64,000 bases of DNA from Candidatus Obscuribacteraceae bacterium (GCA_044229845.1 JBGASG010000002.1:617130-681129); one strand, 5' to 3'. Positions 1 to 64,000 are shown, numbered from the stretch's first letter. Made by a program: numbers and translations. The notes: generated by a model not told the origin, from the sequence alone.

Positions 1-606
1 GAACAGTGCATCGAAAGCACGAATGCACTCGTCGACCAGGGCTTCCGGATTGCCGCGGTGGCTGGAGCGGTATTCATATGGGAAAGGCAGGGTGTAGATC
101 GAACCCGGCAGCGGCTCGTACATTTCGCGGTAATAGAGCTTGCTGGTGGTCAGAGCCGTAGTCATGAGGGTGCGTCCGTGGAACGAACCCTTGAAGTTGA
201 CGATTGCCGGACGGCGAGTGACGTACCGCGCCAGCTTCAGGGCGCCCTCGACGGCTTCGGCGCCGCTATTGGCAAGGAAGACCGAGTCAAGTTTGCCGGG
301 GGCAATCTCGGCGAGCTTCTTGGCCAGGTCGATGTAGGGCTTGTTATGAGTGACCACCGAAGTGTGCATCAACTGTGCAACCTGCTTCTGGACCGCTTCC
401 ACGACCTTGGGATGGCAGTGCCCGACGCTGTTCACGGCAATGCCTGTCGCAAAATCGAGGTAGGCGTCACCGTTCATGTCATAGATGTACGACCCTTCGG
501 CGCGCTCAGCGACAATATGCGCGGTTCTGGACAGAACCGGGTTCACATGCGCTTCGTCGAGCTTGAGGTAGGCCTCATTCTTGTCTGTTTTCGAAACCGT
601 CACCAT
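1..606 (-). CDS. Class III PLP-dependent aminotransferase (GabT/ArgD-like), 5' part; runs off the window edge
   Basis: Manual minus-strand translation: MVTVSK...AEGSYIYDMNGDAYLDFATGIAVNSVGHCHP...FLANSGAEAVEGALKLAR...FKGSFHGRT; AAGGAGA Shine-Dalgarno upstream of the ATG at 606. Absent from the ORF track because it is truncated. Confidence 0.9.
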   Translation of the reverse strand, partial: MVTVSKTDKNEAYLKLDEAHVNPVLSRTAHIVAERAEGSYIYDMNGDAYLDFATGIAVNSVGHCHPKVVEAVQKQVAQLMHTSVVTHNKPYIDLAKKLAEIAPGKLDSVFLANSGAEAVEGALKLARYVTRRPAIVNFKGSFHGRTLMTTALTTSKLYYREMYEPLPGSIYTLPFPYEYRSSHRGNPEALVDECIRAFDALF

Positions 607-989
607 CGCTGTCTCCTTCTGGTATCCGGCTAATCGGGGCTTTCCGCACCGGGCGTCCCCTGAGATGAGGCGCCGGCGGCAGTTTCCCGCCCTAGTCTGA
701 TCCACTCAGCAGACAACCATATTGCAAGCCCGCTAAAACGGGCTGATTGCCTGCCCCTCTGCTTTAAATGACCTCAGATCTTAGCGCACAAGCGCTTTTC
801 AAACCCCTGAAGCGCGCTAATCAAGCAAGATTCGACCCGCTATGGCTGTCATTGCCCGCGTGCACAAAGTTTGCACGCCTCAAAAACGGGCACCCGTGGA
901 CCTTTGCGGTTTTCACAATTTTTTCACGGTCGCAGGCTTATGCTGGGCTCGTTAGGCAGGACCCTGGGTTGGTCTCTAGCGGGGCGGAA

Positions 990-1304
990 ATGAATCCAAT
1001 CTCTGATAGGCGGGGTGTACCCGCGCGAGTCTTAGGGTCGCTTCTGGCGCAAGCCAGAGTCATAGCTGACTACCAATTTCTGGCTGAGCACTGCGGTGTC
1101 ACCCGGGAAGAAATAGATGCGGTCACGGACGACGATCAATCTACCACCATATCCGGTGCAGCCTGGGCAGCGCATCGCACCACATGCGAAACCGCCGACG
1201 ATGCAAAAGAACTGTTCGGCGCCGCGCTTGGGGCGAACGCACGCGTGCGTTTCCTCGACAGCCTGCGCTCCGACCTCAGCGATTGCAACTCGGCCATCGC
1301 CTAG
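990..1304 (+). CDS. Small hypothetical protein
   Basis: 3' part of ORF 768..1304 from the ATG at 990; fills the gap and converges on the stop at 1312; no recognised motif. Confidence 0.35.
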   Translation: MNPISDRRGVPARVLGSLLAQARVIADYQFLAEHCGVTREEIDAVTDDDQSTTISGAAWAAHRTTCETADDAKELFGAALGANARVRFLDSLRSDLSDCNSAIA

Positions 1305-1311
1305 GCGGCCG

Positions 1312-4300
1312 CTATTCCATTTGTTCGTCTTGCGCAATTTGAATGGACGTGAACGCGTCTTTGATCGCGGTGTTGATGCGAATCAGCGCTTGCTCGGAAG
1401 ACTTGCGCACCAGATAGGCATCCTCTTCCAGACGTGAGATCAATTCTTCTTGCAGTTGCTTGGCCCGCTCTTCCAGACTGGCGACGCTGGCATTCAGTGA
1501 CTCGTGGATTTCTTGAGCGGCTTCGGAAGTTTTGGCATCCATGCGTTCCAAAACCGACTCACGCTCGTTCAATAGATCCGCGTCGCCTTCGATATTGGCG
1601 GGGTCGCACAGCACTCGCACCGAGCGGTCCATTTCGGAAATCTGTTCTTCGGTGCGCTGGAATTTCGCCTTCGCATCCTCAATCGTGTCTTCGACGAAGG
1701 CGCGGAAGTCCATGTCGCAGCGGTCGGCATCGAAGCGCTGACGCTCCTCGACCGACTCGCGAATCTTGCTGGTCTGAACGATGACATCGGAGATTTGCTG
1801 TTTCTTGTCGTCCAGAATAGGCGCGAACTCTTCGATGATCTGGGCGGCTTTAGCTTCCAGGTCCGAAATCAATTTGCTCTGAAACTCGCTGATCAACGCC
1901 CGCAGCGTATCGCGGTGCGTACGCAACTGCGGCGTCAACTGAGTCTGCACCGCATCCAGGCGAGCCGTGACGAAATCCAGCTCTGCCGCCTGAATAGATT
2001 GTCCAAGTCGGGACAACACATCTTGATTGATGTGGTCGAGTTGTTTGCGGGCGCGGTCGTAGACCTGTCCCAGCTGGTTGTCCAGGTGTTCGTAGTTATC
2101 GCGCAGCGATTCGGCGGTGGACTTACTGCGGTCCTGCACCTGCTCGTTGACGTGCTCGATGATGCCGTCCAGTGCAAATGAATAGTATTCGTTTGCTTCC
2201 GTAAACTGATTGAGCAGCGACTCCATCAGTTGCCGCAAGTCAGCCATGGCTTTGGCACGCTGCGCATCGCTCGTTTCCTGGAAAGACCGCGCCAGCACTT
2301 CCGCTCGCACGCGCACTTCTTCGAACGACTCGTTGAGAGACTCGGTGAGCGACTTGTTTTTCTCATCGACGGCTTCTTCGCCTTCTTCGACGAAACGCTC
2401 GATCGCGTCGCGTCCGACGACAGCCTTCTGTCCTATGTCGACGCGCACATCGTTCATGGCTTGTTGCAGCCGCTCGGTCAGATAAGTGCGCAGTTCGTTG
2501 GTCTTTTCGATGCTGGCTTTTTCCGATTCGCGCACTTTCTCGACGGCAGACGAAAACGCGGAATTCAAAGATTCGGAAATCTCTTCCAGCTGCTCTTCCA
2601 GCTTCGCGGACGCTTTGGTTGCCTGTTGCTCCAGCTTGGAGACCAGTCCGGCAACGCCGCTCTTCACGTTGAGCGGGTCTTTGAGGGCGCTGATACGGCT
2701 CTCTCCGAGCGGTCCCTCGGCTCTCTTCTTGCGCGGCGGCACGGCGGCGATCGACGACGGCGGCTCGATACGCACCGGTTCCGGCACTTCGCGGGGCGGT
2801 TCCGGCTCTTCCGGTTCGGCTCCGAATGTGGCCAGAATCGGGTCGATCTTGGGCACGGAGATTTTCACTTGCGGCGGCGACGGCGGCGCGTCAGCATCGC
2901 TGCCTGCGCCCTTCACTTCCACAGGTCGCACCACTGACGGTGGCTCGATGTGCGGCTTTTGAATCTCAGTCGTAAACTCCGAGACGGGCAGCGGAGGCAT
3001 GCCGGCATCGGCAGGCGGCGCCGGCGGCAATCCGGATCCCATAAAATCAATAGCCGGCGCGGCAGCCGGTATTTCTGGCGCGGGCGCGGCGGTGCTTGTA
3101 TCTGCAGCCGCAGCAGCTGGCGCCGGGGGCGCAGCGGGCGGTGCCGGTATTGTCGGTGCTGTCGGTGCTGTCGGTGCAGGTGTTGCCGGTGCAGGCGGTG
3201 TCGCCGCCGGTTCCGGTTCGCCGCCGCCGAATATATCTTGTGGCACCGGCGGTGGTGCCGGACCGCCACCACCCAGCTTGGCAAGCGAATCCATGCCGGC
3301 GAACTTAGGCGGTTGCTGAGTCAAGCTACCCAGTAGTTTGCTGAAGCCGGTCGGTCCGCCGCTGCCGTCTTGGGCAGCATCACCACCGGGCGCATCCCAG
3401 GGCGAGGGTCCGCCGGGGGCAGAACCTGCTTCAGCGGCAGCAGCTGGTGGAGTTGACGGTGCATCGACAGGTGTTGGTGCCGCTTGCGGTGCGGTTTCCG
3501 CCGTATCTGCCGGCGGCGTCGCCGCTGCAGCCGGAGCCGCGCCGGCGTCGGCAGGTTGTTTGGATGGCGGCACGGGAATCTTGATGGCCAGGCGACCGGG
3601 ACGGGTGCTCGGCACCGGCGGTGGTGCGGGAGCTTCGACCGGCGGCGGTGGCGGGGCTGGCGGCACCGGCAATTCGCTGGTGGCAGCAGTTGTGGGAGCA
3701 GCTGCAGGCGGAGTAGGCACAGACTCGGCAGACGGCATGTCCATTCCACCTTCGAAATCAGGCACTGGCGGTACACTTGGTTGGGCACCACCGGCGGGTG
3801 GCAGATTGCGCGGACCCAGTGAAGCCAGGATACCCGGACGTCCACCACCACCACCGGCGGCGGCAGGCGGTGTTGGTACGGCTGGCGCTGCCGGAGCTTC
3901 GGCAGCCGGCTGCGGCTGCGGTGCTTGCGGCACCGGCATAGACGGAATCTGCGGCATCGGAATTTTGATCTGGGGCTTCGGCTGGCTGGTGGTGATGGCT
4001 TCGCCAGGAGCGCCCGGGTCGGGAGTCTTGTTGTTGAGCGCGGCAGCTTCCGCCGCTTCCACAATCGCGCCCAGCAGAGCATCCTTGGCGTCGACACCAG
4101 GATTACGCTTCTGGAACTTAGCCAGCATCGGCATCGCGTCCATGGTCGCTTCCTGGTCGTCTTCCTTCTCTTCCAGATCCATATATAGGGCGGCGCGTTC
4201 ACCGGTATTGGTCTTCGCAGCCGTTGCCACTTCCCCTGTCTCTTGCGCGCCAGCAGAACGTTCGTTGGTCCCCTCAAGGGCAACGAACACTTCGCGCATG

Positions 4301-4920
4301 TCAGGCAGCTTGGTGCCGGCCGGCGGCTCTTTGTCCGAGAAAAGCAAGAAGGCCAGTTGACCCGGATCGAGCACCGACTCGGTGAAACCCGGATCCATCT
4401 GCATGCCCAGCGTCGTTAAAAAAGTCATGACGGGATCGGGCAAATTCAATTGGTTGGCGCTGCGTGAACCTGAGCCGCCATACCGTGCCATCATCTCAGC
4501 CAGGCGCACATCGATCGTGTCGTCAATGTCCTGCTGTCTGCGTCCTACCGCATAGTAGAAGCCACCACCATTGGATTTGGCGATTGCTGCCTGCACGGCA
4601 AGAAACTGTTCCAGCGGCTGCGTGTCGTACCGATCACCGGAAACATTGATGGCCATCAGCTGACCACCCTCGCCCTTGAGAATCAAGCACGCCTGCGCGA
4701 CTTTAAAAGAATCGCCTTCCGAAACACCGATACCGCTGGTGGAGTCACCCCAGGGGCTGTAAATAGGATCGAGGAAGAAAAGCACATCGCCTGAACGCAG
4801 ATTCTGCGCGTGGCGGGTCGCCCATACCTCCGGTGTGATGGTCGAAGACGGCTGCCAGTAACGAAGATACTGGCGCATCGTCTGGAAAGGTAGATTCTGC
4901 TGAAAAAGCAGGAAGCTCAT
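1312..4920 (-). CDS. Large hypothetical protein: N-terminal globular region, long Pro/Ala-rich disordered linker, C-terminal ~440-aa coiled coil
   Basis: 1202-aa ORF; ATGA overlap with the upstream gene; composition-based domain reading. Confidence 0.85.
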   Translation of the reverse strand: MSFLLFQQNLPFQTMRQYLRYWQPSSTITPEVWATRHAQNLRSGDVLFFLDPIYSPWGDSTSGIGVSEGDSFKVAQACLILKGEGGQLMAINVSGDRYDTQPLEQFLAVQAAIAKSNGGGFYYAVGRRQQDIDDTIDVRLAEMMARYGGSGSRSANQLNLPDPVMTFLTTLGMQMDPGFTESVLDPGQLAFLLFSDKEPPAGTKLPDMREVFVALEGTNERSAGAQETGEVATAAKTNTGERAALYMDLEEKEDDQEATMDAMPMLAKFQKRNPGVDAKDALLGAIVEAAEAAALNNKTPDPGAPGEAITTSQPKPQIKIPMPQIPSMPVPQAPQPQPAAEAPAAPAVPTPPAAAGGGGGRPGILASLGPRNLPPAGGAQPSVPPVPDFEGGMDMPSAESVPTPPAAAPTTAATSELPVPPAPPPPPVEAPAPPPVPSTRPGRLAIKIPVPPSKQPADAGAAPAAAATPPADTAETAPQAAPTPVDAPSTPPAAAAEAGSAPGGPSPWDAPGGDAAQDGSGGPTGFSKLLGSLTQQPPKFAGMDSLAKLGGGGPAPPPVPQDIFGGGEPEPAATPPAPATPAPTAPTAPTIPAPPAAPPAPAAAAADTSTAAPAPEIPAAAPAIDFMGSGLPPAPPADAGMPPLPVSEFTTEIQKPHIEPPSVVRPVEVKGAGSDADAPPSPPQVKISVPKIDPILATFGAEPEEPEPPREVPEPVRIEPPSSIAAVPPRKKRAEGPLGESRISALKDPLNVKSGVAGLVSKLEQQATKASAKLEEQLEEISESLNSAFSSAVEKVRESEKASIEKTNELRTYLTERLQQAMNDVRVDIGQKAVVGRDAIERFVEEGEEAVDEKNKSLTESLNESFEEVRVRAEVLARSFQETSDAQRAKAMADLRQLMESLLNQFTEANEYYSFALDGIIEHVNEQVQDRSKSTAESLRDNYEHLDNQLGQVYDRARKQLDHINQDVLSRLGQSIQAAELDFVTARLDAVQTQLTPQLRTHRDTLRALISEFQSKLISDLEAKAAQIIEEFAPILDDKKQQISDVIVQTSKIRESVEERQRFDADRCDMDFRAFVEDTIEDAKAKFQRTEEQISEMDRSVRVLCDPANIEGDADLLNERESVLERMDAKTSEAAQEIHESLNASVASLEERAKQLQEELISRLEEDAYLVRKSSEQALIRINTAIKDAFTSIQIAQDEQME

Positions 4921-6650
4921 GGGGTACCTTCTCCCTGTCCAGGCGGTCTCTTCTCTGTCCTGGTGACGCGAATCTTAGGATTGCGACGCACCTCGCCTTC
5001 CGGCTTGGCCTCGGGAGGTTTCTCCTCAGCATCTTTGTCTGCGGCGGCAGCGCTATCATCTCTGTCAGCGGCAGCAGCGCTATCATCTCTGTCAGCGGCG
5101 GCAGCACCCGTGCTGTCGGAATCTTTGTCCTCGTCCGTCAATGCCGAAGCGATTTCCGAAAGCATGCTGCTCTCGTCGTCACCGGACTTGGCTGCCGCGC
5201 CATCGCTGTCTTTGCCGTCTTCCTCGCCCTTCTCGCCACGCGGCAGAGCGATGCGTTTGCTCTTAGCCGGTACCGGTGTAGTTTCCAGCTTCAGCGAAGA
5301 GTCACTGGCACCGCCACCGGTGCCGGCTTTGAGAATAATATCCAGCGCCATCTGTTTGCGGGCGTTAACCCGGTCGATAAAGACTGTCGCCAACGCTTCT
5401 ATAGATGCGATGCGCTCTCCGGAGATCGTCTTGAACTCGGAGGCGGCCCCTTCCTGTGCGGTGGTGATGGCAGTTTCCGCCTCCGCGCAAATGCTCTTCA
5501 GCTCTTCCAGCGTCTTGGTGGCCAGTGAATTCAGTTTCTCACCGAACTTGGACTGTACATCCTCCAGCTCGTTCCAGATTTCCTGCACCAGGCGTCCGCG
5601 CTCGTCATCGAGCTCTTGCCTGAAAGTCTCACCCGATCTGATGCGGCGGGTCAGCTCATCGGTAAATGCCGTCATGTGCACGGTGCCCGACTTGCGCAAA
5701 TCTTGTTCACGGTCGGCCAGATGGCTGATTATCGACTCGGCGAGGCTATCCATGTCGCGGCTCAAGTCTTGCGTTTTCATCGATAGATCGGCCATCGATG
5801 ACTCGTGCAAGCTCTCCAGATCGGAAGCCGCCCGCACGGATGCATAATCGAATGAGCCGTTGGAATCATCGAGCGACTGTTTGAAGCTGTGCTGCAGATG
5901 CTCTTCGGCATCGTTGGTTTTTTCGGTAGCACCACGCAACAGCCGCTCGAGCACTTGCTTGATCTCAGTTTGCCCCTCGCGCGAGAAATTGGCGAAGCCC
6001 TTGGTGCAGGTGCTCAAGTTTTCGACGATGCGCTCTTCAGCATAGGTGACGCTGGTTTTTACCGAGCTCAAGTGTGTGAAGTAGGAGCCGAACAGTTTGT
6101 TTTTGGCTTCGTTTTCGTCTTCGACCAGCGTATGGAGGTTTTCTTCCACAGCCTTCTGCGATTCATCGACGGCGACGTTGCCGGTATCTTTGATTTGCTG
6201 TGCAGCCGACAAGCCATGGCGCAGCAAATTGGTGTGCACATCGTTGGCTTCCGCATCATGCTGGTCGGTGGCATCTTTAGATACGTCAGCCAGTCTATGC
6301 CCGGAAGAAACTTTCAGGTGATTGACCGACTCGGAAAACTTCTTTGTCAAAAGCACCAGTCCTTCGACAAGGTTTTTGACGCACTTTTCGTTTTCATGAA
6401 TTTCCGACGCCACAGCTTTCTCGATACGTTCCAGTCCGCGATCGAGGTAAGCGCGCAGCTCTTCTTCCAGCTGCGCCGTTTTGTCTTCCAGCAGCTTGCG
6501 CGCCGCCGGCTCATCTTGAGTGTGTGTCGTCAGGTGACTTTCGGTAGCCTGTTCAATAGCATTCTTCTGGTTGACCTCGAGTTCTTCGAGGCGCTTTTCA
6601 CCAGCGTCGAATATATCTTGAAGGCTCTTACCAGAAACGTTCACTGCCAC
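4917..6650 (-). CDS. Coiled-coil (apolipoprotein-repeat-like) hypothetical protein with acidic/low-complexity tail
   Basis: 577-aa ORF, E/K/L/A-rich helical pattern; GTG start 4 nt after the upstream stop. Confidence 0.85.
   Translation of the reverse strand: MAVNVSGKSLQDIFDAGEKRLEELEVNQKNAIEQATESHLTTHTQDEPAARKLLEDKTAQLEEELRAYLDRGLERIEKAVASEIHENEKCVKNLVEGLVLLTKKFSESVNHLKVSSGHRLADVSKDATDQHDAEANDVHTNLLRHGLSAAQQIKDTGNVAVDESQKAVEENLHTLVEDENEAKNKLFGSYFTHLSSVKTSVTYAEERIVENLSTCTKGFANFSREGQTEIKQVLERLLRGATEKTNDAEEHLQHSFKQSLDDSNGSFDYASVRAASDLESLHESSMADLSMKTQDLSRDMDSLAESIISHLADREQDLRKSGTVHMTAFTDELTRRIRSGETFRQELDDERGRLVQEIWNELEDVQSKFGEKLNSLATKTLEELKSICAEAETAITTAQEGAASEFKTISGERIASIEALATVFIDRVNARKQMALDIILKAGTGGGASDSSLKLETTPVPAKSKRIALPRGEKGEEDGKDSDGAAAKSGDDESSMLSEIASALTDEDKDSDSTGAAAADRDDSAAAADRDDSAAAADKDAEEKPPEAKPEGEVRRNPKIRVTRTEKRPPGQGEGTP
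5041..5105. repeat. 27-bp intragenic tandem repeat (DRDDSAAAA x2 plus partial)
   Basis: gcggc(g/a)gcagcgctatcatctctgtca at 5041-5067 and 5068-5094. Confidence 0.9.
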
Positions 6651-6654
6651 CTCG

Positions 6655-8076
6655 CTAATCCGCCCCGAACGACAACATAGCCTTGCGATACGCTACGACC
6701 GTGATCTCCGCATCGCGTCCGGCTTTCTCTATCTGTTCGAGCTGCGATTCCAGCTCGGTGCACTGTTTTTGAAACTCCTTCATCGCCCGCTCTACATCTT
6801 TAGCCATCATGCGGCTTTCGCGTTCGAGCAATTCCACGGCACCAGCTTTGGTGCTCTCGATGCGCTGGTTAAACCCATCGGTCGACTTGACGAAGTCGCT
6901 GAGCAAAGTCTCGGAAGCACTGCGCACCGACTCGGTCAATCCGGCGCCCCAGCGCTTCAGGTGCGTGGTCAACTGATCGCGCAACTTCTGATCTTTATGC
7001 TGGCGAGCAATACCTGTATAACGCAAGTCCGCATTGTGCTCGCTGATATATGTTTCGAGGCGCTTGAGCAGAGTTTCCAGTTTCTCCAGATATTCGCGTT
7101 CGAGCGCTCGCAAAGAAACTTCCAGTTCGCTACGCGTCAAACGAATCTTTTCCTGCGCCTGGTGTGTCAGTTCGCCCAATTCGTTGCGAGCCTGAGCGCC
7201 GACGTTAGCCAGTTTCGTCTCATAAGCTTCGCGCAGCACGGTACTCAAGTTGAGCAGCGAACTGTCGAAGTTGTCGCAGACTTCGCCGACCTGTTCTTTG
7301 AAATTGTCATTGGCGCGATCCAGTGCTTGCAGCGCCGTAGACTTTGCTGCTTTCACGGAATCAAGTCCGACTTCGCTCTTCAAATTGAGCTGCTCGATAG
7401 TTTCTTCACAGCGCACGCTCAGATCGTCAGCCAGTCCATCGGTCTTGCCGCGCAGTTGTTCCTGGCAATCGGAGAGCGTGCGCGAAATCTGGCCGCGCGC
7501 GGAGTCGGTTTTGTCGACGATGCTGCCGGAGACCTGTCCCAACTTTTCCGCCAGCATGATTTCTGCCTGATCTCTGCTGGAATCGATCGATTGACTGCTT
7601 TCGTCAAGAAACGTCTTGAGCGCCTTGATCGTCACATCGGAAGCGCTGCGAATCTGGCGCTCCGGTTCTTCGAGATAGGTGCGCAGTTCGGACATGCGCG
7701 TTTCGATCAAAGTGGCTATTTTCGATTCCAGCTCAGAGGAGTGATTGGCCAGCCTAGAACGCACATCGCGACCGGATGCAAGTATTGCTTCCACTTCCGC
7801 CCGCTCGGCTTCGGAAAGCTCCTTCATGAGCTTCTCTTTGTCGCGCAGCAGATCTTCTAAATTGCTTTTCACGCAGTAGTCGAACCGGCGCGACACGGCG
7901 CGCAGCTCTTCTTCAAATGATTTACCGAGGCTGTCGCTGAACGTAATTAAGTGCTCGGTGTAAGTCGACACCGATTTCTCAAGCTCGACGCTGGCTTTTG
8001 CCAATGCCTCGAGCATCTGCTTAGCGGTTGAGTCAAAATTTTCAGCTGATTGTGACTTGCTGGTTGCCATTGCCAA
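6655..8076 (-). CDS. Coiled-coil hypothetical protein
   Basis: 473-aa all-helical-looking ORF; start may be the ATG at 8070. Confidence 0.85.
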   Translation of the reverse strand: MAMATSKSQSAENFDSTAKQMLEALAKASVELEKSVSTYTEHLITFSDSLGKSFEEELRAVSRRFDYCVKSNLEDLLRDKEKLMKELSEAERAEVEAILASGRDVRSRLANHSSELESKIATLIETRMSELRTYLEEPERQIRSASDVTIKALKTFLDESSQSIDSSRDQAEIMLAEKLGQVSGSIVDKTDSARGQISRTLSDCQEQLRGKTDGLADDLSVRCEETIEQLNLKSEVGLDSVKAAKSTALQALDRANDNFKEQVGEVCDNFDSSLLNLSTVLREAYETKLANVGAQARNELGELTHQAQEKIRLTRSELEVSLRALEREYLEKLETLLKRLETYISEHNADLRYTGIARQHKDQKLRDQLTTHLKRWGAGLTESVRSASETLLSDFVKSTDGFNQRIESTKAGAVELLERESRMMAKDVERAMKEFQKQCTELESQLEQIEKAGRDAEITVVAYRKAMLSFGAD

Positions 8077-8351
8077 AAGCGTCTAAAAACGACCAAAATC
8101 CCCAGTCATATAGGTTATGCCCACATCGAACCTCATATCTTATGCAAAATCGCCTAAAACCCGCCAGTAGGCTAGCCAAGCGGTCGCCGCCTAAATGCGG
8201 CTCGCCTGAGAAAACACGCGCCAGTGCTGACAAATGCAGGAAGTCAAGAACCGCTCGAAAAATTCGCGGTTATTCCGAATATTAAGCAACCGCGTCTGAT
8301 AAGGTTTCGCGGTCGCCGATAACGTCAGAGCTCAAGCGATATCGCTTCAGT

Positions 8352-10934
8352 TTATTTGACGCGACCGAGGGTCGGGCGGCGGCCGGTTTTGGTTGCACCG
8401 GTCACTTTTCTTTTGCCGTTTTTGCCGTTTCGTTCGCTTTGTTTGACTCTGGCGCTCGCTTTAGCGCTTGCCTTGCGGGTTGATGATGGCTTCTTGGTAG
8501 ATCTTGCGGCGGTTTTGGATTTAGTAGCGGCACTCTTGACCGGCACCGTCTCTTTCCGTCCAGCTTTGGCGGTGGATTTCGGTTCGGCTTTCTTATCGGC
8601 TTTGCTGTCCGCTCTATTGAATGACAGTCTGAAGACCTCATCCAAGTGCGCGACCGGGATTAGCGTCAATTTTTCAGTGACGTATTGCGGGATGTCCTGC
8701 AAATCCTTTTCGTTGCCTTTTGGGAAAAGTACCGTGGTGACGCCGGCGCGCACTGCAGCCAGGACTTTTTCGCGCAGACCGCCGATGGAGAGCACGCGTC
8801 CGCGCAGGGTTACTTCGCCGGTCATGGCCAGACCCGGGCGCACAGCACGCTTGGCGAGCGCCGAGAAAAGCGCAACCGTAAGTGCAATACCAGCCGAGGG
8901 ACCATCTTTGGGGATGGCGCCTTCCGGGATGTGTACGTGGATGTCGATGTGTTCCTGGAACGACGGGTCAACGCCCAGACGGTCGGCGTGACTGCGTATA
9001 TAGGTGAGCGCCGCCTGCGCCGATTCCTTCATGACGTCGCCGAGTTGTCCGGTCAACTGCAATTTGCCTTTGCCGGACATGATGTTGACTTCGATGGAGA
9101 GAATTTCGCCGCCGGTCTCGGTCCAGGCCAAGCCGTTGACGATGCCGATACGCGGACCGGGCCCGTGCACTTCTTCTTCGCGCAAAATCTTCGCCGGTCC
9201 CAGATACTTTGGCACCATAATCGGTACCATCTTCACGAGCGTGGAAGGTTCCATAACCACCTGGGTCGCCACCTTGCGGCAGACGGTGGCTACTGCGCGT
9301 TCCAGCGAACGCACACCCGACTCGCGCGTGTACTCTTGAATGATCTTGCGAATCACATCTTTGGGCACCACCAGCTGTTTCTCTTTCAGCCCGTGACGAT
9401 CCATAGTCTTGGGAATGATGTGCTTCTCGGCAATCGCCACCTTCTCTTCTTCTGTATAACCGGAGAGACGAATGATCTCCAGCCGGTCGTGCAGCGGTCG
9501 CGGAATATATTCCAGCGAGTTGGCGGTGGCGACGAAGAAAACTTCCTTCAACGAGAACGGTGCATCGACGTAGTGATCCACGAAATTATCGTTCTGATCC
9601 GGGTCGAGCACTTCCAACATGGCGGCGGTCGGATCGCCCATATAACTGCGGGTCATCTTCTCGATTTCATCGAGCAAAATAACCGGGTTGCGGGTGCCGG
9701 CTTGTTTGACAGCCTGCATGATGCGTCCCGGCATGGCACCAATATAGGTGCGGCGGTGTCCGCGAATTTCCGCTTCGTCGTTGACTCCACCAAGGCTGAT
9801 GCGCACGAACTCACGGTTCATGGCGCGCGCAATTGATTTGACCAGACTGGTTTTGCCGACGCCGGGCGGACCGACCAGGCACAAAATAGTCGCTTGCGGC
9901 TGCTTCGAAAGTTTCCGCACCGCCAGATATTCGATAATCCGCTCTTTGACCTTTTCCAGCCCGTGGTGATCGGCATCGAGAATTTCCTGCGAACGACGCA
10001 AGTCGAGAATATCGCGGGAACGCTTCGCCCAGGGCAGTGACACCAGCGTGTCCAGATAAGTGCGGATAACGGCTGCCTCAGCCGTTTGCGGCATCATTTT
10101 CTCGAGGCGGCTCAACTCTTTGTTGGCTTTCTCGAGCGCGATACCGGTGACTTTCGCTTTGGCGATCTTCTGCCTGTACTCAGCAATTTCGCCGACCGCT
10201 TCGCCTTCGGCATTCAGCTCTTCCTGAATGATTCGCATCTTCTCGCGCAAGTAATATTCGCGCTGCGTCTTCTCTAAATTGAAGCGGACGCGGTCGTGAA
10301 TTTGCTGTTCGAGAAACGCCAGCTCCAACTCGCGTGAGAGCAGCGATCCTACGTATTCAAGGCGTTCGGCGCTGTTGATGATCTCGAGGCACCGCTGGCG
10401 CTCGGCAACATCAAGTCCAAGATACGTGGCGATGATGTCGGAGAGGCGCCCTGGTTGTCCGATTCCGGAGACCGCCAGGAGCGACTCCGGATTGATCTTC
10501 TTGGTCGATTTGACGTACTGCTCGAATTTCTCCACCGTCAGGCGAATCAGAGTCTTGGTGTGGTTATCGTCGGGGACGACTTCGTCCTGTTCGATAACAC
10601 TAGCCGTTAAGTGAGACTCGCCCTGGTAGAGCGCTTCCACACTGACACGACACGAACCTTCCACCAGCACCTTGACGGTGCCGTCCGGCAGCTTGAGCAT
10701 CTGCATTACTTCAGCCAGCGTGCCGATGCGATAGACATCATCAGAGGTCGGCTCTTCCACGTCCGGATCGCGCTGGGCGACCAGCACGACCAGCTTGTCG
10801 TCCCGCAGCAGCGCCTGCTCGAGCGCCGAAATGGACTTGGCCCGGCTGACGAACAGCGGCGTCACCATCTGCGGAAATACCACCACGTCACGTAGCGGAA
10901 TCAAAGGGAAAATGGTGTTGCTGATGTCCGCCAT
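8352..10934 (-). CDS. lon: ATP-dependent Lon protease
   Basis: [10 protein letters not shown]-domain, Walker [17 protein letters not shown], catalytic PKDGPSAG. Confidence 0.98.
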
Positions 10935-10975
10935 GGCAGGAACAAACGCTGAATCAGTAATTGGTGGTCAGCTCC

Positions 10976-12271
10976 CTATGCGATCTCGCCCTTCAACTTG
11001 CCCGTGGGCAACTCGAGGAGTTCGGCCGTCGACCGTTTTTCGACCATCTCTTTATTGATGTGTACGGTCTTGATGTCTGAACGCGATGGCACTTCGTACA
11101 TGATGTCGAGCATGATCTCTTCGACAATGGCGCGCAGTGCCCGGGCACCGGTTTTACGCTTGATGGCTTCCTCGGCGACTGCTTTGATGGCCGGCTCGTC
11201 GAATTTCAGTTCGACACCGTCCAGCGAGAGCAGTTGCTGGTACTGCTTGAGAATGGCGTTCTTCGGCTCGACGAGAATACGCACCAGCGCATCGACATCG
11301 AGCGAATCGAGCACGGCAAGCACCGGCATACGACCGACGAATTCCGGAATCAAGCCGAACTTCAGAAGATCATCCGGCACCACATCTTTGAGGATGCGGC
11401 TGGCGCGCTGGTCGCGCTCCCAGGCCGTCAGTGGTGCTTGCGATCCAAAACCGATGTTGCGGTTGCTGGAGACGCGGCTTTCCACAATCTTGTCCAATCC
11501 GACGAAGGCACCACCGCAGATGAACAGGATGTTCTGCGTGTTGATCTGAATGAACTCCTGGTGCGGGTGCTTACGTCCGCCTTGCGGAGGAACGTTGGCA
11601 ACCGTGCCCTCAATCATCTTGAGCAGCGCTTGTTGCACGCCTTCACCGGAGACATCGCGGGTGATCGAAGTGTTCTCCGATTTACGCGAGATCTTGTCGA
11701 TTTCGTCGATGTAGATGATGCCGCGCTCGGCTTTCTTGATGTCGTAATCGGCAGCTTGATAGAGACGCAGCAAGATGTTTTCCACGTCTTCACCGACGTA
11801 TCCCGCTTCTGTCAGCGTGGTGGCATCGGCGACGGCGAACGGCACATCGAGGAACTTCGCCAGCGTCTGCGCGAGCAGCGTTTTGCCGCAGCCCGTCGGT
11901 CCGATCAAAAGAATATTCGACTTTTGAATTTCGACTTGATCGGTCAGATCGCTGTTGTGGTTGATGCGCTTGTAGTGGTTGTAGACAGCCACTGAAAGCA
12001 CTTTCTTGGGATCGGTTTGACCGATGATGTGCTGATCGAGGAAACCTTTGATTTCCTGCGGCTTCGGCACATCGACCAGTTGCGGTACGCCAGACTCTTG
12101 AGGAGCCGCATTCGGACCGCCTTCAAACAGTTCTTCGTCGAGGATCTCATTACAGAGGTCGACGCATTCATCGCATATGTAGACTCCAGGCCCAGCGATC
12201 AGCTTCTTCACCTGATCTTGGCTCTTTCCACAGAAGGAGCATTTGAGTCTGTTGTCGGATTGCTTAGGCAT
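10976..12271 (-). CDS. clpX: ATP-dependent Clp protease ATP-binding subunit ClpX
   Basis: CSFCGK...ICDECV zinc finger, [19 protein letters not shown] loop. Confidence 0.99.
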
Positions 12272-12353
12272 GCGTTGTGTACCTTCCTATCTCGTCTTGA
12301 GAGCAGAGCAGACGTAATCTACCGCACGAGCGGTTCCGGTCCGTTTGTCCTTT

Positions 12354-13022
12354 CTAGACGGCAGCCATATGCGGCTGATCCAATTTGACGATCACCTCGT
12401 CGACGATTCCATATTCTTTCGCTTCTTGAGCGGTCATGATGTTGTCGCGGTCGGTGTCTTTCTCGATTTGTTTGACCGATTGACCCGTATGCGACGCCAT
12501 CAGTTCGTTGAGTTCGCGCTTGATGCGAATGATTTCGCGAGCGGCGATTTCGATGTCGGTTGCTTGACCCTGCGCACCACCGAGCGGTTGGTGAATCAGA
12601 ATGCGCGAGTGCGGCAGAGCCAGGCGCTTGCCTTTGGTGCCTGCGCAGAGCAGGAACGCACCCATTGAAGCAGCCTGCCCGAGACAGATGGTGGAGACTT
12701 CCGAGCGGATGTGCTGGATAGTGTCATAAATAGCCATGCCGGCGGTTACCGAGCCGCCCGGGCTGTTGATATAAAGTCTGATGTCCTTTTCCGGGTCTTC
12801 GCCTTCCAGCAGGAGGAGCTGAGCGACCACCAGGTTGGCTACGGTGTCGTCAATTGGCATACCCAAAAATACGATGCGCTCGCGCAGAAGACGCGAGAAG
12901 ATGTCGAAAGCTCTTTCGCCCCGCGCCGTCGTTTCGATGACGGTCGGCGGGTAGTAAGCCTGGGGAGTCATGCTCCAGATATCGTATATGTCTTGCATCG
13001 ACGGACGTTTGTTATTGAACAT
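12354..13022 (-). CDS. clpP: Clp protease proteolytic subunit
   Basis: [41 protein letters not shown]; exact start uncertain. Confidence 0.98.
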
Positions 13023-13140
13023 GGTGAGTTTTGTTTGTCTCCTACTGGTTTATTAGATATTAGATTCTAGTTAGTTTAAGGCAACGATACCCTGTTGTCA
13101 GATTTAGTCAAGGCTTGACACTTGGGAATCCTCGCCCCAT

Positions 13141-14595
13141 CTAGGCTCCAGCGGTCTCTGCCGTTTTCTCGGCGGATTCTTCGGACTCCTGTTTTTCCTT
13201 GTCGGCATCCTTCTTCTTGTCAGATTTCGGTTTAGCAGATCCAGCGCCTTTTTTGCCTTTATCCTGCCCTTCCTCTTCATCCGACTCAGGCACATAAGTG
13301 ATCTGCGCGTGACTCAAAAGAAAGTCCACGACTTTGCGGGTTAGAGCTTCCTCCATCGACTGTCGTTTAAGCTCTTCAAAAAAGCGTCTCAACTCTTCGT
13401 TGTGGGCAAGTTGTTCTATTGGAACATTATACCTGGCAACCATCTCCATCAGATAAGGCCGCCATTCTTCGTCGGTTACGCTCATGTTCTCAGCACGCAC
13501 AATGGCACCGAGAACCAGCGAGGTACGCACGCGATTCGTGGCTTCCTCGCGGATTTCCGCGTATTTATCCTTGTACTCATCCGTCTGTATATACTCGTCC
13601 CACTTCTTGCGCTGCTGCTCGATCATCCGCTTGTGGTGCTGAAGCAGGAGGTTCGACTCACGGTCAATCATGCTGTCGGGGATGGCGACATCGGCCCGTT
13701 TGACGATCTCTTCCACCACGGCTTTTTGGGCACGGGCTTCGTTTTCCTGACGCAGCTCTTCTTCCATGCGCTGGTTGAGGGCTTTCTTCAATTCATCCAG
13801 TGATTCCTGTCCGACGCTCTTGGCCAGCTCATCGTCGATGTCCGGCATCTGGCGTTCGCGCAGCTCTTTGAGGTCGACTTTGAACTCGGCATCCTTGCCG
13901 GCCAGCTCGGTGTTGCGGTATTCGGTCGGGAATGTGGCTTTCACTTCGGTCTGCTGACCGGGTTCTTTGCCGATCAACGCTTCGCAGAAGCCCGGCAGGA
14001 AGTTGCCTTCTTTGACTTCCAGCAAGAGCCCTTCGGCTTTTCCGCCTTCGACCAGCTCGCCGTTGACGAAACATTCGAAGTCGAGCAAGACGGTGTCGCC
14101 TTCTTTAATCGGGCGCGGGTCGACTTTCTTCAGGTCGGCTTTCGCTTCGGCGATGCTCTCGAGCGCCTTGGCTTCGGCTTCGGGGGGCATTTTGGCTTCT
14201 TCAGCGGTGGCGGCGACGCCTTTGTAGTCGCCCAGTTTGACTTCGGGACGCACTTCGAACGTGGCCAACAGCTTGAGAGGCTCACCCAGCTCGAAGTTCG
14301 GCGGGTCTATTTGAGGCTCGGTGATCACATCGAGCTTTTCTTCGTAAATGGCTTGCCCGAGAACCTCAGGAACCAGGCGTTCAAGGGTTTCTCGCTTGAT
14401 AAAGTCCACGCCGACCATCTTTTCGACGATGTTGCGAGGCGCCTTGCCCCGGCGGAATCCTGGGATGTTGATGCGCTGGCTGAGTTGTTTGCAGGCCACT
14501 TCATAGGCCTTCACCGCGCGTTCAGACTCAACTTCGACGTTGAGCTTGACGATATTTGTGCCTTCTCGATCCAGCGTGACCTTCATGTCGAACAT
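13141..14595 (-). CDS. tig: Trigger factor
   Basis: IPGFRRGKAP ribosome-binding motif, FKBP-like middle domain, tig-clpP-clpX-lon synteny. Confidence 0.97.
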   Translation of the reverse strand: MFDMKVTLDREGTNIVKLNVEVESERAVKAYEVACKQLSQRINIPGFRRGKAPRNIVEKMVGVDFIKRETLERLVPEVLGQAIYEEKLDVITEPQIDPPNFELGEPLKLLATFEVRPEVKLGDYKGVAATAEEAKMPPEAEAKALESIAEAKADLKKVDPRPIKEGDTVLLDFECFVNGELVEGGKAEGLLLEVKEGNFLPGFCEALIGKEPGQQTEVKATFPTEYRNTELAGKDAEFKVDLKELRERQMPDIDDELAKSVGQESLDELKKALNQRMEEELRQENEARAQKAVVEEIVKRADVAIPDSMIDRESNLLLQHHKRMIEQQRKKWDEYIQTDEYKDKYAEIREEATNRVRTSLVLGAIVRAENMSVTDEEWRPYLMEMVARYNVPIEQLAHNEELRRFFEELKRQSMEEALTRKVVDFLLSHAQITYVPESDEEEGQDKGKKGAGSAKPKSDKKKDADKEKQESEESAEKTAETAGA

Positions 14596-14961
14596 CCCTC
14601 TCCATGTGAGTTTTTGGTTTTTCGCGGGCGAGCCTGGCTATGAACTGCTTCCGCCGCTGGGCTCCCGGCGAGGCCTGATGCTTGGGGCATTGTGCTGCAC
14701 GAGCCGCTTGTTTTGCCGCAAGCCGTGCGCTCCAGGCCGGAGGGGATTGTAGCACAAAAGGCTTGCAAAGCCGCATGTAGTCGGGCTTAGCGATGATTGA
14801 GCTGCGCCCGAAAGGGGCACGGATTCGTTGCCGGATTTGAAGTTGTGTGTAGCGCAGCCGTTGTTCGCCGTGTTCGCCGCGTTCCCGTCCGTCCGCCGGC
14901 GCATCCTTCGCGGCTGCTCAATGCATGGGCAAGCACCATCTGACAACCGGGAGCGATGATC

Positions 14962-15051
14962 TGTCAACTTACCAGCCCTGTTTGTTGACAAAACCGGCGT
15001 GCGGAGGCGGGTTTGTCAACTTACCAGCCCTGTTTGTTGACAAAACCGGCG
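14962..15051. repeat. Two 38-bp direct repeats (52-bp period), each containing a TGTCAAC-N15-GTTGACA inverted repeat
   Basis: tgtcaacttaccagccctgtttgttgacaaaaccggcg at 14962-14999 and 15014-15051. Confidence 0.9.
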
Positions 15052-15073
15052 CGCCGGAGGCTGAAGAACGGCT

Positions 15074-15589
15074 CTACGGCATCGGGAGCATGATCGGGCG
15101 CTGGTGGGCGATGATTGCCGCGATGATGAGCGCCAGGTTGATGGTCAAAAATATCCCGAGCAGGCTGGAGCCCAGCATCAGTTGCCAGGTCAAAAGCGCC
15201 TGCCGGGGATGAAACGTGGTGACGATGCCGAAGCGGTTGGCGACGTACATCAAAAGTGCCAGTCCGACCAGGACGTCGGCGGCGAGAACGACGTTGACGC
15301 GCAGGTTTTCCAGTTGCGGCACCAGCAAAGTGCCCAGTGCGATGGTGCAACAAATGAGCAGGGCGATGGCTGTGGCCTTATCGCTGTCACGGACCGCGAC
15401 TTCGTTGTCGCGCGATACGCTGCTCACATAGCGCAGGGCAGCCAGACTGCTTCTCCAGCGCGAGCGGCGGTTGATGACTTGCTCGGCCGGCAGACGCAAG
15501 GTTTCGACCGTGCCACCGGCACCCTCGACGGCGGTCGATTTGCCTGCGGCTTCATCAGCGGGTTTCTTTGCCGCTTGATCGTCTGACAT
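15074..15589 (-). CDS. Hypothetical membrane protein (about 3 TM segments)
   Basis: 171-aa ORF, GGAGG Shine-Dalgarno, hydrophobic C-terminal half. Confidence 0.75.
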   Translation of the reverse strand: MSDDQAAKKPADEAAGKSTAVEGAGGTVETLRLPAEQVINRRSRWRSSLAALRYVSSVSRDNEVAVRDSDKATAIALLICCTIALGTLLVPQLENLRVNVVLAADVLVGLALLMYVANRFGIVTTFHPRQALLTWQLMLGSSLLGIFLTINLALIIAAIIAHQRPIMLPMP

Positions 15590-15861
15590 GTAAGCCTCCC
15601 AAAGACCGCTCTTGTGCGCCGCCGTACTGAGTATAGTCGAAACAAATCGCGCGAAAAGGTTTCGTCAGCTCCTTAATACCCAGCAGGCTAACTTCTCTAA
15701 GCTTATTCGGCGAAGATTTCTTATGGAATGTAATAAAACCGCGACGCCACCCCGCTGCCAAGGGTAGATAAGACGGACAGGGGCGGGCGCACCCGGACGG
15801 CGCCGCGATCGCCGATCAGTGTCGGATAATCAATCGGCGGGCACCACGTGCGGTATCACCC

Positions 15862-16443
15862 TCAGAGCGATCCGGCGCTGCTTGTGCCATTGCCGGCGCC
15901 ACCAAATTCGGCGGCAGCATCACGCAAAAACTGCTGCGCCTGCGCCGGATTCTTCAGTTGAAAAATGCGCAGGCGCGCACTTTCAGGCGATCGCAGCAAT
16001 TCCTGATATTCACGTCGCCGTCGATGATAGGTCGTCAGCCCCCATAACAACACCGAGTCCCTGGTCATAAAGCTCATGCGCCACGATTCGCGGTTGCCTT
16101 TCCACAGTTCCTCTTGCGAGAAAGCGCGGCGCACCGTGCGCGAAAAGAGCCGCCACATGACCAGGTGAAAGTCGAAGTCCAGCCAGCACACGGCATCCGC
16201 GCGCTGCCAGACGAAGGGGCGCGCTTTGGAATAATTGCCGTCCACCACCCAGGCGGGCGCACTGGTGGCTTGATCGACCCGCGTGAGAAAGACATCGTCG
16301 GCAGCCTCGACCCAGTTCGGCTCCCAGTGCAGCGCATCCAGCTCGATGTGGGTGATGCCGCGCGCGGCCGCCAGCCGGCGTGCGAATGTGGTCTTGCCAC
16401 TGCCGCTTGTACCAACTACAACGAATCGTCGCAGACTATCCAT
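15862..16443 (-). CDS. Adenylate-kinase-like P-loop protein (FlaR/topology-modulation-like family)
   Basis: VVGTSGSGKTT, IELDALHWEPNW, WVVDGNYS; start moved to the ATG at 16443 because the longer ORF overlaps the tRNA. Confidence 0.88.
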   Translation of the reverse strand: MDSLRRFVVVGTSGSGKTTFARRLAAARGITHIELDALHWEPNWVEAADDVFLTRVDQATSAPAWVVDGNYSKARPFVWQRADAVCWLDFDFHLVMWRLFSRTVRRAFSQEELWKGNRESWRMSFMTRDSVLLWGLTTYHRRRREYQELLRSPESARLRIFQLKNPAQAQQFLRDAAAEFGGAGNGTSSAGSL

Positions 16444-16518
16444 TGAAGAAACGGCAGGCGCCCCTGGAAACAACAACGCCGCGTTTCTCAAAAGAAGCCG
16501 CGGGCGCAGTGGAAAAAA

Positions 16519-16593
<75 letters not shown>

Positions 16594-16610
16594 AATAGTG
16601 GTGAGGAGTG

Positions 16611-16640
16611 ATTATAGCGCGCTATCAAATTAGCGTGCAA
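16611..16640 (-). promoter_or_regulatory. Sigma70-type promoter of tRNA-Gly
   Basis: TTGCAC-N18-TATAAT on the minus strand just upstream of the tRNA. Confidence 0.7.
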
Positions 16641-16676
16641 CGTCCTGTTTAAGAAACGTCATTCCGGTCCGGTCGT

Positions 16677-17864
16677 TTATTGCACAACCTGAATAATCGG
16701 GGTTGTCGGCGCCACGATGCCTGCCGGTTGCACCGGCGAACCGGCGCCGTTGCCATTACCGTTACCGGTCTGGGATGCCTGCGCAGCTGCGGCAATCTGG
16801 GCAGCCGTCGTAGGCGCCGGAATCGAGAGATTCGACGACTTGACTTGCGGTCGGCGTGCCAGACGGTCTTCGACTTCGGAAAGCACCCGCACCACTTGAT
16901 AGGCGTTATTGGCATCGGTGCGCGGGCGCTGCCCGGTGACGACGCAATTGAGGAAGTGCTCGCACTCCAGTTGCAGCGGCTCGGCATCCGAATAAGACGG
17001 ATACTCGACCACCATGCCACCGGACTTGGTGAGGCTGTGCAGCGCCAGTTTGTTTTCGGATGCGGTGTCATTCAAGACTGCCGTCTTCAAACTGCCGTTG
17101 ACGGTGAGGCGCACCAGTTTTTGCGGATCGATCCAGCTGTTGCGCACTTGACCGGGCACGCGACGGGCACCGGCGATCGGGAACACCAGATCGAGGTAAG
17201 CCACATCGACCAGTGAGTCTATTTGTGTGTCCCAGCCGCCGACGCGATCCACTTCGGGATGTTCGCAATCGAGCAGGTAAGACATCATCGAAATATCGTG
17301 TGGTGCCAGATCCCAGAGCACGCTCCAGTCACGTCTGCCCGTGTTGAAGTTCATGCGATCTGATCTGATAAATCGCAGCTCGCCCAGTTCGCCGTCGCGA
17401 ATCAATTCTTTCAAGCAATTGACGGCAGGATGGTAGAGAAGCAAGTGACCGACCATCAAGATCAGTCCGCGCTCTGTTGCCAGTTTGTCCAGTTCTTCCG
17501 CGTGGCGGGTGTCCCGCGCCAACGGTTTCTCAACATAGACGTGTTTGCCGGCTAACAATGATTGTCTGCCGAGTTCGAAGTGGCTGTCGCTTGGTGACGC
17601 GATCACAACTGCTTTGATCGATTCATCCTTCAACACGCTTTCGAACTGATCGGTGATACGCACACCGGGGTGCTCGCGACGCACCACATCCAGGCGAGCC
17701 AGGTCAATGTCACATACGCAACCCAGTGCTCCCAAATGAGCAAAGTTGCGGACGAGATTTTTGCCCCAGTTGCCGAAACCTATTACTGCTACTTTTGCTG
17801 ATTCCAATGCACAACTCCGCAACTCGGAAAGATTCGCGTGCAAATACGGCTGCAATAACAACAA
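16677..17864 (-). CDS. Gfo/Idh/MocA family oxidoreductase
   Basis: VAVIGFGNWG Rossmann motif, HVYVEKPLA, WDLAPHD; the true start is probably the TTG about 19 codons downstream. Confidence 0.92.
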   Translation of the reverse strand: MLLLQPYLHANLSELRSCALESAKVAVIGFGNWGKNLVRNFAHLGALGCVCDIDLARLDVVRREHPGVRITDQFESVLKDESIKAVVIASPSDSHFELGRQSLLAGKHVYVEKPLARDTRHAEELDKLATERGLILMVGHLLLYHPAVNCLKELIRDGELGELRFIRSDRMNFNTGRRDWSVLWDLAPHDISMMSYLLDCEHPEVDRVGGWDTQIDSLVDVAYLDLVFPIAGARRVPGQVRNSWIDPQKLVRLTVNGSLKTAVLNDTASENKLALHSLTKSGGMVVEYPSYSDAEPLQLECEHFLNCVVTGQRPRTDANNAYQVVRVLSEVEDRLARRPQVKSSNLSIPAPTTAAQIAAAAQASQTGNGNGNGAGSPVQPAGIVAPTTPIIQVVQ

Positions 17865-17940
17865 CCTTTGAGCCTATTCAAGCGCACAGATGTCTCTTTG
17901 AAATTTATCAAGATTAAGGTCGGACGAGACTTCGGCCGAT

Positions 17941-18222
17941 TTAACGTCGCTTGTTGACAGCTTCGCTAAATTCTTTGCCAACTTTGAAACCCGGCACACG
18001 CTTGGCTGGGATTTCCAGAGGCTGATTGGTCTTGGGGTTTCTCCCCGTGCGGGCCTTGCGCTGGCGCACTTCGAATGTACCAAATCCAACAAGCGTTACT
18101 TTTTCGCCGGATGCAACACGTTTAACGATGGTTTCCATCATCTTATTAATGACGGTTTCGGCATCCTTTTTGGTGGTGCCGGCTTCCTTCGCAATAACGT
18201 CTACCAACTCAGCCTTGTTCAC
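17941..18222 (-). CDS. hup: HU family DNA-binding protein
   Basis: (V)NKAELVD...VTLVGFGTF...GRNPKT; GTG start at 18222 with AGAGGA Shine-Dalgarno. Confidence 0.97.
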   Translation of the reverse strand: MNKAELVDVIAKEAGTTKKDAETVINKMMETIVKRVASGEKVTLVGFGTFEVRQRKARTGRNPKTNQPLEIPAKRVPGFKVGKEFSEAVNKRR

Positions 18223-18437
18223 GCAGAAGTCCTCTTGTGTTGTGTGAAGTGGTACCAGGGACACCGGCGGACAACAACTCGACATCGGTGTTTCGCCGAG
18301 CACTTTATAGACGAAGCTACGCGATGGCGATAGCAAAACCGGCTATATGCTTGCGATACACGATTTTGCCCATGCTAGCATAAAGTGGATAGCTGGCAAT
18401 GTTCACCTTCCTCTTTTCAGGCGAGAAATTACTAATC

Positions 18438-19619
18438 ATGCTTGCGCCACGCCAACCCATTGTTGCTTCGGTGAGGCGCGACGCGTGGGTCGAAATTGAT
18501 CTTCTGGCACTGGAGAAAAACGTTGCCACCATCAAGAGCTGGTGTTCGCCGCACACCAAGTTGATGGCCGTCGTCAAAAGCGATGCTTACGGACACGGCG
18601 CTGTCGGCGTCGCGGAAGTACTCACCGCATCCGGTGCTTCATGGTTGGGCGTTGCATCGGTCGACGAAGGCTGCCAGCTGCGCGGCGCCGGTGTCACACA
18701 GCCGATCCTCTTGCTCAGTCCGGCGCCATCGTGGGCAATTACCACCGCGCTCGAAGCTGATCTGCAACTGACGGTTTTGAATCGCTCGCAGATTGAAGAC
18801 ATTGTCAAAGAGGCGGCGCGGATAAACAAACCGGCCAACGTGCATTTAAAGGTCGACACCGGCATGCACAGGTTGGGGGCGCTGCCTGAAGATGTGCCTG
18901 ACTTGCTGTCGACAATTGCGTCGGAGAAAGCGCTGCGGCTGGCCGGAATTTTCAGTCATCTAGCCAAAGCCGACGAAGCCGAATTCACCGGCAAGCAAAA
19001 TGCGCAATTCCAGCGCCTGCTTGATATGGTGGCAAAGTCGGAAAGCCAGCCGCGGCTGGTGCACCTGGCATCCGGTGATGCAACGCGGCGGTTTCCCGAT
19101 ACGCATTACGACATGGTGCGCGTCGGACTGTATTTATATGGATTAGAAGCGCGGGCAGTATCAGATGTGGTGACACCGGCCATGTCGGTGCGCGGGCGCA
19201 TCAATCATTTGCAACACATAGAAACCGGTCAGTCGGTCGGTTACAACCTGACCTGGACGGCACAGCGACCAACGCGCATCGCATCGATTCCGATCGGCTA
19301 TGCCGACGGCGTCGACCGCGGACTGTCCAATAAGATGAAAGGGCTTTTGCTCGGACAGGAAGTAAAACAAATCGGGCTGATCAGCATGGACCAGATGCTT
19401 TTCGACGTCACGGATGTTGCCGATGCCGATGAAGGTGACGTGATTACACTGATCGGGGAGGAGCACGCGCTGAAGTTTCGCGCGCGCGCCGGACACAAAC
19501 AACTCTATCTGGCGGATTGGGCGGCCACGCTTGATACCATTACTTACGAACTGGCCTGTCGACTGCGCGCACGCATGCCAAGAATGTACACGCGCTCGGT
19601 GCCGGCACACGAGGGCTAG
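18438..19619 (+). CDS. alr: Alanine racemase
   Basis: MAVVKSDAYGHG PLP-lysine motif, HLKVDTGMHRLG, IPIGYADG. Confidence 0.97.
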   Translation: MLAPRQPIVASVRRDAWVEIDLLALEKNVATIKSWCSPHTKLMAVVKSDAYGHGAVGVAEVLTASGASWLGVASVDEGCQLRGAGVTQPILLLSPAPSWAITTALEADLQLTVLNRSQIEDIVKEAARINKPANVHLKVDTGMHRLGALPEDVPDLLSTIASEKALRLAGIFSHLAKADEAEFTGKQNAQFQRLLDMVAKSESQPRLVHLASGDATRRFPDTHYDMVRVGLYLYGLEARAVSDVVTPAMSVRGRINHLQHIETGQSVGYNLTWTAQRPTRIASIPIGYADGVDRGLSNKMKGLLLGQEVKQIGLISMDQMLFDVTDVADADEGDVITLIGEEHALKFRARAGHKQLYLADWAATLDTITYELACRLRARMPRMYTRSVPAHEG

Positions 19620-19628
19620 CAAAAAAAC

Positions 19629-20240
19629 ATGGCGGCACAACTGGGAGTTTTTTGCGGAACGTTCAATCCGATTCATGTCGGGCATCTTCTGATTGCCGAG
19701 TTTGCCTGGGATCAGTTCGAGCTGGACAAAGTAATCTTCATTCCCAACTCGACGCCGCCGCACAAGAACAAGGACATCCTCGACAAAGAATCGCGCTACG
19801 AACTTGTGCAGGCCGCCATCGCCAACAACGAGCATTTCCAGATCTCGCGCATCGAGATGGATCGCGAGGGACCTTCATACACGGTGGACACCCTGACGCA
19901 ACTCAAGTCGCAGTGGGGAGAAGATACGCAGCTCAACTTGATCATCGGTCAGGACAATCTCGGCTATCTGACCGAGTGGCATGACGCGCCGCGTCTTTTC
20001 AAACTTTGCCGCATACTGGTGGCATCGCGGCATCTGGTGAAAGCACCGCGTCAGGAGTCCGATGCCGAACTGAAAGCCATGGCACCGCCCGGCGCCAACG
20101 TCGAAATAATTCATTTCCCGGATTTTCCGGTGTCTTCCTCCGAGATACGCAATCGCTTGCGCGCCGGCGGCACGGTGCTATATCTGGTGCCACCGGAAGT
20201 CAACCACATACTGCTGGAGAAACAACACTATGTCCGGTGA
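19629..20240 (+). CDS. nadD: Nicotinate-nucleotide adenylyltransferase
   Basis: GTFNPIHVGH, PSYTVDTL, IIGQD, VSSSEIR. Confidence 0.96.
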   Translation: MAAQLGVFCGTFNPIHVGHLLIAEFAWDQFELDKVIFIPNSTPPHKNKDILDKESRYELVQAAIANNEHFQISRIEMDREGPSYTVDTLTQLKSQWGEDTQLNLIIGQDNLGYLTEWHDAPRLFKLCRILVASRHLVKAPRQESDAELKAMAPPGANVEIIHFPDFPVSSSEIRNRLRAGGTVLYLVPPEVNHILLEKQHYVR

Positions 20241-20871
20241 CAACTTCGCGCACACCCCGGTTCCTGAGACGCATATCAATGGCATTCCGGTGAATGTGAC
20301 GAGCGACTTTCTGCGTGAGTGGGTGCGCCCGCGCGTCAAGCCCAAACGGTTTCGTCACATCGAAGGCGTAGTGGCAGTGGCGAAGAAACTGGCCAAGCGC
20401 GCGCACTGCGACGAACATCTAGCCGAGATAGCAGCCTGGGTGCACGACTGCTGCAAGCACATCAAAGATGATGAACTGGTGCGCATGGCGCGCGAATACG
20501 GGCTGGTGCTCACGGATCTGGAAGCGCACCACGGACACTTGCTGCATGGACCGGTGGCGGCGGAAGTGGCGATGCACGAACTGGACATCACCAATGAAGA
20601 CGTGCTGAATGCCATAGCTGAACACACTCTCGGCGCGGTGCCGATGAGCACTCTTTCGAAAGTCATTTATTTGGCGGACGCACTGGAGGAGAGTCGCCCG
20701 AAAGATTTCCGGCAACCGATCTGGGATGCGCTGGATTTCGAAGGCACCTGCGACCTGGACAATGCGTTGGTGGTGGCATGCGAGCAGAGCATCAGGCATC
20801 TGATTGCCGCCGGTAAGCCGGTACACCCGCGAACGGAAGAAGTGCGCGACTACTACGCCAATCTTCAGTAG
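20230..20871 (+). CDS. yqeK: YqeK-like HD-domain hydrolase (Ap4A hydrolase family)
   Basis: RFRH...HDCCK...LLHGPVAA...HTLG...IYLAD; overlaps nadD as in the usual nadD-yqeK pairing. Confidence 0.9.
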   Translation: MSGDNFAHTPVPETHINGIPVNVTSDFLREWVRPRVKPKRFRHIEGVVAVAKKLAKRAHCDEHLAEIAAWVHDCCKHIKDDELVRMAREYGLVLTDLEAHHGHLLHGPVAAEVAMHELDITNEDVLNAIAEHTLGAVPMSTLSKVIYLADALEESRPKDFRQPIWDALDFEGTCDLDNALVVACEQSIRHLIAAGKPVHPRTEEVRDYYANLQ

Positions 20872-20881
20872 ATCGGGAGTT

Positions 20882-21115
20882 TTATTTATCCGGGGCGGCG
20901 GAGACGTCGCTAGCTTTTTCTTTGTCACGCTTGTGTGCCTGGGCACCGGCAAGCAGCATGAACAGCCCGAAAAACAACAATACAAAACCCCAGATGAGAT
21001 TGAGGTTGGATTGCAGCCCCGGACTCATGTGGGACGGCATGAGGATGCCGTAGACAATCAAAACGACACCGTTGATGACGAAATATGCTCCGATTACTGT
21101 TCGCAGTTCAAGCAT
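20882..21115 (-). CDS. Small 2-TM membrane protein downstream of the symporter
   Basis: 77-aa ORF with two hydrophobic helices; GGAAACG upstream; co-oriented with the symporter. Confidence 0.75.
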   Translation of the reverse strand: MLELRTVIGAYFVINGVVLIVYGILMPSHMSPGLQSNLNLIWGFVLLFFGLFMLLAGAQAHKRDKEKASDVSAAPDK

Positions 21116-21130
21116 GTTGGTTTCGTTTCC

Positions 21131-22738
21131 TCACCAGAAGATGATGTTGAAGATGAGGGCGAAGACGAGGACGATCACAGCGACGATGGCGGGTTGTTTA
21201 TACCAGGGCAAGTTCGCTACTTCAATGGGAGAAGCAGTTCCCCAGACCAGTCCCTGCAGTTCTTCGATGGGTTTCGGCTTGGTAAAGAAGGTCACCAGAA
21301 CGGTAACGACGAAACAGATCGTCCAGGCGATGGTCGAACGCCAGAAGTTGCCCGCCATTTCAGAACCATAATGGAGCATGCCGGCCTGTTGCATCCAGAA
21401 AAGAACGCCGGCACCGAGGGTGCCGCAAACCAGTCCGATGAACGCGCCCCATGGTGAGGTGCGTTTCCAGAACATACCCAGTAAGAAAGTGGCGAACAGC
21501 GGCGCATTGAAGAATGAAAAGATGGTCTGCATGTAGTCCATGATGCTGGCGCTGTTCATAACCAGATACGCCGTAAAGATGGAAACGACGATACCGGCTG
21601 CGGTGGCAATGCGTCCCACCCACAGGTAATGCTTGTCGCTTTTGTCTTTGCCAAGATAAGTCTGATAGATGTCGTAGGTCCAGACCGTGTTGAAGGCGGT
21701 GATGTTGCCTGCCATGCCGGACATGAAGCTGGCGAGCATGGCGGTCAAGCCAATTCCCAGCATGCCCGGTGGGTAGAACTGAGCCAGCATGAGAGGCAAT
21801 GCCTGGTTCCACGACAGGTCGGTCTTGTTGGTGCCCAGTCCGGGCACCAGCACCAGTGCCAGCATACCGGGTACAACTGTGATGAACGGAAACAGCACTT
21901 TCGGAAATGCTGCAATCAAAGGAGTGCGCTGAGCGGCGGGCAAACTTTCGGCGGCCAGCGCTCGTTGAATGACGAGAAAGTCGGTGCACCAGTAGCCGAA
22001 AGACAGCACGAAGCCCAGTCCGGTCACCAATCCGATCCAGTCGATTTGCATCGGGTTGTGGTAACTGGCGGTGTGCGCCCACAAGTTGCCGTAGCCGGGC
22101 GGCATCTTGGCGATCATCGCCTGCCAGCCGCCGGTCTTCATCAATCCCAAAATTGTCAGCGGCACGAAACCGAGGACGATCAGGAAAAACTGCAGCACTT
22201 CGTTGTAGATAGACGAAGTCAGGCCACCAAGCATGGTGTAAGCCAGAACCACGGAAGCAGAAACGATGATCGAGGCGTTCATGTCCCAGCCTAGCAACAG
22301 CTTGAACACAAGCGCCATCGCGTACATGTTGATGCCCGACATGAGCACCGTCATCACCGCGAAGGAGACGGCATTGAACGCGCGCGTCGGTTCGTTGAAA
22401 CGCAGTTTCAAATATTCGGGCACGCTGCGGATGCGCGAACCGTAGTAGAACGGCATCATGAAAACAGCCAGGAACAGCATGGCGGGAATAGCGCCCACCC
22501 AATAGAAGTGAGCCGTCATGATGCCGTACTGGGCACCATTGGCAGCCATACCCATCACTTCGATGGCGCCCAGGTTGGCAGAGATAAATGCCAATCCTGT
22601 GATCCAACTGGGAATCGAACGACCAGAGAGGAAGAAATCCTCGCTGTTCTTCATGTTGCGCTTCAGTGCAATGCCGATGCCCAGAACAAACGCGAAGTAA
22701 ATTCCGATGATCAGGTAATCGACAAAGCCAATATTCAC
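21131..22738 (-). CDS. Sodium:solute symporter family protein (sugar-type)
   Basis: DFFLSGRSIP, SANLGA, PEYLKLRF, YWCTDFLVIQRALAA; many TM helices. Confidence 0.95.
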   Translation of the reverse strand: MNIGFVDYLIIGIYFAFVLGIGIALKRNMKNSEDFFLSGRSIPSWITGLAFISANLGAIEVMGMAANGAQYGIMTAHFYWVGAIPAMLFLAVFMMPFYYGSRIRSVPEYLKLRFNEPTRAFNAVSFAVMTVLMSGINMYAMALVFKLLLGWDMNASIIVSASVVLAYTMLGGLTSSIYNEVLQFFLIVLGFVPLTILGLMKTGGWQAMIAKMPPGYGNLWAHTASYHNPMQIDWIGLVTGLGFVLSFGYWCTDFLVIQRALAAESLPAAQRTPLIAAFPKVLFPFITVVPGMLALVLVPGLGTNKTDLSWNQALPLMLAQFYPPGMLGIGLTAMLASFMSGMAGNITAFNTVWTYDIYQTYLGKDKSDKHYLWVGRIATAAGIVVSIFTAYLVMNSASIMDYMQTIFSFFNAPLFATFLLGMFWKRTSPWGAFIGLVCGTLGAGVLFWMQQAGMLHYGSEMAGNFWRSTIAWTICFVVTVLVTFFTKPKPIEELQGLVWGTASPIEVANLPWYKQPAIVAVIVLVFALIFNIIFW

Positions 22739-22765
22739 AGTTACGTGCTTTCGCGCTACTGGCGA

Positions 22766-23131
22766 TTACGCACTGAAATCGTCTTGCGAGCCGAAATCAC
22801 CACCGCCGCCGCCGGCGCTGTCTTTCTTGCTGCCGAGCAAACGCAGGTTGGTGCCGTGTATATACGGGCGGACGTTTTTGACGCCGTCGTCGGCAGTCCA
22901 GCGGCTGAAATCAAGGCGGCCTTCGATGCCGATCAAACTGCCCTTGCGCACGTATTCGCCGGCGACTTCAGCTTGGCGACCCCAGAGCTCGATGTCAAAC
23001 CAGTCGGTTTCACGTTCTTTGGTCGGACGATTGACGGCGAGGCTGAACGTTGTCTTGACTCGACCAGATTCGAAGTAGCGCATCTCCGGGTCACGACCGG
23101 CGCGACCGACGAGCATCACTGAATTCACCAT
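22766..23131 (-). CDS. ssb: Single-stranded DNA-binding protein
   Basis: NSVMLVGRAGRDPEMRYFESG...TDWF...YVRKGSLIGIEGRL; acidic tail. Confidence 0.96.
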   Translation of the reverse strand: MVNSVMLVGRAGRDPEMRYFESGRVKTTFSLAVNRPTKERETDWFDIELWGRQAEVAGEYVRKGSLIGIEGRLDFSRWTADDGVKNVRPYIHGTNLRLLGSKKDSAGGGGGDFGSQDDFSA

Positions 23132-23216
23132 TTAAGAAGCCCTCGCCATGCTGATTCCTGAGAATTATCCGGCATTCAGGACGCCATGTAATGAAATCGA
23201 GTAAAGAAGGGACAAC

Positions 23217-23807
23217 ATGTGTGAAACAACCACTGAGCAAAGCGCTCCAGACTCATTGAAACAGCCCGCCTGGCACGTGCTGGTTTTGTGTTGGGTCACT
23301 TCGATAGCCTACCTTATATATTGGTCCTACAAAAACTGGCGTGACTTTTCGAAACAAGCAGCGCTTTTTTCTGGTGATGCGGCTCAAGCCGAAGCCCTGA
23401 AACCGTTCAAAGACATCAGCCCACTGCTGCGTTCGATCGGGCTTTTCGTGCCGGTGCTGAACCTGTTTTTGATCGTCACTCAGTTTTTGAGCATCGCCCA
23501 ACTGGTGCCCGACGAGAAGTCGCTGCCGCGACGCAGCCCATTACTGGCAGCCGCAATCATATTTGGCTCGTTCATCAGCTTGACATTTATGTTCTGCTTC
23601 GCGCCGCCGTTTTTCTTTCTGGGACTTTTGTCGGCGATCCCCTTTGCTTTCGTGCAGCACTGGATCAACCAATACTGGGACAGCGTCGAGCCGTCCGGGC
23701 GTGCCATGCGTCACGCCTTCTCGGTGAAGGAACTGATTGTCATCATATTTGGTGGCATGTTGCAGGGGCTGACCGTGGCCGGCTACATGCTGGGCGTGAA
23801 ACCTTAG
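23217..23807 (+). CDS. Hypothetical membrane protein (DUF4234-like)
   Basis: YLIYWSYKNW and FVQHWINQYW motifs with TM segments. Confidence 0.7.
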   Translation: MCETTTEQSAPDSLKQPAWHVLVLCWVTSIAYLIYWSYKNWRDFSKQAALFSGDAAQAEALKPFKDISPLLRSIGLFVPVLNLFLIVTQFLSIAQLVPDEKSLPRRSPLLAAAIIFGSFISLTFMFCFAPPFFFLGLLSAIPFAFVQHWINQYWDSVEPSGRAMRHAFSVKELIVIIFGGMLQGLTVAGYMLGVKP

Positions 23808-23824
23808 CCCACGCTGAAGAATAG

Positions 23825-24418
23825 TTAGAAGCCGTGTTTTTTAGCCCAGCGCACTAAATAGTCGCCGTTAGGCAGTTCCAGCTTTTCAGCCAGCGCTTCG
23901 AGAATCTGGTTGAGGTCAAACTCGGTGAGGCCCATTCTTTCGGCAGCCTTGGGAACGCCACCACGCTTGGTGACGTGCTTGAGAATATTGCGCTCCGCTT
24001 GATCGAGCTTGGTGATGTTGCGCGGCAGCGAGGGTGAGAGCACACCGGTAGAACCGCGGGTCACCATCAAGATCGCCATGCGTGCCAACGCGGGCGGATC
24101 GGCTTTGAGAATGTAGGCGCAAGCACCGACATCAAGCAGGTCTTGCACTTCAGCGGCTTTGCTTTGACTGGCGTAGACGACAACGTGCGCGTTGCGCAGC
24201 GAAGCAAGTTTCTTGATCAAAACCTCGGTTTGCATCAGACCCGGCAGGTGCAAATCAAGCAGCACCACATCGGGCAGGAGTGCGCTCGCCATCTTCCAGG
24301 CTTCATCGGAGGTCTCGGCTTCGCCGATTACCTCGATAATGCCGTCCGCCTGCAGCGCAGTGACTGCGGCTTCGCGGGTGGGCGGGTGATCGTCAACAAC
24401 CATAAGTCGAATGGGCAT
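23825..24418 (-). CDS. NarL/FixJ-like response regulator
   Basis: VVDDH...VVLLDLHLPG...YILK receiver plus a divergent HTH-like C-terminus. Confidence 0.88.
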   Translation of the reverse strand: MPIRLMVVDDHPPTREAAVTALQADGIIEVIGEAETSDEAWKMASALLPDVVLLDLHLPGLMQTEVLIKKLASLRNAHVVVYASQSKAAEVQDLLDVGACAYILKADPPALARMAILMVTRGSTGVLSPSLPRNITKLDQAERNILKHVTKRGGVPKAAERMGLTEFDLNQILEALAEKLELPNGDYLVRWAKKHGF

Positions 24419-24493
24419 AGGTGCTTATTTTAGCGACCTTGAGCGCGTAATCGCAAAGTAATGGATAATATGCACCGTCAAGAGGGCTGACAA

Positions 24494-24946
24494 ATGAAAA
24501 AGAAACTCGCGCTATTACTCGCATCTGCGATGGTTACTGTCGCCTGCGCCTCAGTGCAACCGGCGATTTCACAAGGTGCCCCGGATCTGAAGAAGCTGGG
24601 CAAATTTGTTAAAACGCCGTCCGGCTTGCAATACAAAGACACCGTCACCGGCAACGGACCGTCGCCGCGCCCGGGACAGAGCGTCAACGTCCATTACACG
24701 GGCTGGTTGTTGATGAATGGCAAGAAGTTCGACAGCTCCGTCGATCGCGGACAACCGTTCAGCTTCGGGCTGGGCCGCGGAGAAGTCATTAAGGGATGGG
24801 ACGAAGGCGTCGCTTCGATGCGTATCGGCAGCAAACGCATTCTTGTCATCCCGCCAAATCTGGGTTATGGAGCCGGTGGTATGCCGCCGGTAATTCCGGG
24901 CAATGCCACCCTCGTGTTCGAAGTGCAGCTTTTGGGCGCGCAATAA
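24494..24946 (+). CDS. FKBP-type peptidyl-prolyl isomerase, exported
   Basis: VHYTGWL...KFDSSVDRGQPF...VIKGWDEG...IPPNLGYG; N-terminal signal peptide. Confidence 0.96.
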   Translation: MKKKLALLLASAMVTVACASVQPAISQGAPDLKKLGKFVKTPSGLQYKDTVTGNGPSPRPGQSVNVHYTGWLLMNGKKFDSSVDRGQPFSFGLGRGEVIKGWDEGVASMRIGSKRILVIPPNLGYGAGGMPPVIPGNATLVFEVQLLGAQ

Positions 24947-24973
24947 TAAGGCCCGCCAAATCATAAGCGTTCA

Positions 24974-25004
24974 GGAAAGCCCGATATCAATATCGGGCTT
25001 TTCC
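24974..25004 (+). terminator. Rho-independent terminator-like hairpin after FKBP
   Basis: aaagcccgatat-caa-tatcgggctttt inverted repeat. Confidence 0.7.
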
Positions 25005-25066
25005 GTGCAACCGCCCAGCCATCTGACTCGACTGATCCTCATGCGCCCTCACATAAGGAGAAAGCT

Positions 25067-25630
25067 GTGTTGAAGGTCTTGGTGCTGCAAGAGAAGGCAG
25101 AGAACGTATTCAATATCAGGGAAGCTTTACCAGATTGCGAGATTCAGCTATTCGATCACGTCAGTCAGGCGATACAGGCGATCAATCGCGAAGATTTCGA
25201 TCTGATCGTTTCGGCGGTGCATCTTGAGCACGACGGCAGCGTCTTTGATTTCTTGAAGACCGTCAAGACGAACATACGTTTTCATCACATCCCATTTGTT
25301 TTTTACTGCAGCAAATCATCCACTTTCGCACGTTCGGTGCGGCACGGGCTACAGATTGCTGCGCACGCGCTGGGCGCCGAGAAGTACATCACCATGGAGC
25401 ACTACGACCGCGCCACTCTTCGCGATGAGTTAATTTCGGTGCTGGATGCATACGGGTTGGGTAGGGATGCCGACCGAGAGACAGCGGAACACCCTGCATT
25501 CGACGAGTTCGACGAGCTCGACGCATTCAAGGCGCTCGATGCGCTGACACCACCATTGACACCACCGCAGTCGTCCTCCCAGACTGGACTACCCGGCTCG
25601 CCGGCGCAAAACATCGAGGGCAACGCCTGA
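25067..25630 (+). CDS. Atypical stand-alone receiver-domain protein
   Basis: CheY-like pattern (KVLVL...FDLIVS...FDFLKTVK...IPFVFY...LGAEKYI); AAGGAG Shine-Dalgarno, GTG start. Confidence 0.75.
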   Translation: MLKVLVLQEKAENVFNIREALPDCEIQLFDHVSQAIQAINREDFDLIVSAVHLEHDGSVFDFLKTVKTNIRFHHIPFVFYCSKSSTFARSVRHGLQIAAHALGAEKYITMEHYDRATLRDELISVLDAYGLGRDADRETAEHPAFDEFDELDAFKALDALTPPLTPPQSSSQTGLPGSPAQNIEGNA

Positions 25631-25763
25631 TACCGCAGATTGTTGGCGTCTCAAATTTGATACGTTGGAGGGGTCCCAGCGTTCAAAAAAACCATTAAAT
25701 CCCGGGTCCGTGTACAAAACTGCGACGCCGGAGGGTCCTCCGCGTAGCAGTATTGTAACGCTG

Positions 25764-26414
25764 TCACTTCGTCGCGTTCATGGCTGGCATTGCCGGTCGG
25801 CGCGGAGGCTTGGCGTGGACGACTCGTCCCATGATTTGACCCTGTCCTGGTTGCGCAGCGACTAACTCATCGTCGCTCAGATCAAGCGAGATGTCGTCTT
25901 CCTTCACCACGGGCAGTGCCTGGATTTGCCTCAACTCCACGGGAGATTGGAAATTTCGTGCCGCGTCGAAAACAACCTCGAATGTCGACTCGCCGTAGAC
26001 CGAAAATAAAAATGCGAAAGGCGCCACGCACCCGTCGCAGTCTGTCGATTGTTCAAGTGCGTGGATTGCGGCTTTGTCCAAAGCCGCATAACCTGATGAT
26101 CGCGCGACTCGAACATCGACTGCGTTGCCGTCCTTGGAGAAGCGGAAATTGAGCACAACTTTGTGCGAACTTCCATCTATACAGGGGGGACTCCAATTCG
26201 ATTGAACCTGTTGGATGACACGGGCACGAATCTTCTCGATGATATGCGCGGTTTTGATCATCGGCTCTCCATCGCGATAAGCCTTTTGGGCTCCGCATTT
26301 GACCGACTGCGATAGAGGCGCCATCAGCGTATCCGCACGCGCGACGGCAGCGAAATTGCAGACAGCGAGAGCTGTCAAAACAACAACTAACGCAACACCA
26401 CGCGATTTAATCAT
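25764..26414 (-). CDS. Exported TonB C-terminal-like domain protein
   Basis: Signal peptide from the ATG at 26414; NWSPP...FRFSKDG...VARSSGYAALDKAAIHAL. Confidence 0.8.
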   Translation of the reverse strand: MIKSRGVALVVVLTALAVCNFAAVARADTLMAPLSQSVKCGAQKAYRDGEPMIKTAHIIEKIRARVIQQVQSNWSPPCIDGSSHKVVLNFRFSKDGNAVDVRVARSSGYAALDKAAIHALEQSTDCDGCVAPFAFLFSVYGESTFEVVFDAARNFQSPVELRQIQALPVVKEDDISLDLSDDELVAAQPGQGQIMGRVVHAKPPRRPAMPAMNATK

Positions 26415-27000
26415 TTGGTGGGTTCTTTTCGTCGTGATTGTCGCGCGCGCCGACAACTTTGCCGGTGATGCGCGCGGTGCCGGTGCTTTCGCCGGCATTC
26501 GATTGATCTCCTGGTTTTGGCGGGGCATCCTCCGCCGGTGCCAGGCGCAATCTCACAAGAATCGGTTTGCGCCAGCCGTAATTGAAGATCACGTCGAATG
26601 CCCCTTCTTTGTACATGTTGCGCAGCGCTTGAAACTCCGGCGCCTGATACTCGATAGCGTTCATGGCCGATTCATCCATCAAAGAGTCGCCCGAGGATTC
26701 GACGATGTACTTCTCGCTTACGGAGCCGTGCATGTCCAGTTTCATCCGAATCACAGGACCCTTGCCGCGCCTCGGCGGACACCAATTGCGACCAATCGCA
26801 GCGCGCGCATCGTCAAAGGTTCTGTTGGAGTTTTCCTGCAGATAAACATCGACTTTGCCTGATTGAGAGTCCGGCTTCACATCCTTTGCCGTCGCCTTTA
26901 CTCTCTTCGCCTTCTTGGGGTCCCCATAGATGACTTGCTGCGCGTCCGCTGCAGTTGCAAGAAACATCAGTGCCACCGCAAGTAGTGCGCCGCTTTTCAT
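26407..27000 (-). CDS. Exported TonB C-terminal-like domain protein
   Basis: Signal peptide; NWCPP...KLDMHG...IVESSGDSLMDESAMNAI. Confidence 0.8.
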   Translation of the reverse strand: MKSGALLAVALMFLATAADAQQVIYGDPKKAKRVKATAKDVKPDSQSGKVDVYLQENSNRTFDDARAAIGRNWCPPRRGKGPVIRMKLDMHGSVSEKYIVESSGDSLMDESAMNAIEYQAPEFQALRNMYKEGAFDVIFNYGWRKPILVRLRLAPAEDAPPKPGDQSNAGESTGTARITGKVVGARDNHDEKNPPND

Positions 27001-27527
27001 TTCGCCGAGTTTCCCTCAACCGGTTTGGAACGCGCACCGACTACCTTGCCGGTGATTCGTGCGGTGCCGTCGCCGGATTGCTTGTCTTTGTTTCCCGACT
27101 GATCGCCGGTTGATGCGGCACGCAGTGTCACCGCATTGGCGTAATAGATGTTGCCGTCGAAGATGACTTCCAGCGAACCACCTGGGTACGCGGACCAGAG
27201 TGGAGGAAACGCCTTCGGCTGATCTTTGATTGCGTTCATTGCCGCCTGGTCGAAGATCGAAACACCCGATGACTGAACCATCTGTTTCTCGCGCACGCCA
27301 CCCTGCTCATCTACTTTGATGCGAATAACCGCAGATGGGGGACACGGGTTGCACTTAGGCGGATACCAGTTCATGCCGATGGCTCTGGTGGCAGCCTTTT
27401 CGATTTGAGAGCGGGATGCCGGTTTAGCCGGCTGCGGCTGAGCCGGACGACTGGCACTCGTTTGCGCCAGAGCTACCTGTCCAAGAGCAGCCACTGCAAT
27501 GGCTGCGAGAATGCCACTTTTGACCAA
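26997..27527 (-). CDS. Exported TonB C-terminal-like domain protein
   Basis: TTG start at 27527 with GGAG upstream; NWYPP...KVDEQG...VQSSGVSIFDQAAMNAI. Confidence 0.8.
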   Translation of the reverse strand: MVKSGILAAIAVAALGQVALAQTSASRPAQPQPAKPASRSQIEKAATRAIGMNWYPPKCNPCPPSAVIRIKVDEQGGVREKQMVQSSGVSIFDQAAMNAIKDQPKAFPPLWSAYPGGSLEVIFDGNIYYANAVTLRAASTGDQSGNKDKQSGDGTARITGKVVGARSKPVEGNSAK

Positions 27528-27702
27528 ACAAATTACTCCGGTCGGGGCTAAACGGGGACATATATATAGTAGGCGCCTGCGGACCCCAGACCTAGGGTAA
27601 AAACCCTGAGGCGCCAGTGGACCCCGCCTGAAACCAGAAACCCTCACCAGGCTGGCTTCGGACTCAACCGCTAAGAAATTGTTAGCGAACCGCACAAGGT
27701 TC

Positions 27703-27743
27703 TGGAACGAGTGTTCCAATATTTATTGGAACGGTTGTTCCAA
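27703..27743. promoter_or_regulatory. Tandem palindromic operator-like sites upstream of the hsp20 pair
   Basis: TGGAAC-gagt-GTTCCA (27703-27718) and TTGGAAC-ggtt-GTTCCAA (27726-27743). Confidence 0.7.
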
Positions 27744-27793
27744 ATCCCAATTAGAGTTTACCAATCATCAGTCAGGAGTAAGGGGGTTTTTCT

Positions 27794-28237
27794 ATGTTAC
27801 TGCATGAGCTATCCCGTTCGCGCCTCTTTCAAGACACGTTCCGCGAGCTGGAGCGTAAGCAAGGCTTGCTTAACCGCATGTTTCATGCGCCGTCGCACGA
27901 CGCGCTTGTCGAGTTTCCATCCCTGAACGTATGGACCTCCCAGGACGGAGCAGTAGTGACCGCAGAGATCCCTGGGTTGGCTCCCGAAGATATCGAAATT
28001 TCCGTAGTGAACGAAACGCTCAGCCTGCGCGGCAAGCGTACACAACCAGAACTGGAGGAAGGTTCGCAGTGGCACCGCCGCGAAAGAATATTCGGTGAAT
28101 TCGCGCGCACCATTCAATTGCCGTTCCGCATCGATTCCGAAAAAGTAGAAGCGAACTTCACCAATGGTGTTCTGGAGATCAAACTGCCACGCAGCGAAGA
28201 AGACAAGCCTCGCAAAATCACAGTCAACGCCGGCTAG
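27794..28237 (+). CDS. Hsp20/alpha-crystallin small heat-shock protein
   Basis: AEIPGL...RRERIFGEFARTIQLP...ANFTNGVLEIKLP. Confidence 0.96.
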   Translation: MLLHELSRSRLFQDTFRELERKQGLLNRMFHAPSHDALVEFPSLNVWTSQDGAVVTAEIPGLAPEDIEISVVNETLSLRGKRTQPELEEGSQWHRRERIFGEFARTIQLPFRIDSEKVEANFTNGVLEIKLPRSEEDKPRKITVNAG

Positions 28238-28299
28238 TCGCACGAAACACCCATCAGCATTCACTCACCACGCACAGCAATAAAGGAAAGGTGCAAATC

Positions 28300-28728
28300 A
28301 TGACCGAGAAGACCTGCAACACCGAATCGCAAGCAGTGCAAACTGTGGAGAAACATGAGGCTCCAGAGGCGCACACCGAACAGATTCGTCAGCGTCGCGT
28401 TTTCACACCGCGCACCGACATTTTTGAAACCAATGAAGATATCGTGGTTCTGGCAGACATGCCGGGTGTTCACGAAAACAACGTGGACATCACTCTTGAG
28501 CAGAACAACTTGACACTGAACGGATTCGTTGAAGCTTGCTCTCACGATGGGTACAGCTTGACGTTTGGTGAGTACGGGATCGGCGACTACTATCGCCGCT
28601 TCACCTTGCCGAATGCCGTCGACCGCGAATCTATTTCCGCGTCCATGAAAAATGGCGTGCTCAAGCTGGTCTTGCCCAAGAGCAACGGCGCTAAGACGCG
28701 GAAAATCACCGTCCGCGGCGAGGAATAG
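28300..28728 (+). CDS. Hsp20/alpha-crystallin small heat-shock protein
   Basis: FTPRTDIFE...ADMPGV...YYRRFTL...ASMKNGVLKLVLPK. Confidence 0.95.
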   Translation: MTEKTCNTESQAVQTVEKHEAPEAHTEQIRQRRVFTPRTDIFETNEDIVVLADMPGVHENNVDITLEQNNLTLNGFVEACSHDGYSLTFGEYGIGDYYRRFTLPNAVDRESISASMKNGVLKLVLPKSNGAKTRKITVRGEE

Positions 28729-28861
28729 TTCAGCCGGAACAACCGCACGCGGTACCAAAGCCGGGCCCGACGCCCCCTCAATGACCAGAAGGGTCCGGCT
28801 TGGTATCAGGCGGTAATCAACTTTCAGTCACATCACATCCCCGCAAATCGCAAATCTCCTG

Positions 28862-28893
28862 GACCCCGCCACTGCTCGGCGGGGTCATTTTTT
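28862..28893 (+). terminator. Rho-independent terminator after the hsp20 pair
   Basis: gaccccgcc-actgctc-ggcggggtc followed by atttttt. Confidence 0.75.
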
Positions 28894-28923
28894 GTCGCCC
28901 TGTCATGAGGCTAAAATAGTGCC

Positions 28924-29679
28924 ATGAGCGACATCGCGATAACTGCGGCTGTCTTTGTGGTTGCCCTTTTGTACTCCATGGTCGGGCACGGCGGCGCATC
29001 AGGCTACCTGGCGATTCTCTCGCTCGCTGGTACCGACAAGAAATACATGACGTCCACGTCACTTCTCTTAAACGTGCTCGTCGCTTCGATGTCGACTGTT
29101 TTTTACTGGCGCGCCGGACACATGCGGTGGCGCATGGCGATACCGTTCATCGTCTTGTCTGTCCCGGCGGCGTTTATCGGCGCCATGATGCCCATCTCCG
29201 AAAAGATATACCTGTCAGTATTGGCGGCGGTCCTGGCTTATTCAGCAGTGCAGCTGGGCTTGCGGACGCACAAACTACTCGAACAAGGAGAATACACTCC
29301 GCCACCACTTGCGGTTTCAGTGCCGGTCGGCGGTGCGCTCGGTTTGCTCTCCGGGATAGTCGGAGTCGGTGGTGGCATTTTCTTAAGCCCCTTGATGTTG
29401 CTCAGGCGCTGGGCTAATCCTCAGGAAACATCAGCCACATCAGCTTTGTTCATAGTGGTCAACTCGATAGCCGGCATCGCCGGCAAAATTGCGGGCAACA
29501 GCTTCGAGTTTACGTCCAGCCTGCATCTAATCGCAGCAGGATTTCTCGGCGGACTGCTCGGTTCACACCTCGGGGCAAACAAAATGTCGAGGGTGGCAAT
29601 TTGTCGTGTCCTGTCCGTGGTTTTGCTGCTTGCCGTCTTGAAATTAGTAATCGCGATTTGCTCGCCTACCAAAGCATGA
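28924..29679 (+). CDS. TSUP (TauE/SafE) family membrane transporter
   Basis: YSMVGHGGASGY and SGIVGVGGGIFLSP repeats; hydrophobic. Confidence 0.92.
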   Translation: MSDIAITAAVFVVALLYSMVGHGGASGYLAILSLAGTDKKYMTSTSLLLNVLVASMSTVFYWRAGHMRWRMAIPFIVLSVPAAFIGAMMPISEKIYLSVLAAVLAYSAVQLGLRTHKLLEQGEYTPPPLAVSVPVGGALGLLSGIVGVGGGIFLSPLMLLRRWANPQETSATSALFIVVNSIAGIAGKIAGNSFEFTSSLHLIAAGFLGGLLGSHLGANKMSRVAICRVLSVVLLLAVLKLVIAICSPTKA

Positions 29680-30731
29680 TCAAACTGACTATCAATAATG
29701 TGAAGGTGCTGTTCATCAAGGCTTTTACAGCCGAGGATGTACAGACCATTTTGCATTTCGTCAGGGAAGCGGGCAGCTTTGCCAGGGGCACCGAGCCCAC
29801 GGTTTTGTTTATCGACACGCCAATCACCTCTGCGACGGTGGAAGCGGTGGAGAAACTAAAACGAGAGCGCTTTAGAGTGGTGTTTCGCGATCACCACTAT
29901 GTCGATGGAGAACCCCGAAACGATCGCGAGCGTCAAGTGGTGGCGGCAGCCGCGAAGCTGAAGAATTTGCTGCAAGACGACTGCGAAATCACGGTTAGGA
30001 AACTGCACCCGGCTTGCAGTACGCTGGTTGAAGTCGGCGAATTCGCGCACGCGGTGGCGATTGTTGCTGACCCTGACGCCGATGGGCTGACGGCCGCCAT
30101 GAAGGCTGCCGGTGTTTACTATGAAGGCTTAGATGAAGATGCGGCCAAGCTCGACAGCGAACCGCAACTGCAAGTAACCGGCACGCCGATCAGTCAACTG
30201 CTCGCCAAAGGCATCGCCGTGATTCCTTCCTATGACTCAGCAAATCCGAAAGAACGCGAGATTGCTCATCAGTATCTTTTTGAAGATTGGGTGAAAGCAG
30301 TCACAGGCAACGAACAGGCACTGCAACGCTTGAACGAACGCGTTGCGTTGTACGACGAGGCTGTAACTGTTGCACAAACGCTGGCAAGCACAGCGGAGAC
30401 AGTTGCACCAGGAGTGGTGCTGGTCGACGTTGCACACAAACCTCTGTACGATCCGGGCACCCTGAATGCCCTTATGGAGAGCCTTGCAGGAACGAGTATA
30501 ACGGTCGTTCGCAAGTCTCTAGGACCAATTGCAGCTCTGCACGGTATTCAATACAGCCTGGCGGTGGTTAAGTCTGAGCAAGCTCGAGTAGATTTACAAA
30601 ATCTGGTGCCTACGCACGCTAAATCCGATCCTGAAGGTGGCATCATTTCCAATGTCTCATTTCTGCTGCATGTATCTGAAGATATTTGGCAGCGTACTGT
30701 TCTGCCACTATTGCGCAACGGTCGAGTTTAG
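29676..30731 (+). CDS. Hypothetical protein with DHH-phosphoesterase-like motifs
   Basis: ATGA overlap with the TSUP stop; LFIDTP, FRDHH, IVADPDADG. Confidence 0.7.
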   Translation: MIKLTINNVKVLFIKAFTAEDVQTILHFVREAGSFARGTEPTVLFIDTPITSATVEAVEKLKRERFRVVFRDHHYVDGEPRNDRERQVVAAAAKLKNLLQDDCEITVRKLHPACSTLVEVGEFAHAVAIVADPDADGLTAAMKAAGVYYEGLDEDAAKLDSEPQLQVTGTPISQLLAKGIAVIPSYDSANPKEREIAHQYLFEDWVKAVTGNEQALQRLNERVALYDEAVTVAQTLASTAETVAPGVVLVDVAHKPLYDPGTLNALMESLAGTSITVVRKSLGPIAALHGIQYSLAVVKSEQARVDLQNLVPTHAKSDPEGGIISNVSFLLHVSEDIWQRTVLPLLRNGRV

Positions 30732-30886
30732 CTCTTCCGCAAACAGCTCCCCATGCCGCTTTTCGCATGCATGTTTTTACGCACCGTTAACATAGAGATA
30801 CTCATCGCGGAATACCCGAGCGAATGTAGGAATTTCCATGTTAGAACTCTGTAAGTCACATGCCACCACCCTGCCTGAGGTGCTCC

Positions 30887-31648
30887 ATGAAGCGCTCCCT
30901 TTGTGCCGCTTTAGCAACTTTTGCCGCCCTGATTCCGCTGAGCCTGAGCGCTGTTGCACAAGTTGGTATTCCATTTAGTATCAATCCTTTCGACACGTCA
31001 CACTTCATGGACATGGAGTCAGCGCGTCGCACAGCTGCAATTTCTTCTGCTGAGATGGCGGAAAAGTTTCTTCGCGAAAAACAAGCTGTGCAAAAGGTCG
31101 CGCAGAAGCGCACCAAAACTATGCGCCTGCAGATGGCCAAGAGCGCTTTGATGACCGCCAAGCGCATGCACAGCAATGGCTGGTGCTACAAGGGAGTCAC
31201 CGATGCGCTGAAACCACTGGGCGTTGAATTATCTGGTCCCGCCGCGTACATGGCGAAGGATCTTCTGCAAAATGATCCGCGCTTCCAGCCTGTGCGCATT
31301 GAAGATCCGACACAGTTGCACCCCGGCGATCTGATTGTCCACGGACCCACCGGCAGCCATCCCTATGGACACATCGCCGTCTACCTCGGCAACAATCACG
31401 AGGCAAGCGATCATGTGCAAAAAGTTGTGCTCAATGCAATTGGACCGTACAGCTATTCAGTCGTGTTCCGTTACGACGAGGGCTTGATTGCCGAGAGCAC
31501 CGTCGATGTCGAAAGCACTGAAGTGGTTCCCGCAGAAGATAGCGTCAGCGGAGAGAACAACACTACCGCCGATGGTCTCGATGCGTTCGAGCAAGTGACC
31601 AGTGAACCCGCTGATCTTCTGGACTTCGTCTTGCCGGAGCGCGGATAG
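30887..31648 (+). CDS. Exported CHAP/NlpC-P60-like cysteine amidase
   Basis: Signal peptide; GWCYKGV (Cys), PGDLIV, PYGHIAVY (His), EASDH. Confidence 0.75.
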   Translation: MKRSLCAALATFAALIPLSLSAVAQVGIPFSINPFDTSHFMDMESARRTAAISSAEMAEKFLREKQAVQKVAQKRTKTMRLQMAKSALMTAKRMHSNGWCYKGVTDALKPLGVELSGPAAYMAKDLLQNDPRFQPVRIEDPTQLHPGDLIVHGPTGSHPYGHIAVYLGNNHEASDHVQKVVLNAIGPYSYSVVFRYDEGLIAESTVDVESTEVVPAEDSVSGENNTTADGLDAFEQVTSEPADLLDFVLPERG

Positions 31649-31658
31649 CGTTTCTTCC

Positions 31659-32774
31659 TCAAATGCGCTTCGTGAAATTGCCGGCATAGCCCGTCATTTC
31701 GACATATGCATCACCGGTGATGGCTTTGCCTTTCGCGGTACCAGTCACCTTGCAGCTGCCTTCCCAGTATGTGACGCCCGTAGATTTCGCCGTCACCAGC
31801 TCTTGTTGTTGCATAACAGGAGTTAGGTTGAACGTGGCATCCAGCGATGGCACCGCGACCTTCCAGCCCATCGGATAGGTGGCACTCGAAGTCGGGCTCT
31901 TCCAGGTAGACAATGGCGCGATCTTGTAGTCACTCAGGGCTAGGTGTTTGGTGGTACCGTCAGGATATATGATCGTTCCGGACGAGTTCGGATCGAAGCC
32001 GCCACTCTTGCGACGCATCACATAAAACATCAATTCGATATTGTTATCGAGTTGCACGCTGTACCAGTCCCAGCCGACCTGCTCCTCGGTCAGTTGGTTA
32101 CTGCCGAACTCGTGATCCATCCAGGTGACACCCGTGACGGGAATCTGCTCTTTGCCGATTGTAATGGTGCCTACGGTATCCATATGAGTCAGCGAATAGT
32201 AATGCGAAGCGCATCCCTTGCAATTGGCCTTCTGACTGACGCCATTAACTCCATGCAAAATGGCAGGCTTCTTTGACGTCAGGCGCAGGTCGATGGAATA
32301 GGCAGGCGATCCCGAAGCGCCGGGAGAGCCAGCCTTGAGATGATGTGAATTGCCCTCCAACTGCGCAGACCAATCTCCATTTATGACGTGGTAACGCTTT
32401 TCGTCGGTCGCTGCCAGCGAGAGCGCCGGACGGTTCATCTTTTCATCGAAGAAGAAACGATTATTCTTTTCGTCGGTGACGGCAAAGTGCGCCGAATGCA
32501 CCTCGGTGAGTGCCCATGCGGACTGGGGCATTTCATCGAGGTCGACGCCAAATCGGAAAAACGTCAACTCATATCCAAACTTGCGACCATCTTTAGATCG
32601 CAAATGACCAGTGTAGTACCACCATTCGGTTTTGAAGGCTTTGTGCGCAGCATGGTCGGCGGGAAACTGATATTTGTACCCGGGCAAAGCCAGGCGCCAG
32701 GACTTTGTTGCCGCCGGCGCGGCAGCTTGTGCCACCACCAGCGCCAGGCAAAGAACTGCGAGCAGCAATTTCAT
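31659..32774 (-). CDS. AttH/CrtC-like secreted hydrolase (lipocalin-like domain)
   Basis: FPADH...TEWWYYTG...YELTFFR...WMDHEF...GWDW...YWEG...YVEMTGY. Confidence 0.92.
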   Translation of the reverse strand: MKLLLAVLCLALVVAQAAAPAATKSWRLALPGYKYQFPADHAAHKAFKTEWWYYTGHLRSKDGRKFGYELTFFRFGVDLDEMPQSAWALTEVHSAHFAVTDEKNNRFFFDEKMNRPALSLAATDEKRYHVINGDWSAQLEGNSHHLKAGSPGASGSPAYSIDLRLTSKKPAILHGVNGVSQKANCKGCASHYYSLTHMDTVGTITIGKEQIPVTGVTWMDHEFGSNQLTEEQVGWDWYSVQLDNNIELMFYVMRRKSGGFDPNSSGTIIYPDGTTKHLALSDYKIAPLSTWKSPTSSATYPMGWKVAVPSLDATFNLTPVMQQQELVTAKSTGVTYWEGSCKVTGTAKGKAITGDAYVEMTGYAGNFTKRI

Positions 32775-34174
32775 TTGTGATCCGCCGATTTGGTTTGCGA
32801 AATCGAGCAGGTATCGCTGAAGCGCAGGTCGTCGCCGTTCCAGGTGCGTTTCATGACTGGAGTTTGTTCCTGCATGCGGTCATCGAGAACTTCCTCTTCA
32901 ACGCGCGTGCGCAGAGCATCGAAGGCCTGCGCCAGAGACGTCTGCGCGCCCTTGCAAGTAAGGCTCTCGATCAGCTGCCTCGTGAATACGCTATTGGGAT
33001 ACTTCTTCGACTCCCAGGAAAGTTGATTAGCTAGGCTTGAACAAATGAAGATCTGTCCCTGACGTGGTGTCACATTCATGACATCGAACGTCGCGGTGGA
33101 ACGCGAGCGCGCCAGCCCCTTGTTGCCGGGGTCTGAGCTGGAGTCGGCGCTGCTGTCCGTCGCAGTCGAATGCGCAGGCCCGACGGCGGTGGCAGCACCA
33201 CTGTGACAAACATCGAGAAACACGACAACGCGGTCACTCTGAATCTCCTCTTCGATGATCTGGGAAAACCATTCCATTGGAATGCCGTTGGCTAGCAGAT
33301 TGCGCGCGTTGGCATCGTAAGGCAGAAGGAAGTTGAGCGGAATGGACGACTTCGAATCGGCACCACCGTGACTGGAGACGTAGATGACGACCAGGTCGTT
33401 CTTCTTCGCCTTGCCCAAAAATCCCTCACCGACAGCATCGACAATATTGCTGCGATTGGCGTCGGCATCGGTGAGCAGTTTGACATGATCAGATTTGAAG
33501 TTGGCGCTGCCGGTGAGAAACTGTGCGAAGTCGGTCGCATCCTTGGCTGCGTACTTCAAACTGATCGCCGGGTCTTTGAATTGACTGACGCCAATCACCA
33601 GAGCCCACTTATCTTCAACCGGCGCGGACGCTGTGGCGGCTGCTTCTCCCTTCATCATAGTGACAACCGGGTTTTTCATAATCTCCATCGGCGGTGCACT
33701 GGGCATCGTCGATTTGATCTGCATAGCGCGATCTTCTATCGCCGCCGCTTTTTCAGGCGCGACCTTCTTGTAGATCTTGTTCAACAGATCGAGGTCGCGT
33801 CCCGCCTGGCAAGAATCTTTGCCGAACAGCTTTTCGTCAATCGCCAGCGCTCGCTTAGCCTGACTGTCGGCCTCGTGATACTGGCAGGCATCGAAGCTGT
33901 TGCGCGCCAACTGAACCATCACTTTAGCCACCTGTTCGCTTTCGGCACCAAAAACTTTCTCACGGGCCGCCAGCACTTTGAGCAGGATCTGCCGAGAATC
34001 TTCAAACTTACCCTGGCGACTGCGTTGCTCGGCCAGGACGCACCTGTCGTCCGCGGCGGCCGAGTCGAGCACGCCGGTTGGCGATGCCGCAGCACCGCCA
34101 ACTGGCAGCGCAGCAAACAAGATCGATGCGGCAAGCAAAGTGGAAAGCGATGTTTTCACGTGCCTGAATCCCAT
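32771..34174 (-). CDS. Exported TPR plus caspase-family (C14) peptidase
   Basis: Signal peptide, TPR-like helices, KWALVIGVS, YVSSHG (His), FLDVCHSG (Cys), SVFTRQL. Confidence 0.9.
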   Translation of the reverse strand: MGFRHVKTSLSTLLAASILFAALPVGGAAASPTGVLDSAAADDRCVLAEQRSRQGKFEDSRQILLKVLAAREKVFGAESEQVAKVMVQLARNSFDACQYHEADSQAKRALAIDEKLFGKDSCQAGRDLDLLNKIYKKVAPEKAAAIEDRAMQIKSTMPSAPPMEIMKNPVVTMMKGEAAATASAPVEDKWALVIGVSQFKDPAISLKYAAKDATDFAQFLTGSANFKSDHVKLLTDADANRSNIVDAVGEGFLGKAKKNDLVVIYVSSHGGADSKSSIPLNFLLPYDANARNLLANGIPMEWFSQIIEEEIQSDRVVVFLDVCHSGAATAVGPAHSTATDSSADSSSDPGNKGLARSRSTATFDVMNVTPRQGQIFICSSLANQLSWESKKYPNSVFTRQLIESLTCKGAQTSLAQAFDALRTRVEEEVLDDRMQEQTPVMKRTWNGDDLRFSDTCSISQTKSADHK

Positions 34175-34274
34175 GAAGAGCCCCCCGTGTTGGAGACAAC
34201 GATAGCCAAGTCAGTTGTAAGCCCTTCGCCCTTCATTCTACGCTATCAAGTGGAAGCTTGCATGAACCCACCAC

Positions 34275-36851
34275 CTACTCGTCCCGAACGACTTCCGGGG
34301 CGGGCGTTGCCGCCGCCAGCTGCGCTGGGAAAAGCCCCGAGAGAATCGAGCAAGCCATGATCAAAGCAAACGACTGCACCAGGAAATCGACCGGCACCGC
34401 GAACTGAATCGTCCAGCCGAACGACTGTTTGTTAATCACATCAATCAACAGCATCGAGAGCCCCATGCCGACCACCACGCCAGACACGGCTCCGCACAAT
34501 CCAAGAATCGCCGCCTGCGACAAGACAATCTGCCGCAAGTTGCCGGCGCTGGTGCCCAGATATTTGAGGATGCCGAAGTCCCGGCGCATCTCGAGCGTCA
34601 GCGCGAACAATGCGTTCATGACGCCGAGAATCGCCACTGTGATAGCAATCGCGTGCAGCGCATAAGTTATCGCAAACGTATTGTCGAAGACGCGCAGAAC
34701 GCTGGCTTTCAGTTCTTTGTTGGTGCGAATGTTGAGCAGGCTGTCGGTGCCAATCGCATCATAAATGCGCGAGCGAACCGTGTCGCCGTCCAGTGAAGGA
34801 TCAATCCAGATCGCCACCGTGGTCGAATACCGGTCGTCGTAATGGCGAGCGAACTCCTCGCGGTCGATAATCACATAGCCGAGGTCGCTGACATAGTCAT
34901 AATAGATTCCCTCCACTGGTGCCGCCAGTTCGCCGCGAGGAGTCTGCAGTTTGACTACGTCACCCTTGTGCAAGTTATGCCTGGCGGCAAAGCTCTCCGT
35001 GACGATCGCACCATGATTGGCGCGCAGCCGGTTGAGCACCACAGATGATGGCTCTCGATCAAGAAACATCAAGTTGCCGCGGCGTGCCATTACCTGCATC
35101 TCGCCGGAACCCAGAAAGGCGGGCGCACCTTCGTATTCGATTGGAAACTCCACAAATTCGTCGACATCAATCACACCGGGCACGTGACGCATCTTCTCCA
35201 CCACCTCATGGGACAGCGAGCCGGTGCGGTTGCTGTAGCGACGCGCCACGGGTTCGATAAACAGGTCGGCTTTCAGAGACTGTTGCGTCCAGGCAATGAC
35301 CGTCTCGCGAAAACTACCGATCATTACAGCCAGGCTGACCATCATGGCGATGCCGACCATCAGGGATGAAACAGCCACGGACGTTCTGCCAAGTGTTCCG
35401 AACAGACTGAGCGCCGCCAGTCGAGGCAGGTTTGCCCCCAGTTTCTGCAAAATAGATGCCGTTGCGCGCAAGAACCATTTCAGAATCAGCGGCATCACGA
35501 AGGCGACGGCAAATACAGAGAGAGCCGCCGCGCAATAGCCGAACAGCGGAAATCCGTTGACCGCAGGCTGCTTGCCGCAGATGAATGCCACCACGCCCAG
35601 TATGACGCCGATCGTGCCAAGAAACTTCAGCGACCCGCGCACTCGCGACTCGTAGGCGCCGCGCCTCGATGCCTCGGCGGCGGTAACCGTTGATGCCTCC
35701 AGAGCCGGTGCCAACGCGGCGACCGCGGTCATCAATAGACCGCCGGCAAACGCGAGCGAAATCGCCGTAGGATCCAAAACGATCTGCGCGGGCGGCTGGT
35801 CGACATACAGCGCCTGCACCGTGCGTGATACCGCCTTCACCGCATACTGAGCGCCGGCGATGCCCAGTGCAATGCCCAGCGACGAGCCGACCAGTCCGAG
35901 CACGACTGCCTCACTCAGGAAAAGCGAAAAGATTGTCAACCGGGGCAAACCGAGCACACGCATGGTGCCTATTTCAGGGCGACGGCGAATGACCGCGATC
36001 GACATGGTGTTGTAGATGACGAACATGCCGACGACGACGGCAATCAGACTGAGTGCCGCCAGGTTGTATTGAAAGGCGCGCACCATCTTTTCGATTTGCT
36101 CGCTGCGTCGCTGCGGCGCGTCGACCGCCACGCCGGGCGGCAGCAAACTTGAGATTTTCTGAACGAACTCCGCGCGCCTGTCTTCAGGGACAATCAAATC
36201 GATGCGAGACAGACGCCCTTGCATGGCGAAGGCATCTTGCGCACCGGAGATGTCCATGGCAACGATGTTGCCTCCGAAAGCCTTCCCGGGTCCCTCAAAC
36301 TGAAGGATGCCTGCGACGGCGCAGTTCTGTTCATGGTCGCTGAGCACCAACGGAAACTGCTCGCCAACCTTCAGACCGAAGCGCTGCGCAAGTTTCTCAC
36401 CGACATAAATGCGATTGCGGTCGAAGATGGCGAAGTCGCTGAGTTTCTCCCCCTGCGGAGCCATAGTCATGACCCGAAAATCCGAGTCGCCGAACATATC
36501 AACGCCAAGCACCTGAACCAGCTCGGGCGAGTCGCGGCGAATCACACCGATCTCGTCGATCACCGGGGCGAACTTCAGGCCTTCGGCGCGCAGGGGAAGC
36601 AGCTTGTCGATGATGTGTTCGTCGATGCCGGGTGCGTTGGCTGTATGTATCTCGAGATTGGCTTTGCCGGCAACAATGTCGACGCCTTCGCGAAACTGGT
36701 GCAGCGCGGCACCATTAGCTAAGTTGATGGCGAGAATCACACCAACACCAAGAGCGATACCAATCACGGTGAGCACGGTGCGAGCGATGTTGTGCTGCAA
36801 ATGGCGAACGATGAATTTGTTGAGAAGCCAGATGAGCAATCTTAGATTCAA
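34275..36851 (-). CDS. ABC transporter permease, FtsX/MacB-like (AttFG-like)
   Basis: RTVLTVIGIALGV, RRPEIGTMRVLG, duplicated architecture, INKQSFGWT. Confidence 0.93.
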   Translation of the reverse strand: MNLRLLIWLLNKFIVRHLQHNIARTVLTVIGIALGVGVILAINLANGAALHQFREGVDIVAGKANLEIHTANAPGIDEHIIDKLLPLRAEGLKFAPVIDEIGVIRRDSPELVQVLGVDMFGDSDFRVMTMAPQGEKLSDFAIFDRNRIYVGEKLAQRFGLKVGEQFPLVLSDHEQNCAVAGILQFEGPGKAFGGNIVAMDISGAQDAFAMQGRLSRIDLIVPEDRRAEFVQKISSLLPPGVAVDAPQRRSEQIEKMVRAFQYNLAALSLIAVVVGMFVIYNTMSIAVIRRRPEIGTMRVLGLPRLTIFSLFLSEAVVLGLVGSSLGIALGIAGAQYAVKAVSRTVQALYVDQPPAQIVLDPTAISLAFAGGLLMTAVAALAPALEASTVTAAEASRRGAYESRVRGSLKFLGTIGVILGVVAFICGKQPAVNGFPLFGYCAAALSVFAVAFVMPLILKWFLRATASILQKLGANLPRLAALSLFGTLGRTSVAVSSLMVGIAMMVSLAVMIGSFRETVIAWTQQSLKADLFIEPVARRYSNRTGSLSHEVVEKMRHVPGVIDVDEFVEFPIEYEGAPAFLGSGEMQVMARRGNLMFLDREPSSVVLNRLRANHGAIVTESFAARHNLHKGDVVKLQTPRGELAAPVEGIYYDYVSDLGYVIIDREEFARHYDDRYSTTVAIWIDPSLDGDTVRSRIYDAIGTDSLLNIRTNKELKASVLRVFDNTFAITYALHAIAITVAILGVMNALFALTLEMRRDFGILKYLGTSAGNLRQIVLSQAAILGLCGAVSGVVVGMGLSMLLIDVINKQSFGWTIQFAVPVDFLVQSFALIMACSILSGLFPAQLAAATPAPEVVRDE

Positions 36852-37531
36852 ACTCGCTGCTCCTGTGCCACCACTTTTCCATCCCGCATGCGAATGATGC
36901 GCGATGCGTAGCCGGCAGCTTCCTCGCTATGCGTAGCCATCAATATGGTGATGCCGGAGTCGCGGTTGGTATCGCGCAGCAAGTCGAGAATCGCCTTGCC
37001 GGTGTCCGTATCGAGGTTGCCGGTTGGTTCATCGGCTAGCAGTACCATCGGTTTGTGAATCAGCGCGCGCGCAATGGCGGTACGCTGCATTTCGCCGCCA
37101 GACAGCTGCGCCGGGAAGAAACCTGCGCGATGGCTCATGCTGACACTCTCCAGCATGGATTTGACGCGCGCCGCGATGTCAGTGTGCGACAGTCCGCGTC
37201 CGATCTCCAGCGGCAACGCCACGTTTTCTGAGACCGTCAGGGTGCTGAGCAGGTTGAAGAATTGGAAGACGAAACCGATCTTGGTGCGTCGCAACTCGGT
37301 GGTTGCGGAATCATCCAGTGTGCTGACGTCTTGCCCGTTTAAGGAAACCGAGCCGGCGGACGGGCGGTCGATGCCGGCGACCATGTTAAGCAGGGTGCTT
37401 TTGCCACAGCCGCTGGGACCCATGAGAGCCACGAATTCGGCTGCTTCAACGTCGAAGCTCACCCCGGAGAGCGCCTGCACCTGGTGCTCTCCATAACTCT
37501 TTGCGACCTCTTTGAGCTGGATGAATGTCAT
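36848..37531 (-). CDS. ABC transporter ATP-binding protein (LolD/AttE-like)
   Basis: GPSGCGKST, LSGGEMQR, LLADEPTGNLD; start at the ATG at 37531. Confidence 0.96.
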   Translation of the reverse strand: MTFIQLKEVAKSYGEHQVQALSGVSFDVEAAEFVALMGPSGCGKSTLLNMVAGIDRPSAGSVSLNGQDVSTLDDSATTELRRTKIGFVFQFFNLLSTLTVSENVALPLEIGRGLSHTDIAARVKSMLESVSMSHRAGFFPAQLSGGEMQRTAIARALIHKPMVLLADEPTGNLDTDTGKAILDLLRDTNRDSGITILMATHSEEAAGYASRIIRMRDGKVVAQEQRV

Positions 37532-37629
37532 CAATCTGCGGCGTTTTTCGGGGGACCGGGGCGGTTGCACGATTCATGATAAACCCAAGGAGGGAACTCT
37601 GGGTGAATCCTGCCGGGGCGGATAAAGCC

Positions 37630-37935
37630 TCAGCCTCGCGCAGCCAGGCGCCTGCGAATGATTGCAGATAGTCCCCGATATGTCGTTGCGTCCTTCGACT
37701 GCGGCTCCAGCAAAAGTGCGAGATTGTCATAAGCTGTTGCCATCTGCTCACTAATGAGGCCATGTTTTTCGTGAATCTCATCGATTGCTTCAAAATACAG
37801 GGTCTCTGCTTTGAGCCACATACCATCTGTGGCAGCATCGAGCACGACTGATTCGCGCTGCGCAAATCCCGCTATGCAACGCCAAGCAGACAGGCGACGC
37901 GACGTGGTTTCACCGGATGGATCGATAGTGTTCAT
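37630..37935 (-). CDS. Small TPR-like hypothetical protein
   Basis: AETLYFEAI...MATAYDNLALLL resembles kinesin-light-chain-type TPR. Confidence 0.55.
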   Translation of the reverse strand: MNTIDPSGETTSRRLSAWRCIAGFAQRESVVLDAATDGMWLKAETLYFEAIDEIHEKHGLISEQMATAYDNLALLLEPQSKDATTYRGLSAIIRRRLAARG

Positions 37936-38462
37936 AGAACCATTGTATGTCTCAGACGGAAGCTATGGAGCGCAAAGCGCGATCAAGTTTCCAACCTGTT
38001 TTGTTGGAAATCACACGACACACTCTTTTTTGTAGTCACCATCTGTGATACCGCTGCTGAGTTGAAGTGCTCGGGCACATATTCGCATCACGCAATGACC
38101 CGCTTTCTCCCCGTTGACTTGCTCAACACCGGGCGTGAAATTTCAATCACATTCTTGAGCGCAATCGTCGTCAAGTTTGACTGCAGCCAACTTCTCAGTC
38201 GCTCAGAGCTTCAACTGCACTCCTTTCGACAGACTTTGTGGCTGAAGGTCCGCTACCACTCACTCTTGTAGTTGAACCGTCACAATGAAGGCTAAGCCCA
38301 CCCCTTACTTTCCTTACAGGCTTTCTGTTCCAAAAGAATGCGCAGGCATCTAGCGCAGTTAGGACCTTTCGGCTAAGGTAGAAATATCGGCTCATCAAAG
38401 CTGGACGTCGGCCCTCTGTTGTCGACCAACAACGTTCCTCGTCCAGAGCACCAGACTCTAAG

Positions 38463-38478
38463 GCACCATATATGGTGC
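38463..38478. promoter_or_regulatory. Perfect 16-bp palindrome, possible operator for the AbrB-like gene
   Basis: GCACCATATATGGTGC, 60 bp upstream of the ATG at 38539. Confidence 0.5.
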
Positions 38479-38538
38479 TACTCGCCCTGCCTCGCAAAAT
38501 AAACTTCTCCCCTAACAGAGCAGACATAAACATCATTC

Positions 38539-38817
38539 ATGCCAGACCTTTCTTCGATAAGAAGTCTCACAGTCACCAGCAAGGGGCAAGTCACGCTTTC
38601 CTCAACCGCACGCAAACAGCTAGGCATCGAGCAGGGCACCGGTTTGATAGAAGTGATTGTCGGTGACTGCCTGGTGTTGCTCCTCGAGTCTACCGTCATC
38701 GAACGGATCAGCAGTGACGCACAGGACGCCGCCAAAACAGTCAACGAGCATTTAGAAACCATCGTAGCCGAAGCGCGAAAGCAGCGAGCAAGCGACGGCA
38801 ACTCCTCCCACGAATAG
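38539..38817 (+). CDS. AbrB/MazE/SpoVT-family DNA-binding protein
   Basis: TVTSKGQVTL...RKQLGIEQG swapped-hairpin signature. Confidence 0.8.
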   Translation: MPDLSSIRSLTVTSKGQVTLSSTARKQLGIEQGTGLIEVIVGDCLVLLLESTVIERISSDAQDAAKTVNEHLETIVAEARKQRASDGNSSHE

Positions 38818-38834
38818 CGGGGCCGGCGGCACTT

Positions 38835-39083
38835 ATGGTACCCCTGAGCTTAGAGCAGCTTTTGCAGTTGGCCGCGGAAAGCGAGTCCAACAATGACCCG
38901 CTCAAGACCGAGGAGTACTTCCAGGAAGCTGTTAGCGCGGCAATCAAGAACGAGGATCCTCTCCAACTCCAGCAAGCTTACCGGCAATTTGCAGCCTTCT
39001 TGCGCAGACAGAAACGCGAGGACGAAGCGATCACACTGGAGAAGATTGCAGAGGTCTGCTCGAATCGTCGCATAGATCATTAG
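38835..39083 (+). CDS. Small TPR-like hypothetical protein
   Basis: EEYFQEAV...AYRQFAAFLRRQKREDEAITLE. Confidence 0.55.
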   Translation: MVPLSLEQLLQLAAESESNNDPLKTEEYFQEAVSAAIKNEDPLQLQQAYRQFAAFLRRQKREDEAITLEKIAEVCSNRRIDH

Positions 39084-39129
39084 GTTAGACGGATCGGATC
39101 GGCGTAAGTGAGCGCTTGCTTTAAGCACA

Positions 39130-40098
39130 CTAGAGGTGTGTGATGCCGCGGTCGATCAGGTTCTGAATTGCATCCTGCCATTCAGGAAAAGTCTCGAAGC
39201 CTGGACCAGTTTCGATCAGTCCATTGGCACCGATTTGAAGCCGAAGTCCTTTAAGGAGAACTTGCTCCAAATGCGGTGGCATGTCCGCAACTATTTCTGC
39301 GGGTCGCCGGATGTTCACAATCGGACTGAGGAAGTATTGTCCAACGTTTTCGTATCGCTTGGCCCAGGCCCGGACACTGTCCCCGGTGGCCGGCGAGCCC
39401 GCATCGTCGGGCATAAGCATCGGATGTTGTTTGCAAGCCACCTCCCACAGAATGATTCCAAACGCCAGCAAGTCATCCGGCTTCAAGAGGGGATAGTAAA
39501 TTGGAGTCGTCAGTGCACAATCGAGCCCCTGTCCTTCATCGCAGTGAAGTGGTCCGAACCAGCCCGGGTCGATGAGCCTGGGTGGCTGATCATCGACGAA
39601 TATGTGCTCGGGCTTTAGGTCGCCATGATACTCACCAGCGTTTCTTGATTGATACTTGCTCAATAATCCGAAAAGCTGCACAAACGAACTTACAGGGACT
39701 CGCTCCGCTCGATTCAATAGCTCTCGAATTGTCGGCGCCTCGATAACATCCATGGGATACATGGGAAGCCCCTGTCGCACTTCATAGTGTGAAATCCACG
39801 GGTAACAGCCGTAGTAGCCGTATTGCATCGACCGATTCTGCAAAGATAGAACCAGTGCCGTGTCGGGATGGACAGTGATTACTGCACCCTCAGTGATGGC
39901 ATGAGTTCGAGTTTGAAACTGTGACTTTACTGTAGTTGTCCGATCAAGTTCCTTGGCGATTTTCACGGCTACTCGAGTACCGTCATTTTGGTTTTCTGCC
40001 AGGAAGATCCGCGAATAGGTTCCATCGGCAATTTCTGCTTTGCAGACAAAATTGCCAACGAGCTGCAATCCGACTAGTGTTTCTGATGCTTTTAGCAT
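39130..40098 (-). CDS. Atypical protein-kinase-fold protein, array copy K5
   Basis: ADGTYSRI, VAVKIAKE, YHGDLKPEH, LIDPG, DLLAFGIILWE. Confidence 0.88.
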   Translation of the reverse strand: MLKASETLVGLQLVGNFVCKAEIADGTYSRIFLAENQNDGTRVAVKIAKELDRTTTVKSQFQTRTHAITEGAVITVHPDTALVLSLQNRSMQYGYYGCYPWISHYEVRQGLPMYPMDVIEAPTIRELLNRAERVPVSSFVQLFGLLSKYQSRNAGEYHGDLKPEHIFVDDQPPRLIDPGWFGPLHCDEGQGLDCALTTPIYYPLLKPDDLLAFGIILWEVACKQHPMLMPDDAGSPATGDSVRAWAKRYENVGQYFLSPIVNIRRPAEIVADMPPHLEQVLLKGLRLQIGANGLIETGPGFETFPEWQDAIQNLIDRGITHL

Positions 40099-40099
40099 G

Positions 40100-41068
40100 C
40101 TAGATGTGTGTGAGGCCGCGGTCGATTAGGTTTTGAATTGCGTCCTGCCATTCGGAGAAACTGCCGAAGCCTGGACCAGTTTCGATTAGTCCGTTGGCCC
40201 CAACCTGAAGCCGCATGCCTTTGAGGAGCGTCTGCTCCAAATGCGGTGGCATGCCTGGAATCAGTTCGGCAGGTCGTCTGATATTCACAATCGGGCTCAG
40301 GAAGTATTGCCCGACGTTTTCGTATCGCTTTGCCCAAGCTCGGACACTATCCCCGATGGCCAGCGAGCCCGCATCTTCGGGTATCAAGAACGGATGCTGT
40401 TTGCAAGCCACCTCCCACATCAGAATTCCAAGCGCTAGAGAGTCATCCGGTTTCATCAGCGGATAGTAAGCTGGTGTACTGAGTACACAGTCAAGCCCCT
40501 CTCCCTCGCGACAATTCAGAGGTCCAAACCATCCTGGATCAATGAAACGGGGCGGACCCTCCGTAACGAATATGTGTTCTGGCTTCAGATCGCCATGCCA
40601 TCTATCGGACGCCTCGATCTGTTGCCTAGCCATCAGCTTGAACAACTTTGCAAAAAACCCGAGCGAGATCGATTCCCCTCTATCCAAGACTTGTCGAATT
40701 GTGGGCGCTTCAAGAAAGGCTAGAGGATACATAGGAAGTCCCTGCCGCACTTCGTAGCGCTCAATCCATGGATAGCAGCCATAGTATCCGTATTGCATCG
40801 AATGATTTTCCAACGCAAGAACCAGCGCTGTGTCCGGATGGACATCGAGTACACCACCCTCAACTACGGCGTAGGTGCGAGTTTGAGAGTGCGACCGTGC
40901 TCCAGTAGGTCCTTCAAGTTCTTTGGCGACTTTCACGGCAACCCTATCATCATCGCGCTCGTTCTCCGCCAGAAATATGCGAGAGTACATCCCGTCAGCA
41001 ATTTCAGCCTTAACGACATAATTGTCGACGACTTCCAATCCGACTAGTGTCTCTGAGGCTTTTAGCAT
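40100..41068 (-). CDS. Atypical protein-kinase-fold protein, array copy K4
   Basis: VAVKVAKE, WHGDLKPEH, FIDPG; start at the ATG at 41068 by homology with the other copies. Confidence 0.88.
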   Translation of the reverse strand: MLKASETLVGLEVVDNYVVKAEIADGMYSRIFLAENERDDDRVAVKVAKELEGPTGARSHSQTRTYAVVEGGVLDVHPDTALVLALENHSMQYGYYGCYPWIERYEVRQGLPMYPLAFLEAPTIRQVLDRGESISLGFFAKLFKLMARQQIEASDRWHGDLKPEHIFVTEGPPRFIDPGWFGPLNCREGEGLDCVLSTPAYYPLMKPDDSLALGILMWEVACKQHPFLIPEDAGSLAIGDSVRAWAKRYENVGQYFLSPIVNIRRPAELIPGMPPHLEQTLLKGMRLQVGANGLIETGPGFGSFSEWQDAIQNLIDRGLTHI

Positions 41069-41069
41069 G

Positions 41070-42041
41070 CTAAAGATGTGTGATGCCACGGTCGATCAAG
41101 TTCTGAATTGCGTCCTGCCATTCAGGAAAACTCTCGAAGCCTGGTCCAGTTTCAATCAGTCCATTGGCACCAATTTGAAGGCGTAGTCCTTTAAGGAGAA
41201 CTTGCTCCAAATGCGGTGGCATGTCCGCAACTATTTCTGCGGGTCGCCGGATGTTCACAATCGGACTTAGGAAGTATTGCCCAACGTTCTCGTATCGCTT
41301 TGCCCAGGCTCGAACACTATCCCCAACGACCCGCGGGTCCGCATCGTCGGGCATAAGCATCGGATGCTGTTTGCAAGCCACCTCCCACATCACTATTCCG
41401 AACGCCAAGAGGTCGTCCGGCTGCAGAAGCGGGTAGTAGATCGGAGTCGTAACGACGCAATCTAGCAGGGTTCCTTCCGCACAGTTCATCGGAATGAAGC
41501 AGCCTGGATCAATCAAAGTTATGTATCGGTCCTCGACTAAGAAAATATGTTCCGGCTTTAAATCCCCATGAACCTTGACTGGCGATCGTGTCCTCTGCTT
41601 CTCAAGTCGTTCTGCCAGGTTTGCCAAAAAGAGCAGGTCAATCCCTCGTCCTTCATTGAGGCGGCTTCGAAGAGTTGGCTCGCTGATGAACTGCATAGAA
41701 TACATCGGCAATTCGTCCTCATCAGAGTACGGACCAACGTCGACGAAAGTCGGATGGTGGCTATATGCAATCGCACGCTGTTGCTCGCGGAGAATTTCGG
41801 ATGTACTCGGATTGACCGGAAGGACAGCGCCTTCGATGATCGTGTAGCAGCGGGTTTGAAAGGGCGAGTACACAGGATTCTCATACTGAGCTTCTTTGGC
41901 CACTTTAATGACTTGTCTGTCAGTTTCATCGGAGTGCAATTCTGTGAGGTATAGACGCGAATAAGTTCCATCAGCGATGACGCTTTTGACGACATAGCTG
42001 CCAGCACGTAAACCGATCAGTGTCTCTGAATCTTTGAGCAT
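41070..42041 (-). CDS. Atypical protein-kinase-fold protein, array copy K3
   Basis: QVIKVAKE, VHGDLKPEH, LIDPG. Confidence 0.88.
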   Translation of the reverse strand: MLKDSETLIGLRAGSYVVKSVIADGTYSRLYLTELHSDETDRQVIKVAKEAQYENPVYSPFQTRCYTIIEGAVLPVNPSTSEILREQQRAIAYSHHPTFVDVGPYSDEDELPMYSMQFISEPTLRSRLNEGRGIDLLFLANLAERLEKQRTRSPVKVHGDLKPEHIFLVEDRYITLIDPGCFIPMNCAEGTLLDCVVTTPIYYPLLQPDDLLAFGIVMWEVACKQHPMLMPDDADPRVVGDSVRAWAKRYENVGQYFLSPIVNIRRPAEIVADMPPHLEQVLLKGLRLQIGANGLIETGPGFESFPEWQDAIQNLIDRGITHL

Positions 42042-42043
42042 AT

Positions 42044-43012
42044 CTATATGTGTGTGATGCCGCGGTCGATCAGGTTCTTAAGGGCATCTTGCCATTCGAG
42101 AAAACCATTGAAGCCCGGTCCAGATTCGATAAGCCCGTTCGATCCGATCTGAAGTCGAAGTCCTGTGAGAATCACTTGCTCCAAATATGGTGGCATATCA
42201 GGCACCAGTTCGGCGGGTCGTCTTATGTTCCGAAGCGGGCTGAGAAAGTACTGCCCAACGTTTTCGTATTGCTTTGCCCAGGCATGAACGCTGTCGCCAA
42301 CGATTCGGGAGTCGCTGTTGTCCGGCATCAACAGCGGGTGTTGCTTGCAGGCGATCTCCCAAAGCATAATCCCAAATGCTAACGAGTCATCTGGCTTCAT
42401 GAGCGGGTAATAGATGGCTGTCGTGACAGCGCAATCGAGCTCGCGGCCTTCCTCGCAATTCAATGGATCGAATCGTCCCGGAGAAATGAATGCCGAATAG
42501 TTGTCCTCCACTGCAAAAATGTGTTCGGGCTTCAGATCGCCGTGGTGGCGAACAATCGACATTCTCTGCTTTTCGAGATTCTTGCAGACATGGCTGAGCA
42601 GACTCATACTGATCGGAATTCCATCATCAAGTAGAGTTCGTAGGGTCGGTACCTTCATGAACTCCATGTTGTACATTGGAAACCCATGCCTTAATGAGTA
42701 GTCGCCAACCGATACGTAGCAGACGGTCGAACTATATCCAATGGCGTACTGCTGTTCTCTGACAACCTCCAGCGTGCTCGGGTGGACCTCCGTGACGCCG
42801 CCTTCGAAAACACTGTAGCACTGTGTTGCAAATGGAGACACGGGCTCTTGCGTACGGTCCATTTCTTTGGCAACTTTGATGGCTACCAAGTCCTGAGTGA
42901 TTTGATTTTCGGTCAAGTAAATGCGTGAAAAGGTTCCGTCGGCGATCAATTTTATGACGACATAGTTGCCGACAACCTTCAGTCCTATCAGTGATTCCGA
43001 TGCTTTAAGCAT
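42044..43012 (-). CDS. Kinase-fold protein, probable pseudokinase, array copy K2
   Basis: VAIKVAKE, HHGDLKPEH, FISPG (no DFG Asp). Confidence 0.88.
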   Translation of the reverse strand: MLKASESLIGLKVVGNYVVIKLIADGTFSRIYLTENQITQDLVAIKVAKEMDRTQEPVSPFATQCYSVFEGGVTEVHPSTLEVVREQQYAIGYSSTVCYVSVGDYSLRHGFPMYNMEFMKVPTLRTLLDDGIPISMSLLSHVCKNLEKQRMSIVRHHGDLKPEHIFAVEDNYSAFISPGRFDPLNCEEGRELDCAVTTAIYYPLMKPDDSLAFGIMLWEIACKQHPLLMPDNSDSRIVGDSVHAWAKQYENVGQYFLSPLRNIRRPAELVPDMPPYLEQVILTGLRLQIGSNGLIESGPGFNGFLEWQDALKNLIDRGITHI

Positions 43013-43013
43013 G

Positions 43014-43979
43014 CTAAAGATGTGTAATGCCGCGGTCGATCAGGTTTTGAAGTGCGTCCCGCCATTCGGAGAAACTCTCGAAGCCTGGACCAGTTTCGAT
43101 TAGGCCGTTGACACCAACTTGAAGCCGCATTCCTTTGAGAAGCACTTGCTCCAAATGCGGTGGCATACCCGGCACTAGTTCCGCGGGTCGCCTTATGTTC
43201 CGAAGAGGGCTGAGAAAATACTGCCCAACGTTTTCGTATCGCTGTGCCCAAGCTCGCACACTGTCCCCAACGACCGACGAGCCCGCATCGTGAGGCATCA
43301 ACAGGGGATGTTGTTTGCAAGCTATCTCCCAGAGCATAATTCCAAATGCTAACGAGTCATCCGGCTTCATCAAAGGGTAATAGATGGCTGTCGTGACAGC
43401 GCAATCGAGTTCGCGCCCTTCCTCGCAATTCAATGGATCGAATCGCCCAGGAGAAATGAATGCCGAATAGTTGTCCTCCACGAAAATATGCTCAGGCTTG
43501 AGATCGCCGTGGTATTGAACAATCGATACCCCTATTTTTTCGAGTTTCTTGCATATGTAACTGAGTAGAGAGACGCTGATTGAACTGCCCTCAATCAGCA
43601 GTGTCCGAAGAGTCGGCAAGGTTATGAACTCCATATGGTACATTGGAAATCCATGTCTCTCCTCGTAATGCCCAATCGATATGTAACAATCACTTGGACT
43701 GTATCCGATAGCACTCTGCTGTTCCCGCACAACTTCCAGCGTACTCGGGTGAACCTCCACGACGCTGCCTTCGACGACGTTATAGCATCGCGTTGCAAAT
43801 GGAGATGTAGGTTCATGTGTGCGGTTCATTTCTTTGGCAACCTTGATGGCTACCAAGTCCTGAGTTTCTTCATCTTCCGTCAGATAGATACGCGAAAACG
43901 TTCCGTCGGCGATCAATTTCGTGACCACATAATTGCCGACAAACTTGAATCCAATCAGTGTTTCCGATTCTTTAAGCAA
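43014..43979 (-). CDS. Kinase-fold protein, probable pseudokinase, array copy K1
   Basis: TTG start at 43979 by homology (LLKESETLIG), GGAG upstream; VAIKVAKE, YHGDLKPEH, FISPG. Confidence 0.88.
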   Translation of the reverse strand: MLKESETLIGFKFVGNYVVTKLIADGTFSRIYLTEDEETQDLVAIKVAKEMNRTHEPTSPFATRCYNVVEGSVVEVHPSTLEVVREQQSAIGYSPSDCYISIGHYEERHGFPMYHMEFITLPTLRTLLIEGSSISVSLLSYICKKLEKIGVSIVQYHGDLKPEHIFVEDNYSAFISPGRFDPLNCEEGRELDCAVTTAIYYPLMKPDDSLAFGIMLWEIACKQHPLLMPHDAGSSVVGDSVRAWAQRYENVGQYFLSPLRNIRRPAELVPGMPPHLEQVLLKGMRLQVGVNGLIETGPGFESFSEWRDALQNLIDRGITHL

Positions 43980-43986
43980 GTGGCAC

Positions 43987-46900
43987 CTACTCCAGTCTTC
44001 CATCACCGGACACTCGATCTCTCGCTTCAAATCCTTGCTTCCTAGATCTGTGCATCGCAGCTGTCCAATCCATTAACACTACTCTTCCTTGAGCATCGCG
44101 TCCAAACTGAGTATATTTCATGTCTGCAACTTCGATTCCATCTTTAGCCATTGTTCGGACAAGCTCGTCAACGTCCCTCACATCCTGCAGATTTCTCGGG
44201 TTGCAGGTTTTGCAAGGCTCTTGCACATATATGAAGCTCTTGGTCGCAGCGATCTCCACTGGCGTAATCTCCGTTATGGCCCGAGCTTCCCAATAGTTGA
44301 CTCCAGTCCCAGTCTTTTGATCAAAGTAAGCAAATTCCCTATCCGGCTCCGTCAACTTCAAGAAACCGCCATGTTCCAACACTGTACCGTTGTAGACCGA
44401 CCCGGGCTTCAGGTTCACACAAATAGATTCTCCTCCCAAAAGGATATCGCCTTCCGTTACCTGAAGATTTAGATATTCAACCTCTTTTGCCAGAGCCCAC
44501 AGTCTCTTTCGATGAACACCCCTAACGTCTTCCTGCAAACCCGGAATGATTTCTGGCCGCGCCAGTGCTTCTCTGAGCCAAAGTGAGAGATTCTTCGGTT
44601 TTCCATACACAACCTGCGAGCCGATCTCACCGCGGGACTGGAGGAGTTCCTCAAGTCGAGAAGAGAGCCTTGGGAAACTGGCTGCTCCGTCCGCAGCTTT
44701 TTCAAGTGCACTTTCATTGATATCGATCAGGCGGCTATCATCGACGATGCACCATCGATCCCCAATTTTGCCAAACTCGACCAAGCCTCGATTTTTGCGG
44801 AGTTCGAGGTTGTTTTGTTGAGCGAATTCCGTCAGCATATCTATCACGCCACGAGGTGGTGCGCCAGCTTTCAAATCGACGAACTCTTGGACGTAAACTC
44901 GGGCTCGATAGCCGCCTCCTAAATCAACTAACTTAGGCGCCGACAATTGATGCGGTAGATAAGGTAGAGCCGGAATCGCCTGAAAAGTTGACTCATTGCT
45001 GACTTCAATTTTCAGTGTTGACTTGTTCGCGAAGGTCTGTCCATCAACTCGCGTTCCAACAGGTAGATCTACCAGAATTGCTCCATTGGAGGCGTGAATA
45101 TCGGAGCCTCTTACCTTCAAATCGCATTGAGAGAATACTCTGCTGAGCTCGAGAAGATGCCTATCCTCTGGCAGATGTTGCCACTCGTCCCGACCAAGAA
45201 AACTCTCCCTCCCTGCAGACAAATGCAGCAACCAACTCGCAAGTTCTTTTTGTGACTTGCCATCTGGATATCGCTCGACAAGGTTCATCTCGGTAAGGAA
45301 TTTTCGGAGAAGCTCGGAGGGACCTCTCAGCAGATCGCTGAGTTGTTCCACGCCGTACTCCCGAGTGCTCAATTTGGCAATAGCCTCAGCTGATATCAGG
45401 AACCGCCAATCACAGTCTCGACTTCTCGCTGGAAGTTCCATCACCGAAAATTGGGGTGGTGGTCGCAGTGGCTCGGGATGTGCTTCGGGCGTTTTGATTC
45501 TTTCGACTTTTTCCGCCGGTTGTTCCTGCTGGTTGGAGGAGACACGGTCATGTTCCGGCTTAACAGCAGATGCTGGCAGCGCAGGTTTCTCCGCAGTAGA
45601 GCGTGGTGGCGCAACCTTCTCCGACACAACCGGCTCAGGTGGAGTCTCGATCTTCACTGGCTCCCGACGCCCGTGCACCAAGTCATCAAGGTCGTTCACG
45701 AACGCGGCGTGATTTCTGACTTTGCCATCAGCTAATTGCTGCATATGAAAGTTGAAGTCTTTGACGACCGCCTCGTATTCCTTCCAGTTCTTGGTCTTCG
45801 CGGCGTTATCCGTGACCTTTGCTGCCAGCCCTTCGAGTCTCTCAACTTGCTGTGGTGTCAGCCCCAGCTCGGCGCGCACCGAACCGACTCGTCTTGCTTG
45901 CGCAAGCAGGCGAACATGGTCTGTAAACTCTATATATGAAGTCGCGTTCTTATCCAGTCTGGCGGCAGCAAGTTCCGGCAAGTTCCGCAGCAGCTGCTCC
46001 GGGCTGACGCGCATGACGACCGCGTCCTTCTTGAAGAGCACCAACTCACCGGAATGCTGATCGCGCGAGCGAATCTGCCAGCCACTATCAATGGTGCCAT
46101 CCGGCTTGCGCAGGTGCACGCTCTCGCCGACCTTCAATTGTAATCCGGGATTAGCAGCCAGCAAATCCTTCTCATTGATGGTCATGGCGCCATCGTGCAT
46201 GATGGTGACTTTGCCATCCTTGCCGACGGTCTTCACGACAGTCCAACCCGACTCGCCTTCCAGCGCTACGTTTGCGCCCAGCTCCAGCTTTGCAGGCGAC
46301 ACACCAAACCTGGACTCCGCCGGCATCTGGGACGCTGCCTTATATCTGTCGTGACGCGCCGAGTAGAAGTCTCCGTGCGTGCCTTGACGGGGATCGTAAA
46401 TGCGGTCGCCCGACTGCACCCACATGTGGTTGACGGTATTGCTGCCGTCGGCACCATTCCCGGTGACCAGCCTGAAGTGCGCCTGCGGCAGCAGTTCGTC
46501 GCCAAGGAACTTCAGCAAAACAGCTTGCTGTGTGCACGAGCCGGTTCCGCGTTCGATGAACTCACCAAGATTGACGCGCTTGCCGCCATTCGCCTTGATG
46601 AATTGCATGTAGTTGGCGTCCGCGATGGACTGGACTTTGTCGCCCGGAACCGCGGTTTGCATGAACTTCGACTCGACGAATTGAGTCAATCTGGCTTGCT
46701 GCTGTTCCGCAGTGAGGTTGTGGTATCTGCCCATGTAGGCGCGTGCTTCATCAAGGGTTTTCTGCAGCACCTTGTCGTTAGGCAGGTCTACTACCGTCGC
46801 GGCAAATGGCGACGAACTGGAACCATCCGCGCTTACATACCTGCCTTTTCCAGCGAGGGTGAATCCCGGCTGCAGCGGCTCGCCGATTTCGCCCCTGGTT

Positions 46901-49900
46901 TGCAGCTTGTTGGACTGCGCCCGCGCCTCCGGCATGATCGGCGCCGCATCAGCAGCGACAGGTGAGCCCTTGAATGATGAGAGATCGAGTTGGTGCCCTC
47001 CTTCCTTCAAGCGGGGACGCAGGTCTACCTTGTCGTTCGGACCAAGAACATAAGGACGATCTGCTACCCACTCCTTGCCATTAGCAAATTGGATGACGGT
47101 TCCCTTACCTACAATCAACTCTCCGTGAGAGTCTCTGGCGAGCAAGACGTGAGGCGGTTCTATGTGCCCGAAGAGTTTGCTGGCCAATGCGCTCGTCACG
47201 CCGAAGACCTTGTACATCACCGCGCCTTGCACGGCTGACTGCGGCAACGAACTCAACAGGTCATCCGAACTGACCAATCCGGCCGCTTCCTGCACGGATT
47301 CGCCGGCGACATTGGAGAGCGCGGCGCCGGAGGCGTTTCTCAACAGCTGTTCTGCCTCCAGCCTGCTGACTGCGCCTTGCTTTATATTGGCTTGCAGTTT
47401 CTCTAAGATAGCTTTCTCAAGCACAGGATCAACGCCACCATCAACAGTGACCTGCTTGACCAGTTTGTCGATGGCATCCTTCGTATGCTTGCCGCCTGCG
47501 ACAGCCTGTACATCGGTCAGATCCTGAAGTCCCCTGGAGATGATTTTCTCCGCGTCAGGTCTCAGTGCGCTAACGCCCTTCTGGGTAACGGCTTCCAGCG
47601 CGGCTCGCTCTGCAACCTTCTCGCTGATGCGAAACGCTCCGGTCAAGCCGAAGTGTTCCGGTCCCACCACAGCGAGCGGTCCGACGAGCGCACCTTCTAC
47701 TCCATACTTGACCAGACCTTCGCGATCAAGTTTGGCGGACTTACCCTCGTACAGCGCGTGCACACCAATACTGGTGGCAGCGCCACCGGCGCTGCTCGTT
47801 ACGAGGAAGCCGATGGTCACCTCCGGCACCAGCAAAGTTGCAGCCATCGTGGCCAGCGTGACGCTGCTATCTACAAGAGCCTTGGCGGCACCACTCTTGG
47901 AGTTGATGTAGTCTTTCTCAGCCTGATAGTACTTGTTGAGCGCTTCATGAAACTCCTGGCGCTGCTTCTCCGTAACATTCGACTTGCCGTATTTGGCGAG
48001 AACACGATCGGCTTCGTCGAGTTTCTCATCGGCAGCGATTTGCGACCGATCCCAGATGCGTTCGTGAACACCATCTGCCAGCGAACCGCTCTTATCCGCA
48101 ACGTGGCGAGCGTCGATCAATTCTTGTTGCGGTGTGACGCCAACGTTAGACAGCAGATTGCGGAACGCGATTTGATCCGTCGGTGGCATCTTGTCCAACA
48201 CGTCCTTGCCCATGTCACGATGTCCATACTTGTTGAAATATGCGTGACTGGCGTCGCGGATCTGGGTTGGAGTCAAGGTGGACAGATATTCGCGCAGCCC
48301 ATCCTGACTGTCGCCGGCGCCGACCGCGAAAGCGCGCAAGCGATCTTCCGGGTGCATCGTCTCCAATGACTTTTCGGGAGGACTCTGCTTCATCATCCGC
48401 AGAAGAAACTCTCGTTTCTCGCCCGTACCCAGTAGCTTGTCTTGAACTTCGATGTCTTTCGGGTCAAGCGGATGCGGATCGAGCAGGCGTTCTCGGTCTT
48501 GGGCTGAGGCTCCCAAAATGTCCTTCATGACACGAGAGTTATCCGGCAGGAGCGTCTCCGAAATGCGGATAGGTAATCGACCAGTCTGCATGAATGAGTC
48601 AAGCAATGTCTGGTGACTTTCCTCCGGGAAGCCTGCGCCAAATGAAACACCATGCATTCGCGATTCCAGAACATTTTTCAATTCGGTGTTAAACCTGGCA
48701 ATTGACTCGGCGTCTTTTCGGGCGGCCGCGTCTTTCTCAGTTGCGGCAGGTTTTTCGGCTACGGTAGGTTTGGCACCGCGAAAGCGTGAGGGATCCTCAT
48801 CAAATGCTTTTTCGATATTGGCAAATCCAACCAGACCCTTCTCCCCGTGGAGTTGATCCAATAACACCCTGTCAAAGGAATTGACCGGCGGCTTGCCGTC
48901 CCTGATGTTGCGAAGAACATCTCTGGCAAGTTCTTGTTCTAACCCGGGCTGCAGGTGCTGAGACACCAGGTTATCCACCGTTGTCCTAAACTTAACGTCC
49001 TTCCGATAGTCATCTTGCTCCGACGGTGACATGTGGGCAAGTGCCTCGACCTTTGCAGCCGCCTTGCCATGACTGTTGAACACTGAGGCGAACGCGTGAT
49101 CAAGCAGATTCTCTTCGTTGCGTTTGAAGACGTCGGCGACTTTAACTTCCGTCTTGCGCCCCAGGAGCGCATTCTCCCATGCATCAAGCTGAGCCTTGTC
49201 GTTAAAACCTGAGGCTTCGTTGAGAGCTTCATGGATATCTTTGTAGTAGCGGCTGATTCGCTGCTCGTAAGGCTCTTTAGGACCAATACCGCCGGTGGTG
49301 AATTCGTGATGACCTTCCTGGAACAGCTTTCTCTCTTCAGGCTCGACATGCGCGATCGCATCTTCGATGAGCGCCTTGTTAGTGCGAAAGATGCGTCCAT
49401 TACCTTCGATGCGCGAAGCCAGACTCAGGTGCCCGAACTGTGCATAATCCTGCGCGGTGGAAAGTTCGAGCGGATCGGTGAACACCTTTTGCAGGCGCTC
49501 CATCCCTGCGGGAGTACTGAATTCCTTGCGAGCCTCCGGATTTAGTTGCATCGCCTCCATGAAGATGTCCAGGCGATGATGTCGCAACCCGATTTCGGCG
49601 AGTTGCTTGGCGAAGGTAGGAGGATTGCCTTCCAATTTGTCTTTGCCGTTGAGGAGCACATGGATCGCTTCCTTAGTGGCAGTCGACAGATGGGGATTAT
49701 CAAATTTCAGATTTAGTTCGGCAATCTGTTTGGAGTCCAGCTTCTGCAGCGTATGCAGAATAGACTTCTCGGCGGTTGCGTGATCATGTTCGTCATTGGC
49801 GTTTTGCCAGATGTTAAAGCCATGCTGGTCGAGGCGCGAACCAGTATCAGTGACTGTGCCGAGGTTGCGCGCCAGCGCGCCGGCGAAATCCGCCACGGTG

Positions 49901-50946
49901 TCGTTGCGATGCAGCACGGCTTGCAATTCTGCGACAGCCTCCTGATTGCCCTTCAGCTTGTCAGCGATGTCCTGCGAGAGATCGTGATTGGTGCGGTGTT
50001 TGTATTCCGCCATGACCTGCTGCCGCTGCACCGGCGACAGTGTTTGCAGTATGTTGAGCATCGAATTGACATTCGGCTCCTCAGCGTTGAGGTGCCAGAT
50101 ATTGTGTTCGTTCAGTGCCGCAGTCACTGCATCGGTGCGGGCCGCCACTTCTTCAGGAAACAGCAGCGTCTTGTCTTGGTGCACAGGCGTGCTGTCCCAC
50201 CGCGGAGGGGCCGGGACTGCATCGCGATGCTGCGTTACGTCATGTGCTACCGGAGGATGTGGAACCGCGTCATGTGGAACAGTCGGGACTGGAGACGCAT
50301 CATGCGGGCGAGTTGGATGTGGGGACCCGCCATCATGCGGCCCGTGTTGTGGTGCAGCATCCTTGTGAGTTGTCTGCGCGTTCGGATTGATCAGCTTATC
50401 GACCTCACCGGTCACGGCTTGCTGCGCCGCGGTGAGAAACGACCCTGCCTTCTTCAACATGTATTCGATTGAGTAGTTCGCCTTGATCTCTTCTTCGTGC
50501 GCAGACGAAGTAGCGGTCTTCAGGAGTTTTTGCAAACCATCCATGAACGACGCCCGCGGAACGTGCCGTTCTCCCTTGGATGAGTACTCTTTGCCTTCTT
50601 TTTTGTCTTCGATGACAAATTCGGAGACCGCAGCGGGTCCTGTCTTCTGCCCATCGTGGTGGGCATTGACACGATTCATCAGCGCTTCCAGTGCCTGATC
50701 GCTTTCGCTGGGTGGATGAGACTTCGCCAGATGCCCATCTCGTGACCGCTCTACATGGCCGCCGCCCTGCTTGGGCAATGTCCTATCGTGCCCGCCGGAG
50801 AACGTGGAAAACTTCTTCTCGTACTTGGCGGCCTGTGGCTCATTAGTCACATTTTCGGCAGCAGACTTGCTCGACGCAGCGTTACTCTGCCCGTCGTCCT
50901 TGACGTGATCCGGCTTCTTGTCGGGTTGTTTCTCGCCGCGGGTCAT
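43987..50946 (-). CDS. Giant multidomain protein (2319 aa): annexin-like repeats, hydrophobic segment, EDR1/transglutaminase-like domain, tandem C-terminal kinase-like modules; polymorphic-toxin-like
   Basis: Uninterrupted 6960-nt ORF; motifs described in the findings. Confidence 0.85.
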   Translation of the reverse strand: MTRGEKQPDKKPDHVKDDGQSNAASSKSAAENVTNEPQAAKYEKKFSTFSGGHDRTLPKQGGGHVERSRDGHLAKSHPPSESDQALEALMNRVNAHHDGQKTGPAAVSEFVIEDKKEGKEYSSKGERHVPRASFMDGLQKLLKTATSSAHEEEIKANYSIEYMLKKAGSFLTAAQQAVTGEVDKLINPNAQTTHKDAAPQHGPHDGGSPHPTRPHDASPVPTVPHDAVPHPPVAHDVTQHRDAVPAPPRWDSTPVHQDKTLLFPEEVAARTDAVTAALNEHNIWHLNAEEPNVNSMLNILQTLSPVQRQQVMAEYKHRTNHDLSQDIADKLKGNQEAVAELQAVLHRNDTVADFAGALARNLGTVTDTGSRLDQHGFNIWQNANDEHDHATAEKSILHTLQKLDSKQIAELNLKFDNPHLSTATKEAIHVLLNGKDKLEGNPPTFAKQLAEIGLRHHRLDIFMEAMQLNPEARKEFSTPAGMERLQKVFTDPLELSTAQDYAQFGHLSLASRIEGNGRIFRTNKALIEDAIAHVEPEERKLFQEGHHEFTTGGIGPKEPYEQRISRYYKDIHEALNEASGFNDKAQLDAWENALLGRKTEVKVADVFKRNEENLLDHAFASVFNSHGKAAAKVEALAHMSPSEQDDYRKDVKFRTTVDNLVSQHLQPGLEQELARDVLRNIRDGKPPVNSFDRVLLDQLHGEKGLVGFANIEKAFDEDPSRFRGAKPTVAEKPAATEKDAAARKDAESIARFNTELKNVLESRMHGVSFGAGFPEESHQTLLDSFMQTGRLPIRISETLLPDNSRVMKDILGASAQDRERLLDPHPLDPKDIEVQDKLLGTGEKREFLLRMMKQSPPEKSLETMHPEDRLRAFAVGAGDSQDGLREYLSTLTPTQIRDASHAYFNKYGHRDMGKDVLDKMPPTDQIAFRNLLSNVGVTPQQELIDARHVADKSGSLADGVHERIWDRSQIAADEKLDEADRVLAKYGKSNVTEKQRQEFHEALNKYYQAEKDYINSKSGAAKALVDSSVTLATMAATLLVPEVTIGFLVTSSAGGAATSIGVHALYEGKSAKLDREGLVKYGVEGALVGPLAVVGPEHFGLTGAFRISEKVAERAALEAVTQKGVSALRPDAEKIISRGLQDLTDVQAVAGGKHTKDAIDKLVKQVTVDGGVDPVLEKAILEKLQANIKQGAVSRLEAEQLLRNASGAALSNVAGESVQEAAGLVSSDDLLSSLPQSAVQGAVMYKVFGVTSALASKLFGHIEPPHVLLARDSHGELIVGKGTVIQFANGKEWVADRPYVLGPNDKVDLRPRLKEGGHQLDLSSFKGSPVAADAAPIMPEARAQSNKLQTRGEIGEPLQPGFTLAGKGRYVSADGSSSSPFAATVVDLPNDKVLQKTLDEARAYMGRYHNLTAEQQQARLTQFVESKFMQTAVPGDKVQSIADANYMQFIKANGGKRVNLGEFIERGTGSCTQQAVLLKFLGDELLPQAHFRLVTGNGADGSNTVNHMWVQSGDRIYDPRQGTHGDFYSARHDRYKAASQMPAESRFGVSPAKLELGANVALEGESGWTVVKTVGKDGKVTIMHDGAMTINEKDLLAANPGLQLKVGESVHLRKPDGTIDSGWQIRSRDQHSGELVLFKKDAVVMRVSPEQLLRNLPELAAARLDKNATSYIEFTDHVRLLAQARRVGSVRAELGLTPQQVERLEGLAAKVTDNAAKTKNWKEYEAVVKDFNFHMQQLADGKVRNHAAFVNDLDDLVHGRREPVKIETPPEPVVSEKVAPPRSTAEKPALPASAVKPEHDRVSSNQQEQPAEKVERIKTPEAHPEPLRPPPQFSVMELPARSRDCDWRFLISAEAIAKLSTREYGVEQLSDLLRGPSELLRKFLTEMNLVERYPDGKSQKELASWLLHLSAGRESFLGRDEWQHLPEDRHLLELSRVFSQCDLKVRGSDIHASNGAILVDLPVGTRVDGQTFANKSTLKIEVSNESTFQAIPALPYLPHQLSAPKLVDLGGGYRARVYVQEFVDLKAGAPPRGVIDMLTEFAQQNNLELRKNRGLVEFGKIGDRWCIVDDSRLIDINESALEKAADGAASFPRLSSRLEELLQSRGEIGSQVVYGKPKNLSLWLREALARPEIIPGLQEDVRGVHRKRLWALAKEVEYLNLQVTEGDILLGGESICVNLKPGSVYNGTVLEHGGFLKLTEPDREFAYFDQKTGTGVNYWEARAITEITPVEIAATKSFIYVQEPCKTCNPRNLQDVRDVDELVRTMAKDGIEVADMKYTQFGRDAQGRVVLMDWTAAMHRSRKQGFEARDRVSGDGRLE

Positions 50947-51049
50947 CTGTCTCTAGGGTAGCTGCCCTATTTGATATACCCATATGCAGACACGGTCGCC
51001 CTATTGTGGACACCCCCACAGCCTTTAGATCCAACTCTCAAAAGGGCTC

Positions 51050-51472
51050 CTACGCGCGGACTGCGGACACGTGCCCGTCTTTCGCGTAGCGCAAAAGTCT
51101 CCGGTCACGAGTGACCACGACCGCATTTTCCATCCTGGCCGTGGCAACAATCAGACGATCAGCCGGATCCTGGTGCAAATCACCAGGTAAATAACAACTG
51201 TCTAGAGCAATTTCAGCATTGAGCGGCACCAAGCTAATGCCCGGCTGATTCAAAGCCTCGCGGACCCAATCGCGCGGATCCTTTTGCAGCACAAGGCGTC
51301 CCTTCAACTCAAGCGTCGCTACTTCCCAAACACAAATCGCAGGAATTAGAACCGCTCCCATCCTCGCAGCATCGTCGATTAGAACGCGGATGCGGGGCGA
51401 CAGCTGCAAGTTGCCGTCCACTAGCCAGATCCAAACATGTGTGTCGAGAACAACCCGCCGGCGCTCAGCCAT
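51050..51472 (-). CDS. vapC: PIN-domain VapC toxin
   Basis: VLDTHVWIW...ICVWEV...HQDPADRLIVATA...VTRD. Confidence 0.93.
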   Translation of the reverse strand: MAERRRVVLDTHVWIWLVDGNLQLSPRIRVLIDDAARMGAVLIPAICVWEVATLELKGRLVLQKDPRDWVREALNQPGISLVPLNAEIALDSCYLPGDLHQDPADRLIVATARMENAVVVTRDRRLLRYAKDGHVSAVRA

Positions 51473-51704
51473 TTGACTCCCATGCGTCGTCTGTAGGCTC
51501 GATAATGTCCCCGTAGGTCTTCACCGAACCCTTCATGCATCCGAAGAGGCTTTGCCACTCCTCGTCACAAGGAACGAGTTTTGCAATAGGCTTGCCTCGC
51601 TTTGTTATGACAATCTCGCGGCGCTGCTGCTGCACCTTGTCCATAAGTTGCAGGCACTTGGCTTTAAACTCGCCAGCTGCTACGTGCTCAGTTCCCTTCT
51701 TCAT
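51465..51704 (-). CDS. Phd/YefM-family antitoxin
   Basis: AGEFKAKCLQLMDKV...IVITKRGKPIAKLVP; overlaps the toxin start; start placed at the ATG at 51704. Confidence 0.92.
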   Translation of the reverse strand: MKKGTEHVAAGEFKAKCLQLMDKVQQQRREIVITKRGKPIAKLVPCDEEWQSLFGCMKGSVKTYGDIIEPTDDAWESNG

Positions 51705-51710
51705 TGAAAT

Positions 51711-51742
51711 CACCATGGTCACATGTCCATGGTCATATTATA
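51711..51742 (-). promoter_or_regulatory. TA promoter -10 box and operator-like repeats
   Basis: Minus strand TATAAT-atGACCATGG-acatgt-GACCATGG; CCATGG and ACATGT palindromes. Confidence 0.6.
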
Positions 51743-51764
51743 GACTCTCTTGCCGGAAGCGTCC

Positions 51765-52583
51765 TTACTGCGGACCACCCGGTCCACCGGGACCTCCCCC
51801 AAATCCGCCGCCTCCGCCGCCGAATCCGCCGCCACCAGGTCCGCCGCCTTGCATGCGCTGTTTGCGCTGCTCTCTGAATTGTTCTAGCTTCGCCTTCTCA
51901 GCGTCGTCCAGCACACCGTCGCCGTTGGCGTCGAATTTCTGCATCATGCGCTGATACATCGGTCCGCGCTGTCCACCACCACCGCCGCCGCCACCGTTCC
52001 AATTCACCACTCCGTTGCCACCACCGGCGCCACTAAAGCCACCTGGTCCGCCTTGCCCACCAAAGCCACCGGGACCGCCCTGTCCGCCGAAGCCGGGACT
52101 GCGGAAACCGGGACCGCCCTGTCCGGGTCCACCGCCGCCACGGAAACCGCCACCGCCCTGACCACTAAATCCCCCACCGGGACCTCCCTGACTGCCAGGT
52201 CCACCGAAGCCGCCGGGCGGTCCTCCGCCCTCGGCCGCTCGTTTCTGCAACCATTCTTGCAGCTTGCCTTTCTCCTGGTCACTGAGAACGCCATCGCCGT
52301 CGGCATCAAATTTTTGCTTCAGACGTTCGCGCATGCCGCCGCCCTGCCCACCGCCTCCACCGAACTGTCCCCCGCCGAACTGCCCGCCACCAGGGCCGCC
52401 GCCGTTTCCGAATCTCGGTCCGCCATCCTCACTCATCGGAGGCGGTGATTGCCCGGGAGGTCCGGGCGGAATTCCAATCGACGATTCGATACCAGATGCG
52501 GTACCGCTCCCCGGATCAGCCTTGACCGCAGGGGCTGCGGACAACAAGACAGTAACTGCCAAAAGGAAAAGCCTGCTTCTCAT
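51765..52583 (-). CDS. Exported Gly-rich protein with two EF-hand-like loops
   Basis: Signal peptide from the ATG at 52583 (GGAGA upstream); KFDADGDGVLSDQE and KFDANGDGVLDDAE; GGPGG repeats. Confidence 0.85.
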   Translation of the reverse strand: MRSRLFLLAVTVLLSAAPAVKADPGSGTASGIESSIGIPPGPPGQSPPPMSEDGGPRFGNGGGPGGGQFGGGQFGGGGGQGGGMRERLKQKFDADGDGVLSDQEKGKLQEWLQKRAAEGGGPPGGFGGPGSQGGPGGGFSGQGGGGFRGGGGPGQGGPGFRSPGFGGQGGPGGFGGQGGPGGFSGAGGGNGVVNWNGGGGGGGGQRGPMYQRMMQKFDANGDGVLDDAEKAKLEQFREQRKQRMQGGGPGGGGFGGGGGGFGGGPGGPGGPQ

Positions 52584-52602
52584 GGTAATGTCTCCAACGC
52601 AA

Positions 52603-54309
52603 TTAGTACTGCATAAACTCGGGACTGCCAATCAACGCGGCAGTCTTTTGATAGTCGGGCACGGCAGCGATAGCCTGCTGCGTCTTGAGTGATAATCTGC
52701 CACCATTTACGGTGCTTTGAATCCATCGATAATCCAGCGGCTGGGCCCGCCGTTGCGCCTGCCCCAGCTTGGTCGCGAACTCCATTCGCTTCATCAGTCC
52801 ATCGGGATTGAGCCATGTCTCCCGCGTGTTTTTGTAGCCGTCCGGTGTCTGGCACTGATAGAGCGGCTGCCCCTGCTGATTCAAGAAGAGTTGAATCTTC
52901 AGAGCAGAACCTGGGTCCGAGAGGTGCATATCCGTGGCGCGCAACGCGGAAATCGTATATCTATATGGATTCTTGAACTTGCAGTTGCGATACTGGGTAT
53001 CCCAAAATTCAGTGCTCGAAAATAGTGTGACCAGCACCGACTTTATGTTTCCCCGCGTCTGCATGAACTTGGTTGAAAGTTTGTCAACGAGACTTTTAGG
53101 TGGTTCGTCCGCTACAAAATATTGGGCCAGTTGATAACTGACGTGCCGCGCGGTCGATGGATGGCGCGCCAGCATATCCAGCACTTGCTCGATTTCATCG
53201 CGTCCTGTGCCACGAATTGTTTGCCCCAACACGACCTTATCGCCAAAGTCGTGACGGCGCTGATCGAAGAATGCACCATAACCACCGTCAGTTATCAGGT
53301 TTTTCCGCATTGCAGGCGGCATGCCCCACCCGGTGAGAACCCGTGCCAGCTCTTGCACGTCTTTCTGTGTGTATCCACCATCGACGCCCATGGTGTGCAG
53401 TTCCAGCAGTTCGCGCGCATAGTTTTCGTTGATACCATTCTTCGGATCGTTAGGATTGAGTGATTTAAATCCCGCCTTACTGTTTTGCGCGTTATCGAGA
53501 TAGAACATCATGGCGGGATGGTGCATGGTGGCACCGAGCAGATCTCTGAAGTTGCCCATTAAGTGGGGGCGGATTGCTTGCTCTTCGTAGGCACCAACCA
53601 GTACTCTATCCATGCCTTTCGACATCGCAACATTGAAATGATTGAACCAGAAGTCAGTCATAACTTCCTGCAACTGTCGGGGACTTTCCACCGCGCGTAC
53701 AAGTCGCGTCTTAATCACGCCTTGCTGAAAGCCATCTCTAAATGGACTGCCACCACCTTGTTGTCTCTGTGGCAATTTATTACCGCCAGGACCGAATTCT
53801 TGAATCTGCAACTGCGGCAACGGCGCCATCGCGGTCTGGTCCATCTGTCCCGATTGCTGCCCCTGCTGCTGTCCCGATTGCTGCCCCTGCTGCTGTCCCG
53901 ATTGCTGCCCCTGCTGCTGTCCCGGTCGCTGCACCGCCTGCTGTCGCGGCTGCTGCCCGCCGTCCTCACCTTTCTGTCGCGCCTGCAATTTGCGAATCTG
54001 GTCAAAAAAGACAAGCATCAAATCCGCTGACGGCTGACTAATCTGTGGAGTCTTCTGAACCTGATCGATCACAATCGTCGACTCAGGGATGCTCGAAGGC
54101 TGCAGTTGCATCTCGATGTATTTCTGAATGCCAATCTGCCTGACCTTTTGTATGTCACCAGGTCTGGCGCCCATCGTCAGCCTATTAAGTAGATGGACGA
54201 TCTGTTCATCAGTCGCGGCCGCCGGCTGTTCGCTGGCACCCTGTTTCGTGCTCGCCTGGACCGGCGCCAGCACCAATAGCCAGGCTAGAAGAAGGCTAGT
54301 AAATCTCAT
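52603..54309 (-). CDS. DUF1800 family exported protein
   Basis: HLLNRLTMG, QLQEVMTDFWFNHFNV, NENYARELLELHTMG, SPEF C-terminus. Confidence 0.92.
   Translation of the reverse strand: MRFTSLLLAWLLVLAPVQASTKQGASEQPAAATDEQIVHLLNRLTMGARPGDIQKVRQIGIQKYIEMQLQPSSIPESTIVIDQVQKTPQISQPSADLMLVFFDQIRKLQARQKGEDGGQQPRQQAVQRPGQQQGQQSGQQQGQQSGQQQGQQSGQMDQTAMAPLPQLQIQEFGPGGNKLPQRQQGGGSPFRDGFQQGVIKTRLVRAVESPRQLQEVMTDFWFNHFNVAMSKGMDRVLVGAYEEQAIRPHLMGNFRDLLGATMHHPAMMFYLDNAQNSKAGFKSLNPNDPKNGINENYARELLELHTMGVDGGYTQKDVQELARVLTGWGMPPAMRKNLITDGGYGAFFDQRRHDFGDKVVLGQTIRGTGRDEIEQVLDMLARHPSTARHVSYQLAQYFVADEPPKSLVDKLSTKFMQTRGNIKSVLVTLFSSTEFWDTQYRNCKFKNPYRYTISALRATDMHLSDPGSALKIQLFLNQQGQPLYQCQTPDGYKNTRETWLNPDGLMKRMEFATKLGQAQRRAQPLDYRWIQSTVNGGRLSLKTQQAIAAVPDYQKTAALIGSPEFMQY
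53845..53916. repeat. 24-bp intragenic tandem repeat x3 (QQGQQSGQ)
   Basis: ctgtcccgattgctgcccctgctg at 53845, 53869 and 53893. Confidence 0.92.
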
Positions 54310-54659
54310 AACAACCTACGGAGAGGTGATTCATTACCTAGTACGTCGGCCGACCTCAAAAAGTTCAATCATTCCGGGCTAAATTTGGCGATTTAACATT
54401 AATTGGACGTTGCCTCTTTGACATCATTTGCCACTTATGAAGACGACCAGTCACTGCCGGTCGGCATTCAGCACCGTATGTGGTGCAGGCTGCACCGGCA
54501 TAAGTCCCTCAGAGAGCGGTGATCGGCGATCACATGACAGCAATAACCCGGTGGTACGCTCGTCGTTGTATCTGGTTAAGAAACCTTGTTCGAACCCATC
54601 TCCTCCCCTAGGCAACACACATTAAGTGAATGATGATGGTTATAGCTCCTGGTATCGAC

Positions 54660-54986
54660 ATGTTCGAGGATAAGACACTCTCGTGCAGAGACTGTCATCA
54701 GCCGTTCACCTTTACGGCCGGTGAACAGGAATTCTATGCAGTCAAAGGACTGGTCAACGAACCCAAGCGTTGCCCAGGCTGCCGATTGCTGCTGCGTCTG
54801 AAACGCGACGGCAAGGATCCGGGCTATTCAGCGGAGGTTCCGTGCGCCGTCTGCGGTATCACAACGCGGGTGCCGTTCAAACCGAGCGGCAGCAAACCTG
54901 TATATTGCCAAACGTGCATGCACGAAAAGAAAAGTGCCGAAAAGCAGACTGAGCCTGAGCCTGAGCCGGAAGCCAAAGAAAACTAA
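54660..54986 (+). CDS. Zinc-ribbon protein (zf-trcl-like plus CxxC-x17-CxxC domain)
   Basis: DKTLSCRDC...FTAGEQEFY...PKRCPGCR...CAVCG...VPFKP...PVYCQTC. Confidence 0.9.
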   Translation: MFEDKTLSCRDCHQPFTFTAGEQEFYAVKGLVNEPKRCPGCRLLLRLKRDGKDPGYSAEVPCAVCGITTRVPFKPSGSKPVYCQTCMHEKKSAEKQTEPEPEPEAKEN

Positions 54987-55239
54987 ACGAGGGCTATCGG
55001 GTCAATCGTCACCCCTAGATGCCTCCGCTTCACTCTATAATGATTGAATTCCGCGTCCAAAGTCAGGATTCGGGAAATATTTCGTCCGGTCGTTTGCTCC
55101 ATCCGCCAATTCTCCAGCTGGCTGGGCTTCGCGAACACATTAAATCTGGTCGCCACCGCCTAATAAAATCCCCCACAGAGTTAATATGTGCAGTGAGGCA
55201 CAGGGGTGCCGAAGTGACTAGAACGGGGGCCTGAGGGCC

Positions 55240-55494
55240 ATGTTTCATAAAGCGTCGATTGTTTCATCCTCAAATAGCAAAACCTGCACGGCGTGCGGCA
55301 GCTGCGAAGAGTCAAACGACAAATTCTGCGTCACTTGCGGCGCGCGCTTGATTGCGGCACTCATCCCGTCCGAATCCATCACATTCTACGAAGAGCGCCC
55401 CCAGGGCACGCAAGTCGGCACGATGCGCGCGTTCGTCGTCGATCAAGCCGTCATCACCGACGAAAACACCCGCAAGATCGACTTGCAACGCTAG
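55240..55494 (+). CDS. Small zinc-ribbon hypothetical protein
   Basis: CTACG...KFCVTCGARL; GAGGG upstream. Confidence 0.6.
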   Translation: MFHKASIVSSSNSKTCTACGSCEESNDKFCVTCGARLIAALIPSESITFYEERPQGTQVGTMRAFVVDQAVITDENTRKIDLQR

Positions 55495-55503
55495 CCTTTC
55501 ACA

Positions 55504-55941
55504 CTAAATCAATAATGGATTGAATCCTGCTTGACGAAAGTGGTCGTCTTTGGTGAGAGCATCTTCGATGCGCAAAGCCTTCATCAGACAGAAGCTAAAA
55601 CAATCAGTGAACGACCAAGCCTTGTCGCTGTGCTTCAAAAAAAATCGGCGTGTCAGCTCAAAACGCTCTGTGTCCATCCACTCAATCCGCAAAGCTTGCG
55701 ACCCCAACGCTCGATCAAAGAATGGCGCTATGAGCAGCTCGTGTCCCCTTGCGCGAAGCAGCGTTGCAGTCTCATCGAGAACATAGTCCGAGGTCACAAA
55801 TCGGCGTCCGGCTTGTCGCGCCAGGTCAAGTATAGTCGTCCCTTGAACGTGCATATCGTCGCGCGGAAACAGGAGCGCATAGAAACCACTCGTGTCAACG
55901 AAGACATCACTTGCCGTAGACGATTTCGTCGATTTCTTCAT
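55504..55941 (-). CDS. vapC: PIN-domain VapC toxin
   Basis: VFVDTSGFYAL...TSDYVLDETATLL...WSFTDCFSF...ALTKDDHFRQAGF; start uncertain. Confidence 0.92.
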   Translation of the reverse strand: MKKSTKSSTASDVFVDTSGFYALLFPRDDMHVQGTTILDLARQAGRRFVTSDYVLDETATLLRARGHELLIAPFFDRALGSQALRIEWMDTERFELTRRFFLKHSDKAWSFTDCFSFCLMKALRIEDALTKDDHFRQAGFNPLLI

Positions 55942-56155
55942 TGGTTATGCTCTTCTTCCCTTGTGAGGTCGATGCCGTCGCCAGTAAGGGTAGGGAGTAA
56001 AACGGATCATCCCCGTCTACTGGCGCATCCGTGATGGGTTCGAGCCGAATCACAGGCTTACCGCGATAGGTCAAGACTAGATGCTTGCCCTGGCGGACCT
56101 TCGCGATAATCGCCTCCGCGTGCTTCCGAAATTCGAGTATTGAGACTTGCTCCAC
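55907..56155 (-). CDS. Phd/YefM-family antitoxin
   Basis: VSILEFRKHA...LVLTYRGKPVIRLEP; upstream of and overlapping the PIN gene. Confidence 0.85.
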   Translation of the reverse strand: MEQVSILEFRKHAEAIIAKVRQGKHLVLTYRGKPVIRLEPITDAPVDGDDPFYSLPLLATASTSQGKKSITNEEIDEIVYGK

Positions 56156-56300
56156 AGCCGAAGAGCTCCAAGCTTAACTTCAACTTCAAGTTTAACATGC
56201 ACCATACAGCTTCGCCAGCGCGACGAAAAGGCCGTTTCACGGTTCTCGAATTAACATATATGCTAACATATACGTCATAACCAGGCTGAGGACGCATGAA

Positions 56301-56543
56301 GTGCTGCGCACGACAATCTATCTCCAAGAACACACTGCTCTTGCTCTGCGGCACCTGGCAGAAGCCGATGGCATAAGCCAGGCAGAGATCATGCGTACTG
56401 CCATTGAGAATTATGTTGAACAGCTCGAACAGCAACGGACTCGCACGCTCCCACCAGGCGCTGGTGCGTATCGAAGCGGGAGAAATGATGTTTCTCAAAA
56501 GGCCGAAGAGCTGTTGAGAAAGCGCGCCAGATCGCGCAAATGA
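56301..56543 (+). CDS. Ribbon-helix-helix (CopG-like) antitoxin
   Basis: RTTIYL...LRHLAEADGISQAEIMRTAIE; ATGA overlap with the PIN gene. Confidence 0.87.
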   Translation: MLRTTIYLQEHTALALRHLAEADGISQAEIMRTAIENYVEQLEQQRTRTLPPGAGAYRSGRNDVSQKAEELLRKRARSRK

Positions 56544-56959
56544 CAGTCATTGCAGATTCTGGGGCTATCTATGCTCTCTACGATGCGGACGACAAGCACC
56601 ACGCTGCAGTAACTCGGGCACTCAAGAAAGAGCGGGGATCCATCATCATCCCAACTGTCATTCTGGCGGAGATCGATTACTTGCTTCGCGAATTTCTGGG
56701 CGTGGAAGCCGAGATTGACTTTCTCGATGGCATCGTTACTGCGACATACAACCTGGAACCCTTACAGGTAACTGACTTGAGCCGGTGTCGAGAACTGATC
56801 GCGCAGTACAGAGATCTGGACATCGGGCTGGCAGATGCAGCAATAGTCGCGACAGCTGAGAGACTGGGCGTCGAACGAATTCTGACCGTGGACACCCGAG
56901 ACTTTAGAGCAATCAAGCCTATCAAGGGCAAGCTGGTTCTCGTGCCTGGGGATGAGTAA
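56540..56959 (+). CDS. vapC: PIN-domain VapC toxin
   Basis: VIADSGAIYAL...ILAEIDYLL...GLADAAIVATAE...ILTVDTRDF. Confidence 0.92.
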   Translation: MTVIADSGAIYALYDADDKHHAAVTRALKKERGSIIIPTVILAEIDYLLREFLGVEAEIDFLDGIVTATYNLEPLQVTDLSRCRELIAQYRDLDIGLADAAIVATAERLGVERILTVDTRDFRAIKPIKGKLVLVPGDE

Positions 56960-56965
56960 CTTTTC

Positions 56966-58792
56966 TTAGGGCTGCTGGTTTTTCAACCCATCGCGCCAGC
57001 GCTGGACCACTGCCGGAGCGATACCCATTTCATGCGTGGTGCGATCGACCGCATCGATAAACGCCTCCGCACTGGGCACCGGCTGGAATTTCGCGGTGTG
57101 CGGCTCTAAAGAATAAAGCGATTTGAAGGGCAGGTCGGCAATCTGTTTCGTGCCGAACACGAAGTCCTTTACGCCCGTGCGCGACACGACAAGACGATCC
57201 GACACCGAGGTGCCGTATATCTTGTCGTTGTTCGACGCGACGCGCAGCATAGCTTGCAGGTCCCACGTGCCGTCGGCAATCGGCGCCCAGAGTACATAAC
57301 GGGGGCAGTTCAACAAGATAATGCCGTCGCCTTCCTTCAACTGGCTGGCGTTGGCGGCAATCACTTCGCGAATGCGATTTTGCACGACGGTCGACACCAA
57401 CCAGGCGTTGGACAGCACCCGGTCGGAGAGTGCAAACACCGTCATGATGCCTGAGAAGATCAGGCAGGATGCTGCCACAACCAGTTTCTTCGGCAAAACG
57501 CGCGCAGCTAGATGATAGCCGCCCACGACAAGCGCCGCCGTGATTAGCGACGCCCCGACGCTGGCACCTAAATTGATGCGATTGATCAGCGTGATCATCA
57601 ATGGCGTATATTCCGAACTCAGCCCGAACACTGCCAGCGCCAGCACCGCAAACAGCAATCCGAAAGCTGCCACCTGCGACTGCAAAACAATCGGGCGCGG
57701 CGCATCAGCGGTTTCTTGCCGCGATAAGAAAAATGCGGTCAGTCCGGCGGCGGCGGCGAGGATACTGCTCAATAGGATCGCGCCGACCGCGTTCAGTCCG
57801 TGGAAGAAGTCCGCCAGCAGGTATTTCTTGATGAAAGCTGCCAGCGCCCACGGAGTCTGTATCTCCAGCCCCATACCGATGGTCGGCAAAATGTAACCGC
57901 CGTTGCCTTCGATGCGCTTCACCCAGCTGTAACTGATCAGCGGCGACAGGTATCTTTGATAGACGAAGGTCACCACCACCGGTATCAGAAGAAATACTCC
58001 GACATTGACGCATTGCCGGGCGGCAGCCTTGAAACCATTTTTCGGCCACTGCATAAGTCCGACGCCGACGACCATGGCGAGCGGCAGAGCGATACACGAC
58101 TCATAGTTGAACAGGCTGATTGTCAGCAACGCGCCTGACCACACGTACATGGCGCGATTGTTGTCATCGACTGCTTTGAGAATGCTCCAGAAGCTGGCAA
58201 GAAACAGCATCATGCTCAATGTCGCGGAGCTGCAAACCATCCAGTAGTGTGTTGCGTCGTGCGTCGGATTGACGATGAACAAAGCCGAAGCCATAAACGC
58301 CAGCGCCTTGTTGCGTGTCATGCGCATCATCGACAGGTACAGGAAGAAGCCGCTCAAGACTTCCATCGCGCCGTTGACGAAGTGATACCCCGCCGCCTTG
58401 AAGCCAAATGTCTTATATAGGATGGCGAAATAGGGAGCTTCGATCGGTCGAATCAAAACACGCGGATCATTGAACAAGTACTTCTGCGTGGCACCCCACA
58501 GATCCTGCGGACCGAATTTCAATTGGAACAGCGTCAGCCAATCATCCAGGAAGAAACCAGTCTTAGCGTATGGGGTCCCGAAGATGACCAGTTCGAGAGC
58601 CAGAAGAAACAGCAACACGATGGCCACGTGTTGTTTTTCTACAGAGTTCGCAAATCTAGTAAGTACCGACAGTCCAGCATCAGGCTGCCGCGCGTCTCCC
58701 ATGACAGCCTGCGCCGTCTCCAAGGTAGCGGGCTCCAGAACTGCGGAACCCTTCGAGCTTACGCTTTGCTGCTGGGTATCGAAGTCCCGCAT
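56966..58792 (-). CDS. Polytopic membrane protein, GT-C glycosyltransferase-like
   Basis: GFFLDDW, RP motif, YHFVN, YE motif, many TM helices; co-oriented with a sugar-phosphate nucleotidyltransferase. Confidence 0.7.
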   Translation of the reverse strand: MRDFDTQQQSVSSKGSAVLEPATLETAQAVMGDARQPDAGLSVLTRFANSVEKQHVAIVLLFLLALELVIFGTPYAKTGFFLDDWLTLFQLKFGPQDLWGATQKYLFNDPRVLIRPIEAPYFAILYKTFGFKAAGYHFVNGAMEVLSGFFLYLSMMRMTRNKALAFMASALFIVNPTHDATHYWMVCSSATLSMMLFLASFWSILKAVDDNNRAMYVWSGALLTISLFNYESCIALPLAMVVGVGLMQWPKNGFKAAARQCVNVGVFLLIPVVVTFVYQRYLSPLISYSWVKRIEGNGGYILPTIGMGLEIQTPWALAAFIKKYLLADFFHGLNAVGAILLSSILAAAAGLTAFFLSRQETADAPRPIVLQSQVAAFGLLFAVLALAVFGLSSEYTPLMITLINRINLGASVGASLITAALVVGGYHLAARVLPKKLVVAASCLIFSGIMTVFALSDRVLSNAWLVSTVVQNRIREVIAANASQLKEGDGIILLNCPRYVLWAPIADGTWDLQAMLRVASNNDKIYGTSVSDRLVVSRTGVKDFVFGTKQIADLPFKSLYSLEPHTAKFQPVPSAEAFIDAVDRTTHEMGIAPAVVQRWRDGLKNQQP

Positions 58793-58807
58793 TCTTTCTC
58801 CCTGCGA

Positions 58808-59557
58808 TTATGGTGTCGGGAAGACCGCCGGGCTCTGGAAGAACGCGCCCAAGACCATTTGTTCAAACTGATTGCGCAGTTCGGACAGATCTTTGATCGT
58901 GTCCACCGGTTTCCAGAAACAGTTGGTTTTGAAGGCCTTCAGTTCGCCACGTAGTGCCATGGTCGGGAAGGTGGTGTCTTCGTGGTCGCCCTTGTCAGGA
59001 AGTAAATCAAGTGCTTGCGGGCTGAATAAGTAAATGCCGGCATTGATCCAGTAATCAAGCTGCGGCTTCTCTTTGAAACCGGTGACGGTATCAGGGTCAT
59101 TGGCAAAGTCGACGATGCCGTACGGGCTGACGAGAGGCACAGAAACCAGTGTTGCCAAGCCCCCTTTCGCAATGTGGAATTCTTTGAACTTGGTGGCATC
59201 CAGATTGGTAATCGCGTCGCCGTTCAGAGCGATAACCGGTTCGTTCTTCTCGTTAAAGGCGCGTAATCCTTGCTTGAGAGCGCCGCCTCTGCCCAGCGGT
59301 TCATTCTCGACGAGGTACTGGATGTTGACGCCGAAGCGTTTGCCGTCACCGAAATGCTCTTGTATTACTTCGTGCAAATAACCGCAGCAAATTGCAACAT
59401 TCTGCACTCCGTGAGATTGCAGCCACTTCAACTGAAATGCCAGCAATGGATTGCCGAGGACGGGCACCATGCATTTCGGTCTGCTGTCAGTGAGCGGGCG
59501 AAGTCGTTCGCCTTTGCCGCCGGCGATGATAATTGCGTTCTTCACGTCTAACTCCAA
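58808..59557 (-). CDS. Sugar-phosphate nucleotidyltransferase (NTP_transferase family)
   Basis: AIIIAGGKGERLRPLT..RPKCM, EPLGRGGAL, NGD, INAGIY. Confidence 0.93.
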   Translation of the reverse strand: MELDVKNAIIIAGGKGERLRPLTDSRPKCMVPVLGNPLLAFQLKWLQSHGVQNVAICCGYLHEVIQEHFGDGKRFGVNIQYLVENEPLGRGGALKQGLRAFNEKNEPVIALNGDAITNLDATKFKEFHIAKGGLATLVSVPLVSPYGIVDFANDPDTVTGFKEKPQLDYWINAGIYLFSPQALDLLPDKGDHEDTTFPTMALRGELKAFKTNCFWKPVDTIKDLSELRNQFEQMVLGAFFQSPAVFPTP

Positions 59558-59670
59558 ACGGTCGGTCTAAGTAATGGGGTCATGATAACAAGGGTGTCAT
59601 GAGGTGACATTACTATCGATTAGCTTTCATGCTCGGCACCGCCCCTGGTTAACCGCGTATACTAGGTTAA

Positions 59671-61371
59671 GTGAAACCAATAAACCGTAAACTCCGCAGC
59701 CCGAGACTGATTGCGCGCCTCACCAGTGCGCCGATGATAATATTCTTCGTCACGGTTGCATTCGCTGCATGGCTCGCCTTCGCCTGCAGACATATCGAAC
59801 TGACATACCTGCGCCATTACGGCTACTTCTTCGATCCAGCCAGTTATTACCAGCACAACATCGATCTATATCGTCTGTATCAACAATCAGGGCTCGGGGC
59901 GGCGCTTTCCTACGAAGTGCAGCACAACGCGCGCTTTCCATTTCGCACCATTCCTTATTTATTGCTGGCACCCAAACAACTGGTCACCAACTTCGGGCAC
60001 ATGTGGTCGGAGATGCCCTTCGTATGGCTGTTTCTCTACATGTTTGCCGGCACGCTGTATCAGCGCACAAAGTCTCTTTGTTTTTCGCTGGCGGCGACCA
60101 GTATTTTTCTCGGTGTTCCCTACTTATACGATCCGACGCTCGGCATAGCCGGCTTCTGGCTGGATTTCACTTCCGCCTGCGCGCTCGGTTGCGCCGCACT
60201 GTCGCTGGTGGCATATCATCGCTCCCGCCATCCCGGCTGGATGTTGTCCTTTGGCGCACTGGCTTCCGTGGCGGCACTCAGCCGTTTCTCCTCGTCATTT
60301 TACGTGCTTGCTTATGCCTCGCTGGCGGTACCCTGTGCACTGCTCTGCGTCGACCGATTCGATCAGGAGAACCCAAGGCGAGACAAATCGCCACGGCCAT
60401 GGAACCAAGCCGCTTTCGGACTGCTCGCCGCATTGTTGACTGCCCTGCCGGGACTGGTGTTTCTATTTGCGTTTCTTCAGGAAAATCGCAGCTACTATTC
60501 GACCTACGGATACGCGTTCGGGGCGCCGATCATGCAATCGATTGTCTGGACCGGACCGGCCCTGGTTCGTCTGATGGGTATCCCGATTCTGGCGACGCTC
60601 TCCTTTTTCAGCACCATCAATTTGCTCCGTCTTCTGTTCAGGCGTGCTTCAAACTGGCACGTGCTGTTCCTTTCCTTATGGTTGCCGATTTCAACCTTTC
60701 TCTTCGTCTGTTTCGTCGTCAAAGCCGTGGACGGCTGGCACTGTCTCGTCTATTTCATTCCCGCCTTGATGATATCGGCGTTTGTGCCGCTGGGGCGGCT
60801 GCGACCGAACCATATATGGTGGCGCGTTCTGGCACCGCTGCTCACCATTTTGTGCGTTGCCACCACAATTTGCTCGTACAAAACCTTCAATCATCTGGCG
60901 AAGAACCCGCCTGTGCACCTGGCTTTGCGCAAACACGCCGACGCCGCCATGGCGCGTTTCATTCTGCAGACCAAAGCGCAGTCGTTCCTGCAGTTCGACA
61001 CAGAAAGCCTGATGCCGCAGCTGGAAGTGTTTCTCAACGATGGTTTCTTCACGCGCTGGCCCTCGACGATGTTCAGCATTCACGAGTCATACATGAAGAA
61101 CTACTACCCCGGAAAAGATCCGGACGCCATGGCGCAAGCGGTTTACGACCAGCTTAAGAAAGAAGTGGCTCTGGTAGCCGTTTTCGACGATCCGGCGACA
61201 GCCGACAAACCAGGCGTTTTCAACAATGTCTATTCATCGACGGTGGCGCGCCGGGTTTCGCACCTGGTGGCAAGCGACAAAGCAATTTGGCAGCGCATCG
61301 GCGGAACCGACAGTCCCAACGGCAAGCTATCTATCTACGCGAACAGCGCGTTGAAAAGTCACTTCCCCTGA
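59671..61371 (+). CDS. Polytopic membrane protein, possibly GT-C-like
   Basis: 566-aa hydrophobic ORF with YFFDP loop after the first TM. Confidence 0.7.
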   Translation: MKPINRKLRSPRLIARLTSAPMIIFFVTVAFAAWLAFACRHIELTYLRHYGYFFDPASYYQHNIDLYRLYQQSGLGAALSYEVQHNARFPFRTIPYLLLAPKQLVTNFGHMWSEMPFVWLFLYMFAGTLYQRTKSLCFSLAATSIFLGVPYLYDPTLGIAGFWLDFTSACALGCAALSLVAYHRSRHPGWMLSFGALASVAALSRFSSSFYVLAYASLAVPCALLCVDRFDQENPRRDKSPRPWNQAAFGLLAALLTALPGLVFLFAFLQENRSYYSTYGYAFGAPIMQSIVWTGPALVRLMGIPILATLSFFSTINLLRLLFRRASNWHVLFLSLWLPISTFLFVCFVVKAVDGWHCLVYFIPALMISAFVPLGRLRPNHIWWRVLAPLLTILCVATTICSYKTFNHLAKNPPVHLALRKHADAAMARFILQTKAQSFLQFDTESLMPQLEVFLNDGFFTRWPSTMFSIHESYMKNYYPGKDPDAMAQAVYDQLKKEVALVAVFDDPATADKPGVFNNVYSSTVARRVSHLVASDKAIWQRIGGTDSPNGKLSIYANSALKSHFP

Positions 61372-62171
61372 CCGGCGAGCTTCGACACATCGCCGCCGTT
61401 TCTTTTGAAGGCATCCATCCAGGCCGGGTCTTTCGCAGCCTCGTAGTTAGCCGCAATGGAGAGAAACAGACGGTTGTGCGTCATCTCCGGATACATATTC
61501 ATGCTCTCCAGCATGGTATCAAGCGTGCCGCCAGGCTCCGCGCCATTGGTGAACATCTGGTCGATGATGCGCATGCGCGCAGCGAACGCCACTCGTCGTG
61601 CGGCGCGCGTGGGACGCCCCACTGACTCGTGCTTGTCCACGAGATCCCAATAATCTTGGATACCCTCGGCAACGCGCACGGGATCGAACATCTTCTGGTC
61701 GAAGATCTGCATTTGTGTCGTCGCTTCATCAATAATCCGCTTCTCGTGTTCGCGCAGCTCTGCCAGGACGCCGTATATGTTGCGCGCATCTTCCGGTGCC
61801 TTCTCCAGAAGCGCTTTAAACTTGGGATTGAGCTGCAAATCAGCAGCCGAAGACATAGCAAGAAACTGGCGATAGACAAAAATTTCGGGATGCTTGGTGG
61901 CAGTCTCGATGGCCATGAGCGCCAACTTGTTGCGGTCGCCTGCCGATGCAAATGCATCCATCATGCGAATGCGTCCGGCAATCGCCAGCGTCTGCTCGCC
62001 ATAACCCACCTGCGCATCGAGGTCGTCCATCCTCGCCAGTGCTGCCTTGTAGACAGGATCGGACAAGAAATTGACTTCGGGCGTCTTAGCCGCAGGTTTG
62101 ACTGAATTGGCCGAATCGTCAACCGCCAACGTTGTCGGCGGAGGTTCTTCACCCATTGCAAGCTGCCTCAC
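61359..62171 (-). CDS. Hypothetical protein with an internal duplication
   Basis: 270-aa ORF; two similar ~60-aa helical segments. Confidence 0.65.
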   Translation of the reverse strand: MRQLAMGEEPPPTTLAVDDSANSVKPAAKTPEVNFLSDPVYKAALARMDDLDAQVGYGEQTLAIAGRIRMMDAFASAGDRNKLALMAIETATKHPEIFVYRQFLAMSSAADLQLNPKFKALLEKAPEDARNIYGVLAELREHEKRIIDEATTQMQIFDQKMFDPVRVAEGIQDYWDLVDKHESVGRPTRAARRVAFAARMRIIDQMFTNGAEPGGTLDTMLESMNMYPEMTHNRLFLSIAANYEAAKDPAWMDAFKRNGGDVSKLAGQGK

Positions 62172-62269
62172 AGATGAATGAGCACTTTAGCTTTTTGCCC
62201 GATCCCGACAACATTAAATCGCGCCACGCATCACTCTTGGCATGCGGAAACGTCGCGTTGAGTCTGCAC

Positions 62270-63391
62270 CTAGATTAACGAATTCAAGAAAATCAGAGCC
62301 GGCACGACCTGAATACCATCGGGTGAGATGTAGTGCTTCTTCCCGATCGCTGAAATCTGAAAGGACTCGCAGCCTGGGAACCGTGCTTTGAAATACCTCA
62401 GGCTTTTCGAGATCTCGGCATCATTCCATTTGCACTCGATGGCGTGCGTCGGCTTGCCGGACTCTACGATGACGAAATCAACCTCCCGTCCATCAACATC
62501 TCGAAAATAGCGAAGCTCCACATCGAGCCCAAGCGTATCTTCCTGATAATGCACCCATTTCAACAGATGGCTCGCCACCAAATTTTCAAAGCGGAATGCA
62601 GGGTCCTCGACCAAGCTCCAGTCGAAGTGATAATGCTTTTGTTCCTTCTTCACTGCTCGAATCTTCGGTGCACCAAATGGGGAAATACGAAAAATTGCAT
62701 ACAGTCTTTCAAAAATATTGAGCCAATGAGATACAGCTTTATGACTCACTTGCAAATCTTCGCGCAGCGCGTTGATCGACAAAGGGGAACCAACCAAAGT
62801 TGGTAATCGCAGCATCAGCAACTCCAGGCGGCCCAGATCCTCAACGCGCTCAAGACTGCCTACGTCTTCACGTATAAATCTCTGACGGTATTCTCTCGAC
62901 CAGCGCCGGGCCTCCACCGCTGAATTCTCAAAAAACGGTTCCGGGAAACCACTCAAGTTAAGAAGCCGCTGAAAATCTGATGTGGTGCCTATCTTCAGCT
63001 CAGCGACAGTTAGCGGATGTAACCTCAGATAGTGATATCGTCCTTGCAGCGAATCCCCAGCGTGTCGATATAAGTCCAGTCGCGCACTTCCCGTTACAAG
63101 GATTTTCTGTTTGCGACCGAGGACGTCATAGATTCCTTTGAGAAGGTTCCTCCACCCACGGTACTTGTGAATCTCATCAAACACCCACAGGCTGGACGGG
63201 GGTAACTCTCCCCTGAGAATACGCTCCCGATGCTCGGCATTGTCCCAGTTCATATAGCCACGTGTTTCCTTGCCCAAAATATGACGAGCAAGTGTCGTCT
63301 TGCCCACCTGGCGGGGCCCGCCGACAAAGACCATCTTTTTTTGAAGGTCTTTTTTGACTTGCTGGGCGAGGTAGCGCTCTCGATATCTCAT
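62270..63391 (-). CDS. AAA+ ATPase with C-terminal PD-(D/E)xK-like domain (AAA_14/DUF4143 type)
   Basis: GPRQVGKTT, VFDEIHK, VTGSA, SLQGR, FENLV, REVDF...AIECK. Confidence 0.92.
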   Translation of the reverse strand: MRYRERYLAQQVKKDLQKKMVFVGGPRQVGKTTLARHILGKETRGYMNWDNAEHRERILRGELPPSSLWVFDEIHKYRGWRNLLKGIYDVLGRKQKILVTGSARLDLYRHAGDSLQGRYHYLRLHPLTVAELKIGTTSDFQRLLNLSGFPEPFFENSAVEARRWSREYRQRFIREDVGSLERVEDLGRLELLMLRLPTLVGSPLSINALREDLQVSHKAVSHWLNIFERLYAIFRISPFGAPKIRAVKKEQKHYHFDWSLVEDPAFRFENLVASHLLKWVHYQEDTLGLDVELRYFRDVDGREVDFVIVESGKPTHAIECKWNDAEISKSLRYFKARFPGCESFQISAIGKKHYISPDGIQVVPALIFLNSLI

Positions 63392-63625
63392 TCCGCAATT
63401 TTACTACTAAATTAGCCTATAGGCAAAATTACTCGCGAGTATTTTCGCCTATAGGGCAATTTACTCGCAGCCTCGCAACCACCATGCAACATTAAATCGT
63501 GATCGACACCGGTAGCTCTCAGCACGCAAGCGCCCATAGCAGAGGTTTTCACGAGATGGAACCAGCTGTCACACCAAGGGACGGATGTGGCTAATCCTCT
63601 TCAGATGACCTTATTATCTACAGCT

Positions 63626-64000
63626 ATGACCATCGAAATTGTACTCACTCCCGCCGGAACGCTGATAGTCGAAGAGGCAGCGGATGCCTCGGCGGCGCCG
63701 TGGACAAAACGCACGGCCGAGAGATTCGCTGCCGATCACGCAGCGGGTTTGTTCGGGCTCGCCGCTACTAAGCCCGATGGCTACGTTGGTCCGTCTGTGA
63801 TGTTTTGGCAGGAATTTGCCACCACATTCATGACTGAATTCTGCCGCAACCCGGAAGTGCTAAACGGCGGTGTAACTGCGGCTACCGAACCTCCACCGGA
63901 AGCGCAACTCGAAGCCATACGAGTCAGCGCTCCCCCCATGCGTGGCGCTGAATATTTGTCGGCAGACGTGCTGCGCAATCTGTGGAATGACCTTGATTCC
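63626..64000 (+). CDS. N-terminus of a probable SNF2-family helicase (truncated by the window end)
   Basis: Manual translation MTIEIVLTPAG...AGLFGLA...SVMFWQEFA...APPMRGAEYLSADVLRNLWNDLD, recalled as the N-terminal region of bacterial SNF2 helicases; helicase motifs lie outside the window. Confidence 0.6.
   Translation, partial: MTIEIVLTPAGTLIVEEAADASAAPWTKRTAERFAADHAAGLFGLAATKPDGYVGPSVMFWQEFATTFMTEFCRNPEVLNGGVTAATEPPPEAQLEAIRVSAPPMRGAEYLSADVLRNLWNDLDS

Follow-up and report, generated by a model that had tools for sequence, protein, structure and literature searches.

The locus lies in a window of 64,000 nucleotides (the whole stretch of DNA that was analysed) from the genome of an uncultured sludge bacterium, Candidatus Obscuribacteraceae (G000; 88% complete), and comprises one very large gene and five short ones, all on the minus strand (Table 1). 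The large gene encodes the protein we refer to here as ‘the giant’; the genes behind it, K1–K5, encode paralogous, kinase-fold proteins of ~322 aa. The genes are packed tightly. The giant and K1 are separated by 7 nt, and the junctions K1/K2, K2/K3, K3/K4 and K4/K5, of the TAG-C-ATG type, by 1, 2, 1 and 1 nt. At the position homologous to the other K starts, K1 lacks an ATG; it begins at a TTG codon 7 nt past the giant's stop codon. Sizes, order and spacing are as the original prediction, made from the DNA alone, had them, and the arrangement is not an artefact of assembly, since contigs from another, independent sludge run (X12) span all five junctions with zero differences.

Table 1. Features of the locus and its flanks, in coordinates of the window; residue numbers are those of the giant
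Feature	Position	Strand	Description
AbrB-like gene	38539-38817		TIGR01439, E 7.7e-4, 19.1 bits (cut-off 28.3)
K5	39130-40098	-	322 aa
K4	40100-41068	-	322 aa
K3	41070-42041	-	323 aa
K2	42044-43012	-	322 aa, probable pseudokinase
K1	43014-43979	-	321 aa, TTG start, probable pseudokinase
Giant gene (P0001)	43987-50946	-	single ORF, 2319 aa, ATG start
Variable C-terminal module, residues 1830-2319	43990..45459	-	two predicted minimal kinase-like domains; AlphaFold2 pLDDT 81
Helical and Pro-rich linker, residues 1660-1829	45460..45969	-	ends at recombination breakpoint
Small beta-barrel domain(s), ~residues 1549-1659	45970..46302	-	AlphaFold2 model, weak
Transglutaminase/papain-like domain, residues 1340-1550	46297..46929	-	triad C1471, H1507, D1518
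Single hydrophobic segment, residues 1029-1050	47797..47862	-	Kyte-Doolittle 19-residue window, peak 1.83
Annexin-like repeat region, ~residues 270-1000	47947..50139	-	PF00191 and weak second stretch
N-terminal ‘leader’ domain, ~residues 1-215	50302..50946	-	motifs EPQAAxYExKF..FSG and PRxSFMxGL..(F/Y)SI(D/E/A)Y..(K/R)KA
PIN toxin gene	51050-51472	-	PF01850, E 1.8e-15
Antitoxin gene of PIN toxin	51465-51722	-	Phd/YefM, PF02604, E 4.3e-8

The giant begins with a leader domain that matches no Pfam family. The same domain stands at the N-terminus of seven other G000 proteins (300–1136 aa), and among 61 genomes searched from the family 11 have it, with 12 matches in G001, a genome of the same genus, including the giant's 2296-aa orthologue. 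In the annexin-like region that follows, one repeat only (residues 294–336) matches PF00191 (Annexin; E 4e-9, 36.8 bits, above the cut-off of 25), and a second stretch (residues 869–920) is a weak match to annexins in the PDB (E 0.03); relatives have up to four such stretches (E 3e-29). The single hydrophobic segment beyond this region might be a membrane helix, on weak evidence; a comparable segment is present in P0007 and absent from P0003 and P0004. The peptidase-like domain has a Cys–His–Asp triad in which Cys is conserved in 10 of 12 homologues, and His and Asp in all 12. PF14381 (EDR1_CTR1_ARMC3_pept) scores 17.9 bits on the giant, under the cut-off of 27, and passes it in two relatives (P0009, 41.5 bits; P0008, 28.7 bits). 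Modeled with AlphaFold2, the domain resembles TglA (Z 8.5), factor XIII (Z 7.9) and LapG (Z 7.4). It shares triad and predicted fold with the transglutaminase-like cysteine proteases LapG and TglA, but differs from them in sequence (~11–16% identity), in having no periplasmic targeting, and in being embedded in a giant protein. The beta-barrel model weakly resembles Tudor/SH3/KOW-like barrels (Z ~5.2–5.7) and the tandem Tudor domain of 53BP1 (Foldseek E ~1e-2). Giants of this kind are multi-copy and fast-diversifying, and occur in 18 of 24 genomes of the bacterial family and in 1 of 16 genomes from the rest of the class.

The giant was originally described as ‘kinase-tipped’, and this holds at the level of predicted structure, although sequence tools applied to the last ~470 aa recognize no kinase. 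In the AlphaFold2 model this stretch forms two minimal kinase-like domains, one behind the other. Domain A (~residues 1900–2084) is degenerate, without catalytic residues; domain B (~2118–2310) has a full catalytic-type set (GGES 2171–2174, K2197, D2275, Q2280 and D2293), invariant in all five of the aligned homologues. Foldseek, proposed at the outset as a check, returns tandem kinases with the tail model (JAK, TYK2 and EGFR-KDD; E 8e-5 to 1e-3), and also PknB and Rio2, and in the independent VIA structure search kinases or kinase-like proteins occupy all of the 50 best rows listed (Z 5.8–7.4). The tail resembles the JH2–JH1 tandems of JAK and TYK2, and kinase-domain duplications, in its predicted pairing of domains and in the first domain's lack of catalytic residues, but they are alike in structure alone (Foldseek E 8e-5, ~10–12% identity) and the tail domains are much smaller (~190 aa each). 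Among named families, the tail lies nearest in protein-language-model features to APH, YrbL and the phage T7 kinase, small kinase-like proteins that serve as leads only. Only four representatives of the module turned up among 1.84 billion proteins. Its GC content is 0.499, versus 0.562 for the remainder of the giant gene; tail and K genes together (0.49–0.52) form a compositionally distinct block.

K2–K5 are 60–80% identical to K1. Taken one by one, K1–K5 score 13.9–20.9 bits against PF00069 (E 2.6e-4 to 0.036), below the cut-off of 31.7, and so fall outside Pfam's per-protein rule. PF00069 does match 15 of 18 K-family members at E ≤ 0.01 (best 1.7e-15), and a profile built from 12 K sequences finds Hanks kinases among solved structures with E 1.6e-17, the best matches being bacterial Stk/PknB-type kinases, ULK3 and NEK1. 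By these profile matches the homology is clear: the K proteins have a divergent, Hanks-type Ser/Thr kinase fold. Roles can be assigned to their motifs from general knowledge of kinases. All five keep the beta3 Lys and the Asp of HGD, all five have His in place of the catalytic-loop Asn, and in all five the Gly loop has lost its first Gly; none, then, has the full Hanks-type set. K1 and K2 alone have Ser in place of the DFG-equivalent Asp, which K3, K4 and K5 keep, as DPG. Judged from these motif states, K1 and K2 are probable pseudokinases, in keeping with the expectation that the array would include some.

The K genes of tail-bearing loci (G000, G001 and G087) form one clade (support 100/99), and motif erosion, which in G087 includes Lys to Asn, is limited to it; relatives outside the clade mostly keep GxGxFS, HGDLKPxN and DPG. 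Most pairs of K paralogues are saturated at synonymous sites over the N-terminal 205 codons, and omega is ~0.14, so that the copies are old, constrained duplicates rather than decaying ones.

The giants of G000 and its sister species G001 are ~99% identical over residues 1–1800 (dN 0.010, dS 0.136), versus 46% over the last 490 (residues 1830–2319; dN 0.50, dS saturated), a ~50-fold jump in dN. The breakpoint is sharp. At the nucleotide level, similarity to G001 ends at window position 45458, and protein identity drops after ...EPLRPP. The alignments establish, for this one species pair, that the giant's tail has been replaced by recombination within the genus. The genes behind it are also rearranged: the order is K1-K2-K3-K4-K5 in G000 versus K5'-K1'-K3' (deleted form) in G001. 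The first kinase behind the G001 giant is the K5 orthologue (94% nt identity), the second is the K1 orthologue (97%), and the K3 orthologue has a 39-aa, in-frame deletion that removes Gly loop and Lys and leaves the reading frame open; K2 and K4 have no orthologues in the G001 array. K1 and K5 types are thus held by both species, and the dS of K orthologues is 0.02–0.04 versus 0.136 for the giant's backbone. The proposal that C-termini and downstream genes swap together is borne out in part: the tail swaps and the first K gene differs (K1 type versus K5 type), but the downstream family stays the same. A swapped tail with five partner copies is a pattern typical of genes in biological conflict.

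Linkage of giant and kinase extends beyond loci with a tail, and to many genera. A K gene lies 0–50 nt past giants that stop directly behind the peptidase domain, with no kinase tail (G021 and G007), and in G003 the K gene and the end of the giant gene share 4 nt; in G014, G011 and G019, whose orthologous giants are evenly ~36% identical from end to end and have no variable C-terminus, two genes intervene. Metagenome loci found by way of the peptidase domain have a K-family ORF, again with a tail-less giant, in 8 of 13 cases (7 of 12 with L156 and L157, which are identical, taken as one); two of the five without one have ~1.1 kb or less of sequence beyond the giant. Because a single K-family gene stands behind tail-less giants, the kinase linkage predates the tail and does not depend on it. 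Copies number five, three and two at the three tail-bearing loci of known context (G000, G001 and G087, respectively), and one at every other giant-linked locus. Some K-family genes have no giant nearby (K6, on contig C14; L041 and L043, with 10 kb considered on each side), and further canonical kinases and TPR proteins occur beside giants (G087 and G009) and beside other leader-bearing proteins.

We regard giant and dedicated downstream kinase as a module specific to the bacterial family around Candidatus Obscuribacter. The explanation we favor, tentatively and with substantial reservations, is that an ancestral signaling module of this family, giant plus Hanks-type kinase, has turned into a diversifying locus in this genus. 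Kinase signaling scaffolded by the giant was offered originally as an alternative to toxin and immunity; it fits the better of the two, because FHA domains, which read phosphothreonine, occur in several relatives (G021, G003, P0008, P0010 and P0011, in two or three copies in several), and because the peptidase type is fused to kinases in eukaryotes. On this view the K proteins would not be classical immunity proteins but partners of the giant, acting in phospho-signaling or as pseudokinases. They might bind the kinase-like tail, or be phosphorylated by it, in a pseudokinase–kinase pairing or a short cascade, and might thereby control the peptidase/transglutaminase activity of the giant at a membrane bound by the annexin repeats. 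Tail swapping, partner amplification and the distinct composition of tail and kinases suggest that the module may be engaged in some inter-organism conflict.

Several observations fit this signaling module poorly. We infer the K–giant link, physical or enzymatic, rather than observe it. The sharp C-terminal swap and the packed genes with a differing first member are the signature of polymorphic toxins, and are not predicted by it; the leader, common to 8–12 otherwise different proteins per genome, resembles a trafficking domain. Annexin-like repeats, RHS repeats in the paralogous giants, and a peptidase ahead of a variable tail all fit the grammar of toxins, as given by Zhang, Aravind and co-workers (2012; PMC3482391). 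K-family genes situated away from giants also count against it.

Two known arrangements resemble the signaling module. In bacteria, Ser/Thr kinases of the Hanks type pair with FHA proteins that recognize phosphothreonine (e.g. the PpkA–Fha1 pathway of type VI secretion). Here too, a Ser/Thr kinase gene adjoins a large partner, one that has two or three FHA domains in several relatives. However, profile searches find no FHA domain in this giant, which is a further point against the signaling reading; there is no PP2C phosphatase nearby, and the kinase is present five times over, in partly degenerate form. In eukaryotes, according to PMC10318531, the PF14381 type of peptidase is often fused to a kinase domain (e.g. 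plant EDR1/CTR1). The giants share with these the peptidase-like family, recognized by Pfam in P0008 and P0009, and the order peptidase, then kinase. They differ in that peptidase and kinase are separate genes, in the annexin-repeat backbone, in the sub-threshold score of this giant's own domain, and in the Stk/PknB-type, ULK3 and NEK1 structures that the K profile matches best.

It is unlikely, in our view, that the locus encodes a polymorphic toxin, that is, an exported giant from which the peptidase frees a kinase-like toxin, neutralized by the adjacent pseudokinase K1, with K2–K5 as orphan immunity against neighbors' tails. To such systems as described in PMC3482391, the resemblance is considerable: a large repeat protein, a peptidase before a recombination-swapped C-terminal enzymatic domain, packed downstream genes, annexin and RHS repeats within the giant family, and precedents for annexin accessory domains, releasing peptidases and kinase toxin domains. 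The sharp breakpoint and the jump in dN place a variable C-terminus behind a conserved body in our one species pair. The first downstream gene differs by allele, and the type that comes first in one species is also present in the other. Loss of catalytic motifs in genes under purifying selection suits binders rather than enzymes, and the K3 gene of G001 is still open despite loss of the ATP-binding Lys. The base composition of the tail and K block, the low dS of K orthologues, which is compatible with recent exchange, and the sharing of the leader by many proteins point in the same direction.

Against a toxin stands the occurrence of the same kinase family behind tail-less giants, there with canonical catalytic motifs. 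There are no orphan tail fragments, and the tail-bearing loci of known context are only three. Pfam and NCBIfam find no trafficking domain, pre-toxin domain or known immunity family at the locus, where the leader is an unrecognized N-terminal domain; in this, and in having a single family of 322-aa, kinase-fold proteins downstream, the locus departs from the systems in PMC3482391. No signal peptide is evident, and the 88%-complete genome has no T6SS, T4SS or contractile sheath gene as judged from PF04984, PF03135 and PF05943 (contractile sheath, VirB4 and TssC; 0 matches each). The original proposal of a kinase-effector toxin with kinase-fold immunity is thus supported in part: the tail is kinase-like and swapped, and the array is of kinase fold, but the linkage predates the tail and no secretion machinery was found. 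Equally doubtful is a version in which K pseudokinases, descended from an ancestral partner kinase, act as kinase-fold immunity proteins or decoys, neutralizing or soaking up the tails of self and neighbors, and pass between species. If true, this would be the first toxin–immunity pair with a kinase fold on both sides, and the exchanged K proteins would constitute an acquired immunity repertoire.

Decidedly unlikely is a structural or membrane-organizing scaffold with kinases, without conflict, in which gene conversion from a since-lost paralogue happened to make the tails differ, and neutral tandem amplification produced the array. The annexin-like repeats, the large size, the even divergence of the G014, G011 and G019 giants, and the ordinary purifying selection on K genes agree with it; that tail and amplification coincide in two independent lineages, that all five K copies are open and constrained, and that the catalytic residues of tail domain B do not vary do not. 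We rate still lower the chance that giant and kinases are effectors delivered to, or acting on, a eukaryotic host or prey, whose proteins they mimic. The domain set is eukaryote-like (annexin, EDR1-type peptidase and kinases), the giants diversify fast and are concentrated in this family, and the organism's relatives, the Obscuribacterales, share their class with a known algal predator. But no secretion system was found, FHA domains and nearby TPR-kinases point to bacterial cytoplasmic signaling, and literature searches on the group's predation and on its giant or annexin proteins gave nothing on the question.

An anti-phage system built on Ser/Thr kinases is least probable of all. K1–K5 match the PADLOC PD-T4-6 kinase models (E 1e-7 to 1e-9, the best at 1e-8 to 1e-9), TCAD9, a kinase-like domain of conflict systems, is hit weakly by K5 (E 0.05) and by a G087 kinase (E 2.2e-5), and toxin–antitoxin genes flank the locus. 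But the PD-T4-6 matches cover at most about half of the model, for most models only the N-lobe and often only the first 40–50 residues, and any two kinases would be expected to match in this way. No PADLOC model matches the giant, and the surroundings are housekeeping genes (Lon, ClpX and trigger factor), not a defense island. Of the flanking genes, the AbrB-like one is weakly supported, its score lying below the cut-off. The upstream pair, predicted to be vapBC, does include a PIN toxin, but the antitoxin is of the Phd/YefM rather than the VapB type. We treat this pair as a neighbor, whose membership in the system is at most putative. None like it was seen next to giants in other genera; in G001, the PIN gene holds the same place.

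The giant protein (P0001, orthologue P0002 in a sister species of the same genus) and the five kinase-fold paralogues beside it, K1-K5, are arranged as the original prediction described: six genes on one strand, with gaps of 7, 1, 2, 1 and 1 nt from giant/K1 to K4/K5 (see table). The K array is real, and not an assembly artefact, because contigs from an independent run (X12, sludge) span each of the five junctions, giant/K1 to K4/K5, with zero differences. A further run, X15, has no cover across 44382-44849. The ATG with which K2-K5 start is absent from K1. Short contigs from RNA libraries (150-322 nt) fall on K5, K3 and the tail, as well as on the K4/K3 and K1/giant junctions, DNA carry-over being a possible source. 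A scan of the locus for promoters and terminators is uninformative on the limits of the operon, because it finds sites no more numerous than in shuffled sequence. Upstream of the giant lies a PIN toxin with a Phd/YefM antitoxin, and not the VapB that a predicted ‘vapBC’ flank would call for; downstream there is an ORF where an AbrB-like gene was predicted, but its likeness to AbrB is weak. In the sister species, a single 162-aa ORF on the operon strand directly follows the last kinase (L031:14733-15221). The homologous region of the window is broken into ORFs of 92 and 107 aa and overlaps the AbrB-like and a TPR-like ORF on the plus strand; either strand may be the coding one.

Features of the giant-kinase locus and of other genes in the window
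Feature	Window position	Residues of giant	Strand	Remarks
Giant	43987-50946		minus	single ORF, 2319 aa
Leader	50302-50946	1-215	minus	without Pfam family; shared N-terminus
Annexin-like repeats		270-1000		one repeat above Pfam's cut-off
Lys/Ala/Glu-rich stretch, 23 residues	~48700-48770	~727-749		missing from sister-species orthologue
Sole hydrophobic segment		1029-1050
Transglutaminase/papain-like domain		1340-1550		triad C1471/H1507/D1518
Small beta-barrels		~1549-1659		weak Tudor/SH3/KOW-like matches
Helical and Pro-rich linker		1660-1829		ends at breakpoint
Tandem kinase-like tail		1830-2319
K1	43014-43979		minus	TTG start, 7 nt past giant's TAG
K2	42044-43012		minus
K3	41070-42041		minus
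K4	40100-41068		minus
K5	39130-40098		minus
Region homologous to 162-aa ORF	38478-39128			92-aa and 107-aa ORFs
Amphipathic-repeat protein	1312-4920		minus	1202 aa
Amphipathic-repeat protein	6655-8076		minus	473 aa
TPR-caspase protein	32771-34174		minus	Peptidase_C14, E 7.7e-24
Gly-rich protein	51765-52631		minus
DUF1800 protein	52603-54309		minus	E 3e-131
Second PIN-domain gene	56540-56959		plus
AAA_14/DUF4143 ATPase	62270-63391		minus

Searched by sequence against solved structures, the whole giant gives weak annexin matches and nothing else, and the NCBIfam search of it gave nothing useful; its relatives carry up to four annexin-like stretches. The peptidase triad is well kept across 12 homologues (Cys in 10, His and Asp in all 12). 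PF14381 (EDR1/CTR1/ARMC3 peptidase-like) scores 17.9 bits in the giant, under the cut-off, and 41.5 and 28.7 bits in relatives. An AlphaFold2 model of this domain (pLDDT 78) matches TglA (Z 8.5), factor XIII (Z 7.9) and LapG (Z 7.4) in a VIA search, and Foldseek returned no match to it at E <= 0.001. The leader, some 200 unannotated residues with the motifs EPQAAxYExKF..FSG and PRxSFMxGL..(F/Y)SI(D/E/A)Y..(K/R)KA, heads the giant and seven other proteins of the same genome (L140-L146) whose C-termini are unrelated. A profile scan of 61 genomes of the family was positive in 11, with 12 matches in the sister species, the giant's orthologue included. Some of the other leader-bearing proteins adjoin Pkinase+TPR or TPR-only proteins. 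Two of those in the window's genome have a JAB-like HxHPH motif, and on contig C15 three stand in tandem with a small ORF after each.

The last 490 residues of the giant, the ‘tail’, were recognized by none of the sequence tools used, and it is structure prediction that supports the description of the giant as kinase-tipped. The AlphaFold2 model of the tail (pLDDT 81, pTM 0.72) has as Foldseek neighbours the tandems of JAK, TYK2 and the EGFR kinase duplication, together with PknB and Rio2 (E 8e-5 to 5e-3). The VIA search, which is independent of Foldseek, lists 50 entries, every one a kinase, pseudokinase or kinase-like phosphotransferase (Z 5.8-7.4), with matches that span both halves of the model. 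These Z values are middling, so the call of a probable kinase fold rests on the unanimity of the matches and on motifs; the AlphaFold2 fold calls as a whole rest on models from 5 and 16 sequences. A tandem repeat is visible in the five-sequence alignment of the tail, and in its second copy GGES (2171-2174), K 2197, D 2275, QFG (2280-2282) and L-D (2293) are invariant. BLASTP finds no similarity between tail and K5 and, between the halves, no match beyond 11 residues common to overlapping query pieces; the probable relatedness of the halves is visible only in alignment and model. In the protein atlas, tail domain B lies close to small phage proteins and to APH, YrbL and T7-kinase clusters (scores 0.92-0.96), which serve as leads only. 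The tail is rare: 4 representatives occur among 1.84 billion proteins, no relative turned up when metagenomes were scanned with the tail alignment, and the window's genome and its sister have one tail each and no orphan tail fragments.

The K proteins are each under Pfam's kinase cut-off when taken singly. At family level, homology to Hanks kinases is clear: a 12-member profile matches solved Hanks kinases at E 1.6e-17, and at E <= 0.01 PF00069 recognises 15 of 18 members. The family consensus includes GxGxFS, the beta3 Lys, HGDLKPxN and DPG. All of K1-K5 have lost the first Gly of the Gly loop and have His for the catalytic-loop Asn, and K1 and K2 have Ser for the DFG-type Asp; the functions of these motifs, here and in the tail, we presume from general kinase knowledge. 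K1 is 60-80% identical to K2-K5, and the last 120 residues are nearly identical across all five. The paralogues are old duplicates, since synonymous sites in the first 205 codons are saturated in most pairs, and constrained ones, since omega is ~0.14. In the C-terminal third dS is lower (0.4-0.9), consistent with gene conversion between copies. PADLOC matches of K1-K5 to PD-T4-6 (E 1e-7 to 1e-9) are partial, as expected of any kinase. K6 (L038, G000:C14:14000-30000), the sixth paralogue in the genome, shares 33% identity with K5. There is no giant within 7 kb of it, and nearby genes encode a ferritin/rubrerythrin-like protein, an alpha/beta hydrolase and a dual-specificity phosphatase.

Comparison of the window with the sister species (G001), a single species pair among three tail-bearing loci of known context, places a sharp boundary within the giant. 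The two orthologues, ~99% identical over residues 1-1800, are 93-100% identical in each 100-residue block of that part, apart from a 23-residue indel near 730, and 26-63% identical per block thereafter. Residues 1-1800 have dN 0.010 and dS 0.136; for residues 1830-2319 dN is 0.50 and dS is saturated. Nucleotide similarity ends at window position 45458, inside the Pro-rich linker. The tail is not intrinsically faster-evolving, because a more distant orthologue, P0007, is ~30-40% identical in body and tail alike. The difference between the sister species is allelic replacement rather than divergence in place. GC content is 0.49-0.52 in the tail and K genes, 0.562 in the rest of the giant and 0.555 in the genome. 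The sister array comprises three kinases: a K5-type first, then a K1-type and last a K3-type; the K2 and K4 types are lacking. Its K3-type (L031:13856-14710) has an in-frame deletion of 39 residues that removes the Gly loop and beta3 Lys and leaves the frame open. Between orthologous K genes (39130-43979 versus L031:11919-14710) N-terminal dS is 0.02-0.04, below that of the giant's body, which hints at recent exchange or conversion between the two species. The C-terminal part of K5 has dS 0.5, suggesting a mosaic gene. In the swap test that the original prediction proposed, the C-terminus is exchanged and the first downstream kinase is of another type, within a single kinase family that also follows giants that have no tail.

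In a third tail-bearing locus (G087, L136:10611-17002, minus), the tail has a 430-aa frame of its own, which shares 154 nt with the end of the 1751-aa giant; a frameshift, a split gene or a sequencing error could each account for this. After it come four kinase genes: two of the K family, an independent duplication in the tree, and two canonical ones. Kinases beside tail-bearing giants form one clade (100/99), to which K amplification and motif erosion are confined.

Giants occur in 18 of 24 other genomes of the family, often in several copies, and in one of 16 elsewhere in the class; for K-family genes the counts are 16 of 24 and none of 16. The giants of G021 and G007 stop just past the peptidase and barrel region, with a K gene 0-30 nt downstream; in G003 the two genes share 4 nt at the end of the giant. 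In G014, G011 and G019 a small and then a medium ORF separate the giant from the K gene after it, and the giants are ~36% identical, evenly over full length, across the three genera. A second locus in the sister species has K upstream of the giant. The search with the peptidase domain found 13 loci in metagenomes; eight have a K-family ORF (seven of 12 with L156 and L157, which are identical, counted once), one of them on the opposite strand and one 1.8 kb off; none of the 13 has the tail or more than one full K-family gene. Besides K6, two K genes (L041 and L043) have no giant in the 10 kb viewed on each side. Members of the giant family also carry FHA (two to three stretches), RHS repeats, LysM and Transglut_core. 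Canonical Rhs identity was rejected for the paralogous giants: 11 of them have no DPxG[LW] core motif, and the G014, G011 and G019 proteins remain evenly similar to their ends.

The giant-plus-kinase pair appears, from this distribution, to be ancestral. Our preferred reading, a tentative one, is that in this genus an ancestral giant-kinase module has turned into a diversifying locus, whose K proteins would be pseudokinase or regulatory partners of the tail. We rank it first because several observations point to a phospho-signalling partnership older than the tail: the K family that follows tail-less giants keeps its canonical motifs, several giants have FHA domains, kinase-TPR genes adjoin other leader-bearing proteins, and PMC10318531 describes PF14381-type peptidase domains fused to kinases. 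It is unlikely, in our estimate, that the K proteins are instead kinase-fold immunity proteins that neutralise a polymorphic kinase-like tail. The grammar of polymorphic toxins, as set out in PMC3482391, would fit the swapped tail, the distinct tail-plus-K block, the different first kinase, the leader common to many proteins and the annexin/RHS/peptidase layout; but the same kinase family, with canonical motifs, follows giants without the tail, searches of this 5.16-Mb, 88%-complete genome for sheath, VirB4 and TssC genes gave none, and no signal peptide is evident on the giant. A non-conflict scaffold is less probable still, a eukaryote-directed effector set somewhat below that, and phage defence the least probable.

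The pairing of a giant annexin/transglutaminase-like protein with a kinase dedicated to it is a previously undescribed module of the non-photosynthetic sister group of Cyanobacteria; no published description was found in the full-text literature, subscription journals lying outside its coverage. On the preferred reading of an ancestral module, it is caught diversifying, through an allelic swap of the kinase-like tail and through partner pseudokinases amplified five-fold. Gating or neutralisation of the tail by the K proteins, if real, would amount to bacterial pseudokinase-based control, or immunity, of a kinase-like effector. The split peptidase-then-kinase arrangement may have a bearing on how the plant EDR1/CTR1 architecture arose. 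The nearest public relatives of the K proteins are records titled Candidatus Obscuribacterales or Obscuribacter. The organism is common in activated sludge. Runs of at least 13 metagenome studies (sludge, bioreactor and related) contain almost all of the stretch, and some may be those it came from; test material is therefore accessible.

Elsewhere in the window lie housekeeping genes (Lon, ClpX, trigger factor, alanine racemase and an ABC exporter), a second PIN-domain gene and an AAA_14/DUF4143 ATPase. One protein joins TPR repeats to a caspase domain, an architecture common in bacterial conflict or cell-death systems. Two others have apolipoprotein-like amphipathic-helix repeats (PF01442, E ~2e-13, under the cut-off), one with a phasin-like stretch. 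The Gly-rich protein and the DUF1800 protein next to it are both conserved at this place in the sister species; the former has a signal-like hydrophobic segment at its N-terminus and two DxDxDG motifs resembling EF-hands, one at Pfam's cut-off.
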